A stretch of DNA of 64,000 nucleotides. Source: an uncultured Candidatus Saccharibacteria bacterium (GTDB lineage Bacteria; Patescibacteriota; Minisyncoccia; UBA6257; UBA9933). The notes beneath the pieces were generated by a model. It did not search any database and was not told the origin of the DNA. It saw nothing but the letters and a program-made list of their open reading frames with translations. Location of the stretch: the NCBI GenBank assembly GCA_964453135.1, contig CAYVOL010000002.1, forward strand, positions 55,094-119,093, read 5' to 3'. The translations under genes and the position numbers were made by a program. Positions 1 through 64,000 of the stretch are shown here, one piece after another (the stretch's first letter is position 1; every line of letters starts with the position of its first letter).

Positions 1-1
1 G

Positions 2-343
2 CGACTGCTGAAAATTACGAGAAAAGAGGCGCTGCAAAAAATTCAGTGGCACAGAGAACAAGGTCATAAACTTGCTATAGCCAGCGCTTCAATGGAAAAC
101 TGGATAGGGCCCTGGGCAAGGCAAGCAGGATTTGAAAAAGTTATAGCGACAGCTCCGGAAGTTAAAGGAGGATTTTTAACCGGAAATTTTCAAACAAAAA
201 ATTGCAATCGCGAAGAGAAGGTCAAAAGATTTTTAGCAGAATATCCGAATAAAAATAATTACAAACTGTATGTTTACGGCGACAGCCGCAAAGACAAGTG
301 GCTTTTTGACATCGCGGATGAAAAATTTTACCAGTCGTTTTGA
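2..343 (+). CDS. HAD-superfamily hydrolase (subfamily IB-like), 5'-partial, continues upstream of the window
   Basis: Frame is open from nt 2 with no upstream stop. The C-terminal region carries the HAD motif ...KLYVYGDSRKDKWLFDIAD. The ORF track shows only the Met-initiated tail 92..343. Confidence 0.5.
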   Translation, partial: RLLKITRKEALQKIQWHREQGHKLAIASASMENWIGPWARQAGFEKVIATAPEVKGGFLTGNFQTKNCNREEKVKRFLAEYPNKNNYKLYVYGDSRKDKWLFDIADEKFYQSF

Positions 344-1488
344 GTATATTTTTCTTCAGCGCATTTTATTGAGTCGCAGCCAGCTTTATAAAGCGTCAGG
401 CGTTTTTCAATGTCCTGCAGAAGATACCCTTTTTCAATTGCGAAGCCAAATTTGGCGTCCGTGGCTTGGCCCGGGATATTGGGCTTGGCAACATTGAAAT
501 TTATAAAATTGTAAAAAAATACAAGCGTGGCGAATAAATAAATTATTTTGGGCCGATCTTTCAACCCAATCCCCAATACAATAAGAGCGAATGGTAAAAG
601 CGGCAAAAGGTAGGCCGGTTTTATCGGGTATTCAAAATAAAGGGCTTCATAGCCGATAATTATAAAAAAAGAAAGCAAAGAAATGGCGCGCCACCTTTCT
701 TGAAAAAAAATTTGGCGTTTTTTTATTGAAATTAGTGACATTGCAACCAGAATGATAAAAGCCGGCAGCCCCCAGAAATAGATATTTTTATAAATAAACC
801 GGCCGGCGCGCAAATAAAAAGTCCAAAATTCCAGCCCGCCTACCCCCGGCGTTAAAAAAATAAAAGTATAACCAGCATTAATAAATGAAGGAAGATAAAA
901 TAATGCCGAAGAAACTCCGCAAAGAAAACCGGCCCAAACAATTTGCTTTCTTTTGTCTTTTGCGGTTAGCCAGAGAAAAACAAAAATTCCAATAGCGGCA
1001 ATGAAAGAAGAGAGTCGGCTACCGACCGATAATCCCAAGAGTAATCCGCCTAGCTGGTATTTGTTTTGCAATAGCAATGCGAAGCCGGCCAAGATAAATC
1101 CTATTGCCCAAACATGGTCTATTGTTGATGTTGCGTTAACCCAAAATATCGGATTCACCGCTATTGTTAGCGCAAGAAATTTATAATTAGGGATTTCAAA
1201 TTTTTTACAGATGAAAATAAAACTATATACTGCGAGCAATGCCATTACAGATGTCCCTAAATTGGTTAATATACTTCCGCCGAGATAGTTTAAAATCATC
1301 GTGAAAAATTCGTGCACGAAATAGCCGGGGTTGCGGGACGGCGTCCAATTTCCGCGGTGGATAAAATTTCTCCCGGTATCAAGCACCAGGTAAATATCGG
1401 GCCAGGAGCCATAGCCGGTGAAAATCAGCGGCAGATACAATAAAAATGGAATAATAAGCGGATAGTATGATACAATAAATCCCAGCAT
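328..1488 (-). CDS. GT-C fold integral-membrane glycosyltransferase (ArnT/PMT-like, GT39/GT83-type)
   Basis: 386 aa, polytopic, at least 9 hydrophobic segments. Architecture and N-terminal loop resemble undecaprenyl-phosphate-sugar dependent GT-C transferases. Assigned by recollection of the family, not by search. Confidence 0.5.
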   Translation of the reverse strand: MLGFIVSYYPLIIPFLLYLPLIFTGYGSWPDIYLVLDTGRNFIHRGNWTPSRNPGYFVHEFFTMILNYLGGSILTNLGTSVMALLAVYSFIFICKKFEIPNYKFLALTIAVNPIFWVNATSTIDHVWAIGFILAGFALLLQNKYQLGGLLLGLSVGSRLSSFIAAIGIFVFLWLTAKDKRKQIVWAGFLCGVSSALFYLPSFINAGYTFIFLTPGVGGLEFWTFYLRAGRFIYKNIYFWGLPAFIILVAMSLISIKKRQIFFQERWRAISLLSFFIIIGYEALYFEYPIKPAYLLPLLPFALIVLGIGLKDRPKIIYLFATLVFFYNFINFNVAKPNIPGQATDAKFGFAIEKGYLLQDIEKRLTLYKAGCDSIKCAEEKYTQNDW

Positions 1489-1511
1489 AATTTAATTATA
1501 CCCAATTCCAG

Positions 1512-2450
1512 ATGCCAATAGAAGCAACAACATTTTTAGAACAAAAATTAGCCAGGCTAAAAGCGCCGATTTTTCTAAATCCGCGTTTTCTGCGGTCTGT
1601 GGGCTTAAGATTTTTAGGATTTCAAGCCTGGCGGGCAAAAGAAATATCTTCGACAGACGCCCTTCTAAATTTATTGCCGAATTATTTTAAGCCCTTGTTT
1701 TTGAACGATAAGCTATATAAATATATTGAGAGGCAGCTTGATGATATTTTTCTCAAAAACGGCATTTACGACGCGAAAGAGATTTTGTTGTTTGGCAATT
1801 CTTTTGCTCCAGCCACAGAGAGAGACGCCGTAACTTCCTGGCTGAATTTTTTTATCCTTGTTTTTCAAATCGATATTTGCGATCAATATCAGGCTCGGAG
1901 ATTTTTAAAGAGAGATTCTGTTGTAATTGACGCCGGAGCGAACATCGGAATTTTTTCTGCTTTGGCCGCTTCTCTTTGCCATGAGGGGCAAATTTATTCT
2001 TTTGAACCGGGAACTAATGCTTTTGCAACTCTTCAAAAAAATTTAGCTTGTTATCACAATGCGAAGGCGATAAATTCGGCATTAGGCGATTTTCCCCACT
2101 CCGGACGATTATATCTCGGTTCAAGCACAACCGTTAATGCTGTGTCTGATGATATAACTGCCCAAACGACAACAACGGAAAAAATTGAAATTAATTCAAT
2201 AGATAATTTTGTTAGAGAAGAAAAGCTAAAAAGAGTTGATTTTATTAAAATTGACACAGAGGGATATGAGGAAAAAGTCATTAAGGGGGCAAGTGAAACG
2301 ATTAAAAAGTTTTCTCCTATTATCGCGACATCGGCTTATCATAGAAAAGATGATAAAAATGCCCTCATTAAACTTATTAAGGGCATAAATCACTCATATA
2401 ATTATACGCTAAACAAAAAGGCTGAAGAGGTTTTGATTTTTTGGAAGTAA
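1512..2450 (+). CDS. FkbM-family methyltransferase
   Basis: SAM-binding motif VIDAGANIGIFS plus IYSFEPGTNAF and the DFIKIDTEGYE motif typical of Methyltransf_21/FkbM. Confidence 0.8.
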   Translation: MPIEATTFLEQKLARLKAPIFLNPRFLRSVGLRFLGFQAWRAKEISSTDALLNLLPNYFKPLFLNDKLYKYIERQLDDIFLKNGIYDAKEILLFGNSFAPATERDAVTSWLNFFILVFQIDICDQYQARRFLKRDSVVIDAGANIGIFSALAASLCHEGQIYSFEPGTNAFATLQKNLACYHNAKAINSALGDFPHSGRLYLGSSTTVNAVSDDITAQTTTTEKIEINSIDNFVREEKLKRVDFIKIDTEGYEEKVIKGASETIKKFSPIIATSAYHRKDDKNALIKLIKGINHSYNYTLNKKAEEVLIFWK

Positions 2451-3376
2451 ATTGTATGCTTAATCCCGATTTTTCCAGAAAAATTAAAAATGTTGATTTA
2501 GAGAATTATGTTTTGCCTTCGGCAATTATTCAAAAAGTTGTCCAGCAAAATCAAAATTTTGATTCCGGGCCGGAATTAAGATTGCAAAAAATTTATGGCG
2601 ACGAATTGTGGCTAAAAATAAAATCTTTGGGACTAAAAGAATCAGATTTTGAAAATAAGAAAATTTTGGATATTTGTTGCGGAACGGGATTTCTTTCGCG
2701 CCATCTTTTGGAGAAGATAAAACCGCGAGAACTGACTTTATTAGACATCAGCGCGAAAGAAATTAGTGAAGCGAAAAAATTATTAGCGCGTTCGCATCCG
2801 GGAGTAAGGATAAATTATATTACTGCCGATTTTTTGAATGCGGAATTCCCGGGAAGATTTGACGTTATTATCGGCAATTCTTTTTTGCATCATTTTTACA
2901 ACATGCCGCTGGCATTAAAGTCAATTTATAATTTATTGGAAAACGGCGGAGTTTTTATTTCTTTGCATGAACCGACAATCGCTTCTATTGCTTTTGAATC
3001 GAGAAATCCTAAAAATTATTTGTCCTATCTAATTAAGGGCAAAAGCTATCTCGACTTTATCAGCGATAAAGGATTAAAAAAATACCCCGATGAATTAGTG
3101 CGGCCGGGCGGCGGCGGCGATGTTTGGGTTTTTCAGCCAGCGGAATTTAAAAAATTATTTCAGAAAACTGGTTTTGTTAAGGTAAAAACGGCTTATTGGC
3201 ATTTTTTGCGGCCGATAGTCGTGGCCATTGCGAGTCTCCATTTAAGCCCTCAAAAACCGCGTCTAAATTTTTTTGAAAAATTTTTTCAGGAATCAGCAAT
3301 AATTTGCGATTCAATTTTAAGGCATATTTTACCAGCGCAATTTTTTGCTTCGGTAGCAATTAAGGCGGAAAAATAA
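2441..3376 (+). CDS. class I SAM-dependent methyltransferase
   Basis: Motif I ILDICCGTGFLS, then LLDIS acidic loop and VIIGNSFLHH. Overlaps the previous gene by 10 nt. Confidence 0.7.
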   Translation: MEVNCMLNPDFSRKIKNVDLENYVLPSAIIQKVVQQNQNFDSGPELRLQKIYGDELWLKIKSLGLKESDFENKKILDICCGTGFLSRHLLEKIKPRELTLLDISAKEISEAKKLLARSHPGVRINYITADFLNAEFPGRFDVIIGNSFLHHFYNMPLALKSIYNLLENGGVFISLHEPTIASIAFESRNPKNYLSYLIKGKSYLDFISDKGLKKYPDELVRPGGGGDVWVFQPAEFKKLFQKTGFVKVKTAYWHFLRPIVVAIASLHLSPQKPRLNFFEKFFQESAIICDSILRHILPAQFFASVAIKAEK

Positions 3377-3389
3377 AAAAATTTATTTT

Positions 3390-4424
3390 ATGCTCAATAT
3401 AATTTCTCGCTCAATTTTATTTAAGAACGTTAGTGGGCCGAAAAAAGTGGCGGAGAATTTGATGAAGGGCTTGGATAAAATCGGCTATCCCTATGTCGTG
3501 AACAAGCGGCTTGACGCCTGCAAGAGATTATGGATTCATGATGATAGGGTTGCGCTCAATAAAATCGCCGGCCTTCCGACGGAAATAAAAGTAATTGTCG
3601 GACCGAATTTATATGATTTTCCTAGAGATATTCCTGATGACGTCGATATTTCGAGGGCAATTTATATTCATCCATCGGAAGCGGCAAAAGAATTTTGGGA
3701 GCATTCCGGATTTAAGAAATGCCCGCTTGATGCATGGCCAACCGGAATTGATACAAATGATTTTTATCCCGACGGACAGAAAAAAGAACTGGTTCTCGTT
3801 TATTTTAAACAGCGGCTGGATTCCGAATTGAAATCCGCCGAGGATCTTTTAAAAGAAAAAAAAATTAAGTATGAGGCACTCGTTTGCTATTCTTATCAGG
3901 AAAATGAATACAAGAGATTATTGCAGAAGGCAAAATATATTTTTTGGATTGGTCGCGGAGAAACTCAAGGGATTGCGCTAGAAGAGGCATTGGCAACAGA
4001 TGTGCCAATTTTAATTTGGGACGTCAGCTCTTTGAAACAATGCACGGTCAATATAAGATTTACTGATAGAGAATTAAAATACCTAGATGCAACTTCAAGC
4101 TCTGCGCCTTATTTCAGCGGCGAATGCGGCTTGAAAGTTAAAGATTTTAGCGAGCTAGGCAGAGCCGTCGATTTTATGGAACAAAATTGGCAGAATCTTC
4201 ACCCGCGGAAATATATTTTAGAAAATCTAAGCTTAGAGAAGCAGGCTAAAGACATGGTTATGTTGTATGAAAAGCATTTTGGCTTGGAATACGAAGATGG
4301 GTTCAGAGAAAAAATTTTAAGACGGGGAAATTGGCTAAATAACAAAGTCCATTATCGTCTCTGGCTCAAAGCAAAACATTTTACAAGAATTTTTTTGGCA
4401 AAATTAAAATTCGGGATGTCATAA
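3390..4424 (+). CDS. divergent GT-B (GT1/GT4-like) glycosyltransferase
   Basis: C-terminal E-x7-E style motif WIGRGETQGIALEEALATDVPIL typical of retaining GT4 enzymes. N-terminal GT-B beta-strand is not obvious. Confidence 0.4.
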   Translation: MLNIISRSILFKNVSGPKKVAENLMKGLDKIGYPYVVNKRLDACKRLWIHDDRVALNKIAGLPTEIKVIVGPNLYDFPRDIPDDVDISRAIYIHPSEAAKEFWEHSGFKKCPLDAWPTGIDTNDFYPDGQKKELVLVYFKQRLDSELKSAEDLLKEKKIKYEALVCYSYQENEYKRLLQKAKYIFWIGRGETQGIALEEALATDVPILIWDVSSLKQCTVNIRFTDRELKYLDATSSSAPYFSGECGLKVKDFSELGRAVDFMEQNWQNLHPRKYILENLSLEKQAKDMVMLYEKHFGLEYEDGFREKILRRGNWLNNKVHYRLWLKAKHFTRIFLAKLKFGMS

Positions 4425-4434
4425 TCAAATCAAA

Positions 4435-5556
4435 ATGTTTTTAAGAAAAAATATCCTTGACGTTAAGGGCGGGCAATATGATTATTTAATCGTGGGCGCC
4501 GGTTTTGCCGGAAGCGTTTTGGCGGAAAGATTAAATGCAATTGGGCGAAGGGTGCTGGTGGTTGACAAGAGAGGGCACATAGGCGGGAATGCTTATGATT
4601 ATTATAATGAGTTTGGCGTGCTCGTCCATAAATACGGCCCACATTATTTTCGGACAAACTTTGATGAAGTTAAAAATTATTTATCAAGATTCACTAAGTG
4701 GAGGATTTACAGATACAAGATAAAAGCAAGCATCAGCGGGCATCTTTACGCATTTCCCATAAACAGAAATACGTTAAATGAATTCTTCAACGTTAATTTA
4801 AGAACCGGAAACGATGCCCAAAAATTTTTAGATTCCAAGCGGTTGGACATAAAAAATCCGAAAAATGCCGAGGAACAGGTTTTGGCCCTCGTCGGCCGGG
4901 AAATTTATAGCGCTTTCTTCAAAAACTATACAATCAAACAATGGGGGATTCATCCCAAAAAACTTAGTCCTTCCGTGACAGCCAGAATTCCCATAAGAAC
5001 AAACACAGATGACGGATATTTGAGCGATAAATTTCAGGCTATGCCCAAAGACGGGTATCGCAATCTTTTTGAAAATCTTTTGGAAGGGATTGAGGTTGTA
5101 TTAAAAGCGGATTACGAAGATATTAGATATAAGATAGGATACAAAAGATTGATTTACACAGGGCCAATTGACGCATTTTTTAACTATAAATACGGTAAAT
5201 TGTCTTATAGAAGTTTATATTTTAAATTTGAAAATTATGACAAAGAATTTTATCAGGATTATTCGCAAATAAATTATCCCAATGAGCGTAGATTTACAAG
5301 AATTGTAGAAATTAAGCATGTGACGGGGCAGAAAATTCCGAGGACAACCATTGTGAGGGAATATCCGAAGCCCAAGGGCGAGCCTTATTATCCTATTCCC
5401 AGCAGGGAAAACGAAGCGCTCTACAATAAGTACAAAAGAGAAGCGGAAGAGCTTAAAAATGTTTACTTTGTCGGGCGGTTAGCCGAGTATAAATACCTTA
5501 ATATGGACCAGGTTGTGAAAGCGGCATTAGATCTTTTTGAGAAACTAGAAAATTAA
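4435..5556 (+). CDS. glf: UDP-galactopyranose mutase
   Basis: FAD-binding N-terminus YDYLIVGAGFAGSVLAERL, then VLVVDKRGHIGGNAYD and GPHYFRTN. Length about 370 aa matches Glf. Confidence 0.9.
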   Translation: MFLRKNILDVKGGQYDYLIVGAGFAGSVLAERLNAIGRRVLVVDKRGHIGGNAYDYYNEFGVLVHKYGPHYFRTNFDEVKNYLSRFTKWRIYRYKIKASISGHLYAFPINRNTLNEFFNVNLRTGNDAQKFLDSKRLDIKNPKNAEEQVLALVGREIYSAFFKNYTIKQWGIHPKKLSPSVTARIPIRTNTDDGYLSDKFQAMPKDGYRNLFENLLEGIEVVLKADYEDIRYKIGYKRLIYTGPIDAFFNYKYGKLSYRSLYFKFENYDKEFYQDYSQINYPNERRFTRIVEIKHVTGQKIPRTTIVREYPKPKGEPYYPIPSRENEALYNKYKREAEELKNVYFVGRLAEYKYLNMDQVVKAALDLFEKLEN

Positions 5557-5557
5557 T

Positions 5558-6514
5558 ATGGCGATAAGCAGAAATAGAAAAAAACCAAAAGTCTCCGTTA
5601 TCATACCCACCTATAATAATTCCTTATTTCTGAAAGCCGCCATCGAAAGCGTTTTGCGGCAAACTTTTCAGGATTTTGAATTGATTATCGTTAACGACGG
5701 TTCAACCGATAACACCGAACAGGTTATCAACCAATTCAGAGTTAACGATGTGCGGATTACTTATATAAAACAGGATAACTTCGGCGGTTTGGCGGGACCG
5801 GTCAACAAGGGATTAAAAATAGCCCAGGGAGATTATATTGCTATTTTGGAAAACGACGATGAATGGCTGCCGGAAAAACTTGAGAAACAGGTTAAATTAT
5901 TAGAGCAATCAGCGCAAGATGTCGGCTGTGCCGGTTGCCACGCCCTAATTGTTGATTGCTTAACAAAAGCCGTTAAGCAGAAAAAAAATAATCCCATAAC
6001 CAGTAACGATCGTGACGCGTTTTTAAGAATTGTTTATGGCGAGAATTTTATGACCACTTTCAGCGTTTTTCTACTAAAAAAGGAGGTTTTCGATGCCGTC
6101 GGAATCATCGATGAAAATTTAAAATACGGAGCGGACAACGATTTTTTCTTCAGGGTTTTCCAAAGGTTCAATCTCGCTATCGTGCCGGATTTTTTGGTAA
6201 AATATAATATCCACGGTTCCAATCTTACAAAAGTTATGTCCGTCGCAAAAATTCAAGAGTTAGAGTACATGCTTCATAAGCATAATGATTTATTTAATAA
6301 GGTCCCGGATATTAAGAGCGCCAGACTGCAAGATGTTGGCGGGCTTTGGTTTTTAAGGGGAGAAAAAAAACGGGCGCGCACATTTTTTGCGGAAGCGATT
6401 AAGATTTCTTCGTCGCGAAGCCGCGTTTATACGAAATACGTTTTCACATTTTTCCCGCTTATTTTTTATAAGATCATTAGAGTCGCCGCCGCATTATTTA
6501 AAAATAGGCAATGA
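5558..6514 (+). CDS. family 2 glycosyltransferase
   Basis: VSVIIPTYNNSLFLKAAIESVLRQTF...ELIIVNDGSTDNT GT-A signature with DxD region. Confidence 0.8.
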   Translation: MAISRNRKKPKVSVIIPTYNNSLFLKAAIESVLRQTFQDFELIIVNDGSTDNTEQVINQFRVNDVRITYIKQDNFGGLAGPVNKGLKIAQGDYIAILENDDEWLPEKLEKQVKLLEQSAQDVGCAGCHALIVDCLTKAVKQKKNNPITSNDRDAFLRIVYGENFMTTFSVFLLKKEVFDAVGIIDENLKYGADNDFFFRVFQRFNLAIVPDFLVKYNIHGSNLTKVMSVAKIQELEYMLHKHNDLFNKVPDIKSARLQDVGGLWFLRGEKKRARTFFAEAIKISSSRSRVYTKYVFTFFPLIFYKIIRVAAALFKNRQ

Positions 6515-7710
6515 AAAACCTTAAAAAAACATTATTGAAAATGCCGCTAGTTTATTCGCTCAACGCTTTTTGGAAGGCAGGGCAAAATACGCGCAAAACG
6601 AAGAAATTGCACGATTTTTATAATAGAAAAGCAGATGAACTCGGCATTAAATATGACGAGAAGGAAATTATCAACAAGGTGAGAGCAAATTTAGCAAAAA
6701 GAGGGATTGTCTTTAATAAGGCAAAAAAAGATTTGAGAATTTTTTGGGTGGGCGCCCATTATGCGCAGGACATGTCTGGAACGCTGCAGGGGTTAAAAAA
6801 AATCGGAGAAATAACCACTTTTCAAAATGAAGAAGACGGATACGGCCTTTTGTGGAGGCAAACCTCAAAAGCCGGAATGAGCGAATCGGAGATAATTGAA
6901 AGCAATAGCCGCATGCTGTTAAAGCAAGTTAGAGAAGATAATCAAAAGGGAAAGATAGATTTGCTAATGGGACAAATGTGGGCGGATGTTTTGGATGTCG
7001 AATCTTTAAAAAAAATTCAGCAAATGGGCATCCCGGTAGTCAACATTTCAATGGATGACAAAATACCTGACCTTTGGGGAAGAAAAAATAATAAAAGAAT
7101 CGGAGCGGTAGGTTTGGTTTCGGGAGTTGATTTGACGCTTACCACTTCGCCGGATACTTGCCTCTGGTATCAGGTAGAAGGAGGAGCGGCTGTGTATTGG
7201 CCACTAGCAAGCGATCCCAATATATTTTATTCAAGAGAGCCGAAAATTTATGATGTAGTTTTTGTTGGCGGCAAATATGGGGTTCGCGGGAAATTAGTCC
7301 AGGCAATAATGGAGGCAGGGGTAAAAATAGAGGCGTTCGGCCCCGGATTTCCCAACGGTTTTATTAGCGCAGATAAAATCGCCGAAGTTTTTGGAAAGGC
7401 AAGAATAATTTTAGGAAGCGGTTATGTTGGCTATAACACCGACATTCTTACTATTAAATTAAGAGATTTTGATGCGACGATGGCGGGGGCTTTATATTTA
7501 ACAAATCGCAATCCAGATTTATTAAAATTATTTGACGAGGGAAAGGAAATTGAATGCTATGATACTATTGAGGAGTGTGTAAGTAAAATTAAATTTTATC
7601 TTGCCGATCCGGATAAATTAAAAACGGTGGCCGAATCCGGCCTGAAAAAAGCCAGAGAAAATTATACCTGGGAAGAAAATATTAAACGGGCATTAGAAAT
7701 TATCGGTTGA
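6511..7710 (+). CDS. CgeB-family / DUF3880-like glycosyltransferase-related protein
   Basis: C-terminal half (DVVFVGGKYG...ILGSGYVGYNTD...DATMAGALYLTN...KLKTVAESGLKKAREN) resembles the CgeB spore-maturation glycosyltransferase-like domain. Start overlaps the upstream stop (ATGA). Confidence 0.45.
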   Translation: MKNLKKTLLKMPLVYSLNAFWKAGQNTRKTKKLHDFYNRKADELGIKYDEKEIINKVRANLAKRGIVFNKAKKDLRIFWVGAHYAQDMSGTLQGLKKIGEITTFQNEEDGYGLLWRQTSKAGMSESEIIESNSRMLLKQVREDNQKGKIDLLMGQMWADVLDVESLKKIQQMGIPVVNISMDDKIPDLWGRKNNKRIGAVGLVSGVDLTLTTSPDTCLWYQVEGGAAVYWPLASDPNIFYSREPKIYDVVFVGGKYGVRGKLVQAIMEAGVKIEAFGPGFPNGFISADKIAEVFGKARIILGSGYVGYNTDILTIKLRDFDATMAGALYLTNRNPDLLKLFDEGKEIECYDTIEECVSKIKFYLADPDKLKTVAESGLKKARENYTWEENIKRALEIIG

Positions 7711-7720
7711 CTTTAATTCT

Positions 7721-9568
7721 ATGTGCGGGATTGCCGGAATTGTCGCTCAAAATTCAAGAAACTGCGAGAAGGAAGTAAGGAAAATGGCGGATGCACTTGG
7801 TCATCGCGGACCGGATGACGAAGGGATTTTTTTAGACGAAAAAAACGGCGTGGCGCTCGGCCATCGCCGACTTTCAATTTTAGATTTGTCGGCTGCGGGC
7901 CACCAGCCGATGGTTTGGCGTGGCGCGCGAGATGAGGAAATTGTCATAGTTTTTAACGGCGAAATTTACAATTTTTTAGAGATTAAGAAAGATTTGCTGG
8001 GGAAAGGATATTCTTTTCGTACTAAAACCGACACCGAGGCGATATTGGCCCTTTATAATGAATACGGCGGAAAATCTTTCGCGATGCTGAAAGGAATGTT
8101 TGCGTTTGCCATGTGGGACGGAGAAAATGAGCAACTCGTTTGCGCTCGCGATCGTTTCGGAGAAAAGCCGCTTTATTACGCTTGGGGCGTTAATGGCGAA
8201 TTTATTTTTGCTTCGGAGATTAAGGCGATTTTGGCTTCGGGATTGGTAAAGCCGATTTTGGATTTGGAATCCGTTTCTTGTTATTTGGGGCATCTTTATG
8301 TTTATCCAAACAAGACGATTTATAAGAATATCCATACTTTGCCGGCGGGGCATCAACTTGCATACAAAAATGGCGAAGTGGAAATAAAAAGATATTGGAA
8401 TTTGCCGCCGGTGAACCAAAAAATCACTCTTGACGAAGTGATTCCGGTTTTCAGAAATTTATTAAATCAAGCGGTGGAGCGGCAGTTGATAGCCGATGTG
8501 CCGGTGGGCGCTTTTTTGAGCGGCGGCTTGGATTCTTCAACGATTGTGGCGGTTGCTTCGCAATTTAAGCCGAAAATAAAAACTTTTTCTTTCGCTTTTC
8601 GCGATTCAATTGACGAGACGCCATACGCGCGCGAGATTGCCAAGAAATATAATACCGACCACGTTGAGCTTTTTGATGACGGAGAAGATTTGGGAGAATT
8701 GTTTATAAAAATGCAGGAAATTTACGATGAGCCGCTCGGCGATTCCTCTAATATCCCGACATATTTAATTTCTAAATTGGCGCGGCAGTACACGAAAGTC
8801 GTTTTAACAGGAGATGGCGGTGACGAAATATTGGGCGGTTATGGCTGGTACAAGCCGTTTTTATATTTAAATTCAAAGGATAGCGTTTTTTGGCGCAATC
8901 AATTCGTGTATTTTATCGCGCGAGCGGTTCGGCGAATAAACGGCAATCAATTTTTGCTGCATAAAGTTTTAGGCGCGCGACATGAAGCAGTTAGTGATGT
9001 TGTTCAAGTGCATTTAGCAACTCAGCAAAATGTTTTTAATAATGCGGAACTAGCAGCGTTGGACCTGCCGCAATTTTTAGAAAAAAACTATTATCAGCCG
9101 AGTTGGAAAGCAGAAAATAACTTAAACGATGTTTTTCGAGTTGATCTAGAAAATTATATGCCGGGCGATATCTTGGTGAAAACCGACCGAGCATCAATGG
9201 CGAATGGATTGGAATTGCGCGCGCCGTTTTTGGATGTAGATTTAGCTTCGTTTTGCATTTCTCTGCCATATCAATTAAAAGTAAACAAAGATAGCGATAA
9301 AATAATTTTGCATAAGGCAGCGGCTGATTTATGGACGCCGTCTATTCGAAAACGGACGAAGCAGGGCTTTGGCGCGCCGGTTGGAAAATGGTTGCAAGAG
9401 AAATCATTGGCGGGTTTGAGGCGCGATTATTTACAGAATTCCAAAAGAAAAATTTTTGATGTAATTTCTTTTGATGCGTCGCAACTGTTCGCCGCTAAAA
9501 ATAATTATCAGACATGGGCGCTACTGGTTTTGGCGCTATGGATGGAAAAGCATAACTTTGATTTATGA
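7721..9568 (+). CDS. asnB: asparagine synthetase-like glutamine amidotransferase (class II GATase, AsnB/WbpS-type)
   Basis: N-terminal MCGIAGIV with catalytic Cys2, PP-loop SGGLDSS, 615 aa. In glycan clusters these enzymes amidate uronic acids. Confidence 0.85.
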   Translation: MCGIAGIVAQNSRNCEKEVRKMADALGHRGPDDEGIFLDEKNGVALGHRRLSILDLSAAGHQPMVWRGARDEEIVIVFNGEIYNFLEIKKDLLGKGYSFRTKTDTEAILALYNEYGGKSFAMLKGMFAFAMWDGENEQLVCARDRFGEKPLYYAWGVNGEFIFASEIKAILASGLVKPILDLESVSCYLGHLYVYPNKTIYKNIHTLPAGHQLAYKNGEVEIKRYWNLPPVNQKITLDEVIPVFRNLLNQAVERQLIADVPVGAFLSGGLDSSTIVAVASQFKPKIKTFSFAFRDSIDETPYAREIAKKYNTDHVELFDDGEDLGELFIKMQEIYDEPLGDSSNIPTYLISKLARQYTKVVLTGDGGDEILGGYGWYKPFLYLNSKDSVFWRNQFVYFIARAVRRINGNQFLLHKVLGARHEAVSDVVQVHLATQQNVFNNAELAALDLPQFLEKNYYQPSWKAENNLNDVFRVDLENYMPGDILVKTDRASMANGLELRAPFLDVDLASFCISLPYQLKVNKDSDKIILHKAAADLWTPSIRKRTKQGFGAPVGKWLQEKSLAGLRRDYLQNSKRKIFDVISFDASQLFAAKNNYQTWALLVLALWMEKHNFDL

Positions 9569-10581
9569 CCCCATTTATTTCAATTTGCATCCCGAGTTAT
9601 AACCGGCCGAAAGAACTTTTGCGGCTGTTAAAAAGCGTTGATGCGTTAAAATTCGACGATATCGAGATTGTCGTTGCGGAAGATAAAAGCGTGAAAAGAG
9701 ATGAGATTAGAAGCGAGGTTGAGAAATTCAAAAAAGAAACAAAATACAGAATTGTTTACAAGGAAAATGAAAATAATTTTGGTTATGATAAAAATCTGCG
9801 GGAGTTAATTAACAATGCCGCTGGCGAGTGGATTATTTATATGGGCGATGACGACATTTTTGTTCCCGGCGTCCTGGATAAATTTATTCTTTTTTTGAAA
9901 GAACACAATGATTTGGGGTATGTTTTGAGGTCGTATAATGTTATTCATTATGGTGGCGAAACGGAAAAATTTCGGTATTTTGAAGGAAACAAATTTTTTG
10001 ATCCGGGATTTTACGCGTATCTTTCTTTATTTAGGAAAAGCGTTTTTATTTCCGGTTTTACAATCAAACGAGAATTGGCGAAGCGTTTTTTGATCGGCGA
10101 TTTTGACGGAACCCTGCTTTTCCAGTTGTATTTGGCGGCAGAAGTCGTTTTAAAATTTCCTTCGGCATATTTCGACGAGCCATTAACCAATGCTTACGAA
10201 AAAGAATTAAAGCCGGAGTTCGGTTCATCCGAGGCGGAAAAGAAATTCTACACCCCCGGCGCGATAACAATTGAAAATTCAATAAATTTTATGAAGGGAT
10301 TTTTAAAGATAGCCGATTATATCGATAAAAAGTATAATTTCAATTCGGCGGAAATTATTCAATGGGACATCTCAAAGTATTCCTATCCGGTTTTATCAAT
10401 TCAGCGCGATAAAGGCTTGAAAGAATTTTTAAGATATGTAAAAGAATTAAACAAATTGGGTTTTAACATTACGATTTATTATTATATTTACATTATCGCT
10501 TTGATTTTATTTGGAAAAAAATTTTGCGATTATTCAATTTTTTTTATTAAGAAAATTTTAGGTAAAACCCCTGAATTATAA
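9565..10581 (+). CDS. family 2 glycosyltransferase
   Basis: ISICIPSYNRPKELLRLLKSV...IEIVVAEDKS GT-A N-terminus. 4-nt overlap with asnB. Confidence 0.7.
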   Translation: MTPFISICIPSYNRPKELLRLLKSVDALKFDDIEIVVAEDKSVKRDEIRSEVEKFKKETKYRIVYKENENNFGYDKNLRELINNAAGEWIIYMGDDDIFVPGVLDKFILFLKEHNDLGYVLRSYNVIHYGGETEKFRYFEGNKFFDPGFYAYLSLFRKSVFISGFTIKRELAKRFLIGDFDGTLLFQLYLAAEVVLKFPSAYFDEPLTNAYEKELKPEFGSSEAEKKFYTPGAITIENSINFMKGFLKIADYIDKKYNFNSAEIIQWDISKYSYPVLSIQRDKGLKEFLRYVKELNKLGFNITIYYYIYIIALILFGKKFCDYSIFFIKKILGKTPEL

Positions 10582-11474
10582 TGTTATTTTCTATGAAACA
10601 AGAAAGTTATTTAATGAAATTTTTAAGGGAATTAGGAATTGATTCGTTGGCTTGGTCCCTGCGGCGGCTCCACTGCCCTGTTAAAAAAAATGATTTAGTT
10701 TTGGAAATCGGCAGTGGCGGCAATCCTTATCCGCGGGCGAATATTCTTTGCGACGCTTATTTAGAAACTATGGAGCGTCATTTTGATCCCTTGGTACATG
10801 ACCGCCCGACGATTCTGGCTTTTACGGAAAATTTGCCCTTTAAAGATAATGTTTTTGACTTTGTAATCGCGTCACATGTTTTAGAGCATTCATCCAATCC
10901 GGATAAATTTTTAGCAGAAATACAGCGAGTCGGGAAAGCGGGCTACATAGAAACGCCAAGCGCTTTTTTTGAGAGGTTATGCCATTATCCAATGCATCGT
11001 CTTGAGATCGAAAATAAAAATAACGAATTATTAATTTATAAAAAAACGGGCCAGATTGAAGATAAATATTTAAGCAGATTATTTTTGGAGGTTAGCGCAA
11101 TTTTTTCTGAATGGGTTTCTAGTCATCCGTTTAATTTCCATGTCCGCTATTACTGGAACAAAGATATTGGCGGAATAAAATACAAGATTCTTAATCCCGG
11201 TTACAAATTTGATTGGAATGCGCCGTTGCCCCAAAAAGAATTAATTCCGCCGAAAAGCTGTAAAAATAAAATAAGAACATTTATTATTTTTTTATTGAGA
11301 GATTTTCTTTCTCAAAATAAAAGAAATGAACGCCTTGATTTGCTGGATTATCTCAAATGTCTTAAATGTGGCGGCAAAAAGTTAGAGAGGGGAGAATCGG
11401 ACGTACATTGCGTTCGATGCGATTATTCATATAAAATCGTTGATAAAAATATTATAGATTTTATTAATAATTAA
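10581..11474 (+). CDS. class I SAM methyltransferase with C-terminal Cys4 zinc-ribbon
   Basis: LEIGSGGNPYP motif I, VIASHVLEHS motif, C-terminal CLKCGG...CVRCDY. Confidence 0.65.
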   Translation: MLFSMKQESYLMKFLRELGIDSLAWSLRRLHCPVKKNDLVLEIGSGGNPYPRANILCDAYLETMERHFDPLVHDRPTILAFTENLPFKDNVFDFVIASHVLEHSSNPDKFLAEIQRVGKAGYIETPSAFFERLCHYPMHRLEIENKNNELLIYKKTGQIEDKYLSRLFLEVSAIFSEWVSSHPFNFHVRYYWNKDIGGIKYKILNPGYKFDWNAPLPQKELIPPKSCKNKIRTFIIFLLRDFLSQNKRNERLDLLDYLKCLKCGGKKLERGESDVHCVRCDYSYKIVDKNIIDFINN

Positions 11475-12508
11475 TGAGGATTATTGTTGCGGGCGACTTC
11501 TTGGCTGATATGTACGAACCGGCGTTTTATAGCGCTTTTTTGAAATTGGGGCACAATGTTTCCAAATTTTCTATCGGGGATTATTTCAAGGAAAAAAAAT
11601 TTTTTCAGAAATTACAGAATAAATTTTTATTCGGCCCTATTCTGCGAAAAATCAATAAAGATTTGATTGCTTGCGTGGAAATGGAAAAACCTGATTTAAT
11701 TTTTATTTATCGCGGGAATATGATTTTCGCGGAGACAGTTCAAGAGATTAGAGAGTCTAGCGCGACTGTTTTCGGTTATAATAATGACGATCCATTTAGC
11801 GAGAGGCATCCTTCGTATATGTGGCGGCACTGGTTTCGGGCAGTTCCTTATTACGACCATATTTTTGTTTATCGTTCTAAAAATTTGGACGATTATACAA
11901 AGATCGGTTATGGCAAAACAAGTTTGCTGATGTCTTATTATTTGGTGGAGGAAAATTTTCCCATTGTGAACTTGCCGACGGATAGATTTCAATGCGATGT
12001 TATTTTTGTAGGACATTACGAGGACGACGGTCGCGATGAATATATAGCGGCGATTATTGATGAAGGAATAAATTTTAAGCTTTACGGCCCAGAATGGCAC
12101 CGTTCAAAATATTATAATTTTTTAAAGGAGAAACTCGGGTATGAGGCAGAGCCGTTGAAAGGCGATGATTATAATTTGGCGCTCAATAGCGCGAAAATCG
12201 CACTGTGTTTTTTGTCTAAGTTGAACAACGACACCTACACCCGCCGTAATTTTGAAATTCCGGCAACGAAAACTTTTATGCTGAGCGAATATAGCGATGA
12301 TTTGAATGATTTATTCGCCGCGGGCCGCGAAGCGGACTATTTTCGCAATAAAGAAGAAATGCTGGAAAAAATAAATTATTATTTAGCTCACAAGGAGGAA
12401 AGAGAGAGGATTGCCGAGGCGGGCTACCAGAGATTACTGCAAGGCGGCCACGAGGCGCTGGACAGGGCAAAAGAAATTTTAAGGCTCTATCAAGAATTCA
12501 AAAAATGA
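11474..12508 (+). CDS. CgeB-family / DUF3880 glycosyltransferase-like protein
   Basis: DVIFVGHYEDDGRDEY...LYGPEWH...FEIPATKTFMLSEYSDDLNDLF...EEMLEKINYYLAHKEERERIAEAGY, recalled as the CgeB family signature. Confidence 0.5.
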   Translation: MRIIVAGDFLADMYEPAFYSAFLKLGHNVSKFSIGDYFKEKKFFQKLQNKFLFGPILRKINKDLIACVEMEKPDLIFIYRGNMIFAETVQEIRESSATVFGYNNDDPFSERHPSYMWRHWFRAVPYYDHIFVYRSKNLDDYTKIGYGKTSLLMSYYLVEENFPIVNLPTDRFQCDVIFVGHYEDDGRDEYIAAIIDEGINFKLYGPEWHRSKYYNFLKEKLGYEAEPLKGDDYNLALNSAKIALCFLSKLNNDTYTRRNFEIPATKTFMLSEYSDDLNDLFAAGREADYFRNKEEMLEKINYYLAHKEERERIAEAGYQRLLQGGHEALDRAKEILRLYQEFKK

Positions 12509-13695
12509 AAATTCTGCACATTATTCCATCGTATTTGCCGGCTAGATTCGCGAGCGGGCCGATTATTCCAACGCATAGTTTGAATAAAGAATTATCGAAA
12601 AATGGCGTTGAGGTTGTTGTTTATACGACTAATTTAGATGGCGACAGAATTTTAGATGCTCCCTTAAATCAAGAAATTAATCTTGACGGCGTAAAGGTTT
12701 TTTATTTTCCAATCACTTGCCGGTTTTGGCAATACTCCTGGGAGCTGCATCGCGCTTTGGCGTGCAATTTCAAAAATTTTGATTTAATTCATATCACTTC
12801 GGTTTTTTTATCGGCATCTACTCTTGGCGCTTACTACGCGAAAAAATCAGGCAAGCCTTATATCATTTCTCCGCACGGCAGTTTGATGAAGGAGCCGTTA
12901 GGCCGCGGATATTTGAAAAAGAATATTTACCTCTCGCTTCTTGAAAAAAGAAATTTAGAAAATGCGGCGGCAGTCCATTTTTTAAACGATAAAGAAGAAA
13001 GCGATTATTTGACGGCGGGCTTGTCGCTCAAAAAAGAGATTATTGTCCCGAATGGAATTGATGCGGATAAATTTCAAAATGTTTCGCGGCGGATTTCTTT
13101 CCGGAAAAAATTCAGCATTCCATCCGAATGCAAAATCATCCTTTTTTTAGGACGTCTGCATCCGATAAAGGGGTTGGATACTTTGATTTCGGCTTTTGCC
13201 GAGGTTATTAAGAAAGAACCGGATTCTTTTTTGGTTTTAGCAGGTCCGGATGAAAACGATTACGGCGAAAATCTTAAATCTCAAATCTCGAAATTTAACA
13301 TTGGCGGCAAGGTTGTTTTTACGGGGATGATTGTTGGAGAAGAAAAAAATGCGGCTTTGCGGGAGAGTGATGTTTTTGTTTTGCCGTCTTACACCGAGGC
13401 GATGAGCGTGGCTGTGCTGGAGGCGATGTATTTCGGCTTGCCGGCTATCGCGACGAAGAATGTCGGCAATGCTTCGGATATTTTACGGGTTGATGCCGGC
13501 ATTGTCGTGGAAAAAACGGAGTCTGCCGTGGCGGAGGCGATTTTGAAAGTTTTAAGAGATCCGGCGCTCGCGAAAAAGATGGGCGAAAACGGTCGGCGAT
13601 TGGTGGCTCAGGAATTTTCCGGTGAAAAGATGGCAAAAAGATGGATAGAAGAATATGAAAAGATAATAAAAGAATGGAGCAAGCAGAATTTTTAA
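12505..13695 (+). CDS. family 4 (GT-B, retaining) glycosyltransferase
   Basis: MKILHIIPSYLP... N-terminus and C-terminal EAMSVAVLEAMYFGLPAIATKNVG EX7E motif. Confidence 0.85.
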   Translation: MKILHIIPSYLPARFASGPIIPTHSLNKELSKNGVEVVVYTTNLDGDRILDAPLNQEINLDGVKVFYFPITCRFWQYSWELHRALACNFKNFDLIHITSVFLSASTLGAYYAKKSGKPYIISPHGSLMKEPLGRGYLKKNIYLSLLEKRNLENAAAVHFLNDKEESDYLTAGLSLKKEIIVPNGIDADKFQNVSRRISFRKKFSIPSECKIILFLGRLHPIKGLDTLISAFAEVIKKEPDSFLVLAGPDENDYGENLKSQISKFNIGGKVVFTGMIVGEEKNAALRESDVFVLPSYTEAMSVAVLEAMYFGLPAIATKNVGNASDILRVDAGIVVEKTESAVAEAILKVLRDPALAKKMGENGRRLVAQEFSGEKMAKRWIEEYEKIIKEWSKQNF

Positions 13696-13764
13696 GCCAA
13701 TTATCGCTGTTAGCTGGCGCCGGTTTTTAGAAAAATTTTATCTTGCGCTTGTTAAGGTGGCGCT

Positions 13765-14478
13765 ATGTTGAGCGGCGATGATTGCGCAAAGATTTTTATT
13801 ATTGTTTCCATCTTGGCTATTTTAGCAGTGTCGGATATTTTGCTTTCCGCTAAAGCGGCCTATCATTTTTCCAATTATCGCGGCCAGCCGCCTATACATA
13901 TTTACGGCGCGGCAAGTAAAACTTCTTTGGATAAACACTTTGCCAGTAAATACGGGGCAGTTTTCTTTGCTTCCTCTGGTGATAATGGCTATGGCGCTTC
14001 TTGGCCCGCTTCTTCTCCTAATGTTATTGCCGTTGGCGGCACATCGCTCGAATTAAATAAAAATAGATCTTTTACAAAAGAGATTGCTTGGAGCGGGAGC
14101 GGAGGGGGTGTCAGCGCTTATGAGAAGTCGCCGGATTTTCAAGTTGGCTACGATATCCCCAAAAGTCATAACAAGCGCGCTATTCCGGATGTTTCTTACA
14201 ACGCGGATCCGAAGTCGGGATTTTCTGTTGTTCATAATGGCGTTTGGCGGATTGTCGGCGGCACTTCTGCCGGGGCGCCGCAGTGGGCGGCTATCGCGGC
14301 ATTAGGAAGCGGAATTTCCAATGTCCGATTTTACGCTGATAAATCAGGCGAGAACAACGGAAAATATTTCCGCGACATTAAAAGCGGCTCCAACGGCGAT
14401 TGCGGATATTATTGCGAGGCGCGCAAACATTATGACTATATTACTGGCTTGGGTAGCCCGCTGACAGCGAATTTTTAA
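13765..14478 (+). CDS. sedolisin (S53)-like peptidase, C-terminal portion only, with N-terminal signal anchor (possible gene remnant)
   Basis: Oxyanion-Asp motif ASSGDNG and Ser motif IVGGTSAGAPQWAAI are present. No region corresponding to the catalytic Glu/Asp. Hydrophobic N-terminus IFIIVSILAILAV. Confidence 0.4.
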   Translation: MLSGDDCAKIFIIVSILAILAVSDILLSAKAAYHFSNYRGQPPIHIYGAASKTSLDKHFASKYGAVFFASSGDNGYGASWPASSPNVIAVGGTSLELNKNRSFTKEIAWSGSGGGVSAYEKSPDFQVGYDIPKSHNKRAIPDVSYNADPKSGFSVVHNGVWRIVGGTSAGAPQWAAIAALGSGISNVRFYADKSGENNGKYFRDIKSGSNGDCGYYCEARKHYDYITGLGSPLTANF

Positions 14479-14542
14479 CTTTTGGCCGCGTATTTTTGGT
14501 GCGCGGTTGTTTTACTGCCTTTTTATTTTATAATGAAGCATT

Positions 14543-15406
14543 ATGGCAAAAGCGCCGGTAAGCGTTGTTGTTTTAACTTATAACGAAGAAATCCACATTG
14601 GCAGATTGTTGAAAAATATCTCTGATTGGGCGGATGAGATTTTTATCGCGGATTCTTTTTCTACGGATAAAACTTTGGAAATCGCGCGGTCATACGGGGT
14701 AAAAATAGTCCAGCATAAATTTGAAAATCAGGCGTCTCAATTTAATTGGGCACTGGACAATTTGGAAATTAAAAATGACTGGATTTTGCGGTTGGACGCG
14801 GACGAATATCTGATCGAAGACTTGAAAAAAGAAATCGGGACAATTTTGCCGAAAACTCTCGAAGGTGTCGGCGGTTTTTACATCAAGAGGCGTGTTTATT
14901 TTATGGGCCGCTGGATAAGGCACGGCGCGTATTATCCGGTTTGGTTTTTGAGGTTATTCAGAAAAGGCGGGGCGCGTTCGGAACAAAGGGCAATGGACGA
15001 GCATATTGTTTTACTTGAAGGCAAGGCGGAAAAGTTAAAGAATGATTTTGTGGATGAAAATTTGAAAGGATTAAGAGACTGGGTTGATAAGCATAATAAT
15101 TACGCGAGTCGCGAAGCGGAAGAGGCGCTAAAATTTAAAAGCCATAAGTCGGAAACTGATTTAGGCGGTCAAGCCGGGAGAAAGCGCTGGCTGAAAAATA
15201 ATTTTTATTACCGGCTGCCGCTTTTCTTGCGCGCCTGTCTATATTTTTGCTATCGTTATTTCATTCGTCTGGGATTTTTGGATAGCCAAGAAGGAATGAT
15301 ATTTCATTTTCTTCATGCTTTTTGGTATAGATTTTTGGTGGACGCGAAAATTTATGAAGCGCGGATGGTCGCGAAAAACAATTATACTGGACGAAAAAAA
15401 TATTGA
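14543..15406 (+). CDS. family 2 glycosyltransferase
   Basis: VSVVVLTYNEEIHIGRLLKNI...IFIADSFSTDKTLEIA GT-A N-terminus. Confidence 0.75.
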   Translation: MAKAPVSVVVLTYNEEIHIGRLLKNISDWADEIFIADSFSTDKTLEIARSYGVKIVQHKFENQASQFNWALDNLEIKNDWILRLDADEYLIEDLKKEIGTILPKTLEGVGGFYIKRRVYFMGRWIRHGAYYPVWFLRLFRKGGARSEQRAMDEHIVLLEGKAEKLKNDFVDENLKGLRDWVDKHNNYASREAEEALKFKSHKSETDLGGQAGRKRWLKNNFYYRLPLFLRACLYFCYRYFIRLGFLDSQEGMIFHFLHAFWYRFLVDAKIYEARMVAKNNYTGRKKY

Positions 15407-15436
15407 AGAATCCGCAAAATAGCGTATAATTTCTAT

Positions 15437-16477
15437 ATGGACGCGAAAAACGCTGTTAAAAACAAGACAATTTTAATAACCGGCGGGACCGGTTCTTTTG
15501 GCAATGCGGTGGTCGAAAAACTTCTGCCACTGAATCCTAAAAGGATAGTTATTTTCAGCCGCGACGAGAAGAAGCAATTTGATATGGGTAATAAATTTAA
15601 CAGCGATAAATTGGAATTTTTTATCGGCGACGTGCGGGATAGAGATTCGGCGCAGCATGCGATGTATGACGTTGATTACGTTTTCCATGCGGCGGCTTTG
15701 AAGCAGGTGCCGAATTGCGAATTTTTCCCCGTCGATGCCGTTAAGACAAATTCATTGGGCGCGCATAATGTTATTGACGCGGCTATAGAAAACGGCGCAA
15801 AAAGAGTTGTGGTTTTGAGCACTGACAAAGCGGTTCATCCGATTAACGCGATGGGTATGAGCAAGGCGTTGATGGAAAAAATAATGGTTGCCGCTTCGCG
15901 CGAAAAAAGAGGGAAAACAATTTTATGCGGCACCCGTTATGGCAACGTAATGTACACGCGCGGCTCGGTGCTTCCTTACTTTATCGGTTTAATGAAAGCG
16001 GGAAAACCGCTTACGGTTACGGATAAAAATATGACCAGGTTTTTAATGCCGATAGATCATTCGGTTGATTTGGTTTTATATGCTTTAACTAGCGGAGAAA
16101 ATGGCAATATTTATGTCAGGAAATCGCCAGCTAGCACAGTCGGCGATTTGGCAGAGGCGTTGGTTGAAATTTTTAATTACAGAGGCGGCATTAAAGAAAT
16201 CGGCGTTCGGCCAGGAGAAAAAGGTCATGAGGAATTGATTTCCCGAGAAGAAGCTGTGCGGACACGAGATAAAAATGTTTATTTTCAAATTAATCCGGAA
16301 TCACGGGAGATAGATTATCGAAATTATTATTTTGAGGGCATAAAAAGTGGACATGTTTTGTTGTCAGAAGGATATACTTCAGCTAATACCCAAAGATTGT
16401 CAATAAAAGAAATTAAGAAATTGCTGTTGTCTTTAAATGAAGTCAAAGAAGAACTTAAAAATTGGCATTACCGGTAG
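15437..16477 (+). CDS. fnlA: UDP-N-acetylglucosamine 4,6-dehydratase/5-epimerase (CapE/FnlA type)
   Basis: Near-canonical CapE motifs ILITGGTGSFGNAV, IFSRDEKKQ, FIGDVRD, VFHAAALKQVPNCEFFP, STDKAVHPINAMGMSKA, GTRYGNVM. Confidence 0.85.
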   Translation: MDAKNAVKNKTILITGGTGSFGNAVVEKLLPLNPKRIVIFSRDEKKQFDMGNKFNSDKLEFFIGDVRDRDSAQHAMYDVDYVFHAAALKQVPNCEFFPVDAVKTNSLGAHNVIDAAIENGAKRVVVLSTDKAVHPINAMGMSKALMEKIMVAASREKRGKTILCGTRYGNVMYTRGSVLPYFIGLMKAGKPLTVTDKNMTRFLMPIDHSVDLVLYALTSGENGNIYVRKSPASTVGDLAEALVEIFNYRGGIKEIGVRPGEKGHEELISREEAVRTRDKNVYFQINPESREIDYRNYYFEGIKSGHVLLSEGYTSANTQRLSIKEIKKLLLSLNEVKEELKNWHYR

Positions 16478-17201
16478 CCGCGGATTTATCGGCAGACACA
16501 TCGCGGCGGCTTTGAGTAGAAAAGGCGCAAAACTTTCTTTTTTCGATAGGCCTCAAAACGATTTATTAGAAAGCGTCTCGGCCGCTCTGAAAAAATTCGT
16601 TAAAAATAACGATGTCATAATTCATGCGGCGGCGGTTAATCGCGGCAACAATACGGAAATCATTGCTGGTAGCATAGCGGCAACTTACAATTTAATCGCC
16701 GCGATGGAAAAATATAAGAGCCGCGCGAAATTAATTTTTTTGTCATCAATTCAGGCGGAAACAGATACTTTATATGGCCAAAGCAAAAGATTAACGGAAA
16801 TAATCCTGGAGGATTTTTCCAGAAAGAATAATTCGGCAGTTTCAATCTTTCGCTTGGCCAATGTTTTCGGCGAAGGATGCAGGCCATTTTATAATTCTGT
16901 GGTGGCGACATTTTGCCATCAAGCGGCGCATGGAGAAAAATTAACAGTACATCCGCAAAGCAAAAATAAAAAAATCAATTTGATTTATGTCGGCGACGCG
17001 GCGCGGATTATCGCCGATGAAGCGCATAAGGAACGAGCGCAAAAATTTTCTTTCAAAAGAGTGGATTCAAAAAATATAATTTCTATCGGCGATTTGGCAG
17101 AAGCTGTGGAATCATTCCGAAAGAGCGCACCGAAGAATTTAAAATCTAAATTTTATAGAGATTTGTATACAACGTGTTTGTCATATAAAAATGGAAAATA
17201 A
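16437..17201 (+). CDS. fnlB: CapF/FnlB N-terminal SDR reductase domain (separate ORF)
   Basis: GITGSRGFIGRHI Rossmann motif, NSVVATFC, LYTTCLSY matching CapF residues about 1-250. Ends at the inter-domain linker. Confidence 0.7.
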   Translation: MKSKKNLKIGITGSRGFIGRHIAAALSRKGAKLSFFDRPQNDLLESVSAALKKFVKNNDVIIHAAAVNRGNNTEIIAGSIAATYNLIAAMEKYKSRAKLIFLSSIQAETDTLYGQSKRLTEIILEDFSRKNNSAVSIFRLANVFGEGCRPFYNSVVATFCHQAAHGEKLTVHPQSKNKKINLIYVGDAARIIADEAHKERAQKFSFKRVDSKNIISIGDLAEAVESFRKSAPKNLKSKFYRDLYTTCLSYKNGK

Positions 17202-17562
17202 AAAATTAGAAATGAAAAGCGATGAGCGGGGAGACTTCGTGGAAGTTTTTAAAATCCCCGGATTTGGACAGGTTTCATATTCTACGACAAATCCAGGAGT
17301 TATTCGCGGTAATCATTATCACGCGCGGAAAAAGGAAATTTTTTGCGTTATTGAAGGAGAGGCGAAGGTGCGGCAGAGGGATATCAAAACCGGAGAAGTT
17401 GAGGAGAAAATTGTTTCCGGCGCCGCGCCGGAGCTGGTTGAAATGAAACCGAATTGGACGCATAATATACAGAATATCGGCAATAAAGAAATGAAATTAT
17501 TAATTTGGATAAGCGAGGTTTATAATCCCGCGGACACGGATACTTTTTATGAAGAAGTCTGA
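17191..17562 (+). CDS. CapF/FnlB C-terminal cupin (epimerase) domain (separate ORF)
   Basis: SDERGDFVEVFKIPGFGQVSYSTTNPGVIRGNHYHARKKEIFCV...PNWTHNIQNIG...YNPADTDTFYEEV aligns with the CapF C-terminal cupin. 11-nt overlap with the previous ORF in a different frame. Confidence 0.7.
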   Translation: MENKKLEMKSDERGDFVEVFKIPGFGQVSYSTTNPGVIRGNHYHARKKEIFCVIEGEAKVRQRDIKTGEVEEKIVSGAAPELVEMKPNWTHNIQNIGNKEMKLLIWISEVYNPADTDTFYEEV

Positions 17563-18688
17563 CGTCGACAAACTTAAAGTGATGACGATTTTCGGGACGC
17601 GGCCGGAAATTATCCGGCTTTCGCGGATTTTTGCAATTTTAGATAAATACGTTAATCATATAATGGTCCATACGGGCCAAAGCTTTGATTACGAGATGAA
17701 CCAAGTGTTTCTCGATGATTTGAGAGTCAGGAAGCCGGATTATTTTTTAGAAGTGAAATCAGAAACGTTAGGCGGACAAATTGCGAAGATTATTGAGCGG
17801 AGCGAAGAGGTTTTGAAAAAAGAAATGCCGGACGCTCTTTTGATTTTGGGCGATACCAACAGCGCTTTGGCGGCGATAGTCGCCAAAAGGATGAAAATCC
17901 CGATTTTCCATATGGAGGCCGGAAACCGTTCTTTTGACGAAAATGTGCCGGAAGAGACCAATCGCCGCATTGTGGACCATATTAGCGATATCAATTTGCC
18001 TTACAGCGAGAATGCCCGATTGTATTTGATACGTGAAGGGGTCCATCCGGGGACCATTTACGTAACCGGTTCGCCGATGGCGGAAATCTGGGAGGCATAC
18101 AAAAAAAGCATTCTAAAATCAAATGCGCTTAAGAAATTTAATTTGAAAAAGGGCCAGTATTTTGTAGCCAGCATTCATCGGGAGGAAAACGTGGAAAGCA
18201 AAGAGGCGTTGACGAAATTAATAGACTCTTTGAATGCCATCGCCGAAATATATAAAATGCCTGTTGCGGTAAGCACTCATCCTCGGACAGCCAATCGTCT
18301 TGCGGAGCATAAGTTCAGGGTTGATAAGTTAATTAATTTTCATAAGCCGATGGGTTATTTTGATTATAACAATCTTCAGCTGAACGCTTTTTGCGTTTTG
18401 TCTGATAGCGGAACGATTTTGGAAGAGTCGTCTATTATGGGATTTCCGGCCGTACAAGCGAGAGTCAGTTCTGAGCGGCCAGAAGGTTTTGACGAGGGGG
18501 TTTTAATTTTGTCGGGTTTGGACAGAGATATTATTTTGCAGGCCATTGAAATTACGGTTAAGCAATTGGCAGGAGGCGAAAAATTCAACGTCCCGCGCGC
18601 TTATCGGGATATAAACGCTTCCGGCAAGGTTTTGCGTTTAATTGTCGGTTTAGCGAAAATCGTGAAAAAGCGGCGCGCTTTGACGTAG
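17549..18688 (+). CDS. fnlC: UDP-N-acetylglucosamine 2-epimerase (non-hydrolysing; CapG/FnlC/WecB type)
   Basis: MTIFGTRPEIIRL, HTGQSFDYEM, GDTNSALAAIVAKRMKIPIFHMEAGNRSFD, typical of WecB. Confidence 0.85.
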   Translation: MKKSDVDKLKVMTIFGTRPEIIRLSRIFAILDKYVNHIMVHTGQSFDYEMNQVFLDDLRVRKPDYFLEVKSETLGGQIAKIIERSEEVLKKEMPDALLILGDTNSALAAIVAKRMKIPIFHMEAGNRSFDENVPEETNRRIVDHISDINLPYSENARLYLIREGVHPGTIYVTGSPMAEIWEAYKKSILKSNALKKFNLKKGQYFVASIHREENVESKEALTKLIDSLNAIAEIYKMPVAVSTHPRTANRLAEHKFRVDKLINFHKPMGYFDYNNLQLNAFCVLSDSGTILEESSIMGFPAVQARVSSERPEGFDEGVLILSGLDRDIILQAIEITVKQLAGGEKFNVPRAYRDINASGKVLRLIVGLAKIVKKRRALT

Positions 18689-18694
18689 GCAGGT

Positions 18695-19936
18695 ATGAAA
18701 AATATTTTAATTGTGGCGGATGTCTATCCACCAGAGATTTCTTCAGCCGCGAATTTAATGCGGGAACTTTCTGGTGGTCTTAAAAATCGGGGGTACAATG
18801 TCTGGGTTTTAACTTCTTACCCGAAACATTATTTGCCCCAAGAATTACGGGGCAATAATTTTGAGATTTTTTCCGAAGAAAACGGCGTAAAAATTATCAG
18901 GGTAAAGACCTTGCCTCTTCATAAGGTCAATTTCATCATTCGCGGTATTTCTCAGTTGCTTTTACCTTTTATTTTTTTTCGTCAGGCGAGAAAATTTATT
19001 GGTGTAAAAATAGACGCAGTGATAGTTTACAGCCCGCCGCTGCCCTTGGCTTTAATTGGCGGAATGATAAAAAAACGCTACGGGGCCAAATTCATTTTGA
19101 ATATCCAGGACATTTTTCCTCAGAATGCCATTGACCTCGGAGTTTTAAGAAAATGGCCGCATTGGCTCGCGATTTGGATTTTTGAACAGATTGAGAAGAG
19201 GGCTTATCAAGAGGCCGACAAAATTTCTTTTCATTCAGAGGGCGGCAGGAACTTTTTGATTGAAAAAAAACGCGTGCCCGAAGAAAAGATCTTCGTTGTT
19301 TATAATTGGATTGACCTGGCGCCGTATCAGAACTTAACTAAGAAAATTTCTTTCAGAAAGCGATGGGGGCTGGAGAATAAGTTTATCATTTTATTTGCGG
19401 GGATTATGGGGCCAGCGCAAGGAATGGAATTTATCGCGGATGTTGCCGAAAAAATATCCGACATAAAAAATGTCGTTTTTCTTTTGGTAGGCGACGGAAC
19501 GGAAAAAGAGAAAGTTGATAAATTAATCAAAGAGCGTGGATTAAAAAACATTATCATTAAGTCGTCTGTTTCCATGGACGAGTATCCTTATTTAGTTAAA
19601 GAAGCTAATGTGGGGTTGGTTTGTTTAAGCGCGCGAAATAAAACCCCTTTTGTTCCGGGAAAATTTTTGGGATATCTGGCGGCAGGTAAGCCTATTCTGG
19701 CTTTTCTTAATAAAGAGAGCGATGGGTTTGCCCTAGTTGAGAAGGCGCATTGCGGCTATGCGATAGTGGCGGGCGACCTTGAGCGCGCGGAGAATTTAAT
19801 AAGAAAAACACTGCAGGGGAATAAGGCCGTCCTTAAGGAGTTGGGAGAAAACGGGATGAGATACGCTGAAGATAATTTGAGCCTGGAGGCGGCTTTGGAT
19901 AAATTTGAAAGATTGATTTCTCCCGATGATTTTTAA
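18695..19936 (+). CDS. family 4 glycosyltransferase (WbuB-like, candidate L-FucNAc transferase)
   Basis: GT-B fold. N-terminus ILIVADVYPPEISSAANLMREL. Position immediately after fnlABC mirrors wbuB in O-antigen loci. Confidence 0.7.
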   Translation: MKNILIVADVYPPEISSAANLMRELSGGLKNRGYNVWVLTSYPKHYLPQELRGNNFEIFSEENGVKIIRVKTLPLHKVNFIIRGISQLLLPFIFFRQARKFIGVKIDAVIVYSPPLPLALIGGMIKKRYGAKFILNIQDIFPQNAIDLGVLRKWPHWLAIWIFEQIEKRAYQEADKISFHSEGGRNFLIEKKRVPEEKIFVVYNWIDLAPYQNLTKKISFRKRWGLENKFIILFAGIMGPAQGMEFIADVAEKISDIKNVVFLLVGDGTEKEKVDKLIKERGLKNIIIKSSVSMDEYPYLVKEANVGLVCLSARNKTPFVPGKFLGYLAAGKPILAFLNKESDGFALVEKAHCGYAIVAGDLERAENLIRKTLQGNKAVLKELGENGMRYAEDNLSLEAALDKFERLISPDDF

Positions 19937-19956
19937 AATGGGTGTTTTTGCACTTT

Positions 19957-20400
19957 TTACTTTATTCTGGAAGCCAGCGCTTTTTTGATGGTTTCCAGGA
20001 ATTGCTCGGTGCCGATGGTGGTTTTGACGGCGTAGTCGTAAGCGCCGATGTCTTTGGCTTTTTGGATGGTGTCAGTGTCGTTCATATTGGAGAATACGAT
20101 AATGGGAATATCTTTATATTTTTCATTGGCCTTGGTTTCTTTCAGGAAAGAAAAGCCCATTTTTTCGGACAAATCTTCTTTATTGTCGGAGACTGATTTG
20201 TCGTAAGGCAGGATAAGGTCCAAGACGATTAAGTCTGGAGTGTTTTTCTCGAGAAGTTCAAAGGCGGATTTTAAATCAAGAGCATTGAGTATTTCGTAAT
20301 CGTAATCTTTATCGGCGGAAAAAAGGTCGCTGAACAGAGAACACAACAAACTCTCGTCTTCTATAAACAATATTTTGGCATTTCTCGCGTTGTCTGCCAT
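19957..20400 (-). CDS. single-domain response regulator (REC only)
   Basis: KILFIEDE...DLIVLDLILPYDK with phospho-acceptor Asp context. 147 aa, no output domain. Confidence 0.75.
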   Translation of the reverse strand: MADNARNAKILFIEDESLLCSLFSDLFSADKDYDYEILNALDLKSAFELLEKNTPDLIVLDLILPYDKSVSDNKEDLSEKMGFSFLKETKANEKYKDIPIIVFSNMNDTDTIQKAKDIGAYDYAVKTTIGTEQFLETIKKALASRIK

Positions 20401-20487
20401 TACTATTATTTTAAAGCATTATATTTTCCAGTCAATTGAAAAGCGGGGATAAACGGAGGGCGCGGACTGCCTCGTTCAATGATTTTC

Positions 20488-20730
20488 CTAGTCGGGTATC
20501 TTTAATTGCCCCGTTGCCTTAAATTCCTGCAGTTTTTTGAATGTTTCCTCAATGAGATTTTCCATTTTATTCGCCCCTTCCAGCGCTTTCAAGACGAAAT
20601 CCCGCTGTTTTTCCGGCGGGAATTTGACGTAAGTGTTGTTTTCCCAGAAACTCAAATACCCTTTAACAATGGTAAGAGGACCTTTCAGGTCGTGTTTCAT
20701 TACTCTTAGAACGTCCTTTTTTTCTTCCAT
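20488..20730 (-). CDS. orphan HisKA (DHp) domain fragment of a histidine kinase
   Basis: H-box MKHDLKGPLTIVKGY. 80 aa, no HATPase_c domain. Confidence 0.45.
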   Translation of the reverse strand: MEEKKDVLRVMKHDLKGPLTIVKGYLSFWENNTYVKFPPEKQRDFVLKALEGANKMENLIEETFKKLQEFKATGQLKIPD

Positions 20731-20867
20731 AAATTTTAAAAACAGGATTTAATTAACTGGCTGCTGTGTTATTTTTTAGTATAGCATATTTGTTTTCAAC
20801 AACAAGTTATGATTAGGTTACGAATACACAAAAATTATTATGAATAATAATATGTTTATCTGTTATA

Positions 20868-23063
20868 ATGTTTATAATGAAGAAAATTCTTTTGATTGAC
20901 GCTAACGCTCTTATTCACCGGAGTTTTCACGCTTTGCCGTCTTTTGCTTCTTCCACCGGACAAGCCACGGGCGCGCTTTACGGCTTATCCAATATCCTCT
21001 TGAAAATTCTTAAAAAAGATCCGCCGGATTATTTAGCCGCTTTTTTTGACCGGCCCGAGCCTACTTTTCGCAAAGAACTTTATTCGGAATACAAGGCGCA
21101 TCGTCCTAAAGCTCCGGACGAGCTTATCTCCCAAATTAAGGAAGCTCGCCGGCTTTTTGAGCAGTTTGGCGTCAAAGTTTTTGAAATTCCTGGTTTTGAG
21201 GCCGATGATTTAATCGGCGCGGCGGTGAAAAAATTTAAAGACGCCAATCAATCTCAAATAGTTATTCTTACCGGCGACTTGGATACCTTGCAGCTGGTGG
21301 AGGGTAATAAAATTGTGGTGGAGGCGCTGAAAAAAGGAATCTCCGAGACCATAATTTACAACGAGACAGCAGTGAAAGAAAAATACGGAATTTCTCCCGA
21401 ACAAATTCCCGATTATAAAGGGTTGGTGGGCGACCAATCCGACAATATTCCGGGCGTGAAAGGAGTGGGCCCGAAAACCGCCGCCGCTTTTATTCAAAAA
21501 TACAAAACTTTGGAAAATTTTTTCCAAAAACATCAGGGAGCTGGACGCGAGCAAGAGAAAACAGCCGAAGAAAAATTAGGAAAAAAATCAGAAAGCGCCA
21601 TTCAGAAAATTATCAGCGAAAAAGAAATTGCTTTGCTTTCCAAAAGATTGGCTGTTATTAATCAGGAAGCGTCTTTGGCCATTGATAATTTGGAAGAAAT
21701 AAAATACGGGAAGCTTCCTTTGGAGCATATTATCAAATACTTTGAAAGTTTGGGCTTTCAGAGTCTGATAAAACGGCTGCGCGAATTTCAGGAAATCTCC
21801 CAGAAAAATTTATTGGCGCATGACCATTTGCCCGCCAAGGAAATAGAATTTTTGAAACACCAGCCCACCTTGTCTTTGAAGATAGCGGAAGAAGTGGAAG
21901 CGCCTCTCACCGCCATTTTAAAGGAAATGGAAAACATCGGCATAAAGGTTGATATCGCAAAATTGAAAGAAAAGCGGAGCGCGGTAGAAAAAGGGCTGGA
22001 TAAATTAACCAAAGAAATTTATCAGGAAGCCGGGGAAGTTTTTAATATTAACTCTCCCAAACAAACCCTGGATATTCTTAACAAAAAATTTAAGCTGTCT
22101 TTGCGCTCTACTGCTTATGAGAAATTGATCAAGTTAAAAAACGTTTCTTTGGCGAAATTAATTCTTGAGTACCGCGAACTTTTTAAACTGAATTCAACAT
22201 ATTTTATTCCTCTTATTGAACGGGCATCGCAAGATGCCAAAAGCCGCATTCACCCTACTTTTGTGCAGCTGAAAGCCGCCACGGGCCGCATCACTTGCGA
22301 AAATCCTAATTTGCAGAACATCCCCAAGAGCGCGCGCGATGTTTTCGTGCCTGAAAAAGGCTATAAACTGGCGGCTTTTGATTATTCCCAAATTGAACTG
22401 CGCATCATTGCTTCTTTGTGCGAAGACGCGGAAATGATAAATGTTTTTTTAAGCGGCAAGGATATTCATCAAATGACTGCCTCGAAAATCTTTCGGGTGA
22501 AATCCGAAGACGTCAATTCTTCTATGCGCCAAATCGCCAAGACATTGAACTTCGGCATTATTTACGGAATGGGCAGCCGCAGCTTCAGCGAGGGAAGCGG
22601 GCTGAGTTTGGCAGAGGCGAAAAAATTTATCGCGGAATATTTTGCCGGCTTCCCGGCTATTAAAATTTGGCAGGAGAATGTTTTGAAAGACGCGCGCCAG
22701 AACGGTTATGTGGAAAATTTAAACGGACGGCGCCGGTATTTGCCGGAAATAATTTCTTTTAACCCCCGGATTCAGGCTGAGGCGGAAAGAATGGCGGTTA
22801 ATTTTCCGGTGCAAAGTTTGGCGGCGGACATTATTAAAATGGCGATGATAGGAACTAAGGAAAAATTAACCGAAAAAAATTATTGGAGCGTTAAAGCGCA
22901 TATGCTTCTGACCATTCACGACGAATTGGTGTTTGAAATTAAAGACGACGAATCACTTCCCGGAATCGCCGCTTTAATTAAGGAAACAATGGAGAATGTT
23001 TATGTTTTAAAAGCGCCGCTATCGGTAAAGTCGGCCGCAGGGGATAGCTGGAAAGATTTATAA
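20868..23063 (+). CDS. polA: DNA polymerase I (5'-3' exonuclease + polymerase domains, no recognisable 3'-5' proofreading domain)
   Basis: N-terminal FEN-like LLIDANALIHRSFHAL. Pol A motifs DYSQIELRI, RQIAKTLNFGIIYGM, HDELVFE. 731 aa. Confidence 0.9.
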   Translation: MFIMKKILLIDANALIHRSFHALPSFASSTGQATGALYGLSNILLKILKKDPPDYLAAFFDRPEPTFRKELYSEYKAHRPKAPDELISQIKEARRLFEQFGVKVFEIPGFEADDLIGAAVKKFKDANQSQIVILTGDLDTLQLVEGNKIVVEALKKGISETIIYNETAVKEKYGISPEQIPDYKGLVGDQSDNIPGVKGVGPKTAAAFIQKYKTLENFFQKHQGAGREQEKTAEEKLGKKSESAIQKIISEKEIALLSKRLAVINQEASLAIDNLEEIKYGKLPLEHIIKYFESLGFQSLIKRLREFQEISQKNLLAHDHLPAKEIEFLKHQPTLSLKIAEEVEAPLTAILKEMENIGIKVDIAKLKEKRSAVEKGLDKLTKEIYQEAGEVFNINSPKQTLDILNKKFKLSLRSTAYEKLIKLKNVSLAKLILEYRELFKLNSTYFIPLIERASQDAKSRIHPTFVQLKAATGRITCENPNLQNIPKSARDVFVPEKGYKLAAFDYSQIELRIIASLCEDAEMINVFLSGKDIHQMTASKIFRVKSEDVNSSMRQIAKTLNFGIIYGMGSRSFSEGSGLSLAEAKKFIAEYFAGFPAIKIWQENVLKDARQNGYVENLNGRRRYLPEIISFNPRIQAEAERMAVNFPVQSLAADIIKMAMIGTKEKLTEKNYWSVKAHMLLTIHDELVFEIKDDESLPGIAALIKETMENVYVLKAPLSVKSAAGDSWKDL

Positions 23064-23480
23064 GGGTTTAATTACAACGTATCTTTCGCTGCCTTCTCCG
23101 GAGCTTTCCGTGGTTAGATCCGGGCGGTTTGCCAGCTCGGCATGTATTAAACGGCGTTCGTAGGAGTTCATTGCCGGAAGAGTTATCGGTTCTTTGGCGG
23201 TAGCGGCTTTGCGCGCCGCGGCGCGGGCCAGTTCTAAAATCAGCTCCTCTCTTTTCTTGCGGTAATTGTTTACGTCAACAATTATCAAAGAGCCGTCATT
23301 TTTTTTGGCAATCATTTTGACAATATGGTTAAAATCATCCATAAAACCCGGAAGACTTTTTTCAATTAAAACATCGGAAATGATAATGTGAAAACGATGA
23401 CCGTCGGAATTTTCAGTGACGGAAAAATCCTCAAATCCTATTTTGGTTATTAAGTTTTCAATAATTTGTTTTAGTTCCAT
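23058..23480 (-). CDS. Jag/KhpB-like R3H RNA-binding protein
   Basis: C-terminal R3H motif SYERRLIHAELAN. Immediately downstream of yidC as in the conserved yidC-jag pair. Confidence 0.7.
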   Translation of the reverse strand: MELKQIIENLITKIGFEDFSVTENSDGHRFHIIISDVLIEKSLPGFMDDFNHIVKMIAKKNDGSLIIVDVNNYRKKREELILELARAAARKAATAKEPITLPAMNSYERRLIHAELANRPDLTTESSGEGSERYVVIKPL

Positions 23481-23554
23481 ATTTTAGGCGTCAAGCGTCA
23501 AGTATCGGGTATCAAGCGTTGGACGTCAAGGGGTGTCGGCTGCTGAACATTGAA

Positions 23555-24265
23555 TTAGCGCGCCGTTTCCAATTTCTCTTCTTCTTTTTCAATCTCCTTT
23601 TTTATATTCAATTTATTATTTATTATCATTTGTTGGACAACGGAAAACGCGGTGGTGGTGAGCCAGTAAAGCGCCACAGCTGAAGGAAAGCGCCAAAGCA
23701 GGGAGATGGTTAAAATTGGCCCAAGAAACAGCATCATCTTCGCCATTTGTTCTTCGGCAGAGAGATTATAGAACTTTTTTTTGGATTTGGGAAGAGTCAG
23801 CCGCGATTGCCAGTATTGCGCGAGGCAGGCCGCTATGGCTAAAAAAGGGCTGGGCTGAGCAAGATTAAAAAATCCCAAAAAATGAGTATCAATGCCGCCG
23901 ATATTTTTGAATCCGCGGGAGAAAATGAAAAATAAAGAAATCATCACCGGCATCTGAAGCAATAAAAGAAAAAAAGAGCTGAAAGGATTGACTTTGTGTT
24001 CGCGATAAAGCTCCATCGTGGCTTGCACTTGTTTTTCTTTGTCTTCTTTATGAAGCCGCTGGATTTCTTTCAGGCGCGGCGCGATTTTTTGCATAATGGC
24101 CTGGTCTTTGGCGCTTTTATAGAATAAAGGGAAGAGGACGAAACGGATAATAAGGGTTAAAAGAATCACCGCCACGCCGAAATCTCCGAAGGAGAAATGC
24201 TGGTAGAGGTAAATCAAAAAATTCAACAGCGGTTCGTAGAGATATTGTTTGAAAAAATCAATCAT
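23555..24265 (-). CDS. yidC: membrane protein insertase YidC (short form)
   Basis: LIIRFVLFPL...QKIAPRLKEIQRLHKEDKEK...ELYREHKVNPFSS conserved YidC/Oxa1 core. Confidence 0.85.
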   Translation of the reverse strand: MIDFFKQYLYEPLLNFLIYLYQHFSFGDFGVAVILLTLIIRFVLFPLFYKSAKDQAIMQKIAPRLKEIQRLHKEDKEKQVQATMELYREHKVNPFSSFFLLLLQMPVMISLFFIFSRGFKNIGGIDTHFLGFFNLAQPSPFLAIAACLAQYWQSRLTLPKSKKKFYNLSAEEQMAKMMLFLGPILTISLLWRFPSAVALYWLTTTAFSVVQQMIINNKLNIKKEIEKEEEKLETAR

Positions 24266-24317
24266 AAAATTTTATTAGCGCATAGCGTTTAATGTGGATG
24301 AAAATAGAATTCGCGGC

Positions 24318-25241
24318 TCAAGTACTCTTAACTTTCAGGTAGTCATTGATGTTTAAGACTGCCTTGACGGCGTCTCCGATGGCGATGTTGATTTGGCCGT
24401 ACAAAACATCGGTAATGTCTCCGGCGGCCCAAATGCCTTCGCGGGATGTTTTTTGGGTTTTGCCGTCAACAATAATTTTTCCCGCGGGACTGACGTCTAT
24501 CAGGTTTTTAAACAAGCCGCTGTTTGGCTGGTTGCCGATAGCCACGAAAACGCCGTCGGTTTCTAATTCTTTAACGCCTCCCTTGGCGCGGTCTTCATAT
24601 TTAATGGCGGAAACGAAATTGCCGCCAATGATTTCCGATGTTTCCGCCTGGCTGATAAATTCAACCTTTCCGGATTCTCTGGCTTTATCTAAATAAACCG
24701 GGTCGGCGCGGAAAGTATTATTATGACTTAAAATAAAAATTTTGGAAGCGTAGGGCAGCAAATCCAAAACAGCGTACAAGGCGGAGTTTCCTCCTCCGAC
24801 GACCGCCGCTGTTTTATTTTTCATTAAAGGAGCGTCGCAAATAGAGCAATAAAAAACGCCCTTGCCTTCAAATTTTTTTTCTCCGGGAATATTCAGCTTG
24901 CGATGATTGCTTCCCGAAGCGATAAGAATTGTTTTAGATTCAAAAATTTCGCCGTCAGCCGCCACAGAAAAGCCGGCGTCGGTCACCCCAATTTTTTCAA
25001 TCCGGCGTCCCTCTTTTATCTCAATTCCGTCATGCGAACGCAAGTGTTCTTCCAGGGTGTTTTTCAATTCCAGTCCGCTGATGGATTGGAAGCCGATGAA
25101 GTTGTTTATTTGAGAGGCAACCACGGATTGGCCGCCGAAAGATTCGGTGATAAGCAGGGTGTTTATTTTTTTTCGGGAGGCGTAAATGCCGGCGGCTATA
25201 CCTGCCGGTCCGCCGCCGATAATGATAAGGTCATACAGCAT
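24318..25241 (-). CDS. trxB: thioredoxin-disulfide reductase
   Basis: LIIIGGGPAGIAAGIYA FAD site, redox-active CSICD, GGGNSA NADPH site, 307 aa. Confidence 0.85.
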   Translation of the reverse strand: MLYDLIIIGGGPAGIAAGIYASRKKINTLLITESFGGQSVVASQINNFIGFQSISGLELKNTLEEHLRSHDGIEIKEGRRIEKIGVTDAGFSVAADGEIFESKTILIASGSNHRKLNIPGEKKFEGKGVFYCSICDAPLMKNKTAAVVGGGNSALYAVLDLLPYASKIFILSHNNTFRADPVYLDKARESGKVEFISQAETSEIIGGNFVSAIKYEDRAKGGVKELETDGVFVAIGNQPNSGLFKNLIDVSPAGKIIVDGKTQKTSREGIWAAGDITDVLYGQINIAIGDAVKAVLNINDYLKVKST

Positions 25242-25318
25242 GTAATGTGTGGTATGTAGCGCGTAACGCGTGAACAGAATGCGTTTACGCCGCGCAGAAT
25301 ACCGCGGAATTCAGCGTC

Positions 25319-25552
25319 CTATGTTTTTAACGCTTTGTCTATTTCTGCCCGATTAAATCCGATGATAATCTCGCTGTTTATATCAATAACCGGCACGCCC
25401 AATTGCTGTGATTTTTTAATCATTTCGTCGCGGGCTTTTTCGTCAACGCTGACGTCAAATTCTTCGTAAGCGACATTTTTTTGGCGAAAATAATCTTTGG
25501 CCATCTGGCAATAAGGGCAAACCGGCGTGGAATAAATTTTTATTTTAGGCAT
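25319..25552 (-). CDS. glutaredoxin-like protein
   Basis: IKIYSTPVCPYCQMAKDYF CPYC active site, 77 aa. Confidence 0.75.
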   Translation of the reverse strand: MPKIKIYSTPVCPYCQMAKDYFRQKNVAYEEFDVSVDEKARDEMIKKSQQLGVPVIDINSEIIIGFNRAEIDKALKT

Positions 25553-25593
25553 AGTTTGTTAAATGATTTTTTGAACGGATTTTTTGAGTTGTT

Positions 25594-26445
25594 TTATTTT
25601 AACAAAGCGTCAATCGCCGCCTTCATTGCCAGATAATCAAATTCTCTTTTTTCGTTCATTTGCAGACTTACTTTCTGGCCGTTAAGAAATACAGCCGGCG
25701 TTCCCACGCCTTCGGGCAGGGCTTTTTCCGCTTCGCTCATCGCGTCGGAGTAAGTATTTTTGTATTTCTCGGAATCATAACAGGCGCCGAAAGCGGCAAC
25801 ATTCATTCTTAAAGCGGCGGCGGTTTTCTGGAAAAAATCCTTAACCAGATTCCCGCTACCCTCATTGGAAGCCAATTGTCCAGACATTACTTTTTGCACC
25901 TCGGCGTATTCCGCGCTGAAGATCGCGTCGCGCATTTCCCAGAATTTTCCCTGCTCTTGGGAGCATTTGGCGGCAATTACGGCGTTTTGCGATTCTTTGA
26001 CGGTTGAACGCGCATCCAAAAAGGCCAAGGGCTTATAAACCATTTTTACTTTTCCGGTTTTAATATATTCTTCGCGTAAGGACTCTTCTATTTCTTTATG
26101 GAATTTGGCGCAAAACGGGCATTGAAAATCGCCGAATTCTATCAGGGTTATAGGAGCGTCGGTATTGCCTAAAATAGCGTCGCTTTCGGAAATTTGAGGG
26201 GAAGCGGTTTGTCCGGTCTGGGCGCCGTTATTCAATGTTTTAAGTGCTACTGCTTGTTGGCTATTTTGAGAAGGGGCATAATTTTTTAAGCCCGTGGAGT
26301 AAATAACCGCTCCGGCGATTAACACTCCGGCGAAGATAATGCTGGCTGGCAGAAGCCAATCTTTCCCCTTTTTTCCTTGGGGTTGCGCGATAGATTGTTC
26401 CTCGGACTGCTCATTGATAGCGCTGTTAGAAGTTTGATTTTCCAT
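25594..26445 (-). CDS. DsbA-family thiol:disulfide oxidoreductase, membrane-anchored
   Basis: N-terminal TM helix. Thioredoxin-fold motif LIEFGDFQCPFCAKFH. Confidence 0.75.
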   Translation of the reverse strand: MENQTSNSAINEQSEEQSIAQPQGKKGKDWLLPASIIFAGVLIAGAVIYSTGLKNYAPSQNSQQAVALKTLNNGAQTGQTASPQISESDAILGNTDAPITLIEFGDFQCPFCAKFHKEIEESLREEYIKTGKVKMVYKPLAFLDARSTVKESQNAVIAAKCSQEQGKFWEMRDAIFSAEYAEVQKVMSGQLASNEGSGNLVKDFFQKTAAALRMNVAAFGACYDSEKYKNTYSDAMSEAEKALPEGVGTPAVFLNGQKVSLQMNEKREFDYLAMKAAIDALLK

Positions 26446-26485
26446 ATGCTACAATGATAGGGTTCAGGCGAAGCAATGTCAAATT

Positions 26486-27847
26486 TTGCTGGAATTTTAT
26501 CCATTATTTTTGCCTGTTATTATGAATAATTTTAAATTTTTGGCGGTTTTCGCGGGCGACGCGGCGATTTTTTTTCTTTCTTTGGCGCTGGCTATTTATC
26601 TGCGCCAGCCCGTAAATTTTCCCGCGGTTTTTCGGGAGCACTTTTTGCCCTTTTCTTTTATTTTTGTGTTTTGGACGCTGGTTTTTTATTTGTTTAATCT
26701 ATACGAGCCGAAAAATTTTAAGAACGACCTCGCGCTTTTCAAAAATTTTATCCTTTCTCTCGTTTTTAACGCGGCCGCCGCCGTTATTTTCCTGTATTTT
26801 TTCGCCGCTCAGTTTCAAAATGTTTCCCCTAAGACAATTTTCTTTCTTTTTGTTTTGATTTTCGGGCTGCTTGGATTTTTGTGGCGCTATTTTTTCAATT
26901 ATTTCAATAACATCGTCGGAGCAGGGGAGAAAATTTTATTTATTCTTCCTTCTGAACAGCGTTATCAAAAATCAGTCGGCGAATTAAGCGGTTATCTCAA
27001 AAATCATCCTCACCTTGGCTACGAGATAAAATATCAGCTGCCGGAAGGCGACATTAGCCAGATGGATAAGATTCCCGACATCATCCGGAATCATCAGATA
27101 AATTTAATTATTATCCCGGCGCATTTGAAGGAGAAAAAATTGTCCCGGGCGATTTACGACAATTTGGCCTTGGGAATTGCTTTGATAAGCTGGGTGGAAT
27201 TTTACGAGATTATTTTTAAAAAAATTCCTTTGGCCGAGCTGGAAGAAAGCTGGTTTTTGGAAAATATCGCTTTTCGCCACCAAATTTACGACGCGGTTAA
27301 GGGGATAACCGAAGCAATTTTGTCGTCCATTTTAATTATTATTTTATCGCCTCTTTTTGTTTTGATTTTTATTTTAATAAAAATTACTTCCCGCGGCCCG
27401 GCGATTTATCGGCAAAAAAGAACCGGACAAAAAGAAAAAATTTTCACGCTTTACAAATTTCGCACTATGAGGATTGACCAAGAAGGGCCTTTGTGGACTG
27501 ACAAAAACGATCGCCGCCTTACTTTCGCGGGGAAAATTTTGCGTTACAGCCATTTAGACGAACTGCCCCAGTTGTGGAATATCTTAAAAGGCGACATTTC
27601 TTTTGTGGGGCCGCGGCCGGAGCGGGTGGAACTTTCCGAACAATACAAACAGCTTCCTTTTTACGAAATCCGCCATATTATCAAACCGGGACTTACCGGC
27701 TGGGCGCAAATAAATTATCAGCCGAGCGTTTCTTTGGAAGAGGCTTACGAAAAACTGCAATACGATGTTTATTATATTGAGAATCGCTCGCTGTTTTTGG
27801 ACTTCTTGATTTTAGTGAAAACAATCAAACATTTATTCGCGTCCTGA
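26486..27847 (+). CDS. undecaprenyl-phosphate sugar phosphotransferase (WbaP/CpsE-type initiating enzyme)
   Basis: N-terminal TM bundle. C-terminal bacterial sugar transferase motifs LSPLFVLIFILIKITSRGPAIYRQKRTG...FTLYKFRTM...FVGPRPER. Confidence 0.85.
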   Translation: MLEFYPLFLPVIMNNFKFLAVFAGDAAIFFLSLALAIYLRQPVNFPAVFREHFLPFSFIFVFWTLVFYLFNLYEPKNFKNDLALFKNFILSLVFNAAAAVIFLYFFAAQFQNVSPKTIFFLFVLIFGLLGFLWRYFFNYFNNIVGAGEKILFILPSEQRYQKSVGELSGYLKNHPHLGYEIKYQLPEGDISQMDKIPDIIRNHQINLIIIPAHLKEKKLSRAIYDNLALGIALISWVEFYEIIFKKIPLAELEESWFLENIAFRHQIYDAVKGITEAILSSILIIILSPLFVLIFILIKITSRGPAIYRQKRTGQKEKIFTLYKFRTMRIDQEGPLWTDKNDRRLTFAGKILRYSHLDELPQLWNILKGDISFVGPRPERVELSEQYKQLPFYEIRHIIKPGLTGWAQINYQPSVSLEEAYEKLQYDVYYIENRSLFLDFLILVKTIKHLFAS

Positions 27848-27855
27848 CTTAAGAA

Positions 27856-29322
27856 ATGATCAGCCGCCTTAAAAATCTTCTTTTTCAAAATCGTTCTACC
27901 AGGCAAACCATCGCTAAAAATATTTTTTGGCTGAGCGTGTCGCAGGTGGGCAGCCGTTTTATCCGCGCCAGCATTTTGATTTACGCGGCGCGCGTTTTGG
28001 GCGCGGAGCAGTACGGAGTTTTTTCCTATGTTTTGGGATTGGCCGGATTTTTTACCATCTTCGCCGATCTGGGGGTAAGCCCTTTGATGACGCGGGAAGT
28101 GGCGGGCCGGCCGGAAAAGCGAACGGTTTATTTCGCCAACGCTTTTTGGCTAAAAACCATACTTCTTTCCTTGACGGCTATACTCATTGTTTTCGCGGCG
28201 CCTAAATTTTCCAAAATTGAAGAGGCGTCCTTTCTTATTCCTTTCGTGGCGCTTCTTACTATATTTGATAATTTCCGCGATTTTACATTCTCTTATTTTC
28301 GGGGAACGGAAAAAATGGAGGTAGAAGGTTTTCTGACGGTTATTATGAATGTGGCGATTGCCGCGGCCGGATTTGTTATTTTATATTTTTCCAAAACCGC
28401 CGGCGCTTTGCTTTTTTCTTATATTGCCAGCGTGGGTATTTTAAGCGCGATTGCTTTTTATTTTATCAAAGACGAATTGAAAAATGTTTTTCAAAATTTT
28501 CACAAAAAAATCTTCGTCCAATTTTTTAATGATTCCTGGCCATTGGCTTTCGCGGGACTCTTCGGCGTTTTTATGCTGAACATTGACCTGGTGATTCTCG
28601 GCTGGTGGCGCGGCGCGGCGGAAATCGGCTATTACGCGGCCAGCCAGCGGGTGGTGCAAATACTTTATACTTTGCCCTCCATTCTGGCCAGCGCCGCTTT
28701 TCCCGCTCTCTCGCGCTTTGTCAGCCAAAACGATATAGAAAAAGCGCGCCGGCTTAATGAAAAATCAATGGCGGTTTTGTATTTTGTCGCCCTGCCGCTG
28801 GCCGTGGGCGGAGTTGTATTGGGAGCGCCGATAATAGAATTTCTCTTTGGCAAAGAATATCTTCCGGGCGCGCCCACTTTTCAGATATTCTGCGCTACTT
28901 TGCTGATAAATTTTCCCGGAGCCGTAATTGGCAATCTTATTTTGGCGCACAACCAACAGCGGTCGTCGTTTAAGTATCTGGCTTTGGGCGCGCTTACCAA
29001 TGTATTATTTGACATTATTTTAATCCCGCCTTACGGCATTGCCGGTTCGGCAGTAGCGACTTTTCTGTCGCAGGCGGTTTATTTTATCCCGGTCTGGTTT
29101 ATGATGAAAAAGAAAAATAATTTTCAAACACTTGTCTACTTAAAAAAAATGATTGCGAGCGCGGCTCTTATGGGGATTTTCAGCTACGGACTTAATGTTT
29201 TCGGTTCGCCGGTTGCTGTTAATATCGTTCTCTCGGCGGGAATCTATTTGGGACTGCTTTATTTATTGAAAGAAAACATTATTTATGAAATGGGAGAATT
29301 GTTTGGCAGGTTGAAGGAGTAG
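27856..29322 (+). CDS. wzx: Wzx-like oligosaccharide flippase (MOP superfamily)
   Basis: 488 aa, about 12-14 TM helices, polysaccharide biosynthesis protein architecture. Confidence 0.75.
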   Translation: MISRLKNLLFQNRSTRQTIAKNIFWLSVSQVGSRFIRASILIYAARVLGAEQYGVFSYVLGLAGFFTIFADLGVSPLMTREVAGRPEKRTVYFANAFWLKTILLSLTAILIVFAAPKFSKIEEASFLIPFVALLTIFDNFRDFTFSYFRGTEKMEVEGFLTVIMNVAIAAAGFVILYFSKTAGALLFSYIASVGILSAIAFYFIKDELKNVFQNFHKKIFVQFFNDSWPLAFAGLFGVFMLNIDLVILGWWRGAAEIGYYAASQRVVQILYTLPSILASAAFPALSRFVSQNDIEKARRLNEKSMAVLYFVALPLAVGGVVLGAPIIEFLFGKEYLPGAPTFQIFCATLLINFPGAVIGNLILAHNQQRSSFKYLALGALTNVLFDIILIPPYGIAGSAVATFLSQAVYFIPVWFMMKKKNNFQTLVYLKKMIASAALMGIFSYGLNVFGSPVAVNIVLSAGIYLGLLYLLKENIIYEMGELFGRLKE

Positions 29323-29363
29323 AGAGATACTTTCGGGAGTTGTTTGCTATTTATCTCCGTCTA

Positions 29364-29395
29364 TTGTCTTGCGGGGGGGGGCTTACTGGTATAAT
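29364..29395 (+). promoter_or_regulatory. candidate sigma70-like promoter with G9 homopolymer in the spacer
   Basis: TTGTCT (29364-69), 20-nt spacer containing GGGGGGGGG (29373-81), extended -10 TGgTATAAT (29387-95), ATG at 29402. Confidence 0.35.
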
Positions 29396-29401
29396 TAAAA
29401 T

Positions 29402-30613
29402 ATGAATAAGGCTTTCACCCTCATAGAACTTCTGATAGTTATTGCCATCTTGGCTATATTAGCCACGGTAATTACTTTAGCCATCAACCCCATAGAATAC
29501 TTCAAACAAACCAGAGATGCCAAAAGAATGGCGGAACTCAATGCCTTAAACCAAGCCCTCCAGATATACGATGCCAGCAATGTAAACATCATCAGCCAGC
29601 AATCCTCCACCACTGTCTACGTCTCTATTGCCGACCCCAATATTACTGGAAACTCCACTTCTTCCTGTTCCAATATGGGTCTTCCCTCCCTTCCCTCCAA
29701 CTACTCCTACTACTGCGTTTCCCAAGCTAATCTCAGAAAAACAGACGGCACGGGCTGGATACCTGTCAACTTCCAATCCCTGTCTTCTGGTTCTCCTTTA
29801 TCCGCCTTGCCCATTGATCCGATAAACACCACTTCTTCTGGGAATTATTATACCTATACGCAAGGAGGGAGTTGGGAATTAACTACCATCTTTGAATCCC
29901 AAAAATATATTGATAAGGCCGCGCAAGACGGCGGACCAGATTCGGCAATGTATGAAATAGGGACTAATCTTTCTCTTTCCCCGTTTGTACACGGCTTATT
30001 GGGCTATTGGCAATTAGATGAAAATAGCGGAACAATTGCAAGTGATTTGAGTGGCAATGGCCACAATGGAACATGGAATGGATCTGGCAACCATTTTGCT
30101 ACAGGGAAAGTCGGCCTTTTTGCAGGCCAATTTAATGGCAGCGACGATTATGTAAGCATAAATACGTGGCCGTCGTCTTCTCATGAGCCGCTTACTATAG
30201 GAGGATGGTTTAATGTTCTTGGGGGCGGGAATTATATGGCGGGATTAGTTGATAAAAATGCACGTTTTTCATTATTCTCCAATGCCGCTAATGGAGCAAT
30301 CGAGGTATTTGCTGGTGGCGCTATTAGTTGTGGTTATGATGAATTGTGGGCTAATAGTAAAATGTTAGTCGGATCGGGTTGGCATTTTATTTATGCTACT
30401 ATAGATTCTGCAAATAAAGTCTCTATATATTATGATGGCATATTAGATAGTTCTAAATTTTTTTGCGGAGTGCCAGAAGGTAGCAATTTGATGAATTTAG
30501 GCTTAAATCCTAATGGTAATCGTTATTTTAATGGTCAAATAGATGACGTCCGCATTTATAATCGCGCTCTTTCCGCCGCTGAAATTGCCGCCATCTATAA
30601 TGCCGAGAAATAA
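29402..30613 (+). CDS. type IV pilin-like protein fused to a C-terminal LamG/concanavalin-A-like lectin domain
   Basis: Class III signal MNKAFTLIELLIVIAILAIL with Glu+5. Shares the ...MYEIGT core with the downstream pilins. C-terminus carries the LamG hallmark GQIDDVRIYNRALSAAEI. Confidence 0.75.
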   Translation: MNKAFTLIELLIVIAILAILATVITLAINPIEYFKQTRDAKRMAELNALNQALQIYDASNVNIISQQSSTTVYVSIADPNITGNSTSSCSNMGLPSLPSNYSYYCVSQANLRKTDGTGWIPVNFQSLSSGSPLSALPIDPINTTSSGNYYTYTQGGSWELTTIFESQKYIDKAAQDGGPDSAMYEIGTNLSLSPFVHGLLGYWQLDENSGTIASDLSGNGHNGTWNGSGNHFATGKVGLFAGQFNGSDDYVSINTWPSSSHEPLTIGGWFNVLGGGNYMAGLVDKNARFSLFSNAANGAIEVFAGGAISCGYDELWANSKMLVGSGWHFIYATIDSANKVSIYYDGILDSSKFFCGVPEGSNLMNLGLNPNGNRYFNGQIDDVRIYNRALSAAEIAAIYNAEK

Positions 30614-30628
30614 CTTCTATTTTTTGCC

Positions 30629-32863
30629 CTACTCCAGTTTCAGTGAGAGAATTTTTGAGGTGCCGTCGTTGTTCATAGTGACGCCGTAAAGCACGTCCGC
30701 TGTTTCCATTATCACGCGGTTGTGGGTGATGACGATAAACTGAATCTCGCGGCAAAATTCTTTTATCAATTCGGCAAAGCGGCGGGAGTTTTTTTCGTCC
30801 AGAGGCGCGTCAATTTCGTCTAAGACCAAAAAGGGCGGGGGACTGACGGAAATCAAAGAGAATAAAGCGGCAATGGAAACAAGGCTTTTTTCTCCGCCGG
30901 ACAAAGCATCCAGGCTGTGAATCCGTTTTTTGGGCAAATTAAGCTCAATGTCTATGCCGGTATTTTCTTCCTTTTTTTCCTCCCCGGTAGTTTCAATGGA
31001 GGTCGGTGCGTTTTCTTCACTATCCATTGCATTTTGACTTTTGTCCGCCCCCGCCGCGGCGGATCGGATCGGATTTTGGATTTTCATTTTGGCGCTTCCT
31101 CCGCCGAACATCAGCCGGAAAAATTTGTTGAATTCTTCGTTAATGATTTTAAAAGAATCATTAAAACGGGAAGAGATTTCATTTTTTAATTCCGCGATGA
31201 GATTATGTAAATCCGCCAAGGCCTTTTCCAAGTCGGCTGATTGATTTGTTAAATAATCACAGTGCGCTTCCACCTCTTTTGCTTCCCGGATAAGCGCGTC
31301 GTCTATTTCGCCGATGCTCATCAGCTCGTTTTTTAAGCGAAGAATCTTTCTTTCCAGTTCTTGCCAGTCAGCGGTATTGTCAATAAAGGCGGGGCCCAAT
31401 TTGGAGAAATCTTCTTCGGTTCTTCCATTGGCCAGCCAATCGTTTTTGATATCTCCAATGCGTTCTTCCAATTTTTTATTTTCAAACAAAAGATAATTTT
31501 TTTTGTTTTCCTGCGCTCGGATTTCTTCTTTTTGCTCCTCTTTTAGTTCAAAAGCTTTCCGGAATTGTTCGTTGAAATTTTCCAGATTTTTTTCCAGGGA
31601 TTCTTCGCGCGTTTTAATTTCTTGGATATCTTTTTCTATCAACGAGAGTTGTTCGGAAATTTTTATTTTTTCTTTGTTGAGGTTTTCTAGTTCTGGCTTT
31701 GGAGAAGCGTCAGTTGTCGGACGCCGGAAGAAATCGTCTATTTTTTTAATGAGCGATTTTAAGGAGGAAATGATTTGGGAATGGTCGTTTGCGTTTAATT
31801 TGTCTTCCATCTGCTGGCGGATGTCTTTCAAAAGATTGATTAAATCGCCGGCGGGGAATTGTTGTTCTTTTTCAGGAGTTTTTTGAGTTATTATTTCTAT
31901 GCGCGCTTCAATTTTTCCCAATTCGCGCTGGAGAGATGATTGCCGTCCGGCTAATTCTTCTTTTTCATTTCTTAAAATAGAATGTTCGTTTTTGACAATT
32001 GCTTGAGATTCTATTTTTTTTAGCTCAGCGGACAAAGTGGTCAACTTTTTATTTTGTTCGGCGATAATTTGTTCGTATTCTTGCGCCGAGCGGTTATTGC
32101 CGCTGATGTCTTTTTTTATGCCGGCAATTTTATGGCTGAAATAAATGTTTTCCGCCTGGAGAAGCTCTTCTTTTTTTTGGTCGCGCAGTTCGTAGCGCGC
32201 CACTTGTTTTTTGAGCGTTTTTAAGCGCGGTAAAACCTCTTCCAGCATCAATTTCACTTTTTCCAAATTGAGCGCGGTGGCTTTTAATTTTCTTTCCGCC
32301 TCGGCTCTTTTCAGCTGGTATTCTTTTAATCCTAAAATTTCTTCCACCATCTGTCGGCGTTCTTCCGGCGCGGCTTTCACGAATAAGTCGCTGGAGCCTT
32401 GATTGATGATAGCGATGCCTTTGGCTCCCAATCTAGAGCGGGCGAAAAAATCAATCACGTCTTTGGCGCGGGATTCTGATTTGTTGATAAAATAATTGGA
32501 ATTGCCGTCGCGGGAAACTTCGCGGCTGACAGTTACTTCCTCAAATTCTAACGGGAAGGTTTTGGAGCGGTTGTCAAAAGAAATCGCCACTTGCGCCAGG
32601 CTGGCGCGCGTTTTTTGGGGCGTGCCGGCGAAAATCAAATCTTCCGCCTTGCTCCCCCGCAAGTTTTTCGTTTCCCGCTCGCCTAAAATCCAGCGGATGG
32701 AGTCGGTTAGATTGGATTTCCCGCTTCCGTTGGGGCCGACAATCGCCGTGATGCCTTTGGGAAATTCCAAAATTGTTTTTTGAGCGAATGATTTAAAGCC
32801 GTTGAGCTCTAAAGATTTGAGATGCATTAGGTCAAATTTAGAGCATTTTTTAATGGTTGACAA
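30629..32863 (-). CDS. smc: SMC-family chromosome segregation ATPase, unusually short (744 aa)
   Basis: N-terminal LKSLELNGFKSFAQKTILEFPKGITAIVGPNGSGKSNLTDSIRWILGE. C-terminal LSGGEKSLVSIAALF...LVLDEIDAPLD...QFIVITHNRVIMETADVLYGVTM. Long coiled-coil middle. Confidence 0.8.
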   Translation of the reverse strand: MSTIKKCSKFDLMHLKSLELNGFKSFAQKTILEFPKGITAIVGPNGSGKSNLTDSIRWILGERETKNLRGSKAEDLIFAGTPQKTRASLAQVAISFDNRSKTFPLEFEEVTVSREVSRDGNSNYFINKSESRAKDVIDFFARSRLGAKGIAIINQGSSDLFVKAAPEERRQMVEEILGLKEYQLKRAEAERKLKATALNLEKVKLMLEEVLPRLKTLKKQVARYELRDQKKEELLQAENIYFSHKIAGIKKDISGNNRSAQEYEQIIAEQNKKLTTLSAELKKIESQAIVKNEHSILRNEKEELAGRQSSLQRELGKIEARIEIITQKTPEKEQQFPAGDLINLLKDIRQQMEDKLNANDHSQIISSLKSLIKKIDDFFRRPTTDASPKPELENLNKEKIKISEQLSLIEKDIQEIKTREESLEKNLENFNEQFRKAFELKEEQKEEIRAQENKKNYLLFENKKLEERIGDIKNDWLANGRTEEDFSKLGPAFIDNTADWQELERKILRLKNELMSIGEIDDALIREAKEVEAHCDYLTNQSADLEKALADLHNLIAELKNEISSRFNDSFKIINEEFNKFFRLMFGGGSAKMKIQNPIRSAAAGADKSQNAMDSEENAPTSIETTGEEKKEENTGIDIELNLPKKRIHSLDALSGGEKSLVSIAALFSLISVSPPPFLVLDEIDAPLDEKNSRRFAELIKEFCREIQFIVITHNRVIMETADVLYGVTMNNDGTSKILSLKLE

Positions 32864-32948
32864 GAGAGAGAGAGAGTAAGATGTAATTAATAAAAATTAA
32901 AGGTCGCAGAGTTTACAAAAAGGGTCGCGAAAAAATAACTTAAAAAAT

Positions 32949-33656
32949 ATGGAAAAGTTTGATAGGGAAAGTTTTGAGGAATTGACTACGCAACACGAAA
33001 AAGAAAAGAAAGAATTTATTGATAAGGCGCATGGAGAGGCGTTGGAACATGAAGAATCTTTAAAACATGAAGACAAATTAAACGAAGAAGCATTGGAAAG
33101 GGCAAAAAGATTAGAAGCCCAGGAGGGGGATATTAAAGAAAGAATGGAAGAGTTAAAAGAAGGTCTTCCGAGGGTTGTAGCAAGATACTTTGAGCATGAT
33201 CCTGATAGGATTTTTAGTTATGGCTTCAGCAATGCCTTTTGGTACAATACCAAGGATGGAAGTACCGGCTGTTATCAAACAGGGTTGGGAGGAGATTATA
33301 AAAGAGATCGAGAGCGTATTGAAAGCAATTCCGATATTGAAGTTATAGATAGTCAGTCCCTACATATGAACCAAAAACACATTGAAGAACAAATTGTTGA
33401 TTTGGAGGAAGATTATAAAATGGGTAGAATTAAGGAAACCGATTATAAAAGCATGAGAAAAGATTTAGAAATAGAACTCAAGGAATGTTATCCAAATTGG
33501 TGGTATCTATCCGATTTAGAAGCAAAAATCCGATATTTTAAAGAGCACAGACTTCCCTTGACAAGAAAAGGTATTGAAGAACTTAAAAAAGAAAGATCGT
33601 CACCCAACGAAAGGGTGTATTTAGAATTTTACTTTTCTCATCAGTCGATATTGTAG
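32949..33656 (+). CDS. hypothetical protein (charged coiled-coil N-terminus, Trp/Tyr-rich C-terminus)
   Basis: Long ORF, strongly AT-rich. No recognisable domain. Confidence 0.4.
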   Translation: MEKFDRESFEELTTQHEKEKKEFIDKAHGEALEHEESLKHEDKLNEEALERAKRLEAQEGDIKERMEELKEGLPRVVARYFEHDPDRIFSYGFSNAFWYNTKDGSTGCYQTGLGGDYKRDRERIESNSDIEVIDSQSLHMNQKHIEEQIVDLEEDYKMGRIKETDYKSMRKDLEIELKECYPNWWYLSDLEAKIRYFKEHRLPLTRKGIEELKKERSSPNERVYLEFYFSHQSIL

Positions 33657-33689
33657 GAGTGAATAAAAAGGGATGTTTATATAAAAAAT

Positions 33690-34004
33690 ATGTACGAATC
33701 ACTAGAACAACCAAATCAAAAAAAAGAATTAGGGATTAATTGGCATGATGGTAATCAAGCAGACTACTATCATTTAGGAGGTGGTATGGATAGAGATGGC
33801 AAACATTTTGAAGCAGAATCAGAATTATTTATCTCTAAGGATAGAAAATATATTCTAGTCATGTCTCAGGATAAAGCCAAGCTGGATGAAGGATCTGGGT
33901 TGGATATAGAATATGAAGGACTTCTGTCCAACGCGCCAGAAAGCGTCAAAAGAACACTAGAATACTATAAGAATGATTTAGTTCGAGAGGATATAATAAT
34001 TTGA
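33690..34004 (+). CDS. hypothetical protein
   Basis: 104-aa ORF following the previous one. No recognisable domain. Confidence 0.35.
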   Translation: MYESLEQPNQKKELGINWHDGNQADYYHLGGGMDRDGKHFEAESELFISKDRKYILVMSQDKAKLDEGSGLDIEYEGLLSNAPESVKRTLEYYKNDLVREDIII

Positions 34005-34094
34005 CGCGCGCGGGAAAATTGAAAACGCATTAAAATGGCCACGTGATGAGGCAATAAAAAAGTCGAGGAATGGCATTTGAAGTTAATAAAATGG

Positions 34095-34787
34095 TTACCC
34101 CCCGCTGATTTTTTGTAAGGCGTCCTGGGCTGCCTCGGTTTCTGCTTCCTGTTTGGAAAATCCTTTGCCCGTGCCGCTGATTTTGTCTCCGAAGTAAACC
34201 GCCACGGTGAAAATTTTTTGATGGTCTGGCCCTTCTTCTTTTAAGACAGAATACGAAGGGGTTAGTTTTAATTTTTCCTGAATAATTTCCTGCAGTAAGC
34301 TTTTCGGGTCTTTGTAGGTTTTGTTTTTGATTACTTCCGGCACAAGAGAGAGGATGTGGTTTTTGATGAAGCAAGATGTTTTTTCGTAGCCGGCGTCCAA
34401 GTAAGCGGCGCCGATAACCGCTTCCAGGGCATTGGCTAAAATGACTTCTTTCGCCCGGCCGGAATCTTTTTCTTCTCCGCGGGAAAGGTAAATGAAGGTT
34501 TCTAAATTGATGCTTTTCGCCACTTTTGCCAGAGTCTGATAATTAACAATCGCGGCGCGAATGCCGGTAAGCTCCCCTTCGGAGTATTGCGGGTAGCTTT
34601 GAAAAAGATTTTCCGTGGTTGTCAGCTCTAAAACAGCGTCTCCCAAAAATTCCAGTCTTTCATTATGGGGAGTTTCCCAGTCGGGGTTTTCATTAAGATA
34701 AGAGCGGTGAGTGAGCGCTTCTTTGAGCAGTTGTTTGCTATTAAACTCAATGCCGATTTTGTTTTCTAAATTCGATAATTCCACCAA
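34095..34787 (-). CDS. rnc: ribonuclease III
   Basis: Signature ERLEFLGDAVLE, C-terminal dsRBD. Probable TTG/GTG start. Confidence 0.9.
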   Translation of the reverse strand: MVELSNLENKIGIEFNSKQLLKEALTHRSYLNENPDWETPHNERLEFLGDAVLELTTTENLFQSYPQYSEGELTGIRAAIVNYQTLAKVAKSINLETFIYLSRGEEKDSGRAKEVILANALEAVIGAAYLDAGYEKTSCFIKNHILSLVPEVIKNKTYKDPKSLLQEIIQEKLKLTPSYSVLKEEGPDHQKIFTVAVYFGDKISGTGKGFSKQEAETEAAQDALQKISGG

Positions 34788-34916
34788 ATTAAATAATTTA
34801 GGATTTAGGATATAGAATTTAGGCCATTATTTCCGCGAGAAAGCCAACTCCTAAATTCTAAATTCTAATTCCTAACTATAAATAATTCTGTATTCTAACT
34901 TCTAAATTACTAAATC

Positions 34917-35351
34917 TTATTTTGATTCCATTTCTTTATACAATGTTCCCAAAACGCCGTTGACGAATTTTGGGGAATTGGGGCCGCCGAAATTTTTCGC
35001 CAGCTCAATGGCTTCATTGATGGCTACCTTTCTTGGTACTTCGTTTATATCGGAATAAAGCAATTCGTACAATCCGAGGCGCAAGACATTCCTGTCTATA
35101 ACGGGAATTTGTTCTATGGGCCATTGGGGAGCGGATTTTTTAATAAGTTCGTTTAATCCCGGCAAGTGGGAAATGATTCCGTGGATAAGGCGCCAGGCGA
35201 ATTCCGGTTCGTCGATGCCCTCGCCCATTTCTTTTAAGTTTCTCTCCACTATTTTAATTAAGTCTTCTTTCTGCTGATAAAAATCCCACTCGTAGAGCGA
35301 TTGTATAATTATGGAGCGGATAAGATGTCGAGTAGCCATTAATAATGCCAA
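34917..35351 (-). CDS. nusB: transcription antitermination factor NusB
   Basis: [15 protein letters not shown]... [28 protein letters not shown] matches NusB. Confidence 0.8.
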
Positions 35352-35406
35352 CCGGCGAATTTATGCGAACGCCGCGAACATCAACGGATGTATTGTTAAA
35401 TCAGCA

Positions 35407-35601
35407 TCACTTCTTGACTTTGAGCTTCTTTTCTTTAACAGTCCTTCCCTGGTATTTTCCGCAGTTGGCGCAGTAGCGGTGAGGAAGAATAGGATGTCCG
35501 CAATGAGGGCAGACAAAAATTTTAGCCGGGTTAAGGGCTAAGTGAGAACGACGCCGTCCGACTTTTGATTTAGAATGATGTTTTACGGGAACGCCACCCA
35601 T
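35407..35601 (-). CDS. rpmF: 50S ribosomal protein L32 (zinc-ribbon form)
   Basis: HHSKSKVGRRRSH...CPHCGHPILPHRYCANCGKYQG matches the L32 pattern. Confidence 0.8.
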   Translation of the reverse strand: MGGVPVKHHSKSKVGRRRSHLALNPAKIFVCPHCGHPILPHRYCANCGKYQGRTVKEKKLKVKK

Positions 35602-35789
35602 TTTCTTGTATCGTGTATCGTGAAATGTAAGCCATAAATTTTATGGAATAAATTTCAAAATACGCGATTTTATGCCATTGTAATGATTTGGCGTTAAAAA
35701 GTCAATTGTGATAGAGTAAATTGTAGGAAATCCCGAGTGTGGTTTGTATTTCGGAACATCGGCTATTGGCATTCCCGACGTCCATCCTT

Positions 35790-35883
35790 GTCATTCTGAA
35801 TCCGCCAGCTGGCGGAGAAGAATCTTGTTAGATCCTTCGCCCCGCTAAGCGGGGCTCAGGATGACAAAAACGTTCAGGATGAC
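35790..35883. repeat. MITE-like intergenic repeat, copy A (module 1 hairpin TCCGCC-n-GGCGGA, module 2 hairpin CCCCGC-n-GCGGGG, GTCATTCTGAA / CTCAGGATGAC termini)
   Basis: gtcattctgaatccgccagctggcggagaagaatcttgttagatccttcgccccgctaagcggggctcaggatgac. Homologous to copies at 53026-53070, 57963-58015 (inverted) and 62237-62379. Confidence 0.7.
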
Positions 35884-35940
35884 AATAAAGACGAAAAGCG
35901 TAAACAACGCTGCGGTATTTTACGAATAACTTTATAACTT

Positions 35941-36924
35941 ATGAAGCGGATAACTTTGAAAAATTCTAAAGAAGATTCTTTTTTGGAAAATTTGTTAAGA
36001 CCGAGCCGATGGAGCGACTACATCGGCCAGGAAAAAATTAAAAATAATCTGCAGATTATGATTAAAGCCGCCGGGAAACGAGGGGAACTGCCGGACCATT
36101 TGTTGTTTTACGGGCCTCAAGGATTAGGGAAGACCACTCTGGCTCATTTGATAGCCAAAGAGGCCGGGGCGAATTTGCGGGTAATTTCCGGCGTTAATTT
36201 GGAAAGAGCCGGAGATTTAGCCGCGGTCTTAGCTAATTTAGAGGAGGGCGATCTGCTTTTTATTGACGAGGCACATCGTTTAAACCGGCTGATTGAGGAA
36301 ATGCTTTATCCGGCAATGGAGATGAGAAAGTTGTATTTGACCGTGGGCAAAGGACCGGCGGCGCGAATGATGGCTTTGGATTTGCCTCCGTTTACCCTAA
36401 TCGCCGCCACTACACGATTAAATTTGTTGTCTGCGCCGCTGCGCTCGCGCTTCGGGGCGGTTTTCGGTTTGAATTATTACGCTTTGCCGGAAATGGAGAG
36501 TATAATCTTGAGATCAGCGGAAATTTTAAAAATAAATTTAGACAAGGAAGCGGTTAGCATTGTCGCCCAAGCGTCGCGGTTTACTCCGCGCATCGCCAAC
36601 CGTCTCTTAAGGCGTTTGCGCGACTACGCCGAAGTAAGCAATCTAGAGTTAATAAACAAAGAAACCGCGGAGCTGGTTTTGAAAATGTTTGACATTGACC
36701 AGCGCGGTTTGGAAAAAGGCGACCGCCAGATTTTGGAAATAATAATCGATAAATTTAAAGGAGGGCCGGTAGGCCTTAATACTTTGGCGGCCGTGATGGG
36801 GGAGGACAGTTCAATCATAGAAGAAATTTATGAGCCGTTTTTGATTAGATTGGGTTTTTTACAAATAACTTCGGCGGGACGAAAAACAACCGAGGAAGCC
36901 AAGAAACATTTGCGGGCGCGTTAA
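35941..36924 (+). CDS. ruvB: Holliday junction branch migration ATPase RuvB
   Basis: Walker A GPQGLGKTTLA, LFIDEAHRL, sensor and C-terminal winged helix. 327 aa. Confidence 0.9.
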   Translation: MKRITLKNSKEDSFLENLLRPSRWSDYIGQEKIKNNLQIMIKAAGKRGELPDHLLFYGPQGLGKTTLAHLIAKEAGANLRVISGVNLERAGDLAAVLANLEEGDLLFIDEAHRLNRLIEEMLYPAMEMRKLYLTVGKGPAARMMALDLPPFTLIAATTRLNLLSAPLRSRFGAVFGLNYYALPEMESIILRSAEILKINLDKEAVSIVAQASRFTPRIANRLLRRLRDYAEVSNLELINKETAELVLKMFDIDQRGLEKGDRQILEIIIDKFKGGPVGLNTLAAVMGEDSSIIEEIYEPFLIRLGFLQITSAGRKTTEEAKKHLRAR

Positions 36925-36961
36925 ATAATTCTGGCTCGCCATTCATCTTTTGAAAAACTGC

Positions 36962-36989
36962 TTGCTTTTTTGATTTTCTTGGCTATAAT
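36962..36989 (+). promoter_or_regulatory. candidate promoter for rpsB-tsf
   Basis: TTGCTT, 16-nt spacer, TATAAT (36984-89). 36 nt upstream of the rpsB ATG. Confidence 0.3.
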
Positions 36990-37025
36990 GTTTATGCGCT
37001 AAAAAATAGTGTTATTTTATTTTTT

Positions 37026-37784
37026 ATGTCGGAAATTAATAATAATCAAACAAATATTTCGTCAGACGAAGAAACCCCAAAAGAAGATTTTAGCGGAGGC
37101 GATTTGGACAGCTTGAAAGAAATGGCGCAAGCCGGAGTGATGTATGGCCACAAGAAAACCAAAACCCACCCGCGCTTCAAGCCGTTTGTTTATCTTAACC
37201 GCAACGGCATAGAAATCATTGATTTGAGCAAATCTTTCGGTTCCGCGATAAAAGCGGCGGACTTTTTGAAAAAGAAAATTTCCGAAGGCAGGATCGTTCT
37301 TTTGGTGGCTACCCAGCCGGCGGCCTGGGAAGCGGTTGATATCTTAGCTGAAAAGTACAAGTTTCCGTTTATTAAAAATAAATGGATCGGAGGCCTGTTG
37401 ACCAATTTCAAGGTTGTTTATCAGCGCTTGGAATATTATCGGAAAATAAAAAGCGATTTGGAGAAAGGAGCGCTGGATAAGTATACCAAGAAAGAAAGAG
37501 CGATGATTAGCAAGAATATCGACCGTTTAGGAAAAATGTTTGCGGGACTGGATAATTTGACCAAAATGCCGGATGTTATTTTTTTGGTGGACTTGGCGAT
37601 TAAAGGACACAAAACCGCTTTAAGAGAGGCGCGGCTGAATAAAATTCCGGTAGTGGCTATATTGGATAGCGACGATAATCCTGATTTGGTTGATTATCCC
37701 ATAATAGCCAATGACCACTCTAAGATGAGTATTCAGTGGATTGTTAATAAAATTGACCAGCAACTGCTGGCCGGAAAAGATTAG
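37026..37784 (+). CDS. rpsB: 30S ribosomal protein S2
   Basis: [24 protein letters not shown]...NGIEIIDL, conserved S2 core. Confidence 0.9.
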
Positions 37785-37827
37785 TCATAGAAAAAGAATA
37801 AAATTTCCAGCGCGGGAAGATTTCAAT

Positions 37828-38274
37828 ATGGTTAATGGCGACACAATTAAAAATTTGCGGGAAACAACTGGCGCCGGCGTGATAGAATGCAAAAAGGCGC
37901 TGGAAGAATCCGGGGGGGACATTGAAAAAGCTAAGAGCATTATCTACGAAAGAGGTTTGGCGCGCGCCGAACGGAAAAAAGAAAGAACCACCGGAGCGGG
38001 ATTGCTGGAAACCTATATTCACAACGGACGCGTGGGCGTGCTTTTGGAGCTTCGCTGCGAGACGGATTTTGTGGCGCGCAATGAAAATTTCAAAGAATTG
38101 GCTCATAACGTCGCCATGCATATTGCCGCGATGAATCCTCAAGACGCGGAAAATCTTTTAGAACAGCCTTTTATTAAAAACGATTCTCAAACAATCGGCG
38201 ATTTGATAAAAGATTTTATCGGACGGTCGGGAGAGAACGTCAAAGTGGAAAGATTTTGCCGCTACGAAGTTTAA
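37828..38274 (+). CDS. tsf: elongation factor Ts (short form)
   Basis: [32 protein letters not shown]-like N-terminus and TDFVARNE core. The ORF-track start at 37741 is upstream of the conserved N-terminus; ATG at 37828 chosen. Confidence 0.8.
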
Positions 38275-38330
38275 TCTTTTTATATTTCGCCGCCGGCTTA
38301 CTGGAAAATTTTCTTTTTACTCATTGAAGC

Positions 38331-38729
38331 GTGCTTAACTTTTTTCTTCAAATCGTTATAATGTGCTCTTTGGCGGCGATGGTTTATTTGGCGGCCAGAA
38401 AAATTCCCCAATTAGACGACACTTTAAATTCGGCGCATCAGGGAGCAGGGGGTTTTTTCGGTAAAATCGGACATTTTTTTGATTCTTTGCCGTGGAACAA
38501 GGTTGATTTTTTTGTCAGCCAGTTTCTGGAAAAATTATTGCGGCGAGTAAGAGTTTTTGTGATGCGCGTTGATAACCGCCTTATACATCATTTGGGGAAA
38601 ATCAAAACGTTAAAAGATGCGCACCTTCAGTCAAGAGAGAAAAAACTGGGGTTGTTTGAAAATAACAATGGCAACGGCGAAGCGAAGCGCGAAGAAAATA
38701 GCAATGGCGACGGCGAGGCTGTCGAGTAA
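38331..38729 (+). CDS. hypothetical membrane-anchored protein with low-complexity acidic tail
   Basis: ORF with N-terminal hydrophobic helix. No domain recognised. Confidence 0.3.
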   Translation: MLNFFLQIVIMCSLAAMVYLAARKIPQLDDTLNSAHQGAGGFFGKIGHFFDSLPWNKVDFFVSQFLEKLLRRVRVFVMRVDNRLIHHLGKIKTLKDAHLQSREKKLGLFENNNGNGEAKREENSNGDGEAVE

Positions 38730-38736
38730 TCAATAA

Positions 38737-38822
38737 GCGCAGGTGGCAGAGCGGTCAATTGCATCAGACTGTAAATCTGACGCCTTTATGGCTACGGGGG
38801 TTCGAATCCCTCCCTGCGCACC
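38737..38822 (+). tRNA. tRNA-Tyr (anticodon GTA)
   Basis: Acceptor GCGCAGG/CCTGCGC, anticodon arm TCAGA-CTGTAAA-TCTGA, long variable arm, T-arm GGGGGTTCGAATCCCTC. Confidence 0.8.
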
Positions 38823-38849
38823 GCATAAACTGCGTAGAGAAAATTAAGC

Positions 38850-38923
38850 GCCACCTTAGCTCAGCGGCAGAGCAACTCTTTTGTAAAGAGAAGGTCCCGA
38901 GTTCAAATCTCGGAGGTGGCTCA
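38850..38923 (+). tRNA. tRNA-Thr (anticodon TGT)
   Basis: Acceptor GCCACCT/AGGTGGC, D-arm TAGCTCAGCGGCAGAGC, anticodon loop TTTGTAA, T-arm CCGAGTTCAAATCTCGG. Confidence 0.75.
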
Positions 38924-39104
38924 AAAATTGTTTTCGCCGCAATAACCCATATTTGTTGCAATTACCGGAAAAATCGTGTATAAAATTATAGCCTACGCGT
39001 AAGAAAAATGGCGGGCTACAGTTTTTACCGACGTAGCTCATCGGCAGATTTGTCTGTTGCGCTTCGCCGTAGCGAATGAAGGCGGAGCAATTTCCTGTCT
39101 ACAT

Positions 39105-39177
39105 GCCGAGATAGCTCAGTCGGCAGAGCGCATCCATGGTAAGGATGAGGTCCCGGGTTCGATCCCCGGTCTCGGCT
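39105..39177 (+). tRNA. tRNA-Thr (anticodon GGT)
   Basis: Acceptor GCCGAGA/TCTCGGC, D-arm TAGCTCAGTCGGCAGAGC, anticodon arm CATCC-ATGGTAA-GGATG, T-arm CCGGGTTCGATCCCCGG. Confidence 0.8.
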
Positions 39178-39289
39178 CGGCATTTTGGCGGGTATGCATG
39201 GAAAGGAGCAAGAGTAATGCAGGCTAATTAAAATACTAAAAAAACTTAAAGGCCGAAATCTTTGATTAAGAATTTAAGCCTTTGGTTAT

Positions 39290-39475
39290 TTGGTTTTATC
39301 AATCGTGGCTAAGTCAAAATTAAAAGAACAACTCACCCGAATGCGCTGCGCCGTTTGCAAACGGGTTAATTACCATACTAAGAAAAACCGCAAGAAAGTG
39401 GAAAAGAAACTGGAGTTTCGCAAGTATTGCCGCTGGTGCCGCAAGCACACCGCGCATAAAGAAGCCAAAAAGTAA
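39290..39475 (+). CDS. rpmG: 50S ribosomal protein L33 (zinc-ribbon form)
   Basis: CAVCKRVNYHTKKNRKK...KLEFRKYCRWCRKHTAHKEAKK matches the L33 pattern. Confidence 0.8.
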   Translation: MVLSIVAKSKLKEQLTRMRCAVCKRVNYHTKKNRKKVEKKLEFRKYCRWCRKHTAHKEAKK

Positions 39476-39579
39476 ATTGAAATAAAAAACAGCGTGGAAA
39501 ATTATTTCTACGCTTAATCTTGACGGCGAAATTTTTTTGACGCAGAGATAAATTCTAACACGCGCCTTTCACTACAAAA

Positions 39580-39653
39580 GGGGACATAGGCTCAACGGCA
39601 AACTGCCTCTCTCCAAAAGAGGATTTCTCCGTTCGAATCGGAGTGTCCCCGCA
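39580..39653 (+). tRNA. tRNA-Trp (anticodon CCA)
   Basis: Acceptor GGGGACA/TGTCCCC, anticodon arm CCTCT-CTCCAAA-AGAGG, T-arm CTCCGTTCGAATCGGAG. D-arm is atypical. Confidence 0.7.
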
Positions 39654-39676
39654 AACAGCCAAATAAGAGCATAGTG

Positions 39677-40096
39677 TTATGCCGCTGTTGTTGACGCTCC
39701 CAGCATTCCTTTCACAGTCTCAACTAATTGCATAGGAGTAGTGTCCATTTTTAAAAGATATTTTGTGTTAGGATATTTTTCTATTTCCGCCCTGATTTCA
39801 TCGCTGCTGTAATTGGTAAACATTATAATAGGTACGGAATTAAACATTGGATGTTTGCGGGTTTCGCGCATGACATCCATTCCGGAAATATCAGGCAGAA
39901 GAATATCTAAAATCATCACCGTATGTTTTTGAACATCTTCCGGGGTGAAGCCGTTAAGTTTTTCCAGGGCTTCCTTGCCGGTTCTGACGTCTTCCACAGT
40001 AAAACCCTCCTCTTCAAAGGCGGTTTTGTAAAGTTCGGCTATATCGGCCTCGTCTTCCACGAAGAGCAATATTCTGGGGGATTTATTTTCGTCCAT
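39677..40096 (-). CDS. single-domain response regulator (REC only)
   Basis: ILLFVEDEADIAELY...VMILDILLPDISGMDV...IIMFTNYS. 139 aa, no output domain. Confidence 0.75.
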   Translation of the reverse strand: MDENKSPRILLFVEDEADIAELYKTAFEEEGFTVEDVRTGKEALEKLNGFTPEDVQKHTVMILDILLPDISGMDVMRETRKHPMFNSVPIIMFTNYSSDEIRAEIEKYPNTKYLLKMDTTPMQLVETVKGMLGASTTAA

Positions 40097-40171
40097 AATT
40101 TGTGTTTATTTTATCGGCAATATCAATAAAAAGCAATAGGCAAGGTGGATAACCGCGGATTTTTAGGAAGT

Positions 40172-41194
40172 TTATTGAGGAGTGGGCAGTAAAATAGTGA
40201 ATTTTGATCCCATGTCTCTGCCGCGGGATTCGGCCCAAATCCTTCCGTCATGCGCCTGAATTATGGCCTTGGTAAGCGCCATTCCTATTCCTTTGCCGGT
40301 GGTGTATATGTTTTTCGCTTCCTCCCCTCTTTCAAAATACTTGTCAAAAAGCCCGTCCAGCTCTTTTTGGTTCAGTCCGATGCCGGTATCTTCTATGTAA
40401 AATTGCAGGAATTGTTTGTCTTTTTCAATTGGGTGGACGACGATTTTTGAAGAAATTGTTATTGATCCGCCGTCTTTGTTGTATTTAACGGAATTGTTCA
40501 GGATGTTATACAGCGCTTCTTTTATTTTTGTTCTGTCAGCGATAGCCATGGAATTTTCGGAAAAATTTTTGGCAATCGCGATGCGCTTGGCTTCAATTTC
40601 TGGATTTAGTTCTTGTATTATTTCGTCAAAAACACTTTCCATATCCACCAGCGTTTTATTGAGCATTTCTTTCCCGACGCGCAAAGCGGAGATGTCAAGA
40701 AAGTCGTTTACTAATTTCGCCATCTGTTCGGTGGAAACCAAAATTTTATCCAAATAACCTTTTACGGTCGGGTTGATTTCATCGGCTTTTTTGGCAAGCA
40801 AAAACTCAATGTAGCCCTTGGCGATGGTGATAGGCGTCCTTAAATGATGCTGGGTTGTCAGAATAAATTGCGTTTTTGTCTTATCTAATTCCTCTAAATC
40901 TATTCTCGCCCTTTTTTCCACTTCGTAGGCGTTTTTGATTTCTTTGGTTTGTTCGTCAATTTTTTCCTGCAGATGAGTGTTAAGATCAGCCAGTTCGTTT
41001 TTCAGTTTTTGTTCCCGCAGAATCAGATCGTTGAATTCTTTGGAGCTTACTTCCAAAGAGCGGTCCAAAAGAGCGCGATCTTCGTCAAAGTGGACATAAG
41101 TATCGCTTATCGCTTTGAGGAAATTTTCCCAGTCAGCAGGAATATTATCGCCCAAAAAACGGCGGATTTGTCTTTCAAGCGTCCGGTGGAGCAT
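40172..41194 (-). CDS. cytoplasmic sensor histidine kinase (coiled-coil + HisKA + HATPase_c)
   Basis: H-box TTQHHLRTPITIAKGY, N-box YNILNNSVKYN, G-boxes IEDTGIGL and GKGIGMALTKAI. No TM segments. Confidence 0.85.
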   Translation of the reverse strand: MLHRTLERQIRRFLGDNIPADWENFLKAISDTYVHFDEDRALLDRSLEVSSKEFNDLILREQKLKNELADLNTHLQEKIDEQTKEIKNAYEVEKRARIDLEELDKTKTQFILTTQHHLRTPITIAKGYIEFLLAKKADEINPTVKGYLDKILVSTEQMAKLVNDFLDISALRVGKEMLNKTLVDMESVFDEIIQELNPEIEAKRIAIAKNFSENSMAIADRTKIKEALYNILNNSVKYNKDGGSITISSKIVVHPIEKDKQFLQFYIEDTGIGLNQKELDGLFDKYFERGEEAKNIYTTGKGIGMALTKAIIQAHDGRIWAESRGRDMGSKFTILLPTPQ

Positions 41195-41196
41195 TG

Positions 41197-42357
41197 TTAT
41201 ACTTCGCTAAAGACGGTAACGGTCATTGTTTGGTTGTGGAGCTGGCATTGTTTTTCCGTTGCCGCCACGGGGCAAAGCTCTCCGTAAGAATAAAATCCGG
41301 TGATGGCTGCTTGCTTGCCCACGACATTTCTGACTGCTTCAATTTCTTCTTCAATGCGTTCTTTCAGCACTAATTTTCTTCCGATGCAGCTGATGAGTAT
41401 TGCCAGCTGGGGGATATTGTCTTCAAACGATTGGATGCTCATACTGCTGGCGCCTCCGGCTCCGTCAATCAAGCGGTCAAAATTCGCCTTCATAAAAGTA
41501 ACTTTGGTGCCCACTGGCATATCGCCCGCGAAAGTCATGCTCTGGGTTTTTTCATCCACCGCTAAAATAGTGCGCACCACTTCGGCGTCTTTGCCGCTTT
41601 TTTCTTTTAAGTGCAGTTTAAGAGGGAAGAGCAGTCCGGTATTGGGCAGTCCTTGGGCTTGTTCGCCTAAATAGGTTTTGTAAAGCGCGAGAGCCGGCTG
41701 GTTGTCGAGTTCGTAAAGAACGTTATTTTCCGCTTTGGTGATGGTTCTCTCAACCCCGAAAGCGTCCCAGCCTCCCAAAGATCCGTAGCCGACGCGCAAG
41801 TTGTTTCCATAGAAGCCTATGGCCACTATTTTTCCTTCTTTGCCTACGCCGTCAAAGCCAACCAGGGTTTTCTTGAAATCAGTGCCGTCTCCCACGAGCC
41901 CGCCGGTAACCGAAACATTGCCGGGTAAATTTTGATTTAGTCCTTCAACCAAAGGAGTGCCGTTGACTTTTAAGCCGTCGGAGAACACCATGACGTGCGT
42001 TAAATCGTTTCCAGAAGACAGCTCTTGAGCCAGTTTTTTACCTGCTTCAAAACTTTCCGAAGCGTTTCCTATTTCGGTTTGCGCGAACCGTAGGTTTGTT
42101 TTTTCAAAAAAGACAGCGGTTAAAGACAGGGAATCGTCGCGCACTTCGGTGTCGATGATTTCTCCGGCTGTTGAGCAGATGAGAATATGGGTGGAAGGGT
42201 TGGGGTATTGCGAGCGCACATCATCGTAATACTTCTGGTCTTCCAGCAAATGCCTTCCTCCGAAGACGATGACCAATTGAGGAACCTCTGTTAATTTTTG
42301 AAGCGAAACCGTCGACCATCCGCCTTCGGCGGTCCATTTTTTTTGTTCAATCTTCAT
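41197..42357 (-). CDS. FIST-domain sensory protein
   Basis: FIST_C-like tail ITGFYSYGELCPVAATEKQCQLHNQTMT. About 380 aa, immediately upstream of the kinase. Confidence 0.65.
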   Translation of the reverse strand: MKIEQKKWTAEGGWSTVSLQKLTEVPQLVIVFGGRHLLEDQKYYDDVRSQYPNPSTHILICSTAGEIIDTEVRDDSLSLTAVFFEKTNLRFAQTEIGNASESFEAGKKLAQELSSGNDLTHVMVFSDGLKVNGTPLVEGLNQNLPGNVSVTGGLVGDGTDFKKTLVGFDGVGKEGKIVAIGFYGNNLRVGYGSLGGWDAFGVERTITKAENNVLYELDNQPALALYKTYLGEQAQGLPNTGLLFPLKLHLKEKSGKDAEVVRTILAVDEKTQSMTFAGDMPVGTKVTFMKANFDRLIDGAGGASSMSIQSFEDNIPQLAILISCIGRKLVLKERIEEEIEAVRNVVGKQAAITGFYSYGELCPVAATEKQCQLHNQTMTVTVFSEV

Positions 42358-42580
42358 AAAAATGAAGCTTAGTCATAATTATTTTCTCGATAATTTCGTA
42401 TGGAGAAAGATTACGACCGCCTGATTATTTATTCTTATTATAAGAAACGTAGATTTTCATTTCAAGATATGCTTATCCACCGAAGAATAAAGTTTACAAT
42501 GTTATAAGGTTTATAAAGTTAGAAAGTTTGATTATGTAGCCGCTTTACAAACTTTATACACATTATAAGCTTTTATTGAT

Positions 42581-43294
42581 ATGCTGGAAAAATTGGAAGG
42601 TATTTTACAAAGGGTTGCCGAGAAGGGAAATTTATTCCACGCGTATTTGTTTTTCGGCGAAAACGAAAGGGCAATTTTTGAGTTGAGCGAGAAATTGGCA
42701 AATTTTTTGGAAAATCAACAGTGGGAAACGCCCCCTCGTTTTTTGAGCGATTGCTTAATCATAGAAAAAGGAACAGAAGAAAACATCGGCATTGACGAGG
42801 CGCGCCGATTGAAGAATTTTCTCTATCAAAAGCCTGTTGTTGCTTCAAGAAGGACGGCCATTGTTTACCAGGCCGATTCCTTGACCGAGGCGGCGCAAAA
42901 CGCGCTTTTGAAAATTGTGGAAGAGCCTCCCGGCGACACTCTTTTAATCTTAATCGCCCGCCGCGAGGAAAGTTTGCTGCCTACGCTTCTTTCCCGTCTG
43001 CACCGCGTTTATTTCCCTCATTCGCTGAGACATAATAAAAGAGGAAATAGCAAGACAGAAGTTTTTTCCAAAAAAGAAAATCGCAGCCAATCGGAAACGG
43101 ATAAAAAATTGGAAGATTTTTTTGACAAGTTTTTTAGTTCGGCGATTGACGATCAAGATAATTTAGTTCAAAATTCTTATATTGCCCAAGAGATGCTGGA
43201 GCGGCTGAAGGTCATAAGGCAGTTTAATTTGAATAAGCCGCTGCAGCTGAAATTTTTGAATTTGTTAAGCAAAAAACCTCCTTCGGCAAAATAA
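42581..43294 (+). CDS. holB: DNA polymerase III delta-prime-like clamp-loader subunit (short)
   Basis: NALLKIVEEPP and TLLSRL motifs. Degenerate Walker A (HAYLFFGEN). Confidence 0.7.
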   Translation: MLEKLEGILQRVAEKGNLFHAYLFFGENERAIFELSEKLANFLENQQWETPPRFLSDCLIIEKGTEENIGIDEARRLKNFLYQKPVVASRRTAIVYQADSLTEAAQNALLKIVEEPPGDTLLILIARREESLLPTLLSRLHRVYFPHSLRHNKRGNSKTEVFSKKENRSQSETDKKLEDFFDKFFSSAIDDQDNLVQNSYIAQEMLERLKVIRQFNLNKPLQLKFLNLLSKKPPSAK

Positions 43295-43302
43295 TCAGAT
43301 TT

Positions 43303-43890
43303 ATGGCGCAAGAAACTTCGGGCGGAAACAATATTGTTAAAGATATCGTTATATTGCTGATAATCTGGGGATTTATTCTGGGAATTTTGCTGGCCAACAG
43401 CAAGGTGAGAAATTTTCTTTTGTCGCTGGCGGGATTGAATAAAACAACAGTGGTTTTTAACGACGTGATTTTTCTCCGCCAGAACAATGTTTTTCGCGGC
43501 GCTTCTTTATATGCGGACAAGCGTCCCAATGTTTACGATGTTATCGCCTCTCCCTGGGACGGCAATATGTTTTTTGCCGGAACAGATTTGGGTATTTTTG
43601 TTTCCGCTGACGGCGGCGGGAGCTGGCGCCGTCTGGACGCTCTTTCTAAAGAAATCGGAGATGGGACTTTGGTGGAGAAATTTTTCATCAATCCTCAGCG
43701 AAGCGGAGAGATTTCTTTCTTGGCTTCTTCCGGAGGAAGCAGCGCTGTTTACCGCAGCCGCGACAATTTAAATTCTGTTTTTAAGGATTACGAGATTGAC
43801 GCCGAGACGATGAAAAGAATGTCTGCTGGCCGTTCGGTTTCCTCGGTCGCCTCCCAGGACAATTTTGATGTTATTGGAACGCGAAAATAA
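43303..43890 (+). CDS. membrane-anchored BNR/Asp-box repeat protein
   Basis: N-terminal TM helix. Asp-box SADGGGSW and WDGNMFFAGTDLGIF beta-propeller-like repeats. Confidence 0.4.
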   Translation: MAQETSGGNNIVKDIVILLIIWGFILGILLANSKVRNFLLSLAGLNKTTVVFNDVIFLRQNNVFRGASLYADKRPNVYDVIASPWDGNMFFAGTDLGIFVSADGGGSWRRLDALSKEIGDGTLVEKFFINPQRSGEISFLASSGGSSAVYRSRDNLNSVFKDYEIDAETMKRMSAGRSVSSVASQDNFDVIGTRK

Positions 43891-43919
43891 GTTTTAGTAA
43901 TTTTTCCGCATTATTTTTT

Positions 43920-44468
43920 ATGGAGCTATTAAAAGATTTGGAAAATAAAACAAAGGAAATTATCGAGCAGAGCAAACAGCAATTGAAAAGTTTGCGCTCC
44001 AATCGTCCCAGTCCGGTGATGGTGGAGGATATTTTGGCGGAAGCTTACGGCCAGAAAATGGCTATCAAGCAACTAGGAGCAATCAGCATTGTTCCTCCGG
44101 CGCAGATCCAAATTTCTGTTTGGGACCAAAGCGTGGCCGGAGCAGTGGCGAAAGCCGTGGAGTCCTCCAATTTGAAAATTGCCGCCAGTGTGGAAGGAAA
44201 TCTGATAAGGATAAATTTGCCACCCTTGTCCAATGAGCGGCGCCAGGAGCTGGTTAAAACCATAAAAAGAGAAGTGGAAGACACGCGTATCAAGATTCGT
44301 TTTGCGCGGGACGAGGCGATGAAAAAAGTCGGCAAAGATTTGGAAAACGGCGATATCACCGAGGATGAAAAGTTTATGTTAAAAGACAAAATTCAGGAAA
44401 TAGTTGATAAAGCCAATCAGGAATTGGAGAGTGTAATGGAAAAAAAGATTAAAGAGATTGAAGAGTAG
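43920..44468 (+). CDS. frr: ribosome recycling factor
   Basis: 182 aa. LKSLRSNRPSPVMVEDI and ERRQELVKTIKREVEDTRIKIR conserved RRF pattern. Confidence 0.9.
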   Translation: MELLKDLENKTKEIIEQSKQQLKSLRSNRPSPVMVEDILAEAYGQKMAIKQLGAISIVPPAQIQISVWDQSVAGAVAKAVESSNLKIAASVEGNLIRINLPPLSNERRQELVKTIKREVEDTRIKIRFARDEAMKKVGKDLENGDITEDEKFMLKDKIQEIVDKANQELESVMEKKIKEIEE

Positions 44469-45504
44469 GCCAATGCTTGCCGCCCTTATTATAATATTAT
44501 TTTTTTCGCTTTTGATTGTCGTCCATGAACTGGGTCATTTTTTACTGGCGAAAAAATTCGGATTATTCGTTGAAGAATTCGGATTAGGACTTCCGCCGCG
44601 AATCTGGGGAAGAAAAAAGGGAGAAACGATTTACAGCGTTAATCTTTTGCCCCTTGGCGGGTTTGTTAAAATTGCCGGAGAAAACAGGGAAGAAGAAGCG
44701 GCAGACAGCCAGCTTTTGCCGGAAAGAATTTTTTATAACCTAAAAATATGGAAAAGGTGCCTGATATTGATTGGCGGGGTGGCGATGAATTTTCTGCTGG
44801 GCTGGCTTCTTTTGTCCGCGGTTTTTATCGCCGGAATTCCGCCCGCTGTTTTTATCACAGAAGTGTCTCCCAACAGCCCGGCGGCTCAAGCCGGTTTTCA
44901 GGTCAACGACAAAGTAGTCGGTTTTTCCCGGGTAAGCGGTTTGATTAACTTTATAAACAGCAGTAAGGGGAAAGAAATAGCGATAAAAGTGGAAAGAGCA
45001 GGAGAGGAAATAGAATTAAAAGCAGTGCCGAGAGTTAATCCGCCGGCCGGAGAAGGGGCGCTGGGCATTGGCTTGGTAGAATCAGGACAAGAAAGGCAGG
45101 GGATACTGCGCAGTTTTTGGAACGCTTTAATAGTTTCAGGCCAGATATTCGGCTTAATTTTCGTCACCATATTTAATTTGGTGAAAATGGCGATTTTTGG
45201 CCAGGCCCATTTGGAAGGAATAACCGGTCCGGTCGGCATTGTGCGAGTTACTTCCCAGGCAAGCCATTTGGGCTGGGTTTACCTTTTTAATTTGATGGCG
45301 CTTATTTCCATTAACTTGGCCGCGGTTAATATTTTTCCTTTTCCGGCTTTGGATGGCGGAAGAGTTTTGTTCGTGCTGATTGAAAAAATAAAAGGTTCGC
45401 CCTTGCCTCATCGTCTGGAAAATTACGCCAACGCCATTGGCTTTGCTTTGCTTATTTTTTTGATGATTCTTATTACCATTAAAGACGTGGGAGGGATTTT
45501 GTAA
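44458..45504 (+). CDS. rseP: RIP zinc metalloprotease RseP (site-2 protease)
   Basis: HELGHF zinc motif in TM1, PDZ domain, LNLLPLGGFV and NLAAVNIFPFPALDGG motifs. Likely start at the internal Met about 44473. Confidence 0.85.
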   Translation: MKSRPMLAALIIILFFSLLIVVHELGHFLLAKKFGLFVEEFGLGLPPRIWGRKKGETIYSVNLLPLGGFVKIAGENREEEAADSQLLPERIFYNLKIWKRCLILIGGVAMNFLLGWLLLSAVFIAGIPPAVFITEVSPNSPAAQAGFQVNDKVVGFSRVSGLINFINSSKGKEIAIKVERAGEEIELKAVPRVNPPAGEGALGIGLVESGQERQGILRSFWNALIVSGQIFGLIFVTIFNLVKMAIFGQAHLEGITGPVGIVRVTSQASHLGWVYLFNLMALISINLAAVNIFPFPALDGGRVLFVLIEKIKGSPLPHRLENYANAIGFALLIFLMILITIKDVGGIL

Positions 45505-45512
45505 ATTGCCTT

Positions 45513-47303
45513 TCACATTTCTTTTAAAGTTTTAATGCCTAAGAGATTCAGTCCGGTTTTCAGCGTTTGAGAGATGGCGGATATTAAAGCCAAGCGGCTG
45601 AGGCGGATTTTATTTTCCGCTTTCAAGACCGGAACTTTTTGATAATAAGCGTTGGTTTCTTTGGCTAATTTATAAAGATAATCGGCTAAGTGATGGGGAT
45701 AATAGTCTTCGGTGATTTGCTCAATAACATCGGGAAATTCTTCCAGCCGGCGGATTAATTTTAGTTCGCTTTCTTCGTTTAAGTTGACGAGGGCGGTAGA
45801 ACTGATATTTTTCAATTTTTTACTGGCAATTTTTGTTTTACTGAGAATGCTTTCCAAGCGGGCGTAAGCGTACAAAAGATAAGGAGCGGAATTGCCCTCA
45901 AGATTGAGCATTTTGTCCCATTGAAAAGCGATGTCGGATTGGCGGTTTTGAGACAAGTCGTTGTATTTAATGGCGGCAATGCCGATTGCTTTCGCCGTTG
46001 CTTGTTTTTTATTCTCCGGCCAGCCGGGATTTTTCTTTTTTATAATTTTTTTTGCCCGGCTTATCCCTTCCTCAATGACCTTAAAAAGAGAAATAGTTTT
46101 GCCGGCGCGGGTGGAGAATTTTTTCAAGTCGTCTCCCAGCATCAAGCCGAATTTTACGTGAGCTAGTTTTTGCGATTTGAGATATCCTAAGCGCCTGGCG
46201 GATTCAAACAGCTGTTCAAAGTGAAGCGATTGTCCGTTGTCCACTACATAGATAATTGAGTCGGCCTTAAATTTTTTCAGGCGGTATTCAATAGCAGCCA
46301 AGTCGGTGGTGGAATAAAGATAGGCCTCGTCGCTTTTCTGGATAATAAACGGCGGCTGATTTTCTTTTAAGAAAATAACCGCGGCGCCTTGGCTTTTTTG
46401 GGCCACTCCGCTTTTTAGAGCGTTTTGAACTATTTTTTCCAAAGCCGGAGCGTAAAAGCTTTCTCCCAAGTAACAGTCAAATTTAACGCCGAGAATCCGG
46501 TAGACTTTCTTAAATTCATCCAAGCTTATTTTATAAAATTTTTTCCAGATTCTTGTGTTGTTTTTGTCGCCGTTCTGAAGTTTTTTGATTTCTTGCCTCG
46601 CTTTTTCCTCTAAAGACGGATTAGTTTTCATTCTCGCCGTGTAGTCAACGTATAATTTCACCAGGTCGTTTATGGAATAATTTGTCAGCTGTTTTCCCTG
46701 GGCAGTTTTTTCTTTATAGGCGGCTATTAAAACGCCGAATTGTTTTCCCCAGTCTCCCAAGTGATTGTCGCCGATGGTTTTCCAGCCGCTGAATTGGAAA
46801 ATATTGTAAAGCGCCTGGCCGATTAAAGTGGAGCGGAAGTGCCCCACGTGCATTGGCTTGGCGATGTTGGGATGGGAATAATCAATAACAACGGTTTGTT
46901 TTTTGGTTTTTTTCTCTGACTTTCCCCAATTTTCTTCTTTGCTTAAAATATCCGCCAGTTCTTTTTGCAGAGTTTTTTCGGCCAGCCAGAAATTGATAAA
47001 TCCCGGCGGGGCAACCTCAATTTTTTCAAAAAAATCAGACTGGATATTTGCCAGCCGATTTTTGATATTCTCGGCAATTTCCAGCGGATTTTTTTTCAGG
47101 ATTCTGGCCAATCTTAGGGCGACATTGGAGGAATAATGGCCGTGTTGATCGTTCTCGGGAACAAAAATTTCCACTTCGCCGTATTCTGCCGGCGCGTTTG
47201 AGTTTTTTAGCTCCGCGGCAACTGATTTTTTAAGATATTTTTCTATTTTTATTTTCAACACAATTATGATTATACTGATAATTATGATTATTTCCACCAA
47301 CAA
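45513..47303 (-). CDS. argS: arginine--tRNA ligase
   Basis: HIGH-type motif PMHVGHFRS, class I fold, DALR anticodon-binding C-terminus ending in M. Confidence 0.9.
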   Translation of the reverse strand: MLVEIIIIISIIIIVLKIKIEKYLKKSVAAELKNSNAPAEYGEVEIFVPENDQHGHYSSNVALRLARILKKNPLEIAENIKNRLANIQSDFFEKIEVAPPGFINFWLAEKTLQKELADILSKEENWGKSEKKTKKQTVVIDYSHPNIAKPMHVGHFRSTLIGQALYNIFQFSGWKTIGDNHLGDWGKQFGVLIAAYKEKTAQGKQLTNYSINDLVKLYVDYTARMKTNPSLEEKARQEIKKLQNGDKNNTRIWKKFYKISLDEFKKVYRILGVKFDCYLGESFYAPALEKIVQNALKSGVAQKSQGAAVIFLKENQPPFIIQKSDEAYLYSTTDLAAIEYRLKKFKADSIIYVVDNGQSLHFEQLFESARRLGYLKSQKLAHVKFGLMLGDDLKKFSTRAGKTISLFKVIEEGISRAKKIIKKKNPGWPENKKQATAKAIGIAAIKYNDLSQNRQSDIAFQWDKMLNLEGNSAPYLLYAYARLESILSKTKIASKKLKNISSTALVNLNEESELKLIRRLEEFPDVIEQITEDYYPHHLADYLYKLAKETNAYYQKVPVLKAENKIRLSRLALISAISQTLKTGLNLLGIKTLKEM

Positions 47304-47721
47304 GCGGGCGTATTTTGACTATGAAATTTTGGAAACTTACGAGGCGGGAGTTGAACTTTTGGGCCAAGAAGTGAAGTCAATTAAAAACGGCCGGATAAAT
47401 TTGACCGGAGCCTACGTGATTATCCGCGGGAATGAGCCGTGGCTTTTGAACGCCGATATTCCGCCGTATCAATCTAATGCCAGAGATAATTATGATTCAA
47501 AACGCACTCGCCGCCTGCTCTTGAAGAAAAAGGAAATAAAAAATTTACAATACCGGATAGAAGAAAAAGGCTTGACTTTACTGCCTCTAAAAGTTTATAC
47601 TAAAGGCAGGAAAGGATTGATAAAGGCAGAAATCGGCTTGGCGAAGAGCCGCAAAAAGTTTGACAAGAGGGAGCTGATTAAAAAGAGAGAAACAGAACGG
47701 GAAATAGCTCGCGTTGTTTAA
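47266..47721 (+). CDS. smpB: SsrA-binding protein SmpB
   Basis: NKRAYFDYEILETYEAGVELLGQEVKSIKNG...NADIPPYQ conserved SmpB. True start probably one of the internal Met codons (47284 region). Confidence 0.85.
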   Translation: MIILIIMIISTNKRAYFDYEILETYEAGVELLGQEVKSIKNGRINLTGAYVIIRGNEPWLLNADIPPYQSNARDNYDSKRTRRLLLKKKEIKNLQYRIEEKGLTLLPLKVYTKGRKGLIKAEIGLAKSRKKFDKRELIKKRETEREIARVV

Positions 47722-47723
47722 AA

Positions 47724-48107
47724 GGGGAGCGTCAGGCTTCGACAGAAGACTGCGCCCATAAAATTGCAGGCTGAGGACGGCCCGTTATCCTCAACAATCT
47801 TTCGGGCCAAAAAACAACTGCCAACAAAACATTGGCTCCTGCTTTCGCTTTTGCCTAAGCGGGTTTACCCGCTAAAGCTTTAGCGGCGGCGGGCATCGCT
47901 TGATTGACGCTTGATAAATCAAAAGCGGTGTTATAAATTCAAGATATATTCTTTGTTTGCCGAAGGCAAGGAACTAATTAATTTTCGGCAGGGAATTTCA
48001 AAGATTTTGCCGGATAGTACTTGAAGTTCCTAACTTAATCCGGATAAGCCTGTAGTGATTTTAGGGAAAGTCTTTTGGACAAGGGTTCAATTCCCTTCGC
48101 TTCCACC
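47724..48107 (+). ncRNA. ssrA: tmRNA (ssrA)
   Basis: Starts 3 nt after the smpB stop with GGGGAGCGTCAGGCTTCGACAG. tRNA-like 3' end AGGGTTCAATTCCCT + CGCTTCC-A-CC, acceptor pairing GGGAGCG/CGCTTCC. Internal tag frame gcc aac aaa aca ttg gct cct gct ttc gct ttt gcc taa = ANKTLAPAFAFA*. Confidence 0.75.
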
Positions 48108-48132
48108 GCGACAACTTTTATATTAAGCAGAC

Positions 48133-48639
48133 ATTTTTCACCATTACAAAGTCAACAATCAAATAACCGCGGCGCAAGTGCGCGTGATTGACGAAGAGGG
48201 TAATAATTTGGAAATAATGCCGTTAAACGCGGCATTAAAATTGGCTCAAGAAAAAGGGGTGGATTTGGTGGAAATAGCTTCTACGGCCCAGCCGCCGGTG
48301 GTGAAAATAATCAGTTTTGATAAATTCCGTTATCAGAAAGAAAAGGAAGAAAAAAAACAAAAAACAGCCCAGAAGGCGGGACAACTGAAAAAAATACGCA
48401 TTTCTCCGCGGGAAGCCAAAAACGATCTAGAAAATAAAATAAATAAAATAAAAGAATTTTTTGAGGAAGGAGACAAAATAGAAATTACTTTGACCTTACG
48501 AGGAAGAGAAAAATATAATCAGCCTTGGGCGCGGTTGAAAATGGACGAATTTTTACAAATGATTGATGAGGAATACAAATTTACCATGGAGCCGAAGTTC
48601 GCGGGAAGAGGACTAATGACACAAATAATTAAAAAATAG
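48133..48639 (+). CDS. infC: translation initiation factor IF-3, likely AUU (ATT) start
   Basis: Conserved N-terminus KVNNQITAAQVRVIDEEG lies upstream of the GTG used by the ORF track (48178). The in-frame ATT at 48133 follows a stop at 48124. Confidence 0.75.
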   Translation: MFHHYKVNNQITAAQVRVIDEEGNNLEIMPLNAALKLAQEKGVDLVEIASTAQPPVVKIISFDKFRYQKEKEEKKQKTAQKAGQLKKIRISPREAKNDLENKINKIKEFFEEGDKIEITLTLRGREKYNQPWARLKMDEFLQMIDEEYKFTMEPKFAGRGLMTQIIKK

Positions 48640-48679
48640 TTTTTATCCCGGCGTATCCGGGCGAATCGGCGAAAATATC

Positions 48680-48835
48680 ATGCGCAAGTCAATTTCGGAC
48701 AGAATAAAAATAACCAAAAAAGGAAAAGTTTTAAGAAAAGCCATGGGGCTGGGGCATTTTCGTTCCCGCAAGAGCACTGCGCAATTGAAGCGGAAGAAAG
48801 CATATCGCTCCCTTGACAACGGCGCTTTTTCTTAG
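48680..48835 (+). CDS. rpmI: 50S ribosomal protein L35
   Basis: 51-aa ORF MRKSISDRIKITKKGKVLRKAMGLGHFRSRKSTAQLKRKKAYRSLDNGAFS between infC and rplT, the conserved operon position. Below the ORF-track length cutoff. Confidence 0.7.
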   Translation: MRKSISDRIKITKKGKVLRKAMGLGHFRSRKSTAQLKRKKAYRSLDNGAFS

Positions 48836-48874
48836 TAATTTGCTTTATCATTTTTGCATCAATAATCAAAAAAT

Positions 48875-49222
48875 ATGCCCAGAGTAAAGCGAGGTAAAAT
48901 AGCGCACAAAAAGCGCGAGAAAATATTAAAAAGAACCAAGGGGTTTAAGTGGGGGAGAAAATCCAAAGAAAGAGCGGCGAAAGAAGCCTTGCTTCACGCC
49001 GGAGATCATTCTTTCCGCGGCCGAAAAGAGAAGAAAAGAAATTTTCGTTCCCTTTGGATTGTTAAAATTAGCGCGGCCAGCCGCGGAGCAAATTTGACTT
49101 ACAGCCAATTGATAAATAAATTAAAAAAGCAAAATATTTTGCTGGACAGAAAAATATTGGCCGACTTGGCTCAAAATAATCCGGCTGTTTTCGAGAGAAT
49201 AGTTCAGCAAATCAGCCAGTAA
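48875..49222 (+). CDS. rplT: 50S ribosomal protein L20
   Basis: MPRVKRGKIAHKKREKILKRTKGF...RKEKKRNFRSLWI conserved L20. Confidence 0.9.
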   Translation: MPRVKRGKIAHKKREKILKRTKGFKWGRKSKERAAKEALLHAGDHSFRGRKEKKRNFRSLWIVKISAASRGANLTYSQLINKLKKQNILLDRKILADLAQNNPAVFERIVQQISQ

Positions 49223-49230
49223 ACAAAAAA

Positions 49231-49260
49231 CCGCTATAGTGCGCTATGGCGGTTTTTTTT
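49231..49260. terminator. bidirectional intrinsic terminator between rplT and the convergent NUDIX gene
   Basis: ccgctatagtgcgctatggcgg hairpin flanked by an A-run upstream and T8 downstream. Confidence 0.6.
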
Positions 49261-49283
49261 GTTGTTGATTAAGCGCTCGCTTT

Positions 49284-49721
49284 TTATCGTGAAGACGGAC
49301 GTTTTTTCAGGAAGTCTCCGGCTTGTTTTAATACCCTCCTGCTTCCTTCGTGTTTTAATATCCTTGCCGCTTCGGAGGCGGAGAACCATCCGAAGCCTTC
49401 ATGTTCGTCGGAAATCTTTATTTCTTTTTTCCGGCTTTCGGCTAAATAGAATGTCACTACTTTGAAAACTTTTTCCTTTCCCCGCCAAAAGGAAAATTTT
49501 TCGTTGGTTTTGAAGTACTGGTTGAATTTCAAGTCGTTGCGCCCCAGTCCGGTTTCTTCTTTTACTTCCCGCAAGGCGGCGACAAAGCTTTTTTCCGTCG
49601 GCTCCAATTTTCCCTTGGGGAAATTCCAGTAATTCCGGCCGTGATATAGCAGTAAAAATTTTAATCCTCCGGGTCCGGGATCTTTTTTGTAAATAATTAA
49701 GCCCGCTGATATTTCCTGCAT
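49284..49721 (-). CDS. NUDIX hydrolase
   Basis: Nudix box GKLEPTEKSFVAALREVKEETGL. Confidence 0.75.
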   Translation of the reverse strand: MQEISAGLIIYKKDPGPGGLKFLLLYHGRNYWNFPKGKLEPTEKSFVAALREVKEETGLGRNDLKFNQYFKTNEKFSFWRGKEKVFKVVTFYLAESRKKEIKISDEHEGFGWFSASEAARILKHEGSRRVLKQAGDFLKKRPSSR

Positions 49722-49790
49722 ATCTTAATCTTATCACACAATCAGCGGCAGGGAAATGACTACTTCGCGAAGAAGGGTAGGGCGCGGGAT

Positions 49791-50093
49791 TTAGGAGGAT
49801 AATTTTTCACTCTCTTCGCCGGATTTTTTGGAGAAAGAATGAACGGGAATTTTTACGCCTTTAATTATCTGGGCTTTCACTAATAGATTATGAATAGACG
49901 GCGTTGGCTGGGCGCCGTTTTTCAGCCAATACTGAATACGTTCTGTTTTGAGGTTGAATTGGTCGGAGTGGGGATTCCAGTAGCCGATATCTTCCACAAA
50001 TTTTCCGTTCAGTTTGGAACGTTTTTCCGTGACAATGGCGCGGAATGTGGGTTGGTGTTTTTTGCCGATTTTTTTCAGTTTAATGGTAAGCAT
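49791..50093 (-). CDS. rpsP: 30S ribosomal protein S16
   Basis: MLTIKLKKIGKKHQPTFRAIVTEKRSKLNGKFVEDIGYWNP matches S16. Confidence 0.85.
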   Translation of the reverse strand: MLTIKLKKIGKKHQPTFRAIVTEKRSKLNGKFVEDIGYWNPHSDQFNLKTERIQYWLKNGAQPTPSIHNLLVKAQIIKGVKIPVHSFSKKSGEESEKLSS

Positions 50094-50145
50094 AGTAGAT
50101 TTTGAAACTTTTTAATCTTATCAGAGATTGGCAGGGAAATCAATT

Positions 50146-51015
50146 TTATTTCATTGTCACCAGCAAAGGGCTGGCGATGAAGATAGACGAGTAGGCCCCC
50201 ACTATTGTTCCGGTTAAAATAGTGAGTATGAAATACTTTAAGGTAATGGGTCCGAAGAAAAATAGCGAGATTAAAACTAAAATTAAAGTCAGGGAAGTGT
50301 TGATGGAGCGCGCTAATGTTTGATTGACGCTGTTGTTGACGATGCTTTCAAAACTTTCTTGAGCGCGGCGCACCATAAGATTTTCCCTGATGCGGTCAAA
50401 AACGACAATGGTGTCGTGCACGGAAAATCCCATTACCACTAAAAGAGCCACCACGAAGTTTATGTCCGCTTCTACCCCCAAGGTGTTTCCTAAAAAGGCT
50501 ATTAACCCCGCTGGAACAATAACATCGTGAAACAGGGTGATCAAAGTGATAAATCCGTATTTCCATGATTTCACCGGATGAGAAACCTTGCGGAAAGCGT
50601 AAGCCACGAAAAGAGAGATTCCTATCAGCACCAAGACCACGGCCCAGATGGCTTTGTTTTTTAGTTCATTGCCTACAGAAGGGCCGATGGATTCAAAACG
50701 CAGTTCCTCCACATTGCCGAATTTGCCTTGCAAACTTTTCAGGTACTTTTGATGTTCTGTCTCTGATAAGTTGTCCAATTTAATCAAAAGGCTATTGTCG
50801 GAAACCGGAAAAACGGAAACATTTTTTAAGCCCTCTTGCTGTAAAAATGTTTTTATTTCTTCGGCGTTAGTTTGCGATAGGCGTATTTGCCACAAAGCGC
50901 CGCCTTGAAAATCAGCACCTATTCTAAATCCAAAGAATAAAATCGCTCCGAGGCTGGCCAAAACCATTATTCCGGAAAAGAAGAAAAAAATTTTGCGATA
51001 GCCGATGATGTTCAT
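50146..51015 (-). CDS. secF: protein translocase subunit SecF
   Basis: 6-TM architecture with periplasmic loop. HDVIVPAGLIAFLG and NFVVALLVVMGFSVHDTIVVFDRIRE motifs. Confidence 0.85.
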   Translation of the reverse strand: MNIIGYRKIFFFFSGIMVLASLGAILFFGFRIGADFQGGALWQIRLSQTNAEEIKTFLQQEGLKNVSVFPVSDNSLLIKLDNLSETEHQKYLKSLQGKFGNVEELRFESIGPSVGNELKNKAIWAVVLVLIGISLFVAYAFRKVSHPVKSWKYGFITLITLFHDVIVPAGLIAFLGNTLGVEADINFVVALLVVMGFSVHDTIVVFDRIRENLMVRRAQESFESIVNNSVNQTLARSINTSLTLILVLISLFFFGPITLKYFILTILTGTIVGAYSSIFIASPLLVTMK

Positions 51016-51030
51016 AATTTATTTCCGGTA

Positions 51031-52263
51031 TTATTTCTTATAAAAATTTTTCAGCAATAATCTTGTTACGGTGATGGCGGAAAACATGCTGACTAAAACA
51101 CCGATGAGAAGCGTCAAGGCGAATCCTTTGACAAAGCTGGAGGTGAATTCATAAAGAATTAAAGAGGAAATGATAGTGGAAATGTTGGAATCTCTGATAG
51201 AAGGCCAGGCGCGGCGGAATCCTTCGTCTATGGCGCCGGTTTTTGACAGGCCTTTTTTAATTTCTTCCTTGGTTCTTTCAAAAATCAGAATGTTGGCGTC
51301 TACCGCCATGCCGATGGAAAGGATATAACCGGCAATGCCGGCCAAAGTCATCGTGATGGCAATTTTGAAAATCGCCATAGTGAGGACGATGTAAACTAAT
51401 AAAGCGATGACGGCAAAAATTCCCAAAGCCCGATAATAAAGCATCATGAATAAAATTACCAGAAGTGTGCCCAGCAGGCCGGCGTAAATCGCCTTTTGCA
51501 ACGACTCCTGACCCAGTCCCGCTCCGATGGTTTGCTGGCTGACTAATTTTAAGGGCGCGGGCAGAGCGCCGGCGTTAAATCTTTCCACTAAGCCGCGGGC
51601 TTCTTCCCGGGAAAAGCGGCCGGTGATTTCCGCCTTGCCGCCGGAAATTTTATCCTGCACGCGCGGAGAGTCTATTAATTGATTGTCCAGAAAAATAGCC
51701 AGAGGTTTTCCGATGTTGCGGCTGGTGATGTCTTCAAATAATTTCGCGCCTTCGTCATTGAGCTGAAAATTTATTTTCGGCGCGTTGGTGTTTTGGTCAA
51801 AATCAAGCTGGGCGCCGATAATATAGCGGCCCGACAAAGCGGTGGGAGCAAAAGCCGTGCTTGTGCCCACTTGTACTTGTTCGCGGAAATCTAAAAGCGG
51901 GGTTTGGCCGATTTCGCTGATGGCTTGGCTGGCGTCTTTGATGCCGGCCAACTCCACCACCAAGCGATAAGCGTCGCCCTCTCGGGCGGTCAACACTTGC
52001 GGTTCGCTGACGCCAAAAAGATTTACTCTTTTTTCTATCACGTCTTTCAGTCCGGCCAGGACCGAGTCGCGGTCCCCTGATTTTACCTGGCTCATATCCG
52101 CTTCGTAAACCAAATGAGTGCCGCCCACCAAATCAAGGCCCAAACGCCAGGGCAAAAATTTCTGCCCCCAGTTGAGCGGCTTAGACAATGGCCAGATAAA
52201 AAACAAAGCCGCTACGGCTACGATAAATACCAATATCAAAAGAAGTGATTGCTTTTCGTTCAT
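51031..52263 (-). CDS. secD: protein translocase subunit SecD
   Basis: LDLVGGTHLVYEAD, LAGIAGYILSIGMAVDANILIFERTKEE. Start placed at the internal MNEKQSLLLIL rather than the ORF-track start at 52350. Confidence 0.85.
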   Translation of the reverse strand: MNEKQSLLLILVFIVAVAALFFIWPLSKPLNWGQKFLPWRLGLDLVGGTHLVYEADMSQVKSGDRDSVLAGLKDVIEKRVNLFGVSEPQVLTAREGDAYRLVVELAGIKDASQAISEIGQTPLLDFREQVQVGTSTAFAPTALSGRYIIGAQLDFDQNTNAPKINFQLNDEGAKLFEDITSRNIGKPLAIFLDNQLIDSPRVQDKISGGKAEITGRFSREEARGLVERFNAGALPAPLKLVSQQTIGAGLGQESLQKAIYAGLLGTLLVILFMMLYYRALGIFAVIALLVYIVLTMAIFKIAITMTLAGIAGYILSIGMAVDANILIFERTKEEIKKGLSKTGAIDEGFRRAWPSIRDSNISTIISSLILYEFTSSFVKGFALTLLIGVLVSMFSAITVTRLLLKNFYKK

Positions 52264-52398
52264 AGAAGATAGAAGTTTGATGGTCAAATTTTCAACAAAA
52301 CAAGAATACTTTTTTCTGCGGTTGATGTCAATGATTTTTCTTTGGGACAATTTGAGTTTAATTTGGAAATTTTTGTTTGATGTCCTATAATTTTCCTT

Positions 52399-52959
52399 AT
52401 GATTTTATCAGACAAAGACCTGAAAAAAGCTATCAGCGAGAAAAAATTGATATTTCAGCCGAAATTGGAATCAGAGCAAATAGGGCCGGCGTCTATTGAT
52501 TTAAAATTGAGCCCGATATTCAAAGTTTTCCACGCCGAAAGAAACAGCTTATTAGATACGAAAAAAGAATTGCCCAAGGATTTTTATAAGACCTATAAAT
52601 TGAAAAACGATGAATTTTTTATTTTGCATCCAATGTCTTTTATTCTTGCCAGCACCATTGAATATATAAAAGTGCCGAGCGATATGGTGGTCAGGGTTGA
52701 GGGCAAAAGTTCTTTGGCAAGAATGGGGATTTTAGTGCATACTGCCGGTTTTGTTGATCCTGGGTTCGAAGGCGCGATAACACTGGAAATCAGCAATCAG
52801 TCAAATCTGGCTGTAACTTTATATCCGAAAATGTACATTTGCCAGATAGCGGTTGAGATGATGTCTTCGCCCGCCGAGACGCCGTATAACAAAAGAAAAA
52901 AATCTCTTTATTTGAAACAAAAGGGGCCGACCGAAGCAAAAACAAGAAATCTTTTTTAG
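52399..52959 (+). CDS. dcd: dCTP deaminase
   Basis: MILSDKDLKKAI, GPASIDLKL, VEGKSSLARMGILVHTAGFVDPGFEGAITLE. 186 aa. Confidence 0.85.
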   Translation: MILSDKDLKKAISEKKLIFQPKLESEQIGPASIDLKLSPIFKVFHAERNSLLDTKKELPKDFYKTYKLKNDEFFILHPMSFILASTIEYIKVPSDMVVRVEGKSSLARMGILVHTAGFVDPGFEGAITLEISNQSNLAVTLYPKMYICQIAVEMMSSPAETPYNKRKKSLYLKQKGPTEAKTRNLF

Positions 52960-53025
52960 ATCCGGGATAGTTTGGCCCGCGTATAGCGAGTCCGTATGCA
53001 GTTATGGCGGCGCTGTTTGCAATCT

Positions 53026-53070
53026 GTCATCCTGAGTCCCCCGCCGTGGCGGGGCGGGGCTCAGAATGAC
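53026..53070. repeat. MITE-like intergenic repeat, copy B (compact form)
   Basis: gtcatcctgagtcccccgccgtggcggggcggggctcagaatgac. 11-nt terminal inverted repeats around a CCCCGCC/GGCGGGG hairpin. Confidence 0.7.
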
Positions 53071-53207
53071 CAAGGCAGGATGTTTTGCCGAGGTTTTTTT
53101 TGAATGGCGTTAGTTGTGGTTGACGGAATTCCTAATTTAATTTACTTTTTAGGCAGAGATTATTTCAGCATTTCAGATGTTTAACAATTTCATAGAAGGA
53201 GGAAAGC

Positions 53208-53894
53208 ATGGAAAAGAAACATGGACGACGGGGCAAGTTTATCGTGTTGGAAGGCGGCGAAGGAAGCGGCAAGGGCACGGCGATTGATTTTTTGAAAGAA
53301 CGTTGCGCCACGGAGTTTCCGGGAAAAGAGTTTGTCTTTACCCGAGAGCCTGGAGGAACGGAGTACGGCGAAGAACTGCGCGGAGCATTACTTTCCCCGG
53401 CCAACAAAGGGAAAGTTACTGCGCTCTCGGAGCTTTTGACATTTTGCGCCATCCGGGCAAATCACTGCGACCTACTTATTCGCCCAGCTCTTGATGCCGG
53501 AAAGATCGTGGTCTGCGACAGGTTTTACCATTCCACTATTGCTTACCAGATTTACGGAAGAGACAGGAAGGAGTTGCGGCCGGTTTTTGAACGGATTAAT
53601 TCTTACGCAATCGGAGGAAACGGGAAGGGCGGCGGATTGGAGCCGGATCTCGTCATATTTTTAGATGTTGAACCAGAGATCGGCCTGGAAAGAATCCAAC
53701 GAAGAAAGGGAGAATTAACGCGGTTTGACCAGGAGAAGCTTATGTTTCATAAGCGCGTTTTCTGGGGATATACCGACCAGTATTACGACGGAAACAGCGA
53801 TAATTGGGTGCGCATAGATACCGGACTTTACGACATAGAAAGAATGCGCGCGCTCGTGTTTCAAGAAGCCAAAACGCTTTTAGCCGGAGGATAA
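53208..53894 (+). CDS. tmk: thymidylate (dTMP) kinase
   Basis: P-loop FIVLEGGEGSGKGT, TREPGGTEYGEELR, lid region. GGAGG RBS upstream. Confidence 0.85.
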   Translation: MEKKHGRRGKFIVLEGGEGSGKGTAIDFLKERCATEFPGKEFVFTREPGGTEYGEELRGALLSPANKGKVTALSELLTFCAIRANHCDLLIRPALDAGKIVVCDRFYHSTIAYQIYGRDRKELRPVFERINSYAIGGNGKGGGLEPDLVIFLDVEPEIGLERIQRRKGELTRFDQEKLMFHKRVFWGYTDQYYDGNSDNWVRIDTGLYDIERMRALVFQEAKTLLAGG

Positions 53895-53904
53895 GGAGGA
53901 CAGG

Positions 53905-55278
53905 ATGATTTCGGTTAATCTGGTCAATAAATCGGAAGTTCCGCCTTTGAAAAGCGCGTCGCAAGCCGGGCGCACCTGTTACAGCGACGAGATACCAGAC
54001 GCAGATGATGGAAAGATGCTTGACGTTGAGGGGCGATTATTCGACACGGGTCATCATACGACCTGCGAACATTTCTATATGTCGTATGCGATAGAGGGGA
54101 TTGCGGTGGGAGATGTAACATTCGGTTTGCATCTGGCCCATCCTTTCTATAACAGCGATCAGCGATCAGGAAGATTTTGCGGAAAGATGTTTACAAATCC
54201 TGACCGCGCTTATACGCAAATCGCAAGCTATCTCAGCAACTATTGGCCGCTGTTGGATTACTCGCGTCATCGCGAAGTAATGAATTATGTATGCGAGGGC
54301 GTTCAGTTATTCAATTCTTATCTTCCGCGCGCGACAGAAGTCGCGGAGCGCTGGATAGCAGAAGACCGGCCTTTCGCGAGCAAATTTGTTCGGGCGAGCG
54401 CGGCAAAATTCGCGCAAGAGCAGTTGCGGATGTTTATTCCGGTCATTTTTCCTACTGGGCTGATATATACGATTGACCCCATTACGCTCGCTTCAATGTA
54501 TCGCGCGGCATGGAGTCCGCCATTGCGGTGCGTAACCGGCCAAATGGCCGATGCGCTTATCACGAAATATCCGGAGGTCGGATTTATGTTCGGTCCGCGC
54601 GACGAGGATTACGAGTGGGCGCCGGAAAAAATGGAAAATCGCGGAGAGATGTTTTTGTATACTCCTCGACTTGATTCTCTTGAAGTCAAGATTAAGGAGA
54701 ATAAATTTATAGCGCCTGCTCCAGTCGACAAACATCCAATTGATCTGCTTCGGTTTCGCCCAGAGTTTATGGATAATTCGGTGGCGACAATAGAAACAAG
54801 AATTTCGATTTCCTTGGCTACAATGGGACAAGACCAGCGCCATCGGACAATTGAGCGGGGCATTCCGCAATTTACCGGAGAATTTTATATTCCTCCGATA
54901 ATGGCGGGACTCGGGGCTGAGCGTCGGATATGGGAGCAGATGTGTTGGTGGCTATCTTTCAAAGACCGCCTGCCACCGACGCTTTGGATGATTCTCGCGC
55001 CATACGGAGCAGTGGTTTCCTACGAAAAGCGCGCCAGCTTGAACGCGATGATCCACGAGCAAGCCAAACGTTTATGCTGGAGCGCGCAGGAAGAAATTTA
55101 TCATCTCGGGCGCGAGATGAGGCAGGGGTTGCTCAAGCAAGGATACGAAAACTTGGCCGATCTTTTTCCGCCGCATTGTTTCTTTACCGGCCGTTGCGCG
55201 GAAGGAAAGAGATTTTGCGGCAGAGACAGGAGATTGCGGCATCAACCGGAATTGTATTTTCCGGAACGGAGAATATGA
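53905..55278 (+). CDS. tandem-duplicated ThyX-like (flavin-dependent thymidylate synthase) protein with complementary motif loss between halves
   Basis: Half 1 has GHHTTCEH (like GHETPFEH) and SDQRSGRF (like SxRY) but AHP in place of RHR. Half 2 has DQRHRTIERG (the RHR motif), EFYIPP and RASLNAMIHEQ...CWSAQEEI (like [20 protein letters not shown]). Motifs recalled from T. maritima ThyX, not searched. Confidence 0.5.
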   Translation: MISVNLVNKSEVPPLKSASQAGRTCYSDEIPDADDGKMLDVEGRLFDTGHHTTCEHFYMSYAIEGIAVGDVTFGLHLAHPFYNSDQRSGRFCGKMFTNPDRAYTQIASYLSNYWPLLDYSRHREVMNYVCEGVQLFNSYLPRATEVAERWIAEDRPFASKFVRASAAKFAQEQLRMFIPVIFPTGLIYTIDPITLASMYRAAWSPPLRCVTGQMADALITKYPEVGFMFGPRDEDYEWAPEKMENRGEMFLYTPRLDSLEVKIKENKFIAPAPVDKHPIDLLRFRPEFMDNSVATIETRISISLATMGQDQRHRTIERGIPQFTGEFYIPPIMAGLGAERRIWEQMCWWLSFKDRLPPTLWMILAPYGAVVSYEKRASLNAMIHEQAKRLCWSAQEEIYHLGREMRQGLLKQGYENLADLFPPHCFFTGRCAEGKRFCGRDRRLRHQPELYFPERRI

Positions 55279-55305
55279 TTTTGGGGAGGTTCTTTCGAGC
55301 TTTAC

Positions 55306-55345
55306 GGGCTCCGGCGGATTTTCGTCGGAGCCCTTTTCATTTTTC
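55306..55345 (+). terminator. intrinsic terminator after the tmk/thyX-like pair
   Basis: gggctccggcggattttcgtcggagccc hairpin followed by ttttcattttt. Confidence 0.55.
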
Positions 55346-55399
55346 ACAAGAGTGATATGATTAAGGTCGCAAATTGTTTATTTTTTTGTCTGAATACTT

Positions 55400-55906
55400 A
55401 TGCTCAACATAATTTTAACGATTTTAGTATTGGCCGTTGTTCTTGCCGGCGGGTATTATTTTAAGGATAAATTTAATCCAATGTTTTCTCCGCTTAGGAA
55501 TGAAAACACAACCAGTGAGACTGCCAAGCAAGAGACATCCGCGAGGAATGAGAACAAAATTTCTCTTCCGGTTGGCGGCCAAGGGGATTTGAAAGTAGAA
55601 ATCTTGAAGCAAGGCCAGGGAGTGGAAATTAAAAATGGAGACAAAGCCACGGTGCATTATGTCGGGACTTTGGAAAACGAAAAAAAATTTGATTCCAGTC
55701 TTGATAGGGGCCAGCCGTTTGAATTTATCGTGGGCGCCGGCCGGGTGATTAAAGGCTGGGATTTGGGAGTTGCGGGGATGAAAGCCGGAGAGAAAAGAAA
55801 ATTAACCATTCCTTATAATTTAGCCTACGGCGAGGCGGGTATTCCTAACGCCATTCCTCCCAAAGCCACCCTTATTTTTGAGGTGGAGCTTTTGAAGATA
55901 AATTGA
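55400..55906 (+). CDS. FKBP-type peptidyl-prolyl cis-trans isomerase, membrane-anchored
   Basis: N-terminal TM helix. FKBP core ATVHYVGTLENEKKFDSSLDRGQPFEFIVGAGRVIKGWDLGVAGMKAGE. Confidence 0.8.
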   Translation: MLNIILTILVLAVVLAGGYYFKDKFNPMFSPLRNENTTSETAKQETSARNENKISLPVGGQGDLKVEILKQGQGVEIKNGDKATVHYVGTLENEKKFDSSLDRGQPFEFIVGAGRVIKGWDLGVAGMKAGEKRKLTIPYNLAYGEAGIPNAIPPKATLIFEVELLKIN

Positions 55907-57075
55907 AAAATGCGGGAGCGGGGTTGATTTTTCCAGCGACTTATAATAACATCATTAACTATATGAACAGCGAAGCGAACACATCTTCCAATGTTTCCTT
56001 AATGGAGCAATTGATTAAGGCGGATGCCGGCGCGATTGCTTTTGTTAAAGAAGGTGATTTGGTGCCGGCGCGATTTTTAAACCGCTCTGCTTCGGTTGTT
56101 TTTTTTGATTTGGGAAAATACGGCACCGGTATTGTATACGGACGGGAATTGATGAACGCCCGGGAGATTGTGAGAAATCTTCAGCCGGGAGACGAAGTTA
56201 ATGTCGAGGTTGTTAATTTAGAAAGCGAAAACGGCTGTCTGGAACTTTCTTTGGTGAATGTCCAGGAACAGAGAAGCTGGGAAGTGGTAAAAGAAATGAA
56301 AGAGAGCGACAAGGTGATGAGCGTAAAAATTAAAGGCGCCAACAGCGGAGGATTGACTACTGACGTGGAAGGATTGAAAGCGTTTTTGCCGGCTTCGCAA
56401 TTGTCCAGCGAGCATTATCCGTCTGTGGGCAAGGAAGACCCGAAGAGAATTTTGACGGAGCTCAAAAAATTGGTGGGAGAGGAATTGTCGGTGAAAATTA
56501 TAGACGTCAACCCGCGGGCGGAAAAATTGATAATCTCGGAAAAAGAAGCAGTGGGAGAAAACATTAAAGCGCTTCTGGCGGCTTATAAAGCGGGCGACGA
56601 AGTGGAAGGGATAATTTCCGGCGTGGTTGATTTCGGCGTCTTCGTCAAATTTGTGAATACGCCGGCTATTGAAGGACTCATTCATATTTCGGAATTAGAC
56701 TGGCGCCTGATTGATAATCCCAAAGAAATTTTCAAGATGGACGAGGTGGTGAAAGCAAAAATTATTGAGATTAAAAACGACAAGGTGTTTCTTTCTTTGA
56801 AAGCGCTGAAGCCCAATCCTTGGGAAGCGGCGGGCGGAAAATTTGCGGAAGGGCAAAAAGTTTCCGGCCGCGTTTACAAATTCAGCCCCTTCGGCGCTTA
56901 CGTTGATTTGGGAAGCGATCTTTTCGGCTCGGTCCACGTTTCCGAGTTTGGCTCTGTGGAAGAAATGAAAAAACATCTGGAGCTGGGCAAGGATTATGAA
57001 TTTACCATCAGCGTTTTCAAGCCGTCCGATAAGAGGATTTCCTTGAAAGCGGCGGGGACGAACAATGAATCTTGA
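55903..57075 (+). CDS. rpsA: 30S ribosomal protein S1 (short four-S1-domain form)
   Basis: Repeated S1 OB-fold motifs (GDEVEGIISGVVDFGVFVKF, GQKVSGRVYKFSPFGAYVDL). Start uncertain; internal Met at MNSEANT is possible. Confidence 0.75.
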   Translation: MKNAGAGLIFPATYNNIINYMNSEANTSSNVSLMEQLIKADAGAIAFVKEGDLVPARFLNRSASVVFFDLGKYGTGIVYGRELMNAREIVRNLQPGDEVNVEVVNLESENGCLELSLVNVQEQRSWEVVKEMKESDKVMSVKIKGANSGGLTTDVEGLKAFLPASQLSSEHYPSVGKEDPKRILTELKKLVGEELSVKIIDVNPRAEKLIISEKEAVGENIKALLAAYKAGDEVEGIISGVVDFGVFVKFVNTPAIEGLIHISELDWRLIDNPKEIFKMDEVVKAKIIEIKNDKVFLSLKALKPNPWEAAGGKFAEGQKVSGRVYKFSPFGAYVDLGSDLFGSVHVSEFGSVEEMKKHLELGKDYEFTISVFKPSDKRISLKAAGTNNES

Positions 57076-57094
57076 TTGACATGGCGGAGAAAAA

Positions 57095-57131
57095 AGGGCT
57101 GTCCCGTTAAATCGGTACAGCCCTTTTTTTA
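57095..57131 (+). terminator. intrinsic terminator after rpsA
   Basis: gggctgtcccgttaaatcggtacagccc hairpin + ttttttta. Confidence 0.65.
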
Positions 57132-57172
57132 TTGATTACTTTCGCGCCCGCCGTATAATAAGTTTAAGAAGT

Positions 57173-57955
57173 ATGTCTGTTGAAATTATCTATCAAGACA
57201 AAAATTTCATTGCCGTAAACAAACCGGCGGGAATGCTGACGCACCCGGTTTTAAGGGCGCAAGAAAAAAGACAAGGCAAAAATTTGGGCGGCGAGCGCGG
57301 ACAAGAAGCCCTGACAGATTTTTTAGTCAAAAAATTTCCGGAGATAAAAGAAGTGGGAGACGACCCTTTTCTCCGCCCGGGAATAGTACATCGTTTAGAT
57401 AAGGATACCTCGGGCGTTATTTTAATAGCCCGCAATCAGCCCTATTTTGATTATCTGAAAAATCTTTTTCAAACTCGCAGGATAAAAAAAACATATTTAG
57501 CTTTGGTACAAGGGGAATTAAAAGAAAAGAAAGGAGTGATTGAGAGAGTTATCAGTTTGAAGAGCGGCTCGGTAAAAAGAACGGTTCATAAGGGCAAAGA
57601 AGAAAAGCCGGCCATTACCGAATATCGGACATTGAAAAATTTAATTTTAAGAAAATCGCCGGAAGGAAAAGATTTGAAAGAGAAATTTTCTTTGCTGGAA
57701 GTTAGCCCCAAGACAGGCAGAACCCATCAGATAAGGGTTCATTTGGCGTCAATTAGCCATCCGGTTGCGGGCGACAATTTATACGGGCCTAAAAATTTTG
57801 ACTACACTTCCTTGGGATTGAACCGGCAATTTCTTCACGCGCAATCCGTGGAGTTTAACACCGAAGAAGGGAGGCGGGTTAAAATTGAGGCGGATTTGCC
57901 GCCGGAATTAAAAAACGTTTTGAAAAAATTCCGCGCGGCGCAAGCGGCTAGGTGA
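57173..57955 (+). CDS. RluA-family pseudouridine synthase (no S4 domain)
   Basis: FIAVNKPAGMLTHP, catalytic HRLDKDTSGVILIA, GRTHQIRVHLA. Confidence 0.85.
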   Translation: MSVEIIYQDKNFIAVNKPAGMLTHPVLRAQEKRQGKNLGGERGQEALTDFLVKKFPEIKEVGDDPFLRPGIVHRLDKDTSGVILIARNQPYFDYLKNLFQTRRIKKTYLALVQGELKEKKGVIERVISLKSGSVKRTVHKGKEEKPAITEYRTLKNLILRKSPEGKDLKEKFSLLEVSPKTGRTHQIRVHLASISHPVAGDNLYGPKNFDYTSLGLNRQFLHAQSVEFNTEEGRRVKIEADLPPELKNVLKKFRAAQAAR

Positions 57956-57962
57956 TGCGGTT

Positions 57963-58015
57963 GTCATCCTGAGGAGCCCCGCTGTGGCGGGGCGACGAAG
58001 GATCTCGCGAGATTC
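57963..58015. repeat. MITE-like intergenic repeat, copy C (module 2, inverted orientation)
   Basis: gtcatcctgaggagccccgctgtggcggggcgacgaaggatctcgcgagattc. Its reverse complement aligns base-for-base with copy A 35818-35865. Confidence 0.7.
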
Positions 58016-58117
58016 TTTTCCTCTGATTGGCCTGGCGATAGAATGATTCGCCTTTATTTTTATTTGACTAAACGGCGATGATTTGGTAGTCTTACGAAAT
58101 AATTTTTATCAGGAACT

Positions 58118-58477
58118 ATGGATGAAAAAATTATTCAACAAATAAAGTCCGGCGCGCAGGTGCGCGTTTGGGAAAGAATTGTTGCCGAAAAAGGCGCGGC
58201 TGGCGGAAAAGGGAAAAAAGAAAGCGGCAAAGAGAGAATTTCCAAATTTCAGGGAATAGTTTTGGCGCGCAAACACGGCAAAGAAACCGGCGCCACTTTC
58301 ACCGTTCGCTCTACAGTTGGAGGCGTGGGCGTGGAGAAGGTTTATCCTTTTTATTCGCCGATAATTTCCAAAATAGAAATTTTATCTTCTCCTAAAAAGA
58401 TTCATCGCTCCAAACTTTATTTTGTCAGGGATCTCTCCAAAAAGAAATCGCGCGAGAAAATCGGCGTGGCGGCGTAG
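58118..58477 (+). CDS. rplS: 50S ribosomal protein L19
   Basis: VRVWERI...ERISKFQGIVLARKHGKETGATFTVRS...GVGVEKVYPFYSP matches L19. Confidence 0.9.
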   Translation: MDEKIIQQIKSGAQVRVWERIVAEKGAAGGKGKKESGKERISKFQGIVLARKHGKETGATFTVRSTVGGVGVEKVYPFYSPIISKIEILSSPKKIHRSKLYFVRDLSKKKSREKIGVAA

Positions 58478-58572
58478 AGAATAAGAAGAAGCAATATTTT
58501 TTTGTTTTTATTGATTATGGTATACGCTATAAACTTGAGAAAATGATAAAATAATGATGAAATAAATTAAAA

Positions 58573-59241
58573 ATGAGTAAGAGGGGGGCCAAGCCAAAGG
58601 GGAAAGTTAAAATAAAGTGGTCGTCAAAATTTGCTTACGCGATTGGGCTCTTGGTTACCGACGGCAGTTTATCGAATGATGGGCGACATATTAATTTTAC
58701 CTCAAAAGATAGGGAGTTAGTTATTTTACTAAAAGATTCTTTAATGATCGATAATCACATTGGTAAAAAAGCGAGAGTGAGCGAGCAGGAGAAAAAATAT
58801 TTTGTTATTCAATTTGGAGATGTTTTGTTTTATTCATTTTTATGCTCTATCGGCTTGATGCCATGTAAATCCAAGAAGTTAACTTCAATCAATATTCCAG
58901 ATAAATATTTTTTCGATTTTTTGCGAGGTCATTTTGATGGCGACGGAACTTTTTATTCGTATTGGGATCCGCGTTGGAAATCAAGTTTTATGTTCTATAC
59001 TGTTTTTGTTTCGGCGAGCGAAAAACATATTCAATGGCTTCAAAATAAAATATACGGATTTTTAAAAATTAAAGGGCACATCAACCATAATTTTAAGAAA
59101 ACGGTTTATGAGTTGAAATACGCCAAAAAAGAATCATTGAGTTTATTGACTAAAATGTATTATGATAACAAAGTATCTTGTTTATCAAGGAAGAAGGAAA
59201 AAATAAAAAAAGCTTTAAAAATTGATGAGTATCATCAATAG
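58573..59241 (+). CDS. free-standing LAGLIDADG-family homing endonuclease (two motifs)
   Basis: AYAIGLLVTDGSL and FDFLRGHFDGDGTF. AT-rich compared with neighbours. Ends 4 nt before tRNA-Leu. Confidence 0.7.
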   Translation: MSKRGAKPKGKVKIKWSSKFAYAIGLLVTDGSLSNDGRHINFTSKDRELVILLKDSLMIDNHIGKKARVSEQEKKYFVIQFGDVLFYSFLCSIGLMPCKSKKLTSINIPDKYFFDFLRGHFDGDGTFYSYWDPRWKSSFMFYTVFVSASEKHIQWLQNKIYGFLKIKGHINHNFKKTVYELKYAKKESLSLLTKMYYDNKVSCLSRKKEKIKKALKIDEYHQ

Positions 59242-59245
59242 GTTA

Positions 59246-59332
59246 GCCCGGGTGTCGTAATTGGTAGCCGAGCATGCTTGAGGTGCATGTGGCCGCAAGG
59301 CCGTGGAGGTTCGAGTCCTCTCCCGGGCACCA
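59246..59332 (+). tRNA. tRNA-Leu (anticodon GAG), CCA encoded
   Basis: Acceptor GCCCGGG/CCCGGGC, anticodon arm CATGC-TTGAGGT-GCATG, long variable arm GGCCGCAAGGCCG, T-arm GGAGGTTCGAGTCCTCT, 3' ACCA. Confidence 0.8.
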
Positions 59333-59386
59333 CAACTAACTTTTTCGGAATTGATATTTAAAGGCGCTGTTTGTATACTAAAGAGA

Positions 59387-59776
59387 ATGACAGGAACTGA
59401 AAAAGCAACAAAAAAAATTTTAATCATTGAAGACGACCCTTATATTGTCCGGGCCTACACTTTAAAATTGGCCAAGGAAGGCATTGCCGCGGAGGCGGTT
59501 AATGACGGCGAAACAGCGGTTGATTTCTTGAAAAAAAACAAGCCGCCCGATTTGATTATTTTGGATTTGATGTTGCCTAGGCAAAGCGGCTTCGATGTTT
59601 TAAAAGAGATTAAGCAAAGCGATTTATGGAAAGATATTCCGGTGATAATTCTTTCCAATCTTGGCAGCGAAGAGGACAAGGAGAAAGGGAAAAAACTGGG
59701 CGCCAGCGATTATATCACCAAAGCCGACGCCGGCATTGAAGAGGTGATAGCGAAAATAAAAAAATATCTGAAATGA
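59387..59776 (+). CDS. single-domain response regulator (REC only; PilH/CheY-like) heading the pilin locus
   Basis: ILIIEDDPYIVRAY...DLIILDLMLPRQSGFDV...VIILSNLGS. 129 aa. The ORF-track start at 59303 lies inside the tRNA; ATG at 59387 chosen. Confidence 0.75.
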   Translation: MTGTEKATKKILIIEDDPYIVRAYTLKLAKEGIAAEAVNDGETAVDFLKKNKPPDLIILDLMLPRQSGFDVLKEIKQSDLWKDIPVIILSNLGSEEDKEKGKKLGASDYITKADAGIEEVIAKIKKYLK

Positions 59777-59916
59777 GCGAGCGCGCCTGGGAAAGTTATC
59801 CACATTGTAAAGTCTTGCGGCGGATAAATAAATAAATTAAAATAAATTTTGAGGCGTTGAAAATTATTAAGTGAAATAATTAAGCGAAAGGTCGTCTACT
59901 ATACCAAATTTTTTAT

Positions 59917-60582
59917 ATGTTAAATAAAAATAAGAAAAGAGGTTTTACTTTGTTGGAGCTTTTAATTGTTATCGGCATTTTGGCGGTTTTAGCCGGAGTG
60001 ATGATTTTTATTTTAAACCCGGCGGAAACTTTAAGGAAAGCGCGCGATTCGCAAAGGTTGAGCGATTTGGCGACGTTAAAGTCTGCCTTGGGAATTTATA
60101 TGTCCAGCGCGGCTTCTCCTCAGATTGACGGCACGAGCGGAACAGCCAATGATAAATGTTTGGGCGGCGGAGGGACAAAAACTATTTATTGGAGCAATGC
60201 TACTTCCGGCGCAAACACATCAACAACCAATTCCGGTTTTGACGCTTTTTCCGTTTCTACTTCCGGGGTTATCACCGGCAGCGGCTGGGTTCCGGTAAAC
60301 TTAAGCAGTCTTTCCGGCGGTTCTCCTATATCCGCCATGCCTATTGACCCGTCAAACACCACCAGTTCGGTTGCCACCTCCAGCTTGGTTTATCGTTATG
60401 CTTGCAGGAAGTCTCCCTTGGGATTTGAAATTAATTCTCAGTTGGAGTCTGATTTCTACACGGGCGTTTCCAGCGGCGCCGCTGATTGGAGGAAAAATGA
60501 TTCAGGCAACGAGTCCGGTCTTTATGAAGTAGGCACAGACCTGACAATTTTACTGGCCGCTAGCAGCTCTAATGCGTATTAA
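59917..60582 (+). CDS. type IV pilin-like protein (paralog 1)
   Basis: Prepilin signal MLNKNKKRG-FTLLELLIVIGILAVL with Glu+5. Conserved PAETLRKARDSQR and C-terminal LYEVGTD. Confidence 0.8.
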   Translation: MLNKNKKRGFTLLELLIVIGILAVLAGVMIFILNPAETLRKARDSQRLSDLATLKSALGIYMSSAASPQIDGTSGTANDKCLGGGGTKTIYWSNATSGANTSTTNSGFDAFSVSTSGVITGSGWVPVNLSSLSGGSPISAMPIDPSNTTSSVATSSLVYRYACRKSPLGFEINSQLESDFYTGVSSGAADWRKNDSGNESGLYEVGTDLTILLAASSSNAY

Positions 60583-60590
60583 AATAAAAA

Positions 60591-61280
60591 ATGTTAATTC
60601 ATAAAAAATCAAAAAATAAGCTCGGTTTCACGCTTTTGGAACTTTTAATTGTTATCGCTATTATCGGCATTTTGGGTATGGTGTTGTTTTTCCTGATTAA
60701 CCCGGCGGAAACTTTAAGAAAAGCTCGCGATTCGCAAAGAATTAGCGATTTGGGAACAATCAAATCGGCTTTAGCGCTTTACACTTCCAATGTTTCTTCT
60801 CCTCAGCTTGACGGAACAAGCGGAACGGCCAATGCAAAATGTAAAGACGGAAGCGGTACGAAGACAATTTTCTTAAGCGTCGCGACCAGCGGTATTGCCA
60901 CGACAACGGGTATGAGTCCTGCTTACAGCGCTTTTACCACTTCTACCTTGGCCAGTTCGTCATTGACCAATGGCACGGGATGGGTTCCGGTGAATCTGGC
61001 TTCAATTTCCGGAGGCACGCCGATTTCTCAGCTTCCGGTTGACCCGACTAATACTACAAATAGTTCGGTTGCCACCAGCAGTTTGATTTATCGTTATGTT
61101 TGTAACGGCAGTCCTTTGGGTTTTGGGGTTTCAGCGCAGATGGAAAGCGCTTATTATACCGGATCTGATTCTTCCGCTTCCAGCACGGACGTGAGAAAAA
61201 TTGACGGAGGCAACAACGCGGATCTTTACGAAGTCGGCAGCGACCCGACGCTGTTGCCGGCCACGGGAGCGAAATATTAA
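60591..61280 (+). CDS. type IV pilin-like protein (paralog 2)
   Basis: KLG-FTLLELLIVIAIIGIL. Same conserved N-terminal 50 aa and LYEVGSD tail. 8 nt after paralog 1. Confidence 0.8.
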   Translation: MLIHKKSKNKLGFTLLELLIVIAIIGILGMVLFFLINPAETLRKARDSQRISDLGTIKSALALYTSNVSSPQLDGTSGTANAKCKDGSGTKTIFLSVATSGIATTTGMSPAYSAFTTSTLASSSLTNGTGWVPVNLASISGGTPISQLPVDPTNTTNSSVATSSLIYRYVCNGSPLGFGVSAQMESAYYTGSDSSASSTDVRKIDGGNNADLYEVGSDPTLLPATGAKY

Positions 61281-61310
61281 ACAGGTCGTATAAATAATTA
61301 AATAATAAAT

Positions 61311-61443
61311 CCCCACACCTAATGCGAATTGCGAAGCAAACAAAACTTTATCGTTAAACTTCGCATTCCGTAATTATAGCTATTGTTTTATTTTTCCGTA
61401 TCATTTTGGCTTCGCAAGTTTTATATTCGCATTAGGTGTGGGG
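61311..61443. repeat. large imperfect inverted repeat (27/35-nt arms, about 70-nt spacer) between pilin paralogs 2 and 3
   Basis: Arm 1 ccccacacctaatgcgaattgcgaagc (61311-37). Arm 2 gcttcgcaagttttatattcgcattaggtgtgggg (61409-43) equals the reverse complement of arm 1 plus an 8-nt insertion. Confidence 0.7.
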
Positions 61444-61491
61444 ATAGAAATAATCCATCAATGAATTTTCATCAAAACAGAAAATTTTACT

Positions 61492-62166
61492 TTGCTTGAA
61501 CTTTTGATTGTGGTGGCGATTTTGGCGGTGTTGGGCGCCATTACTTTGTTTGTCTTGAATCCGGCGGAAACTTTGAAGAAAACAAGGGATTCGCAGAGAA
61601 TTACCGATTTGGGAACAATTAAATCGGCGCTGGCTTTGTATTTAACCAGCACCTCCACCGCTTATATAGGCGCGACTTCCACAAGTCCCATTACGACAAA
61701 CGGAGGTTGTCTTAATGGCGGCGCTTCGCTCGGTTCAGCCAGCGGAACGGTTTGGTACAGCGTTAACACTACTTTAGCGAAAGCTACAACTACTTATCCT
61801 GATAACGGAGTAGGCGCCAGCGTCTGGGCTCACGCAACTTCCACCAATCTTTATCTGACCGACGGAACAGGATGGGTTCATGCCAATCTTGACGCTTTGA
61901 CCGGCGGTTCCCCCATTTCCAATTTGCCGGTTGATCCGACCAATACAATAGCCGGGGCAAATAATTCCACCAGCACTGATTTGGTTTACCGGTACGGCTG
62001 CGCGGTTGACAATGCCGCCAATAAATCTATTACCGGATTCGAAGTGGACGCCGAGCTGGAAAGTTCCGCTTACAGCGGAATGGCTTCCACTGACGGCGGA
62101 GATAATTCCCAGCTTTACGAAGTGGGCACTCAGGTAAAAAATCTTTTGCCGAAAAGCGGATTCTAA
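61492..62166 (+). CDS. type IV pilin-like protein (paralog 3) with disrupted or non-canonical leader
   Basis: Mature region FTLLELLIVVAILAVLGAITLFVLNPAETLKKTRDSQR and LYEVGTQ tail are conserved. No in-frame ATG; Asn instead of Gly at -1. ATG at 61461 is in another frame. Confidence 0.55.
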   Translation: MLELLIVVAILAVLGAITLFVLNPAETLKKTRDSQRITDLGTIKSALALYLTSTSTAYIGATSTSPITTNGGCLNGGASLGSASGTVWYSVNTTLAKATTTYPDNGVGASVWAHATSTNLYLTDGTGWVHANLDALTGGSPISNLPVDPTNTIAGANNSTSTDLVYRYGCAVDNAANKSITGFEVDAELESSAYSGMASTDGGDNSQLYEVGTQVKNLLPKSGF

Positions 62167-62236
62167 AAATATCTTTTTATCTTTTTTAGAAAAAATCCCG
62201 TCCCGCCATTGGCGTGACGGGATTTTGTTTGCGGCA

Positions 62237-62379
62237 GTCATTCTGAACGCACAGCAGTGTCATTCCGAATCCGCCGAAGGCGGATGAGGAATCTCAAGAA
62301 AGACGCGTCGCTTGTCGGTAAGTTTTTCGAAATGGCGCAAGATTCCTCGCCCCCCGCCGTGGCGGGGGCTCGGAATGAC
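62237..62379. repeat. MITE-like intergenic repeat, copy D (expanded: duplicated module 1 + spacer + module 2)
   Basis: gtcattctgaacgcacagcagtgtcattccgaatccgccgaaggcggatgaggaatctcaag ... gattcctcgccccccgccgtggcgggggctcggaatgac. Confidence 0.7.
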
Positions 62380-62458
62380 GGACGACATTTGCTTTTTCTG
62401 GCAAGACGTTGTTTTTTGTTTGTTGAACACCGCAGAAAATAGTATAATTAAGAATTAA

Positions 62459-62980
62459 ATGTCGGGTTTAAGAATCGTAAAATCAAACAAAGGCGTTTCT
62501 TTGATGGAGCTCATTATCTATATCGGTGTTTTCTCCGTGGTCGCGGTGGTGATGGTGCAGTTTTTCTTGGCGAGTTTGAGAGGCCTCGATTTGGCAAACG
62601 CCAAATATGAAGTTTCGCAAAATATAAGATTTGCCACGGAGAAAATCAAACAAACTGTTTTTGACGCTTCGGCTGTTTCCACTTCGGGAAGCTGTCCGTT
62701 AAACACCTTGAATGCTACTTCCACTAGTAATGCCACCTCGTCTATTTTTGTCAATGCCAGCGGCACATTAGAGTTCAGCGACGCCAGTGGCACAGTTGAT
62801 TTAACCACCGGCCAAGTTATTGCCACGACCACCGCCACGTGCCTTTTTACGATCATTTCCAATCCCGCGCCCGCTAAGCCCACTGTTCAAACATCTTTGA
62901 AAATAGTTTATAATAATCAAAGCCGCACGGATTTAAGCCAAGTTGCCGATACGCAGCAATTTACCACTTCGCTTCGTTGA
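62459..62980 (+). CDS. minor pilin / pseudopilin-like protein
   Basis: Prepilin-type N-terminus KG-VSLMELIIYIGVFSVVAVVMV (Glu+5). Ser/Thr-rich secreted part. Confidence 0.55.
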   Translation: MSGLRIVKSNKGVSLMELIIYIGVFSVVAVVMVQFFLASLRGLDLANAKYEVSQNIRFATEKIKQTVFDASAVSTSGSCPLNTLNATSTSNATSSIFVNASGTLEFSDASGTVDLTTGQVIATTTATCLFTIISNPAPAKPTVQTSLKIVYNNQSRTDLSQVADTQQFTTSLR

Positions 62981-63034
62981 ATGAGCTTTTAGCTGTTAGC
63001 TTCTAGTTTTTAGCCAGAAAAAGAGATAAATAAT

Positions 63035-63508
63035 TTGAGAAAAATTAAGAATATACCGAGCATTATGGAAATCCTACCTCGGAAAGCTAAAAGCTATAAA
63101 CTAAAAACTAGCAGAGGGGTGGCAGCGCTGCCGGTTATCGTGGTGATTTCTTTGATTGTATTGGTGATTGCCGTCGGCATTTCTTCCAGCAGTTATATTG
63201 AAAATTGGGGAACATATACGGAGGCGGAAAACAAAAAAGCGTCGTTTGCGGCGGAAGCGGGCGCCCACGACGCTTACAAAAGGATTACCAAAAACACCAG
63301 CTGCAACACGGGAGGTTCGCCGGATTGCTCCAGTTATACGCTATCAGTTGCCGATGCTACAGCGACTATAACAGTAAGCGGCGGCAGTTCCAAAACAATT
63401 CTTTCCATCGGGAAAGTCAGCAATGTTCAGGTGAAAATTCAGGTGGGCGTTTCCGTTGACGCCGATAATAAAGTTACCCAGACATCGTGGCAGCAGCTAA
63501 ACAACTAA
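63035..63508 (+). CDS. pilin-like / pilus assembly protein with N-terminal hydrophobic anchor
   Basis: SRG-VAALPVIVVISLIVLVIAVGI leader-like segment without Glu+5. Confidence 0.45.
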   Translation: MRKIKNIPSIMEILPRKAKSYKLKTSRGVAALPVIVVISLIVLVIAVGISSSSYIENWGTYTEAENKKASFAAEAGAHDAYKRITKNTSCNTGGSPDCSSYTLSVADATATITVSGGSSKTILSIGKVSNVQVKIQVGVSVDADNKVTQTSWQQLNN

Positions 63509-63529
63509 TTAGTTTTATAAGGAGACTCA

Positions 63530-64000
63530 ATGAAAAGTTTTTTAGAGAAAAAAATTGATAATCTAAAAAAGAAATTTTTTTCTTTTTTGCGGCACCGAAA
63601 GCCGATTGCCGGCTTGGCTATTGCCGATGACAGCTTGAACGTCATTATTTTTGACGAATATAGGAATAGAAGATTGGGAGAAAAAATAAACATTGACATT
63701 TCCAGCGGCGAGTCTGTTAAAAACGGCTTGAAAAATTTGAAAAAAAAATTCGGCGCCAGTTTTTCTTCGGTGGTGGTATCTTTGCCGCCGGATTATTCTT
63801 ATTTGACGATGTTTGAATTTCCCTTGTCCGCCGAAGAAGAGCAAATTAAAGAAGCAATGAGTCTGGCGTCGTCGTCTTTGCCTTTGCCGGAAGAGAGGAT
63901 TTATTCCGACTGGATGTTTTTGGAAAACCGAAGCGCCAGAAAAAAAGAGGCGGTTTTGGAAATGGCGAAAAAGGAATTGATAGATTCTTATCTGAAAATT
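63530..64000 (+). CDS. pilM: type IV pilus assembly protein PilM-like (actin-fold), 3'-partial
   Basis: AGGAG RBS at 63520. KPIAGLAIADDSLNVIIFDE resembles the PilM/FtsA phosphate-1 strand. ORF runs off the window end. Confidence 0.55.
   Translation, partial: MKSFLEKKIDNLKKKFFSFLRHRKPIAGLAIADDSLNVIIFDEYRNRRLGEKINIDISSGESVKNGLKNLKKKFGASFSSVVVSLPPDYSYLTMFEFPLSAEEEQIKEAMSLASSSLPLPEERIYSDWMFLENRSARKKEAVLEMAKKELIDSYLKI

What the first reader, a model, noticed from the sequence alone, without database searches (positions are those of the whole stretch)
53150..55350. GC-shifted islet carrying tmk and a 457-aa tandem ThyX-like protein whose two halves have complementary active-site motifs
By eye the segment is richer in G+C than the flanks (not computed). 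Indirect support: ten spurious ORFs of at least 60 aa pile up on both strands within 2 kb here, versus zero to two elsewhere, as expected when stop codons become rarer. The large ORF appears to be two ThyX-fold repeats. Repeat 1 keeps GHHTTCEH and SDQRSGRF (SxRY-like) but has AHP where RHR should be. Repeat 2 keeps QRHRTIERG, EFYIPP and the RASLNAMIHEQ…SAQEEI segment but lacks SxRY. ThyX active sites are built across subunits, so a fused pseudo-dimer with complementary degeneration is mechanistically plausible. It would complete a dcd, dUMP, ThyX, dTMP, Tmk pathway. The flanking repeat copy B and the composition shift suggest horizontal acquisition.
Basis: partly seen in the sequence, partly recalled or inferred. 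Interest (0 to 1): 0.6.

Follow-up and report, generated by a model that had tools for sequence, protein, structure and literature searches.

The report
Two-domain ThyX thymidylate synthase operon
The 457-residue protein is a fused double copy of the flavin-dependent thymidylate synthase ThyX whose two halves each keep only part of the active site; it belongs to a very widespread, already-annotated but structurally unstudied form of the enzyme, and shows no sign of recent import.

Summary
Window 53150-55350 is the most G+C-rich 2.2-kb stretch (0.497 against 0.420). It holds ten spurious ORFs, against a mean of 3.8. It encodes tmk and a 457-aa ORF.

Both halves of that ORF have the ThyX fold:
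- N-half: Pfam Thy1 43 bits; hhalign 98.3%.

The motif complementarity is real and invariant in 78 homologues. Only the N-half keeps the dUMP-loop residues S88, G89 and R90. Only the C-half keeps RHR (312-314) and R389 (T. maritima R174). In canonical ThyX these two sets come from different subunits of one active site. A dimer should therefore form a pseudo-tetramer with two working sites. That step is inferred.

The protein is not a local oddity. It aligns over its full length (hhalign 100%, E 2e-49) with a ~505-565-aa two-domain ThyX class of more than 5,500 proteins, routinely annotated as ThyX. That class shares the same complementarity and four invariant cysteines.

Horizontal acquisition is not supported. 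The gene is G+C-richer than its flanks in 57 of 63 genomes. A relative shares the synteny and the same G+C excess.

Verdict: new member of a known kind.

The parts
52399..52959 (+). dcd, dCTP deaminase (186 aa). It supplies dUTP or dUMP upstream of thymidylate synthesis. G+C is only 0.383.
   Evidence: TIGR02274 190 bits against cutoff 92.8; PF22769 144 bits. G+C.
53024..53102 (+). Intergenic hairpin repeat element (GTCATCCTGAG-...-CTCAGAATGAC, 53024-53072), followed by a terminator-like hairpin with a T-run (53074-53089 plus T8). It ends the dcd transcript.
   Evidence: Related copies lie at 57961-58005 (+) and 35825-35885 (-).
53208..53894 (+). tmk, dTMP kinase (228 aa), first gene of the two-gene unit.
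   Evidence: PF02223 122.5 bits; TIGR00041 127 bits against cutoff 83.25. An RBS GAAGGAGG lies upstream.
53894..53900 (+). Shine-Dalgarno AAGGAGG, 5 nt upstream of the thyX-like ATG. The gap after the tmk stop is 10 nt, so the two genes are likely co-transcribed.
53905..55278 (+). Two-domain ThyX (457 aa plus stop).
53905..54600 (+). N-terminal ThyX domain (res 1-232), the 'substrate-loop' half.
- Keeps H50, T52, H56 (T. maritima H53, T55, H59); Q86, S88, G89, R90, F/Y91 (E86, S88, G89, R90, Y91); E172, R175 (E144, R147).
- Lacks both Arg of RHR: L-H76-L by hhalign, A-H-P by ungapped count.
- Has A202 in place of T. maritima R174.
   Evidence: Pfam Thy1 43.3 bits against GA 24.8, res 14-201. 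hhalign against a canonical ThyX alignment: 98.3%, E 1.7e-14, 189 columns. Conservation.
54049..54072 (+). GHHTTCEH (res 49-56).
   Evidence: H50, T52 and H56 are invariant in 107 of 107 sequences.
54154..54177 (+). SDQRSGRF (res 84-91), the dUMP-binding Ser-x-Arg-Tyr/Phe loop.
   Evidence: S88 is present in 107 of 107 and R90 in 105 of 107 sequences.
54667..55134 (+). C-terminal ThyX domain core (res 255-410), the 'RHR / flavin' half.
- Keeps Q309 (T. maritima Q75), R312-H313-R314 (R78-H79-R80), R389 (R174) and AQEEI (AQWEI).
- The S-G-R-Y loop is shortened and lacks the Arg and Tyr.
- E144 and R147 are replaced by T and M.
54835..54861 (+). QRHRTIERG (res 311-319), the only RHR ThyX motif in the protein.
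   Evidence: Q311, R312, H313 and R314 are invariant in 107 of 107 sequences.
55075..55218 (+). Four invariant cysteines: C391 (two residues after R389, at the position of T. maritima D176), C425, C431 and C438. They lie within RLC...PPC...C-x-EG-x-R-x-CG. This is a putative metal site (Zn or Fe-S) that has no counterpart in the canonical ThyX sequences aligned here.
   Evidence: 107 of 107 sequences conserved across the CPR family and the long class. Tail pLDDT is 81-93. Metal binding itself was not tested.
55306..55343 (+). Intrinsic-terminator-like hairpin (12-bp stem, 9 G-C pairs) followed by TTTTCATTTT. It ends the tmk-thyX unit.

Best explanation
What it is. Window 53208-55278 is a native two-gene operon. 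It encodes dTMP kinase and a two-domain flavin-dependent thymidylate synthase.

How the enzyme is built. One polypeptide carries two ThyX-fold domains that diverged after an old duplication. Each lost a different part of the active site.
- The C-terminal domain kept the residues that canonical ThyX takes from 'subunit A': the RHR motif and the Arg equivalent to T. maritima R174 / M. tuberculosis R199. These bind FAD and the uracil and phosphate of dUMP.
- The N-terminal domain kept the residues taken from 'subunit C': the Ser-Gly-Arg-Tyr/Phe dUMP loop. It also kept T. maritima H53, T55, E144 and R147.

How it most likely works (inferred). Two chains form a pseudo-tetramer equivalent to the canonical homotetramer. 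Only two of the four potential sites are complete, that is, one FAD and one dUMP site per 457-aa chain. In each site a C-domain provides the role-A residues and an N-domain provides the role-C residues. The reaction is then the normal ThyX one: methylene transfer from CH2-H4folate through reduced FAD to dUMP. dUMP comes by way of Dcd, and Tmk phosphorylates the dTMP product.

Four invariant cysteines next to the R389 helix probably hold a metal. Its role, structural or redox, is unknown.

The G+C excess reflects the composition of this conserved protein pair, not recent import.
For: Shown:
- Residue complementarity is invariant in 78 species-level homologues and in 29 members of the long class.
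- Subunit roles of those residues come from PMC6514825, section 3.1. RHR-A and R199-A sit on one subunit; S105-C, R107-C and Y108-C sit on another. [quoted passage not shown]
- Conserved neighbourhood: dCMP deaminase or dcd, an AAA_18 kinase, Tmk and MazG.
- An RBS, a 10-nt gap and bounding terminators define the operon.
- No thyA or second thyX lies in the 64-kb window.
- The protein aligns over its full length with a class of more than 5,500 two-domain proteins named FAD-dependent thymidylate synthase.

On native origin.
Against: - No activity, cofactor or oligomer data exist for this family.
- TIGR02170 (thyX equivalog) scores 34.6 against a cutoff of 87.9.
- The C-half fails the Pfam gathering score (13 bits).
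- Some canonical contacts have no counterpart in either half: T. maritima R74 / M. tuberculosis R87-C, and T. maritima R165 / M. tuberculosis R190-B. The site must therefore be partly rebuilt. Invariant R87, R155 and R318 are candidates.
The inter-domain packing and the geometry of the composite site were not checked.
- Only 64 kb of the genome was seen, so another thymidylate synthase elsewhere cannot be excluded.
- thyX has the worst synonymous-codon fit of 66 genes (z -3.2) and tmk the fourth worst. This leaves some room for an old transfer.
Confidence: 0.78

Rival explanations
1. The tmk-thyX pair is a horizontally acquired islet. On this reading it was imported from a G+C-richer donor and is marked by a flanking repeat.
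For: - It is the highest-G+C 2.2-kb stretch in the window.
- thyX and tmk rank worst and fourth worst for synonymous-codon fit (z -3.2 and -2.3).
- Arg/Lys usage is shifted: R 8.3-8.8% against 4.5%, K 3.7-6.6% against 8.8%.
- There is a sharp composition step from dcd (0.383) to tmk (0.499).
- A tmk excess of +7 points or more is seen in only 4 of 23 other loci.
- A hairpin repeat lies just upstream.
Against: - GC3 given the amino-acid sequence is not an outlier (z 1.4 and 2.2, against a between-gene SD of 2.0; secD is higher).
- thyX is G+C-richer than its flanks in 57 of 63 genomes, by +4.2 points on average. The window's +7 is about the 78th percentile.
- The closest relative, L093, has identical synteny (tmk-thyX-FKBP-S1-RluD-L19) and the same excess (0.49-0.51 against 0.43-0.46). 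The arrangement therefore predates that split.
- The neighbours are core housekeeping genes.
- No integrase or transposase lies beside the pair, and the nearest tRNA and tmRNA genes are 4-5 kb away.
- The other repeat copies are three genes downstream and 17 kb upstream.
Confidence: 0.1
2. It is a ThyX-fold flavin methyltransferase for a different nucleotide, for example UMP like PolB, or dCMP or another pyrimidine. On this reading it is not a dTMP synthase.
For: - The TIGR02170 equivalog cutoff is not met.
- Several canonical phosphate and FAD contacts are replaced.
Against: - The gene is tightly and recurrently linked with tmk, dCMP deaminase or dcd, and MazG-type NTP pyrophosphatase. That is the dUMP-to-dTMP-to-dTDP route.
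- M. tuberculosis ThyX outscores PolB, and the T. maritima and H. pylori ThyX chains score about the same as PolB.
- The dUMP-loop residues S88, G89, R90 and Y/F91, and the uracil-binding Arg (R389), are invariant.
- No other thymidylate synthase lies in the window.
Confidence: 0.07
3. One half is a dead structural or regulatory pseudo-domain, and the protein works with some other partner, for example a separate single-domain ThyX. Alternatively the whole protein is a non-catalytic relic.
For: - Each half alone lacks essential residues.
- The two halves show no detectable similarity to each other.
Against: - Selection is extremely strong on exactly the complementary catalytic residues in both halves, across more than 100 diverse sequences.
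- No partner thyX lies in the window or in the related loci.
- The family is single-copy and syntenic with the nucleotide-metabolism genes.
Confidence: 0.04

Closest known systems
Canonical single-domain ThyX / FDTS (PF02511 Thy1, TIGR02170). Examples: T. maritima TM0449 (1O26), M. tuberculosis ThyX (2AF6), H. pylori ThyX (3AH5), PBCV-1 ThyX (4FZB).
   Same: - Same fold in both halves.
- Same catalytic residue set when the two halves are summed: H53, T55, Q75, RHR, E86/Q, S88, G89, R90, Y91, E144, R147, R174 and AQxEI.
- Same pathway context.
   Different: - One chain carries two domains, and each has only part of the site.
- It is predicted to form a dimer with two sites, not a homotetramer with four identical sites.
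- T. maritima R74, R165 and H178 are not conserved in either half.
- It adds an invariant Cys4 motif and a C-terminal tail.
- It fails the TIGR02170 cutoff (34.6 against 87.9).
Two-domain ('long', ~505-565 aa) ThyX class of Acidobacteriota, Planctomycetota, Nitrospirota, Deltaproteobacteria, Woesearchaeota and others. This is probably the 'ThyX with a domain duplication... not characterized' noted for Chloroflexi by Valas & Bourne 2009 (PMC3224940).
   Same: - Full-length profile alignment: hhalign 100%, E 2e-49, 427 columns.
- Same domain order, with SxRY only in the N-half and RHR only in the C-half.
- Same four cysteines and the same C-x-EG-x-R-x-CG motif.
- Annotated as FAD-dependent thymidylate synthase.
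   Different: - The CPR form is 50-100 residues shorter: a shorter linker and 6 fewer residues between Cys2 and Cys3.
- It shares only about 25-33% identity with the long class.
- Pfam sees both Thy1 domains in the long class (157-178 bits, two stretches), but only the N-half in the CPR form.
- Family-specific invariant residues: G74, R87, G89, R155, R318, Y328, K375 and E385.
Chlamydial ThyX (C. trachomatis).
   Same: - It is described as too divergent to include in ThyX phylogenies (PMC6171736).
- It is active in NADPH-oxidase and tritium-release assays (PMC3498832).
- From my memory only, it is about 529 aa long. That would fit the two-domain class.
   Different: Membership of the chlamydial enzyme in the two-domain class was not tested here, because no sequence was available to the tools. 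If it does belong, it would be the only biochemically studied relative.
PolB, the ThyX-like UMP/dUMP C5-methylase of polyoxin biosynthesis (4P5A).
   Different: - PolB is single-domain and sits in a natural-product gene cluster.
- The protein here sits in a tmk/dcd context.

Membership tests
ThyX / flavin-dependent thymidylate synthase (PF02511, TIGR02170) | Thy1 profile match above the curated threshold | tested here: met
   The whole protein and the N-half (res 14-201) score 43.3 and 34.1 bits against GA 24.8. The C-half alone scores 13 bits, below GA. TIGR02170 scores 34.6 against a cutoff of 87.9, so the equivalog level is not met.
ThyX / flavin-dependent thymidylate synthase | ThyX fold (a central alpha/beta domain with helical domains) | tested here: met
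- Foldseek probability 1.0.
ThyX / flavin-dependent thymidylate synthase | ThyX motif RHR-x7-S with S-x-R-Y in one subunit | tested here: not met
   No single domain has the whole motif. RHR is found only at 312-314 (C-half) and S88-G-R90-F only in the N-half. The motif is complete only when the two domains are summed.
ThyX / flavin-dependent thymidylate synthase | Homotetramer with four identical active sites, each built from three subunits | not testable with these tools
   From the residue distribution and the subunit roles in PMC6514825, I infer a dimer that forms a pseudo-tetramer with two complete sites. No multimer model or coordinates were available.
ThyX / flavin-dependent thymidylate synthase | Bound FAD, and CH2-H4folate- and NAD(P)H-dependent conversion of dUMP to dTMP | not testable with these tools
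   This needs biochemistry or thyA complementation.
ThyX / flavin-dependent thymidylate synthase | Genomic association with dTMP-pathway genes | tested here: met
   dcd-tmk-thyX in the window. dCMP deaminase or dcd, a kinase, Tmk and MazG lie next to the homologue in about 40 of 80 loci.
Two-domain ('duplicated') ThyX class | Two ThyX domains in one chain, with SxR[YF] only in domain 1 and RHR only in domain 2 | tested here: met
Two-domain ('duplicated') ThyX class | Full-length homology to the ~525-aa class | tested here: met
   hhalign probability 100%, E 2.1e-49, 427 aligned columns. phmmer gives a second tier of hits at E 1e-13 to 1e-17 with two stretches each.
Two-domain ('duplicated') ThyX class | C-terminal Cys4 signature: RLC ... 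PPC ... C-x-EG-x-R-x-CG | tested here: met
   C391, C425, C431 and C438 are invariant in 78 of 78 and 29 of 29 sequences.
Horizontally acquired genomic islet | Composition and codon usage outside the host range, mobility genes or direct repeats at the borders, and patchy presence among relatives | tested here: not met
   - GC3 given the amino acids is within range.
- The G+C excess is family-wide.
- Synteny and the G+C excess are shared with a 63%-identical relative.
- No bordering repeats or mobility genes were found.
- The only support is the codon-fit z of -3.2.

The most novel reading that the evidence does not exclude
The four invariant cysteines may bind a redox-active Fe-S cluster. One of them lies two residues after the uracil/flavin-site arginine R389, at the position of T. 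maritima D176, and the other three lie in a C-terminal knuckle. If they do hold such a cluster, the whole two-domain ThyX class (CPR, Acidobacteriota, Planctomycetota, DPANN archaea and others) would be a half-of-sites thymidylate synthase. Its flavin would be reduced through the cluster, for example by ferredoxin, rather than directly by NAD(P)H. That electron-input route has not been described for ThyX.
Probability: 0.1. Interest if true: 0.7.

Novelty: new member of a known kind. Interest (0 to 1): 0.35.

Why it matters
Candidate Phyla Radiation (CPR) bacteria have minimal metabolism. This result pins down how many of them probably make thymidylate. It also shows that curated models under-call the enzyme: TIGR02170 falls below its cutoff and Pfam misses the second domain.

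More broadly, the analysis exposes a very large, routinely annotated form of ThyX with three properties:
- No solved structure of this form appears in the PDB copy searched.
- It is a natural fused 'heterodimer', which separates the residues that each subunit role contributes to the active site.
- It has a universally conserved Cys4 site of unknown function.

ThyX is an antibacterial target, and its reductive half-reaction is still not fully understood. A naturally asymmetric, two-site version would be a useful experimental system. None of this makes the window's gene itself unusual. It is an ordinary, native member of its family.

Tried and rejected
- Direct hhalign of the N-half against the C-half (34- and 78-sequence profiles) found nothing (probability below 1%). 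The duplication is too old to see without a canonical ThyX as a bridge.
- A profile of the C-half against PDB sequences gave only chance IFIT1 hits at E 0.08. Fold comparison was needed instead.
- phmmer of the whole protein against the PDB gave only E 0.017 to H. pylori ThyX.
- The afdb50 fold library was unavailable.
- Rfam on 52300-55900 gave one sub-threshold chance hit, SNORD97, inside dcd.
- tblastn against 50,697 phage records found no match for the tandem protein, whereas canonical ThyX hits 2,142 records. There is no phage link.
- The search for repeats flanking the pair found only the short hairpin family, and it does not bracket the pair.
- Ten literature searches found no description of the tandem architecture beyond one sentence in Valas & Bourne 2009. 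PMC2258874 and PMC3465422 are not held.
- I could not establish whether chlamydial or Chloroflexi ThyX belong to this class.
- I considered and rejected the idea that the spurious ORFs (for example 54930-55355, 141 aa) are real overlapping genes. They are the expected by-product of higher G+C.
Full report
**1. The observation**

The stretch 53150-55350 has G+C 0.497. The window mean is 0.420 and the SD of 2.2-kb windows is 0.026. Only 0.16% of sliding windows reach this value, and the window maximum starts at 53001 (profiles).

Among 66-67 greedily called genes, tmk (0.499) and the 457-aa ORF (0.501) are the two G+C-richest.

Exactly ten non-genic ORFs of at least 60 aa lie in the stretch. The background is 3.8 ± 1.8 per 2.2 kb, with a maximum of 8 elsewhere.

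Gene identities:
- tmk: PF02223 122.5 bits and TIGR00041 127 bits, above its cutoff.
- The upstream gene is dcd: TIGR02274 190 bits.

**2. What the large ORF is**

Sequence evidence:
- Pfam Thy1 matches residues 14-201 at 43 bits, above the gathering score of 24.8.
- The C-terminal half alone reaches only 13 bits.
- TIGR02170 (thyX equivalog) scores 34.6 against a cutoff of 87.9.

Structure prediction and fold comparison:
- An AlphaFold2 model built on 34 homologues is confident (pLDDT 88.8, pTM 0.89).

Profile-profile comparison used a canonical ThyX alignment. That alignment held ten phage ThyX proteins fetched. The recalled sequence was validated in two ways: it hits 2,142 phage ThyX records, and its residue numbers match the PDB mutant names listed.
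- N-half: 98.3% probability, E 1.7e-14.
- C-half: 83.5% probability, E 8.3e-6.

The two halves are not detectably similar to each other. The protein is therefore an old, strongly diverged ThyX-ThyX fusion.

**3. Complementary active-site retention**

Using the hhalign register and T. maritima numbering:

| Half | Keeps | Has lost |
|---|---|---|
| N-half | H50, T52, H56 (H53, T55, H59); Q86, S88, G89, R90, F/Y91 (E86, S88, G89, R90, Y91); E172, R175 (E144, R147) | L-H76-L where R78-H79-R80 should be; A202 for R174; the H178-AQWEI segment |
| C-half | Q309 (Q75); R312-H313-R314; R389 (R174); A394-Q-E-E-I (A179-Q-W-E-I) | Substrate loop is net 5 residues shorter and has no Arg-Tyr; E144 and R147 are T and M |

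I aligned 78 species-level homologues recovered from GTDB genomes. H50, T52, H56, H76, S88, G89, E172, R175, Q311, R312, H313, R314 and R389 are invariant.

Canonical ThyX is a homotetramer, and each of its four sites is built from three subunits (PMC4913046 and PMC3498832). The review PMC6514825, section 3.1, assigns the residues as follows:
- Subunit A: the RHR motif and M. tuberculosis R199 (T. maritima R174).
- Subunit C: S105, R107 and Y108 (T. maritima S88, R90, Y91).
- Subunit B: S71 and R190.

These two residue sets are exactly the ones that have segregated into the C- and N-domains here.

What follows is inference:
- A dimer of the 457-aa chain would reproduce the four-domain assembly.
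- Only sites that take role A from a C-domain and role C from an N-domain would be complete.
- That gives two of four sites, or one per chain.

Some canonical contacts have no equivalent in either half (T. maritima R74 and R165, M. tuberculosis R87 and R190). Family-invariant R87, R155 and R318 may substitute for them. This was not tested.

**4. It is a family, and part of a much larger class**

The close family:
- The search for homologous proteins returned 811 relatives. The top 120 are all 441-489 aa, 45-63% identical and nearly full-length.
- They come from Patescibacteria/CPR MAGs, and several are already named 'FAD-dependent thymidylate synthase'.
- GTDB genomes add Paceibacteria, Moranbacteria, Magasanikbacteria and others.
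- They also add gut Alphaproteobacteria/Rickettsiales MAGs at 38-42% identity.

The wider class:
- An exhaustive phmmer search of 1.84 billion cluster representatives gave 112 hits at E ≤ 1e-30.
- It also gave a second tier of 446-567-aa proteins, each matching in two stretches.
- All 17 second-tier proteins examined have one RHR in the C-half and a C...C...C-x6-C tail. Sixteen of them also have one SQRY in the N-half.
- Named examples come from Acidobacteriota and Woesearchaeota.
- Searching with one of them (P0267) returned more than 5,557 proteins of about 505-565 aa. They come from Acidobacteriota, Thermoanaerobaculia, Planctomycetota, Nitrospirota and Deltaproteobacteria, and all are annotated ThyX.

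Relationship of the CPR family to that class:
- The CPR family aligns with it over its full length (hhalign 100%, E 2e-49, 427 columns).
- Pfam sees two Thy1 stretches in the long proteins (157-178 bits), and TIGR02170 scores them 76-97 bits.
- A merged alignment of 78 + 29 sequences shows universal invariance:
  - N-half: C25, H50, T52, H56, H76, N83, S88, E172, R175 (R90 in 105 of 107).
  - C-half: Q309, Q311, R312-R314, P366, H384, R389, C391, Q395, E397, I398, C425, C431, E433, G434, C438, G439.

The complementarity and a four-cysteine signature are thus class-wide traits.

What is on record:
- The only published mention I found is Valas & Bourne 2009. [quoted passage not shown]
- The 2018 review from the Myllykallio laboratory does not mention it.
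- No two-domain ThyX appears in the PDB copy searched.
- Chlamydial ThyX is described as too divergent for phylogenies, yet it is active in vitro.
- I recall it being about 529 aa long. That would fit this class, but I could not test it.

**5. Context and expression**

- tmk and the thyX-like gene are separated by 10 nt, with an AAGGAGG site before the second gene.
- A terminator-like hairpin follows dcd (53074-53089 plus a T-run).
- A strong terminator (12-bp stem plus a T-run) follows thyX at 55306-55343.
- In other genomes the homologue sits in a recurrent cluster of dCMP deaminase (or dcd), an AAA_18 kinase, ThyX, Tmk and MazG. Some of these partners lie next to it in about 40 of 80 loci.
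- The window contains no thyA or second thyX.
- The surrounding genes are housekeeping: ArgRS, tmRNA, IF3, NUDIX, SecDF, FKBP, S1, RluD and L19.

**6. Is the G+C shift a mark of horizontal transfer?**

Evidence against recent transfer:
- The excess lies mostly in codon positions 1 and 2: GC1 0.54-0.57 and GC2 0.40-0.43, against means of 0.47 and 0.35. GC3 is 0.528, against 0.451 ± 0.059.
- The proteins are rich in Arg, and tmk also in Gly and thyX also in Pro. Both are poor in Lys, Asn and Ile.
- Conditioned on the amino-acid sequence, GC3 is unremarkable (z 1.4 and 2.2, against a between-gene SD of 2.0).
- Across 63 other genomes the gene is G+C-richer than its flanks in 57, by +4.2 points on average. 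The window's +7 is near the 78th percentile.
- The closest relative (63% identity, contig L093) has the same order, tmk-thyX-FKBP-S1-RluD-L19, with neighbours 64-82% identical.
- That relative shows the same contrast: 0.49-0.51 for the pair against 0.43-0.46 for the neighbours.

Evidence that leaves some room:
- thyX has the poorest overall synonymous-codon fit of 66 genes (z -3.2), and tmk the fourth poorest (-2.3).
- tmk is on average only +1.7 points above its flanks in other genomes, and reaches +7 or more in 4 of 23.

The 'repeat copy B' is a short hairpin element upstream of tmk. Its other copies lie three genes downstream and 17 kb upstream, so it does not delimit the pair.

Recent acquisition is therefore not supported. 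An ancient transfer of the pair cannot be excluded.

**7. Verdict**

The gene is a native, compact, divergent CPR member of the widespread two-domain ThyX class.

What remains open concerns the class as a whole. It has no solved structure. The half-of-sites logic has not been described in the literature I could search. The Cys4 site is invariant and its function is unknown.

Noticed in passing
window 53024-53072 (+), 57961-58005 (+), 35825-35885 (-): A small intergenic hairpin repeat family, TTGTCATCCTGAG..CCCCGC(n3-4)GCGGGGCG.., sits downstream of converging or ending genes. The 11-mer GTCATCCTGAG occurs 5 times with at most one mismatch, against 0.26 expected. The 35.8-kb copy folds with z -4.3. 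It may be a REP-like or terminator-associated element.
   Followed up: partly
window 58573-59241 (+) and 59246-59332 (+): A low-G+C ORF (0.323, 222 aa) gives a weak LAGLIDADG_3 hit (E 7.8e-6). It lies between the ribosomal protein L19 gene and a tRNA-Leu(GAG) gene and ends 5 nt before the tRNA. It may be a free-standing homing-endonuclease-like gene. In composition it looks more like a foreign insert than the tmk-thyX pair does.
   Followed up: no
window 59917-62166 (+): Three tandem paralogous ORFs (221, 229 and 224 aa) share 72-88% identical DNA segments. The first carries an N-terminal prepilin methylation motif (PF07963), and all three have unusually high GC2 (about 0.52). This looks like an array of type IV pilin-like genes.
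   Followed up: no
window 55075-55218 (res 391-438 of the ThyX-like protein); also P0247-P0269 and P0267-type proteins: Four cysteines (RLC ... PPC ... C-x-EG-x-R-x-CG) are invariant in 107 of 107 two-domain ThyX sequences from bacteria and archaea. They have no counterpart in the canonical ThyX sequences aligned here. The metal ligand and its function are unknown.
   Followed up: partly
L043, L044, L048, L056, L058, L063, L066, L068, L072-L076 (genome-contig loci): The compact, CPR-type two-domain ThyX also occurs at 38-42% identity in MAGs labelled Alphaproteobacteria or Rickettsiales. These include Candidatus Enterousia and rumen and gut RGIG bins. In these loci no tmk or deaminase neighbour was detected with the CPR protein queries. 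This suggests transfer between CPR and host-associated Alphaproteobacteria, or mislabelled bins.
   Followed up: no
L093 2-766 (-): In the closest relative's contig the gene upstream of tmk is a different protein on the opposite strand. Its sequence reads like a dCTP deaminase (…IRPASLDLEI…), and it has no tblastn match in the window. The deaminase partner of the operon appears to have been exchanged, while tmk-thyX and the downstream synteny stayed fixed.
   Followed up: no
window 47725-48107 (+): A tmRNA gene with the tag peptide ANKTLAPAFAFA lies between a small ORF and infC.
   Followed up: no
window 1512-11474 (+): A low-GC3 cluster of glycan-biosynthesis genes: an FkbM-type and SAM methyltransferases, UDP-galactopyranose mutase, GT2 and GT1 glycosyltransferases, and asparagine synthase. 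Several have GC3 z-scores of -4 relative to the window's codon model. They are more deviant in GC3 than the tmk-thyX pair.
   Followed up: no

What the first reader, a model, noticed from the sequence alone, without database searches (positions are those of the whole stretch)
58573..59241. Free-standing double-motif LAGLIDADG endonuclease wedged between rplS and tRNA-Leu
The ORF carries two LAGLIDADG-type motifs (AYAIGLLVTDGSL, FDFLRGHFDGDGTF). It is conspicuously AT- and Lys-rich relative to rplS and ends 4 nt before tRNA-Leu(GAG). It is not inside an intron or intein, because the tRNA is intact and colinear. This looks like a mobile homing endonuclease that inserted next to a tRNA. It could also be a domesticated nuclease, or the remnant of an intron that once interrupted a neighbouring RNA gene. 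A G6 run lies at codons 4-5 (58583-58588).
Basis: partly seen in the sequence, partly recalled or inferred. Interest (0 to 1): 0.5.

Follow-up and report, generated by a model that had tools for sequence, protein, structure and literature searches.

The report
Homing endonuclease gene abutting tRNA-Leu
The ORF is a real, intact two-motif LAGLIDADG endonuclease gene from a very large, apparently undescribed family of selfish genes that always sit directly against a leucine-tRNA gene, and related bacteria show the same site both with and without it.

Summary
Observation confirmed. ORF 58573-59241 (222 aa) is a double-motif LAGLIDADG protein: Pfam LAGLIDADG_3, AF2 pLDDT 92, best PDB fold match I-Tsp061I. 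It is AT-shifted (GC 0.32 against 0.45 for rplS) and ends 4 nt before tRNA-Leu(GAG). No intron or intein surrounds it.

Thousands of homologues exist in Patescibacteria. In 74 of 74 evaluable species genomes the ORF stop lies -36 to +19 nt from the 5' end of tRNA-Leu(GAG), once AAG. rplS is upstream in about 83% of loci. The invariant partner is therefore the tRNA.

Relatives at 35-51% identity, some in high-GC hosts, abut tRNA-Leu(GAG), (CAG) or (CAA).

A tRNA-based metagenome sample gave 18 empty sites, with rplS directly followed by tRNA-Leu(GAG), and 4 occupied sites. Empty and occupied sites interleave on the L19 tree. One pair with L19 87% identical differs only by a clean ~700-nt ORF indel.

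Both catalytic Asp are invariant and dN/dS is about 0.11. ORF GC tracks host GC, and some pairs show horizontal transfer.

Verdict: a free-standing homing endonuclease gene specific for the 5' flank of tRNA-Leu genes, long resident but patchy. Cleavage activity and the target site are not tested.

The parts
58118..58477 (+). rplS (ribosomal protein L19). It is the usual, but not obligatory, upstream neighbour of the element.
   Evidence: Pfam Ribosomal_L19, E 1.1e-22. An L19 gene lies within 402 nt upstream of the ORF in 66 of 80 genome loci. In empty-site relatives rplS is followed directly by tRNA-Leu(GAG).
58478..58572 (+). AT-rich 95-nt spacer between rplS and the ORF. It forms the left edge of the insertion.
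   Evidence: The scan found no terminator-like or + strand promoter-like site here. Co-transcription of the ORF with rplS is inferred, not shown.
58573..59241 (+). Free-standing double-motif LAGLIDADG endonuclease gene, 222 aa plus a TAG stop.
   Evidence: Pfam LAGLIDADG_3. phrog_4645 endonuclease, E 2.4e-28, and PADLOC HEase, E 1.5e-5. AF2 pLDDT 92, pTM 0.88, with alpha-beta-beta-alpha-beta-beta-alpha topology twice. Foldseek best hit is I-Tsp061I (2dch), E 2e-10. 4577 homologues.
58583..58588 (+). G6 run in codons 4-6 (AGG GGG GCC).
   Evidence: Read from the sequence. It lies in the variable N-terminal tail, which many homologues lack. No function is inferred.
58633..58671 (+). First LAGLIDADG motif, AYAIGLLVTDGSL. 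The putative catalytic Asp30 is at codon 58660-58662.
   Evidence: Translation. D30 is invariant in 120 homologues. It lies at the C-terminal end of predicted helix 18-30.
58912..58953 (+). Second LAGLIDADG motif, FDFLRGHFDGDGTF. The putative catalytic Asp124 is at codon 58942-58944.
   Evidence: Translation. D122, G123, D124 and G125 are invariant in 120 homologues. D124 lies at the end of predicted helix 110-124.
59137..59166 (+). Weak promoter-like site inside the ORF (TTGAGT-18-TATGAT). It is a candidate promoter for the tRNA in this genome.
   Evidence: Consensus scan, 9 of 12 matches. This is weak evidence only. The window lacks the strong TTGAAA-17-TATAAT found in the last 80 nt of the ORF in about 28% of homologous loci.
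59242..59245 (+). 4-nt spacer (gtta) between the ORF stop codon and the tRNA 5' end.
   Evidence: Across 74 loci this distance ranges from -36 to +19 nt.
59246..59332 (+). tRNA-Leu(GAG), intact. It is the invariant downstream partner of the ORF and the presumed homing landmark.
   Evidence: ARAGORN. Rfam tRNA, 45.8 bits. A tRNA-Leu lies directly after the ORF in 74 of 74 evaluable loci.

Best explanation
The ORF is a free-standing ('intronless') LAGLIDADG homing endonuclease gene. It belongs to a large family whose fixed genomic address is the 5' flank of tRNA-Leu genes.

Shown here:
- The ancestral arrangement in these Patescibacteria is rplS followed directly by tRNA-Leu(GAG).
- In the window, a cassette of about 700 nt holding only this ORF sits between the two genes, and its stop codon lies 4 nt from the tRNA.
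- The family is patchily distributed, with clean empty sites in close relatives.
- The gene is under strong purifying selection, and both active-site Asp are invariant.
- It is mostly inherited vertically, because its GC tracks the host. It has occasionally moved between distant hosts.

Inferred, not shown:
- The protein is an active site-specific DNA endonuclease. It cuts empty alleles at or near the 5' half of the tRNA-Leu gene, the only sequence conserved across all empty sites and all isoacceptors.
- Repair of the break from an occupied allele copies the ORF in.
- Because the ORF leaves no room for a separate tRNA promoter, the tRNA must be transcribed through or from within the ORF. In about 28% of homologues a near-consensus promoter is embedded in the last codons of the ORF.
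- In the window the three genes are probably one transcription unit.
For: Identity:
- Pfam LAGLIDADG_3 scores above its cutoff.
- The AF2 model has pLDDT 92. Its best PDB matches are I-Tsp061I, intein endonucleases, I-AniI and I-DmoI.
- D30 and D124 are invariant in 120 homologues. The beta-strand segments are the most conserved parts of the protein.

Free-standing:
- No Rfam intron hit in 57900-59500.
- The tRNA is intact.
- No tRNA fragment is duplicated upstream of the ORF.

Fixed address:
- 74 of 74 evaluable genome loci have tRNA-Leu(GAG), once AAG, starting -36 to +19 nt from the ORF stop. rplS is adjacent in only 66 of 80.
- Seven of eight cellular relatives at 35-51% identity abut tRNA-Leu(GAG), (CAG) or (CAA). 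Several of these hosts have 61-68% GC.
- Remote viral relatives are not tRNA-linked.

Mobility:
- 18 empty rplS-tRNA-Leu(GAG) sites against 4 occupied sites in a tRNA-based metagenome sample.
- Empty sites contain no ORF remnants.
- Empty and occupied sites interleave on the L19 tree.
- L047 and L125 are colinear, with rplS 87% identical at the amino-acid level, apart from an ORF-only indel.
- L013 and L018 have LAG dS 0.92, while their L19 has dN 0.47 and saturated dS.
- 6 of the 20 most similar LAG pairs have L19 distance >=0.37.
- ORF GC is lower than the flanks in 99% of loci.

Selection and residence:
- L023 and L029 give dN/dS 0.11, with LAG dS equal to L19 dS.
- ORF GC correlates with host GC, r=0.77.

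Embedded promoter:
- 21 of 75 loci score >=10 of 12 for TTGAAA-17-TATAAT, with the -10 element ending about 17-25 nt before the tRNA. None of 444 control windows inside the ORF reached that score.
Against: - No cleavage activity or target site has been demonstrated.
- tRNA sequences at occupied and empty sites show no diagnostic difference. How an occupied allele escapes self-cleavage is therefore unexplained.
- Sequences upstream of the tRNA at empty sites are not conserved. A target spanning the insertion point would have only one conserved half-site.
- Degenerate copies are almost absent: one in-frame stop in 80 loci and no remnants at empty sites. The classic invasion-decay-loss cycle predicts more decay.
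- The window's own L19 clade contained only occupied sites, although that sampling was biased towards occupied loci.
- The gene is more conserved than L19 at long range. That would also fit a host function.
- L19 is a short marker, so the phylogenetic incongruence is only moderately strong.
Confidence: 0.7

Rival explanations
1. Domesticated LAGLIDADG protein with a host function tied to tRNA-Leu. It might regulate or maintain the tRNA-Leu gene, or act as a maturase-like RNA partner. On this reading it is kept by selection on the host, inherited vertically, and lost repeatedly in some lineages.
For: - Strong purifying selection: dN/dS 0.11 in the one pair with unsaturated dS. 29 columns are invariant in 120 sequences.
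- Almost no pseudogenes.
- ORF GC tracks host GC.
- Weak but significant co-divergence with L19: r=0.33, Mantel p about 5e-4.
- Linkage to one class of tRNA persists down to 35% identity and across phyla.
- The tRNA promoter is embedded in the ORF in a subset of loci.
Against: - The gene is absent from about 80% of CPR-like rplS-tRNA-Leu(GAG) loci sampled through the tRNA. This includes hosts whose L19 is 87-89% identical to that of carriers. It is therefore dispensable.
- Both catalytic Asp are retained, unlike the domesticated factor WhiA.
- No extra regulatory domain is present.
- GC is persistently 9 points below the flanks.
- At least one clear case of horizontal transfer exists.
Confidence: 0.2
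2. Remnant of a group I intron or other intervening sequence that once interrupted a neighbouring RNA gene and left its ORF stranded.
For: [quoted passage not shown]
- The best structural match is an archaeal rRNA-intron enzyme.
Against: - No group I or group II intron hit in 57900-59500, even at E<=5.
- The tRNA is complete, and the ORF lies wholly 5' of it.
- The same ORF-then-tRNA geometry recurs in 74 of 74 loci with no intron. It is therefore the element's normal state, not a local remnant.
Confidence: 0.03
3. Fragment of a tRNA-targeting integrative island or prophage that carries a nuclease gene.
For: tRNA genes are common integration sites. The ORF's GC is lower than that of its flanks.
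Against: - The insertion holds a single ORF of about 700 nt, on the 5' side of the tRNA.
- There is no integrase and no direct repeat of tRNA sequence.
- No close homologue was found in phage collections.
Confidence: 0.02

Closest known systems
Monomeric double-motif LAGLIDADG homing endonucleases (I-Tsp061I, I-DmoI, I-SceI, I-AniI)
   Same: - Same fold: Foldseek E 2e-10 to 1e-6, TM about 0.5-0.68.
- Two LAGLIDADG helices, each ending in an acidic residue.
- Similar size, about 200-250 aa.
   Different: Those enzymes are encoded inside group I or archaeal introns. This one is free-standing, in an intergenic position against the 5' end of a tRNA gene. Sequence identity is only 12-20%.
Free-standing homing endonucleases that spread by intronless homing (phage T4 Seg and Mob enzymes, cyanophage F-CphI; reviewed in PMC3984707)
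   Same: - It is a stand-alone gene in an intergenic region next to a highly conserved gene.
- Presence/absence polymorphism occurs between related genomes.
- The expected mechanism is cleavage of the endonuclease-lacking allele, then copying of the gene during repair.
   Different: - Those enzymes are GIY-YIG or HNH types in phage genomes. This one is a LAGLIDADG enzyme in cellular genomes, mainly Patescibacteria.
- It has one address, a tRNA-Leu 5' flank, maintained across thousands of genomes and several isoacceptors.
- The ORF often overlaps the tRNA or contains its promoter.
LAGLIDADG endonucleases in rRNA-gene insertion sequences of CPR bacteria (PMC11270868)
   Same: Same host phylum and same enzyme superfamily. 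That paper reports LAGLIDADG_3-type proteins in CPR 16S rRNA insertions and describes a patchy distribution.
   Different: Those lie within rRNA genes, usually in group I introns. This family lies outside any RNA gene, at tRNA-Leu. The paper's text contains no mention of tRNA.
WhiA (domesticated LAGLIDADG transcription factor)
   Same: LAGLIDADG fold (3hyi, Foldseek E 1.3e-7). There is a weak Pfam LAGLIDADG_WhiA hit below its cutoff.
   Different: WhiA has lost its catalytic residues and carries a C-terminal HTH domain. Here both Asp are invariant and there is no HTH.

Membership tests
LAGLIDADG homing endonuclease (double-motif, monomeric) | Two LAGLIDADG helices, each ending in a conserved acidic residue | tested here: met
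   The motifs are at residues 21-33 and 114-127. D30 and D124 are invariant in 120 homologues. They lie at the ends of predicted helices 18-30 and 110-124.
LAGLIDADG homing endonuclease (double-motif, monomeric) | Alpha-beta-beta-alpha-beta-beta-alpha fold repeated twice, forming a DNA-binding saddle | tested here: met
   The AF2 model has pLDDT 92 and pTM 0.88 with that topology. Foldseek top hits are all LAGLIDADG enzymes, led by 2dch at E 2e-10.
LAGLIDADG homing endonuclease (double-motif, monomeric) | Match to a curated family profile above its threshold | tested here: met
   Pfam PF14528 LAGLIDADG_3, 26.5 bits against a cutoff of 22.5. phrog_4645, E 2.4e-28.
LAGLIDADG homing endonuclease (double-motif, monomeric) | Site-specific double-strand cleavage of a long DNA target | not testable with these tools
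   This needs an in vitro cleavage assay. The target site is unknown.
Homing (mobile) endonuclease gene | Presence/absence polymorphism at one homologous site in related genomes | tested here: met
   18 empty rplS-tRNA-Leu(GAG) sites against 4 occupied ones. They interleave on the L19 tree. L047 and L125 differ by a clean ~700-nt indel.
Homing (mobile) endonuclease gene | Gene phylogeny incongruent with host phylogeny (horizontal spread) | tested here: inconclusive
   Some clear outliers exist: L013-L018 with LAG dS 0.92 against saturated L19, and 6 of the 20 closest LAG pairs with L19 distance >=0.37. Other results point to vertical descent: r=0.33 with L19 distances, equal dS in L023-L029, and GC amelioration. 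L19 is a short marker.
Free-standing (intronless) homing endonuclease gene | Not embedded in an intron or intein | tested here: met
   The only credible Rfam match in 57900-59500 at E<=5 is the tRNA itself; there is no intron hit. The ORF stands alone with its own ATG and stop. The tRNA is intact.
Free-standing (intronless) homing endonuclease gene | Cleavage site lies in the conserved gene next to the insertion, in alleles that lack the endonuclease gene | not testable with these tools
   Adjacency to tRNA-Leu is absolute. The cleavage site itself can only be found by experiment.
WhiA-type domesticated LAGLIDADG factor | Loss of catalytic acidic residues and presence of a C-terminal HTH domain | tested here: not met
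   Both Asp are invariant. Pfam finds no HTH domain, and LAGLIDADG_WhiA scores 17.7 bits, below its cutoff of 23.2.
Intron-encoded endonuclease or maturase | ORF located within a group I or group II intron structure | tested here: not met
   No intron family matched in 57900-59500 at E<=5, nor in the whole window at gathering score.
tRNA-targeting integrative element | Integrase gene and direct repeats of the tRNA end flanking the insert | tested here: not met
   The insert holds one ORF only. No tRNA-derived repeats occur upstream in 75 loci beyond scattered 11-14-nt chance matches.

The most novel reading that the evidence does not exclude
This may be a previously undescribed homing system dedicated to tRNA-Leu genes and built to make its own insertion harmless.

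- The endonuclease would recognise the 5' half shared by class II tRNA-Leu genes. That would explain subfamilies at the GAG, CAG and CAA genes, and occurrence in both Patescibacteria and high-GC bacteria.
- The ORF would supply an outward promoter in its last codons to keep the essential tRNA expressed.
- Because the ORF ends at or inside the tRNA, RNase P processing of the tRNA would cut the endonuclease mRNA at or before its stop codon. That would limit endonuclease synthesis, possibly through tmRNA.

A stronger variant is that the nuclease has been co-opted by the host to drive gene conversion or maintenance of tRNA-Leu genes.
Probability: 0.2. Interest if true: 0.7.

Novelty: new variant of a known kind. 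Interest (0 to 1): 0.55.

Why it matters
Free-standing LAGLIDADG homing endonuclease genes are, to my knowledge, rarely reported in bacterial chromosomes. Published work on Patescibacteria describes LAGLIDADG genes only within rRNA-gene insertions.

This family has more than 4500 sequence clusters and occurs in at least 387 species genomes. Its address is constant: flush against the 5' end of a tRNA-Leu gene.

If it is confirmed, three things follow:
- It adds a third class of endonuclease-driven mobile DNA in these reduced genomes, alongside rRNA and tRNA introns.
- It offers a natural set of compact (~220 aa) meganucleases that probably recognise a tRNA-gene sequence.
- It provides a tractable case for asking how a selfish gene persists for very long periods under purifying selection with almost no decayed copies.

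It also matters for annotation. Many called proteins carry C-terminal tails, and in at least one case (P0157, L211) an N-terminal extension, that are simply translated tRNA sequence.

Tried and rejected
1. Group I or II intron, or any other structured RNA around the ORF. Rfam found nothing beyond the tRNA, at gathering score for the whole window and at E<=5 for 57900-59500.
2. 'Universally conserved syntenic gene, therefore domesticated'. This was my first impression from three contexts. The tRNA-based sample then revealed many empty sites, so I rejected it.
3. rplS as the functional partner. Eight of 80 loci have no L19 within the 2.5-3 kb of upstream sequence available, and six more have it 593-2709 nt away. 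Distant relatives have unrelated upstream genes.
4. An insertion inside the tRNA that is restored by a duplicated tRNA fragment. No such duplications occur upstream of the ORF.
5. A resistant tRNA allele linked to the ORF. No diagnostic base separates occupied from empty tRNAs.
6. Decayed ORF remnants at empty sites. An HMM search of six-frame translations found none.
7. Phage carriage. Only remote (<=35%) LAGLIDADG relatives occur in IMG/VR and GenBank phages, and none is tRNA-linked.
8. A defence-system role. PADLOC matches only its generic 'HEase' models.
9. The organism name for the window's contig was not recoverable.
10. The literature holds no description of a tRNA-Leu-flanking LAGLIDADG.

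Full report
**1. The observation**

The ORF at 58573-59241 (+) is real. It has an ATG start, 222 codons and a TAG stop.

- Pfam LAGLIDADG_3 is matched above its curated cutoff (E 7.8e-6).
- rplS lies at 58118-58477 (Ribosomal_L19, E 1e-22).
- An intact tRNA-Leu(GAG) lies at 59246-59332, 4 nt after the stop codon.
- The G6 run is at 58583-58588.
- The ORF is AT-shifted: GC 0.323 against 0.453 for rplS and 0.42 for the window.
- The remark that it is Lys-rich relative to rplS is wrong: 15.8% against 16.0% Lys.
- Nothing of note lies on the opposite strand.

**2. What the protein is**

An AlphaFold2 model built on 120 homologues is confident (pLDDT 92, pTM 0.88). It shows the alpha-beta-beta-alpha-beta-beta-alpha unit twice.

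Foldseek against the PDB returns only LAGLIDADG proteins. The best is the archaeal rRNA-intron enzyme I-Tsp061I (E 2e-10, TM 0.63/0.68). Next come intein endonucleases, I-AniI, I-DmoI, I-SceI and, lower down, WhiA. A sequence search of the PDB gives the same weak relative, 2dch.

In alignments of 29 and 120 homologues the two acidic residues are invariant. These are D30 and D124, each at the end of a LAGLIDADG helix. The predicted beta-strand segments are the most conserved parts of the protein, and the surface helices vary. This pattern fits an enzyme that still binds and cuts one constant nucleic-acid target.

**3. Not in an intron or intein**

Rfam finds no intron or other family around the ORF. 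I checked at gathering score over the whole window and at E<=5 over 57900-59500. Only the tRNA is hit. No terminator-like site separates rplS, the ORF and the tRNA.

**4. The family and its fixed address**

The word-indexed protein search gave 4577 hits at E<=1e-3. The best non-self hits are 65-71% identical, 215-230 aa long, and come from Patescibacteria where named. The exhaustive search of 50% representatives gave 3925 hits, 96 of them below 1e-30.

A scan of one genome per species found 387 species genomes with a relative, using two stringent peptide patterns. Hosts include Jorgensen-, Wolfe-, Lipton-, Giovannoni-, Harrison-, Staskawicz-, Portnoy-, Azam-, Doudna- and Magasanikbacteria.

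In the 80 loci kept, every one with enough downstream DNA (74 of 74) has tRNA-Leu(GAG), once AAG, starting -36 to +19 nt from the ORF stop. The recurrent values -15 and -36 arise where the ORF has lost its own stop codon. It then reads into the tRNA until it meets TAA in the D-loop, or the TGA formed by U33 plus the first two anticodon bases.

rplS lies within 402 nt upstream in 66 of the 80 loci. It is 593-2709 nt away in six and not within the available upstream sequence in eight. The invariant partner is therefore the tRNA, not rplS.

The rule extends to distant relatives.

| Protein | Identity to query | Locus | Position |
|---|---|---|---|
| P0135 | 42% | L209 | 5' of tRNA-Leu(GAG); UDG gene upstream |
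| P0187 | 35% | L210 | 5' of tRNA-Leu(GAG); peptidase S51 gene upstream |
| P0122 | 51% | L213 | 5' of tRNA-Leu(CAG) |
| P0170 | 43% | L214 | 5' of tRNA-Leu(CAG) |
| P0191 | 37% | L212 | 5' of tRNA-Leu(CAA) |
| P0141 | 46%, N-terminal HTH | L221 | 5' of tRNA-Leu(CAA) |
| P0157 | 43% | L211 | just 3' of tRNA-Leu(CAA) |
| P0239 | 37%, two HTH repeats | L222 | not tRNA-linked |

Several of these hosts have 61-68% GC, so they are probably not Patescibacteria.

By my reading, at least 15 of the 44 longer C-terminal tails among representative proteins look like translated tRNA sequence. Remote viral LAGLIDADGs at 27-35% identity have no tRNA nearby, which serves as a negative control.

**5. Presence/absence polymorphism**

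I searched metagenome contigs with a pattern taken from the anticodon loop and T-arm of the tRNA. This sampling is independent of the ORF.

Among 120 loci, 18 carry rplS followed directly by tRNA-Leu(GAG), 57-294 nt after the L19 match, with no ORF. Only 4 carry the ORF. A profile search of six-frame translations found no decayed remnants at empty sites.

On an L19 neighbour-joining tree the empty sites interleave with occupied ones in several clades. The large clade that contains the window held only occupied sites, but the occupied loci had been selected through the ORF itself.

The closest pair is L047 (occupied) and L125 (empty). They are colinear for rplS (87% amino-acid identity), tRNA-Leu and tRNA-Val. 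They differ by a ~700-nt segment that holds only the ORF.

**6. Mode of inheritance**

The evidence is mixed in an informative way.

- Pairwise LAG distances correlate only weakly with L19 distances (r=0.33, Mantel p about 5e-4). They stay within 0.31-0.41 whatever the host distance.
- This is partly saturation of a fast-evolving 40% of sites on an invariant core. There are real outliers as well.
- Of the 20 most similar LAG pairs, six have L19 distance >=0.37.
- L013 and L018 have LAG dS 0.92, while their L19 genes have dN 0.47 and saturated dS. I read this as horizontal transfer.
- In contrast, L023 and L029 have equal dS for both genes (0.74 and 0.72) and LAG dN/dS 0.11. This indicates vertical descent under strong purifying selection.
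- ORF GC is below the flanks in 99% of 77 loci (mean 0.363 against 0.452), yet it tracks host GC with r=0.77. This indicates long residence.
- Only one of 80 copies has an in-frame stop (L082).

**7. Relation to tRNA expression**

No room is left for a separate tRNA promoter. In 21 of 75 loci a near-consensus TTGAAA-17-TATAAT lies inside the last 80 nt of the ORF. It sits in a fixed register, with the -10 element ending about 17-25 nt before the tRNA. None of 444 control windows elsewhere in the ORF scored as high.

Empty sites instead show an rplS terminator hairpin and a promoter in the spacer.

The window lacks this strong promoter. It has only a weak TTGAGT-18-TATGAT at 59137-59166. In the window the tRNA is therefore probably co-transcribed with rplS and the ORF. 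That is an inference.

**8. Mechanism proposed**

Shown here:
- a canonical, selected LAGLIDADG enzyme gene;
- an address fixed on tRNA-Leu 5' flanks;
- clean empty sites in close relatives;
- some horizontal movement.

Inferred:
- The enzyme cuts alleles that lack it, within or at the 5' edge of the tRNA-Leu gene. The 5' half of the tRNA (GGTGGNGNAA..GG.AGAC) is the only sequence shared by all empty sites and all three isoacceptors.
- Recombinational repair then copies the ORF in, as in intronless homing (PMC3984707).

Unexplained:
- How occupied alleles avoid self-cleavage. Occupied and empty tRNAs show no diagnostic difference, and the upstream flanks of empty sites are not conserved.

**9. 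Rival explanations**

- *Domesticated protein with a host role at tRNA-Leu.* This fits the strong selection, the scarcity of pseudogenes and the long residence. It is hard to reconcile with absence from most sampled rplS-tRNA-Leu(GAG) loci, including very close relatives. Retained catalytic residues and the lack of any added domain also count against it. I give it about 0.2.
- *Intron remnant* and *integrative island*. Both are essentially excluded.

**10. Known or new**

Databases already label some members 'LAGLIDADG family homing endonuclease', so the protein class is known.

The literature I could search describes LAGLIDADG genes of Patescibacteria only inside rRNA-gene insertions (PMC11270868). 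It describes group I introns, some with HNH genes, in tRNA-Asn and tRNA-Asp (PMC13011429). I found no description of a free-standing LAGLIDADG family fixed at tRNA-Leu 5' flanks.

I therefore rate it a new variant of a known kind and score interest at 0.55. It is not categorically new. It is large, clean and testable, and two features are unusual: the ORF overlaps the tRNA, and the tRNA promoter is embedded in the ORF.

Noticed in passing
L005, L011, L014, L019, L025, L044, L061, L070-L074 and others; last ~80 nt of the ORF: In about 28% of homologous loci the codons for the C-terminal motif ...RKRLKIEKALxII... spell a near-perfect sigma-70 promoter, TTGAAA-17-TATAAT. It is aimed at the tRNA, about 20 nt upstream of its 5' end. 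The window's copy lacks it.
   Followed up: partly
L002, L013, L018, L020, L021, L028 and others; also proteins P0122-P0235: In many homologues the stop codon lies inside the tRNA gene, 15 or 36 nt in. Many called proteins therefore carry C-terminal tails that are translated tRNA (for example ...ARVAKLVDA), and P0157 (L211) carries such a stretch at its N-terminus. RNase P cleavage would leave these mRNAs without a stop codon.
   Followed up: partly
L156, about 100 nt upstream of tRNA-Leu(GAG) (an empty site): A 17-nt exact duplicate of the tRNA 5' end (GCGGACGTGGTGGAATT) lies in the rplS-tRNA spacer. A hairpin and a GTCCGC that could pair with its start follow it. It may be a footprint of an earlier rearrangement or a tRNA-like remnant.
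   Followed up: no
L018:3463-3548: In this one locus the tRNA after the ORF has anticodon AAG instead of GAG. Its 5' half matches that of L013 apart from one extra T in the D-loop. L013 carries the most similar endonuclease, even though the two hosts are very distant by L19. This could be co-conversion of the tRNA 5' half together with the ORF.
   Followed up: no
L082:3001-3680: One homologue has a single in-frame stop at codon 158 in an otherwise well-conserved ORF. It is a candidate recent pseudogene or a sequencing error.
   Followed up: partly
window 59917-62166: Three tandem paralogous genes of 221, 229 and 224 aa. Each has an N-terminal type IV pilin-like segment (FTLLELLIV...) and a shared C-terminal motif (LYEVG). 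They lie just downstream of a stand-alone response-regulator gene at 59387-59776.
   Followed up: no
window 57955-58000: A GC-rich inverted repeat (ccccgctgtggcgggg) lies directly after the pseudouridine synthase gene and before the rplS promoter region. Rfam gave only a sub-threshold RsmY-like hit. It is probably a terminator.
   Followed up: no
window 59246-59332 and 39580-39652: The whole-window Rfam scan at gathering score listed only three of the five tRNAs that ARAGORN found. tRNA-Leu(GAG) and tRNA-Trp were missed by the fast filters. The Leu tRNA scored 45.8 bits when the region was searched alone.
   Followed up: partly
window 47725-48107: A tmRNA gene with tag peptide ANKTLAPAFAFA is present in the window. 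It is relevant if endonuclease mRNAs lacking a stop codon are produced in relatives.
   Followed up: no

What the first reader, a model, noticed from the sequence alone, without database searches (positions are those of the whole stretch)
61311..61443. 133-nt inverted repeat (27/35-nt arms) between pilin paralogs 2 and 3
ccccacacctaatgcgaattgcgaagc and its complement gcttcgcaa[gttttata]ttcgcattaggtgtgggg flank a roughly 70-nt AT-rich spacer that itself contains a smaller hairpin (gcgaag…cttcgc). It sits 30 nt after the paralog-2 stop and 18 nt before the paralog-3 reading frame. Arms this long are far beyond a normal terminator. Possible roles are a strong bidirectional terminator or attenuator separating the paralogs, a processing or stability element, or a site for inversion or recombination of pilin cassettes.
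Basis: seen in the sequence. Interest (0 to 1): 0.5.

Follow-up and report, generated by a model that had tools for sequence, protein, structure and literature searches.

The report
Orphan palindromic insertion between pilin genes
The inverted repeat is real: a 137-bp non-coding palindromic element in the spacer between two pilin genes of a Parcubacteria-type (CPR) bacterium. It is absent from the only close relative and looks like a single-copy MITE-like insertion that would fold into a long RNA hairpin, not like a terminator or a pilin switch.

Summary
Arms 61309-61329 and 61425-61445 are 21 nt and 100% complementary. An 8-nt bulge separates them from a further 8-bp stem (29 Watson-Crick pairs in all) around a 71-nt AT-rich core. 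Both strands fold far better than shuffles (z about -7). The element is unique in the window and was not found in any public collection searched.

The only close relative (L004) has pilin 1 joined to the pilin 3 ortholog by a 72-nt spacer, with no pilin 2 and no element, so the element is lineage-specific.

It is not a canonical terminator. It has no U-tract, whereas this clade ends its pilin genes with ordinary GC stem plus T-run terminators.

Nothing supports an invertible switch. There is no recombinase in 64 kb and no promoter-like site inside the element.

It meets the MITE criteria of size, terminal inverted repeats, AT-richness and AT-rich intergenic site. Multi-copy status, a target-site duplication and a parent IS are unproven.

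Most likely it is an orphan MITE-like insertion, co-transcribed and folding into a 21+8-bp duplex that RNase III (encoded in the window) could cut.

Pilin 3 downstream has lost its in-frame start and its Gly(-1).

Interest is low to moderate.

The parts
61309..61329 (.). Left terminal inverted repeat, ATCCCCACACCTAATGCGAAT (outer stem, 21 nt)
   Evidence: 100% complementary to 61425-61445. The 19-mer occurs only in these two places in the window, against 0.01 expected.
61330..61337 (.). Left inner arm TGCGAAGC. With 61323-61329 it forms a tandem TGCGAAT-TGCGAAG.
   Evidence: Pairs with 61409-61416 in both folds. Five of the 28 TGCGAA hexamers in the 64-kb window lie inside the element.
61338..61408 (.). 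71-nt AT-rich core with no ORF. It holds a partial arm-like copy, CTTCGCATTCCG, at 61359-61370.
   Evidence: Sequence. The whole element is 36% GC against 42% for the window. Inner hairpin I5 is 83% complementary. No promoter-like site lies inside.
61409..61416 (.). Right inner arm GCTTCGCA
   Evidence: (I4).
61417..61424 (.). 8-nt bulge AGTTTTAT, the only asymmetry between the two arms
   Evidence: Unpaired in the folds.
61425..61445 (.). Right terminal inverted repeat, ATTCGCATTAGGTGTGGGGAT. Its TTCGCA plus the flank AATAAT (61449-61454) give a weak outward promoter-like match.
   Evidence: The promoter-like site scores 9/12, and the number of such sites in the region equals the shuffle expectation.
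61281..61308 (+). 28-nt AT-rich flank between the pilin-2 stop and the element. It contains AAATAAT, which recurs at 61448-61454 (candidate target-site duplication).
   Evidence: Direct repeat D4. A shared 7-mer in such flanks has p about 0.08-0.11, so this is inconclusive.
60591..61280 (+). Pilin paralog 2 (229 aa, intact prepilin leader ...KLGFTLLELL). It is absent from relative L004.
   Evidence: It is 60% identical to pilin 1 and is a mosaic of pilin-1-like and pilin-3-like segments.
61461..62166 (+). Pilin paralog 3 with a decayed 5' end. ATG 61461 opens a 12-codon ORF (stop 61497-61499). The pilin frame is +1, its first canonical start is TTG 61492, and it has Asn in place of Gly(-1).
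   Evidence: The ortholog P0002 in L004 is intact (MIKHQLKNKRGFTLLELL, 83% identical).
62192..62226 (+). Canonical intrinsic terminator of the pilin operon (17-bp GC-rich stem followed by TTTTGTTT)
   Evidence: (I1). An equivalent terminator sits at the same place in L004.

Best explanation
The element (61309-61445, 137 bp) is a lineage-specific, non-coding palindromic insertion of the MITE type. It has 21-bp perfect terminal inverted repeats (29 bp with one bulge), an AT-rich core, and a position in a purely AT-rich intergenic spacer.

Shown: it is real, non-random, unique in 64 kb, and absent from the orthologous pilin locus of the only close relative. It is not a canonical terminator. It has no recombinase nearby.

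Inferred: it arrived by transposition in trans, or is the last copy of a family. Only pilin 3 is followed by a canonical terminator, so the element is probably co-transcribed with pilin 1 and pilin 2. In that mRNA it would fold into a long duplex (about -51 kcal/mol).

The likeliest effect is the one documented for Correia and ERIC elements. The stem is a double-strand-specific RNase III target and/or a 3' barrier to exonucleases. That would uncouple the stable pilin 1-pilin 2 message from what lies downstream.

Downstream is a pilin copy that has already lost its in-frame start codon and its Gly(-1) processing site. The element is therefore more likely a tolerated insertion beside a decaying gene than a dedicated regulator.
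For: The repeat is real and far beyond chance. All 29 stem pairs are Watson-Crick, with no G-U pairs, and both strands fold equally well. That fits a DNA-level symmetric element or a young insertion better than a long-maintained strand-specific RNA.

It meets the published MITE criteria of length under 500 bp, TIRs of about 4-30 bp, AT-richness, an AT-rich intergenic site and a stable stem-loop transcript (PMC10969869). The supporting measurements are 137 bp, 36% GC against 42% for the window, and a left flank that is 100% A+T.

Relative L004 (about 75% nt identity) goes response regulator, pilin 1 ortholog (90% aa), a 72-nt spacer without a hairpin, then an intact pilin 3 ortholog.

The same genome holds a second, unrelated palindromic repeat family (62259-62379 and 35790-35866). 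It is likewise missing from the orthologous L004 spacer.

A more distant relative, Ca. Wolfebacteria L008, carries a 153-nt repeat bounded by 16-19-nt TIRs, in 2 copies at 89% identity. One copy lies just after its pilin terminator. Small TIR-bounded intergenic elements therefore occur in this clade.

The RNase III gene is at 34098-34787. RNase III cleavage at Correia TIRs and promoter and terminator effects of MITEs are documented (PMC2649163 and PMC10969869). MITE families with as few as one copy per genome are known (MITEAba12).
Against: There is no second copy in 64 kb. An exact 19-mer search found none in GTDB representative genomes apart from two solo-arm hits in unrelated phyla, which is chance level: my estimate is about 4 expected. 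There were none in JGI metagenomes with two different patterns, in IMG/VR, or in the phage and plasmid collections.

No transposase or IS with matching ends was found in the window.

The candidate target-site duplication is not significant. There is no clean empty site, because in L004 the whole pilin 2 + element segment is missing and the flanks do not align.

Similarity to the L008 elements is not significant.

Co-transcription and RNase III cleavage are not shown.
Confidence: 0.45

Rival explanations
1. A locally evolved functional RNA stem-loop, not mobile. It would be a processing or stability hairpin that sets the expression ratio between pilin 1/2 and pilin 3. Alternatively it would be a 5'-terminal protective hairpin of a pilin-3 transcript started at the weak promoter-like site 61278-61306.
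For: It sits 28 nt after a stop codon and 15 nt before an ATG. It is very stable. rnc is present. Promoter-like matches flank it at 61278-61306 and 61426-61454. The L008 repeats also end 13-16 nt before start codons.
Against: It is not conserved in the only close relative. The 29 perfect Watson-Crick pairs, with no G-U and equal folding of both strands, give no sign of RNA-level selection. The gene it would serve has no in-frame start. The number of promoter-like sites in the region equals the shuffle expectation.
Confidence: 0.25
2. An intrinsic, possibly bidirectional, terminator or attenuator separating pilin 2 from pilin 3.
For: It is a strong hairpin right after a stop codon. An alternative pairing of the left arm with 61359-61370 (I5) could in principle give two mutually exclusive structures.
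Against: No T-run follows on the + strand (AGAAATAATCC), and no terminator-like site was called at the element. Pilin genes here and in L004, L007, L008 and L009 end with ordinary GC stem plus T-run terminators. The U-rich tail is only on the - strand, where nothing is transcribed towards it. The alternative pairing is near chance level.
Confidence: 0.08
3. An invertible DNA switch (inverton) or recombination site controlling or exchanging pilin copies.
For: Inverted repeats of 21 bp flank a 95-bp segment directly upstream of a pilin copy that cannot be expressed as it stands. The minus strand of the core contains a perfect TATAAT (61374-61379, read). Correia elements have been reported to invert.
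Against: There is no tyrosine or serine recombinase, integrase or transposase in 64 kb. No promoter-like site was called inside on either strand. Inversion would not repair the frame or the missing Gly(-1) of pilin 3. Only one orientation is seen in the two assemblies that cover it.
Confidence: 0.04
4. An integron-type attC site or cassette joint, with pilin 2 plus the palindrome acquired as one gene cassette.
For: Pilin 2 and the element are missing together in L004. The element follows the ORF. Its length is within the attC range. ACCTAAT / ATTAGGT resemble RYYYAAC / GTTRRRY at 6 of 7 positions.
Against: The conserved AAC/GTT triplets are absent from the paired arms. The long perfect stem is unlike the R/L boxes with an unpaired spacer and extrahelical bases. 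There is no integrase and no array: pilin 1 and pilin 2 are only 8 nt apart, and pilin 3 is followed by a terminator. Pilin 2 is a mosaic of its neighbours, which fits local duplication and gene conversion.
Confidence: 0.03
5. A protein-binding site array (five TGCGAA hexamers), or a palindrome created de novo by a replication template switch, with no function.
For: Five of the 28 TGCGAA hexamers in the window lie within 104 nt. The arms are perfect, as expected of a recent copy event.
Against: Two hexamer pairs are simply the two arms, so only three are independent. No DNA-binding regulator is adjacent: the neighbouring response regulator is a receiver domain only. A single template switch would not leave an 8-nt indel between the arms.
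Confidence: 0.1

Closest known systems
Correia repeat-enclosed elements (CREE/NEMIS) of Neisseria
   Same: Both are 100-160-bp non-coding elements bounded by inverted repeats of more than 20 bp, sitting in intergenic spacers close to gene starts and co-transcribed. For Correia elements the hairpin is bound or cut by RNase III, and the ends can contribute promoter hexamers (PMC2649163 and PMC10969869).
   Different: There is no sequence similarity. Correia elements are present in more than 100 copies with a TA duplication, whereas only one copy of this element is known and no convincing duplication. The host is a CPR/Parcubacteria bacterium. RNase III cleavage is only inferred here.
Other prokaryotic MITEs and palindromic intergenic repeats (ERIC, RUP, QMITE, MITEAba12)
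   Same: Size, TIR length, AT-rich core, AT-rich intergenic target and stable stem-loop transcript. MITEAba12 can be single-copy in some genomes.
   Different: No family, no parent IS and no target-site duplication could be shown.
TIR-bounded intergenic repeats in Ca. Wolfebacteria GCA_016219775.1 (L008 10793-10945 and 13265-13417; 12173-12351)
   Same: They come from the same broad clade. They have 16-19-nt perfect arms around 71-141-nt AT-rich cores, lie in short spacers of operons, and end 13-16 nt before a start codon. One copy is next to the pilin gene. The inner hairpin of the third shares the 9-mer CCCCACACC with the arms here.
   Different: Overall similarity is not above shuffles (75-133 of 500 shuffles score as high), so homology is not shown.
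Stem-loops after major-subunit genes in fimbrial operons, which stabilise mRNA segments (my own knowledge, e.g. pap and K99)
   Same: A hairpin between the abundant structural-subunit genes and the downstream genes of one transcript.
   Different: Those hairpins are short and conserved. This one has 29 pairs around a 71-nt core and is not conserved in the closest relative.

Membership tests
Prokaryotic MITE | Terminal inverted repeats of about 4-30 bp | tested here: met
   21 nt at 100%, extending to 29 pairs with one 8-nt bulge. Criterion taken from PMC10969869.
Prokaryotic MITE | Under 500 bp, with no transposase or coding capacity | tested here: met
   137 bp. No ORF of 40 aa or more lies within it.
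Prokaryotic MITE | AT-rich, inserted in an AT-rich intergenic region, with a transcript that forms a stable stem-loop | tested here: met
   36% GC against 42% for the window. Flanks are 100% and 72% A+T. dG -50.9 kcal/mol, z -7.3.
Prokaryotic MITE | Flanking direct repeats (target-site duplication) | tested here: inconclusive
   AAATAAT lies 2 nt outside each end, with p about 0.08-0.11. The terminal AT/AT could be a 2-bp duplication or part of the repeat.
Prokaryotic MITE | Repeated family, with more than one copy in the genome or in relatives | tested here: inconclusive
   No other copy in the 64-kb window and none in the public collections by exact pattern or by blastn. The rest of the source genome could not be searched, and diverged copies would escape exact patterns.
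Prokaryotic MITE | Presence/absence polymorphism at an orthologous site | tested here: inconclusive
   Absent from L004 and L005, but together with pilin 2. The flanks do not align, so there is no clean empty site.
Prokaryotic MITE | A cognate IS or transposase with matching ends | tested here: not met
   No transposase, integrase or recombinase domain in any ORF of 120 aa or more in the window. The rest of the genome could not be tested.
Intrinsic (Rho-independent) terminator | Short GC-rich stem followed directly by a U-tract on the transcribed strand | tested here: not met
   The + strand tail is AGAAATAATCC, and no terminator-like site was called at the element. Genuine terminators of this clade have the U-tract.
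Inverton (invertible promoter) | Inverted repeats flanking a promoter-bearing segment | tested here: not met
   The inverted repeats are present, but no promoter-like site lies inside on either strand.
Inverton (invertible promoter) | A site-specific recombinase, and both orientations present in the population | tested here: not met
   No recombinase in 64 kb. Orientation variants cannot be tested without reads. The two assemblies that cover the element show one orientation.
Integron attC site | R''/R' core sites RYYYAAC ... GTTRRRY, with imperfect R/L boxes and extrahelical bases | tested here: not met
   There is no AAC in the left arm. The only GTT is in the unpaired bulge (GTTTTAT). The stem is a 21-bp perfect duplex.
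Integron attC site | An integron integrase and/or an array of cassettes each followed by an attC | tested here: not met
   No integrase. The pilin 1-pilin 2 spacer is 8 nt, and pilin 3 is followed by a terminator.
Any curated RNA family (Rfam 15) | A match to a covariance model | tested here: not met
   No hit at the element at E<=1 over 57000-64000 or at gathering score over the whole window.

The most novel reading that the evidence does not exclude
The palindrome is the joint or recombination site of a pilin-cassette exchange system in a CPR bacterium. Pilin 2 carries a leader resembling the ancestral pilin-3 leader. Pilin 3 carries a foreign, defective leader immediately after the palindrome. 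This is the arrangement expected if a circular DNA carrying a pilin gene integrated by a crossover in the conserved N-terminal coding segment, with the palindrome marking where the circle was closed. Alternatively the palindrome could be an inversion site that silences or activates a stored pilin copy.
Probability: 0.04. Interest if true: 0.7.

Novelty: new member of a known kind. Interest (0 to 1): 0.22.

Why it matters
If it is a MITE-like element, it would be one of few such elements recorded in Patescibacteria/CPR genomes. A full-text search pairing the MITE term with 'Candidate Phyla Radiation' returned one paper, which is not about such elements. These reduced genomes are usually thought to be poor in mobile DNA. 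Taken with the second palindromic family in this window and the TIR-bounded repeats in Ca. Wolfebacteria, it hints that small palindromic insertions reshape the intergenic spacers of CPR operons, including the type IV pilus genes these bacteria rely on. For this single locus the practical consequence is modest: a likely RNA duplex between two intact pilin genes and a decayed third copy.

Tried and rejected
Searches for other copies:
- Exact 19-mer arm in GTDB representative genomes gave only two solo hits, in a Chloroflexi MAG and a gammaproteobacterial SAG. Neither has a partner arm or further similarity, and my estimate of the chance number is about 4.
- JGI metagenomes gave 0 with the 19-mer and 0 with a two-arm gapped pattern.
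- IMG/VR gave 0. blastn against the phage and plasmid collections gave no match.
- Rfam gave nothing at the element.

Attempts to reach more of the source genome or other strains through exact-protein look-ups returned only the same Logan contig, short contigs, or a second-sample contig. That second-sample contig (SRR5161795, L013) starts inside pilin 3 at 61750 and is identical to the window. No orientation variant or empty-site variant was obtained.

Homology to the TIR-bounded repeats of L008 was tested by local alignment against shuffles and rejected as unproven.

The flanking AAATAAT as a target-site duplication was tested and found not significant.

Rejected ideas:
- DNA uptake sequence: it would be highly repeated, and it is not.
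- Assembly artefact: two assemblies agree, and by my reasoning the arms are shorter than typical assembly k-mers.
- attC site: the core triplets are missing.
- Operator for the adjacent response regulator: that protein is a receiver domain only.

Full report
**1. The observation**

The spacer between the second and third pilin genes contains a large inverted repeat, as described.
- The perfect arms are 61309-61329 (ATCCCCACACCTAATGCGAAT) and 61425-61445, 21 nt and 100% complementary, with 95 nt between them.
- Just inside, TGCGAAGC (61330-61337) pairs with GCTTCGCA (61409-61416). The right arm carries an 8-nt bulge (AGTTTTAT, 61417-61424).
- The stem therefore has 29 pairs, all Watson-Crick, around a 71-nt AT-rich core.
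- The arm 19-mer occurs only at these two places in 64 kb, against 0.01 expected.
- It is the only perfect inverted repeat of at least 14 nt with a loop of 200 nt or less in the window.
- RNA folding gives -50.9 kcal/mol on the + strand (z -7.3) and -54.5 on the - strand (z -7.6). DNA folding gives -32.7 (z -6.5).
- An independent Logan assembly of run SRR5161805 is identical over 51101-63959, so this is not an assembly artefact.

**2. Context**

The window comes from a Parcubacteria-type CPR bacterium. The named best hits of the pilins are Wolfebacteria, Terrybacteria, Yonathbacteria and similar.

The locus runs as follows:
- rplS
- a free-standing LAGLIDADG ORF
- tRNA-Leu
- a receiver-only response regulator
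- pilin 1 (59917-60582)
- an 8-nt spacer
- pilin 2 (60591-61280)
- a 180-nt spacer holding the element
- pilin 3 (to 62166)
- a canonical terminator (62192-62226)
- minor pilin-like genes.

Pilin 3 is defective at its 5' end.
- ATG 61461 opens a 12-codon ORF that stops at 61497-61499.
- The pilin frame is +1, has a TGA at 61462, and reads Asn where every other copy has the Gly(-1) of the prepilin cleavage site.
- Its first canonical in-frame start is TTG 61492, inside the mature sequence.

**3. Comparison with relatives**

Only one close relative is in the protein collection, represented by L004 and L005 from ERR6221073/4. It is about 75% identical in nucleotides.
- In L004 the response regulator is followed by the pilin 1 ortholog (90% aa). 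A 72-nt spacer with no hairpin follows, and then an intact pilin 3 ortholog (P0002, 83%, leader MIKHQLKNKRGFTLLELL).
- Pilin 2 and the element are both missing, and the flanks of the element have no alignable counterpart.
- Pilin 2 has no closer homolog than pilin 1 (60-62%) and is a mosaic of pilin-1-like and pilin-3-like stretches. This fits an old local duplication with gene conversion.

The element is therefore lineage-specific and not a conserved part of the operon.

**4. What it is not**

*Not a canonical terminator.*
- The + strand has no T-run after the stem, and the consensus scan calls no terminator at the element.
- This clade does use ordinary terminators. Short GC stems followed by T-runs sit after pilin 3 here, after its ortholog in L004, and after the pilin genes of L007, L008 and L009.
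- The only U-rich tail is on the - strand, towards which nothing is transcribed.

*Not demonstrably an inverton.*
- No promoter-like site lies inside.
- No recombinase, integrase or transposase domain occurs in any ORF of 120 aa or more across the 64 kb.
- Inversion would not mend pilin 3.

*Not an attC site.*
- The AAC/GTT core triplets are missing from the paired arms.
- The stem is a perfect duplex rather than R/L boxes with extrahelical bases.
- There is no integrase and no cassette array.

*Not a known RNA family*.

*Not a DNA uptake sequence*, because it is not repeated.

**5. What it most resembles**

The element satisfies the structural description of prokaryotic MITEs in PMC10969869. 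That description covers length under 500 bp, TIRs of about 4-30 bp, AT-richness, an AT-rich intergenic site and a stable stem-loop transcript. The measurements here are 137 bp, 21-29-bp TIRs, 36% GC against 42% for the window, and flanks of 100% and 72% A+T.

The complete absence of G-U pairs or mismatches in 29 pairs, and the equal folding of both strands, fit a DNA-level symmetric element or a recent arrival. They fit an anciently maintained, strand-specific RNA less well.

Two further observations make an insertion plausible.
- A second, unrelated palindromic repeat (GTCATTCYGAATCCGCC...TCGGAATGAC) occurs at 62259-62379 and 35790-35866. It is also missing from the orthologous L004 spacer.
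- In 20.7 kb of Ca. Wolfebacteria (L008) there are several inverted repeats with 15-19-nt perfect arms and 53-141-nt cores. Among them is a 153-nt repeat in two copies at 89% identity, one right after the pilin terminator.

Similarity between those elements and this one is not significant. One of them does contain a hairpin with the same 9-mer stem, CCCCACACC.

**6. What is missing for a firm MITE call**

- No second copy was found in the window.
- None was found in GTDB representative genomes, apart from two solo hits in unrelated phyla at chance level.
- None was found in JGI metagenomes with two patterns, in IMG/VR, or in phages and plasmids.
- The source genome itself is evidently not in the DNA collections scanned. 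Its other contigs could not be reached through exact-protein look-ups.
- The candidate target-site duplication AAATAAT is not significant (p about 0.08-0.11).
- Single-copy MITEs are known (MITEAba12, 1-22 copies per genome), but the family criterion remains open.

**7. Mechanism**

*Shown:* the anatomy, the lineage specificity, the lack of terminator, recombinase and promoter features, and an RNase III gene with a dsRNA-binding domain at 34098-34787.

*Inferred:*
- The only canonical terminator follows pilin 3, so transcripts from the pilin 1 promoter should run through the element.
- The 21+8-bp duplex would then form. It could be cut by RNase III, as at Correia TIRs, and/or block 3' exonucleases. 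Either would separate the pilin 1-pilin 2 message from the downstream, already defective pilin 3.
- The five TGCGAA hexamers concentrated in the element (5 of 28 in the window) may be remnants of transposase-binding repeats. This is speculation.

I put about 0.45 on the MITE-like insertion with this passive RNA effect. I put about 0.25 on a locally evolved functional hairpin. The alternatives listed above get small probabilities.

**8. Verdict**

This is a real, well-defined palindromic element of an ordinary kind. It is a new, so far orphan, instance in an under-studied phylum. It is not a terminator and not, on present evidence, a pilin switch. Reads from the two SRA runs and a search of the full genome would settle mobility and inversion quickly.

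Noticed in passing
window 61461-62166: Pilin paralog 3 has no in-frame ATG. ATG 61461 opens a 12-codon ORF that ends at TGA 61497-61499. The pilin frame is +1 with a TGA at 61462. Asn replaces the Gly(-1) of the prepilin cleavage site. The ortholog in L004 is intact. It is probably a pseudogene or silent copy. Removing one A from the AAAA run at 61481-61484 would restore the frame.
   Followed up: partly
window 62259-62379 and 35790-35866 (partial copies at 62237 and 35873): A second, GC-richer palindromic repeat family (GTCATTCYGAATCCGCC ... TCGGAATGAC / TCAGGATGAC) occurs in two intergenic spacers. The copy after the pilin-3 terminator is absent from the orthologous spacer of L004. Fold -72.5 kcal/mol, z -3.8.
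   Followed up: partly
L008 10793-10945 and 13265-13417 (Ca. Wolfebacteria GCA_016219775.1): A 153-nt repeat with 16-19-nt terminal inverted repeats, in 2 copies at 89% identity. The copies lie between the pilin terminator and the secD ATG, and between secF and the ftsH ATG. The repeat runs into the start codon of the downstream gene. An A/G difference in the left arm is matched by a T/C difference in the right arm.
   Followed up: partly
L008 12173-12351 and 16286-16480: The stem CCCTCACCCTT/AAGGGTGAGGG recurs as three inverted pairs with loops of 4 to about 150 nt. The 179-nt secD-secF element encloses an 11-bp hairpin, CCCCCACACCA...TGGTGTGGGGG, that shares a 9-mer with the arms studied here.
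   Followed up: no
window 58573-59241: A free-standing ORF with a weak LAGLIDADG_3 match (E 7.8e-6) lies between rplS and tRNA-Leu. It may be a homing-endonuclease remnant outside any intron or intein.
   Followed up: no
window 60591-61280: Pilin 2 is a mosaic. Its leader and the DSQR-ITDLGTIK-coding stretch resemble pilin 3 and its ortholog, while the rest resembles pilin 1. This suggests gene conversion among the tandem pilins.
   Followed up: partly
window 29402-30610: A 403-aa protein has a prepilin N-methylation motif at its N-terminus and a Laminin_G_3 (concanavalin-like lectin) domain at its C-terminus. It may be a pilus-tip adhesin. It is encoded 30 kb from the pilin operon, next to polysaccharide genes.
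   Followed up: no
L002 1456-1476 and L003 6617-6636: The arm 19-mer, extended to 21 and 20 nt, occurs once each in a Chloroflexi MAG and a gammaproteobacterial SAG, with no partner arm and unrelated flanks. I judged this to be chance (my estimate is about 4 expected for a 19-mer in this collection), but both hits extend past the query in the direction of the right arm.
   Followed up: partly
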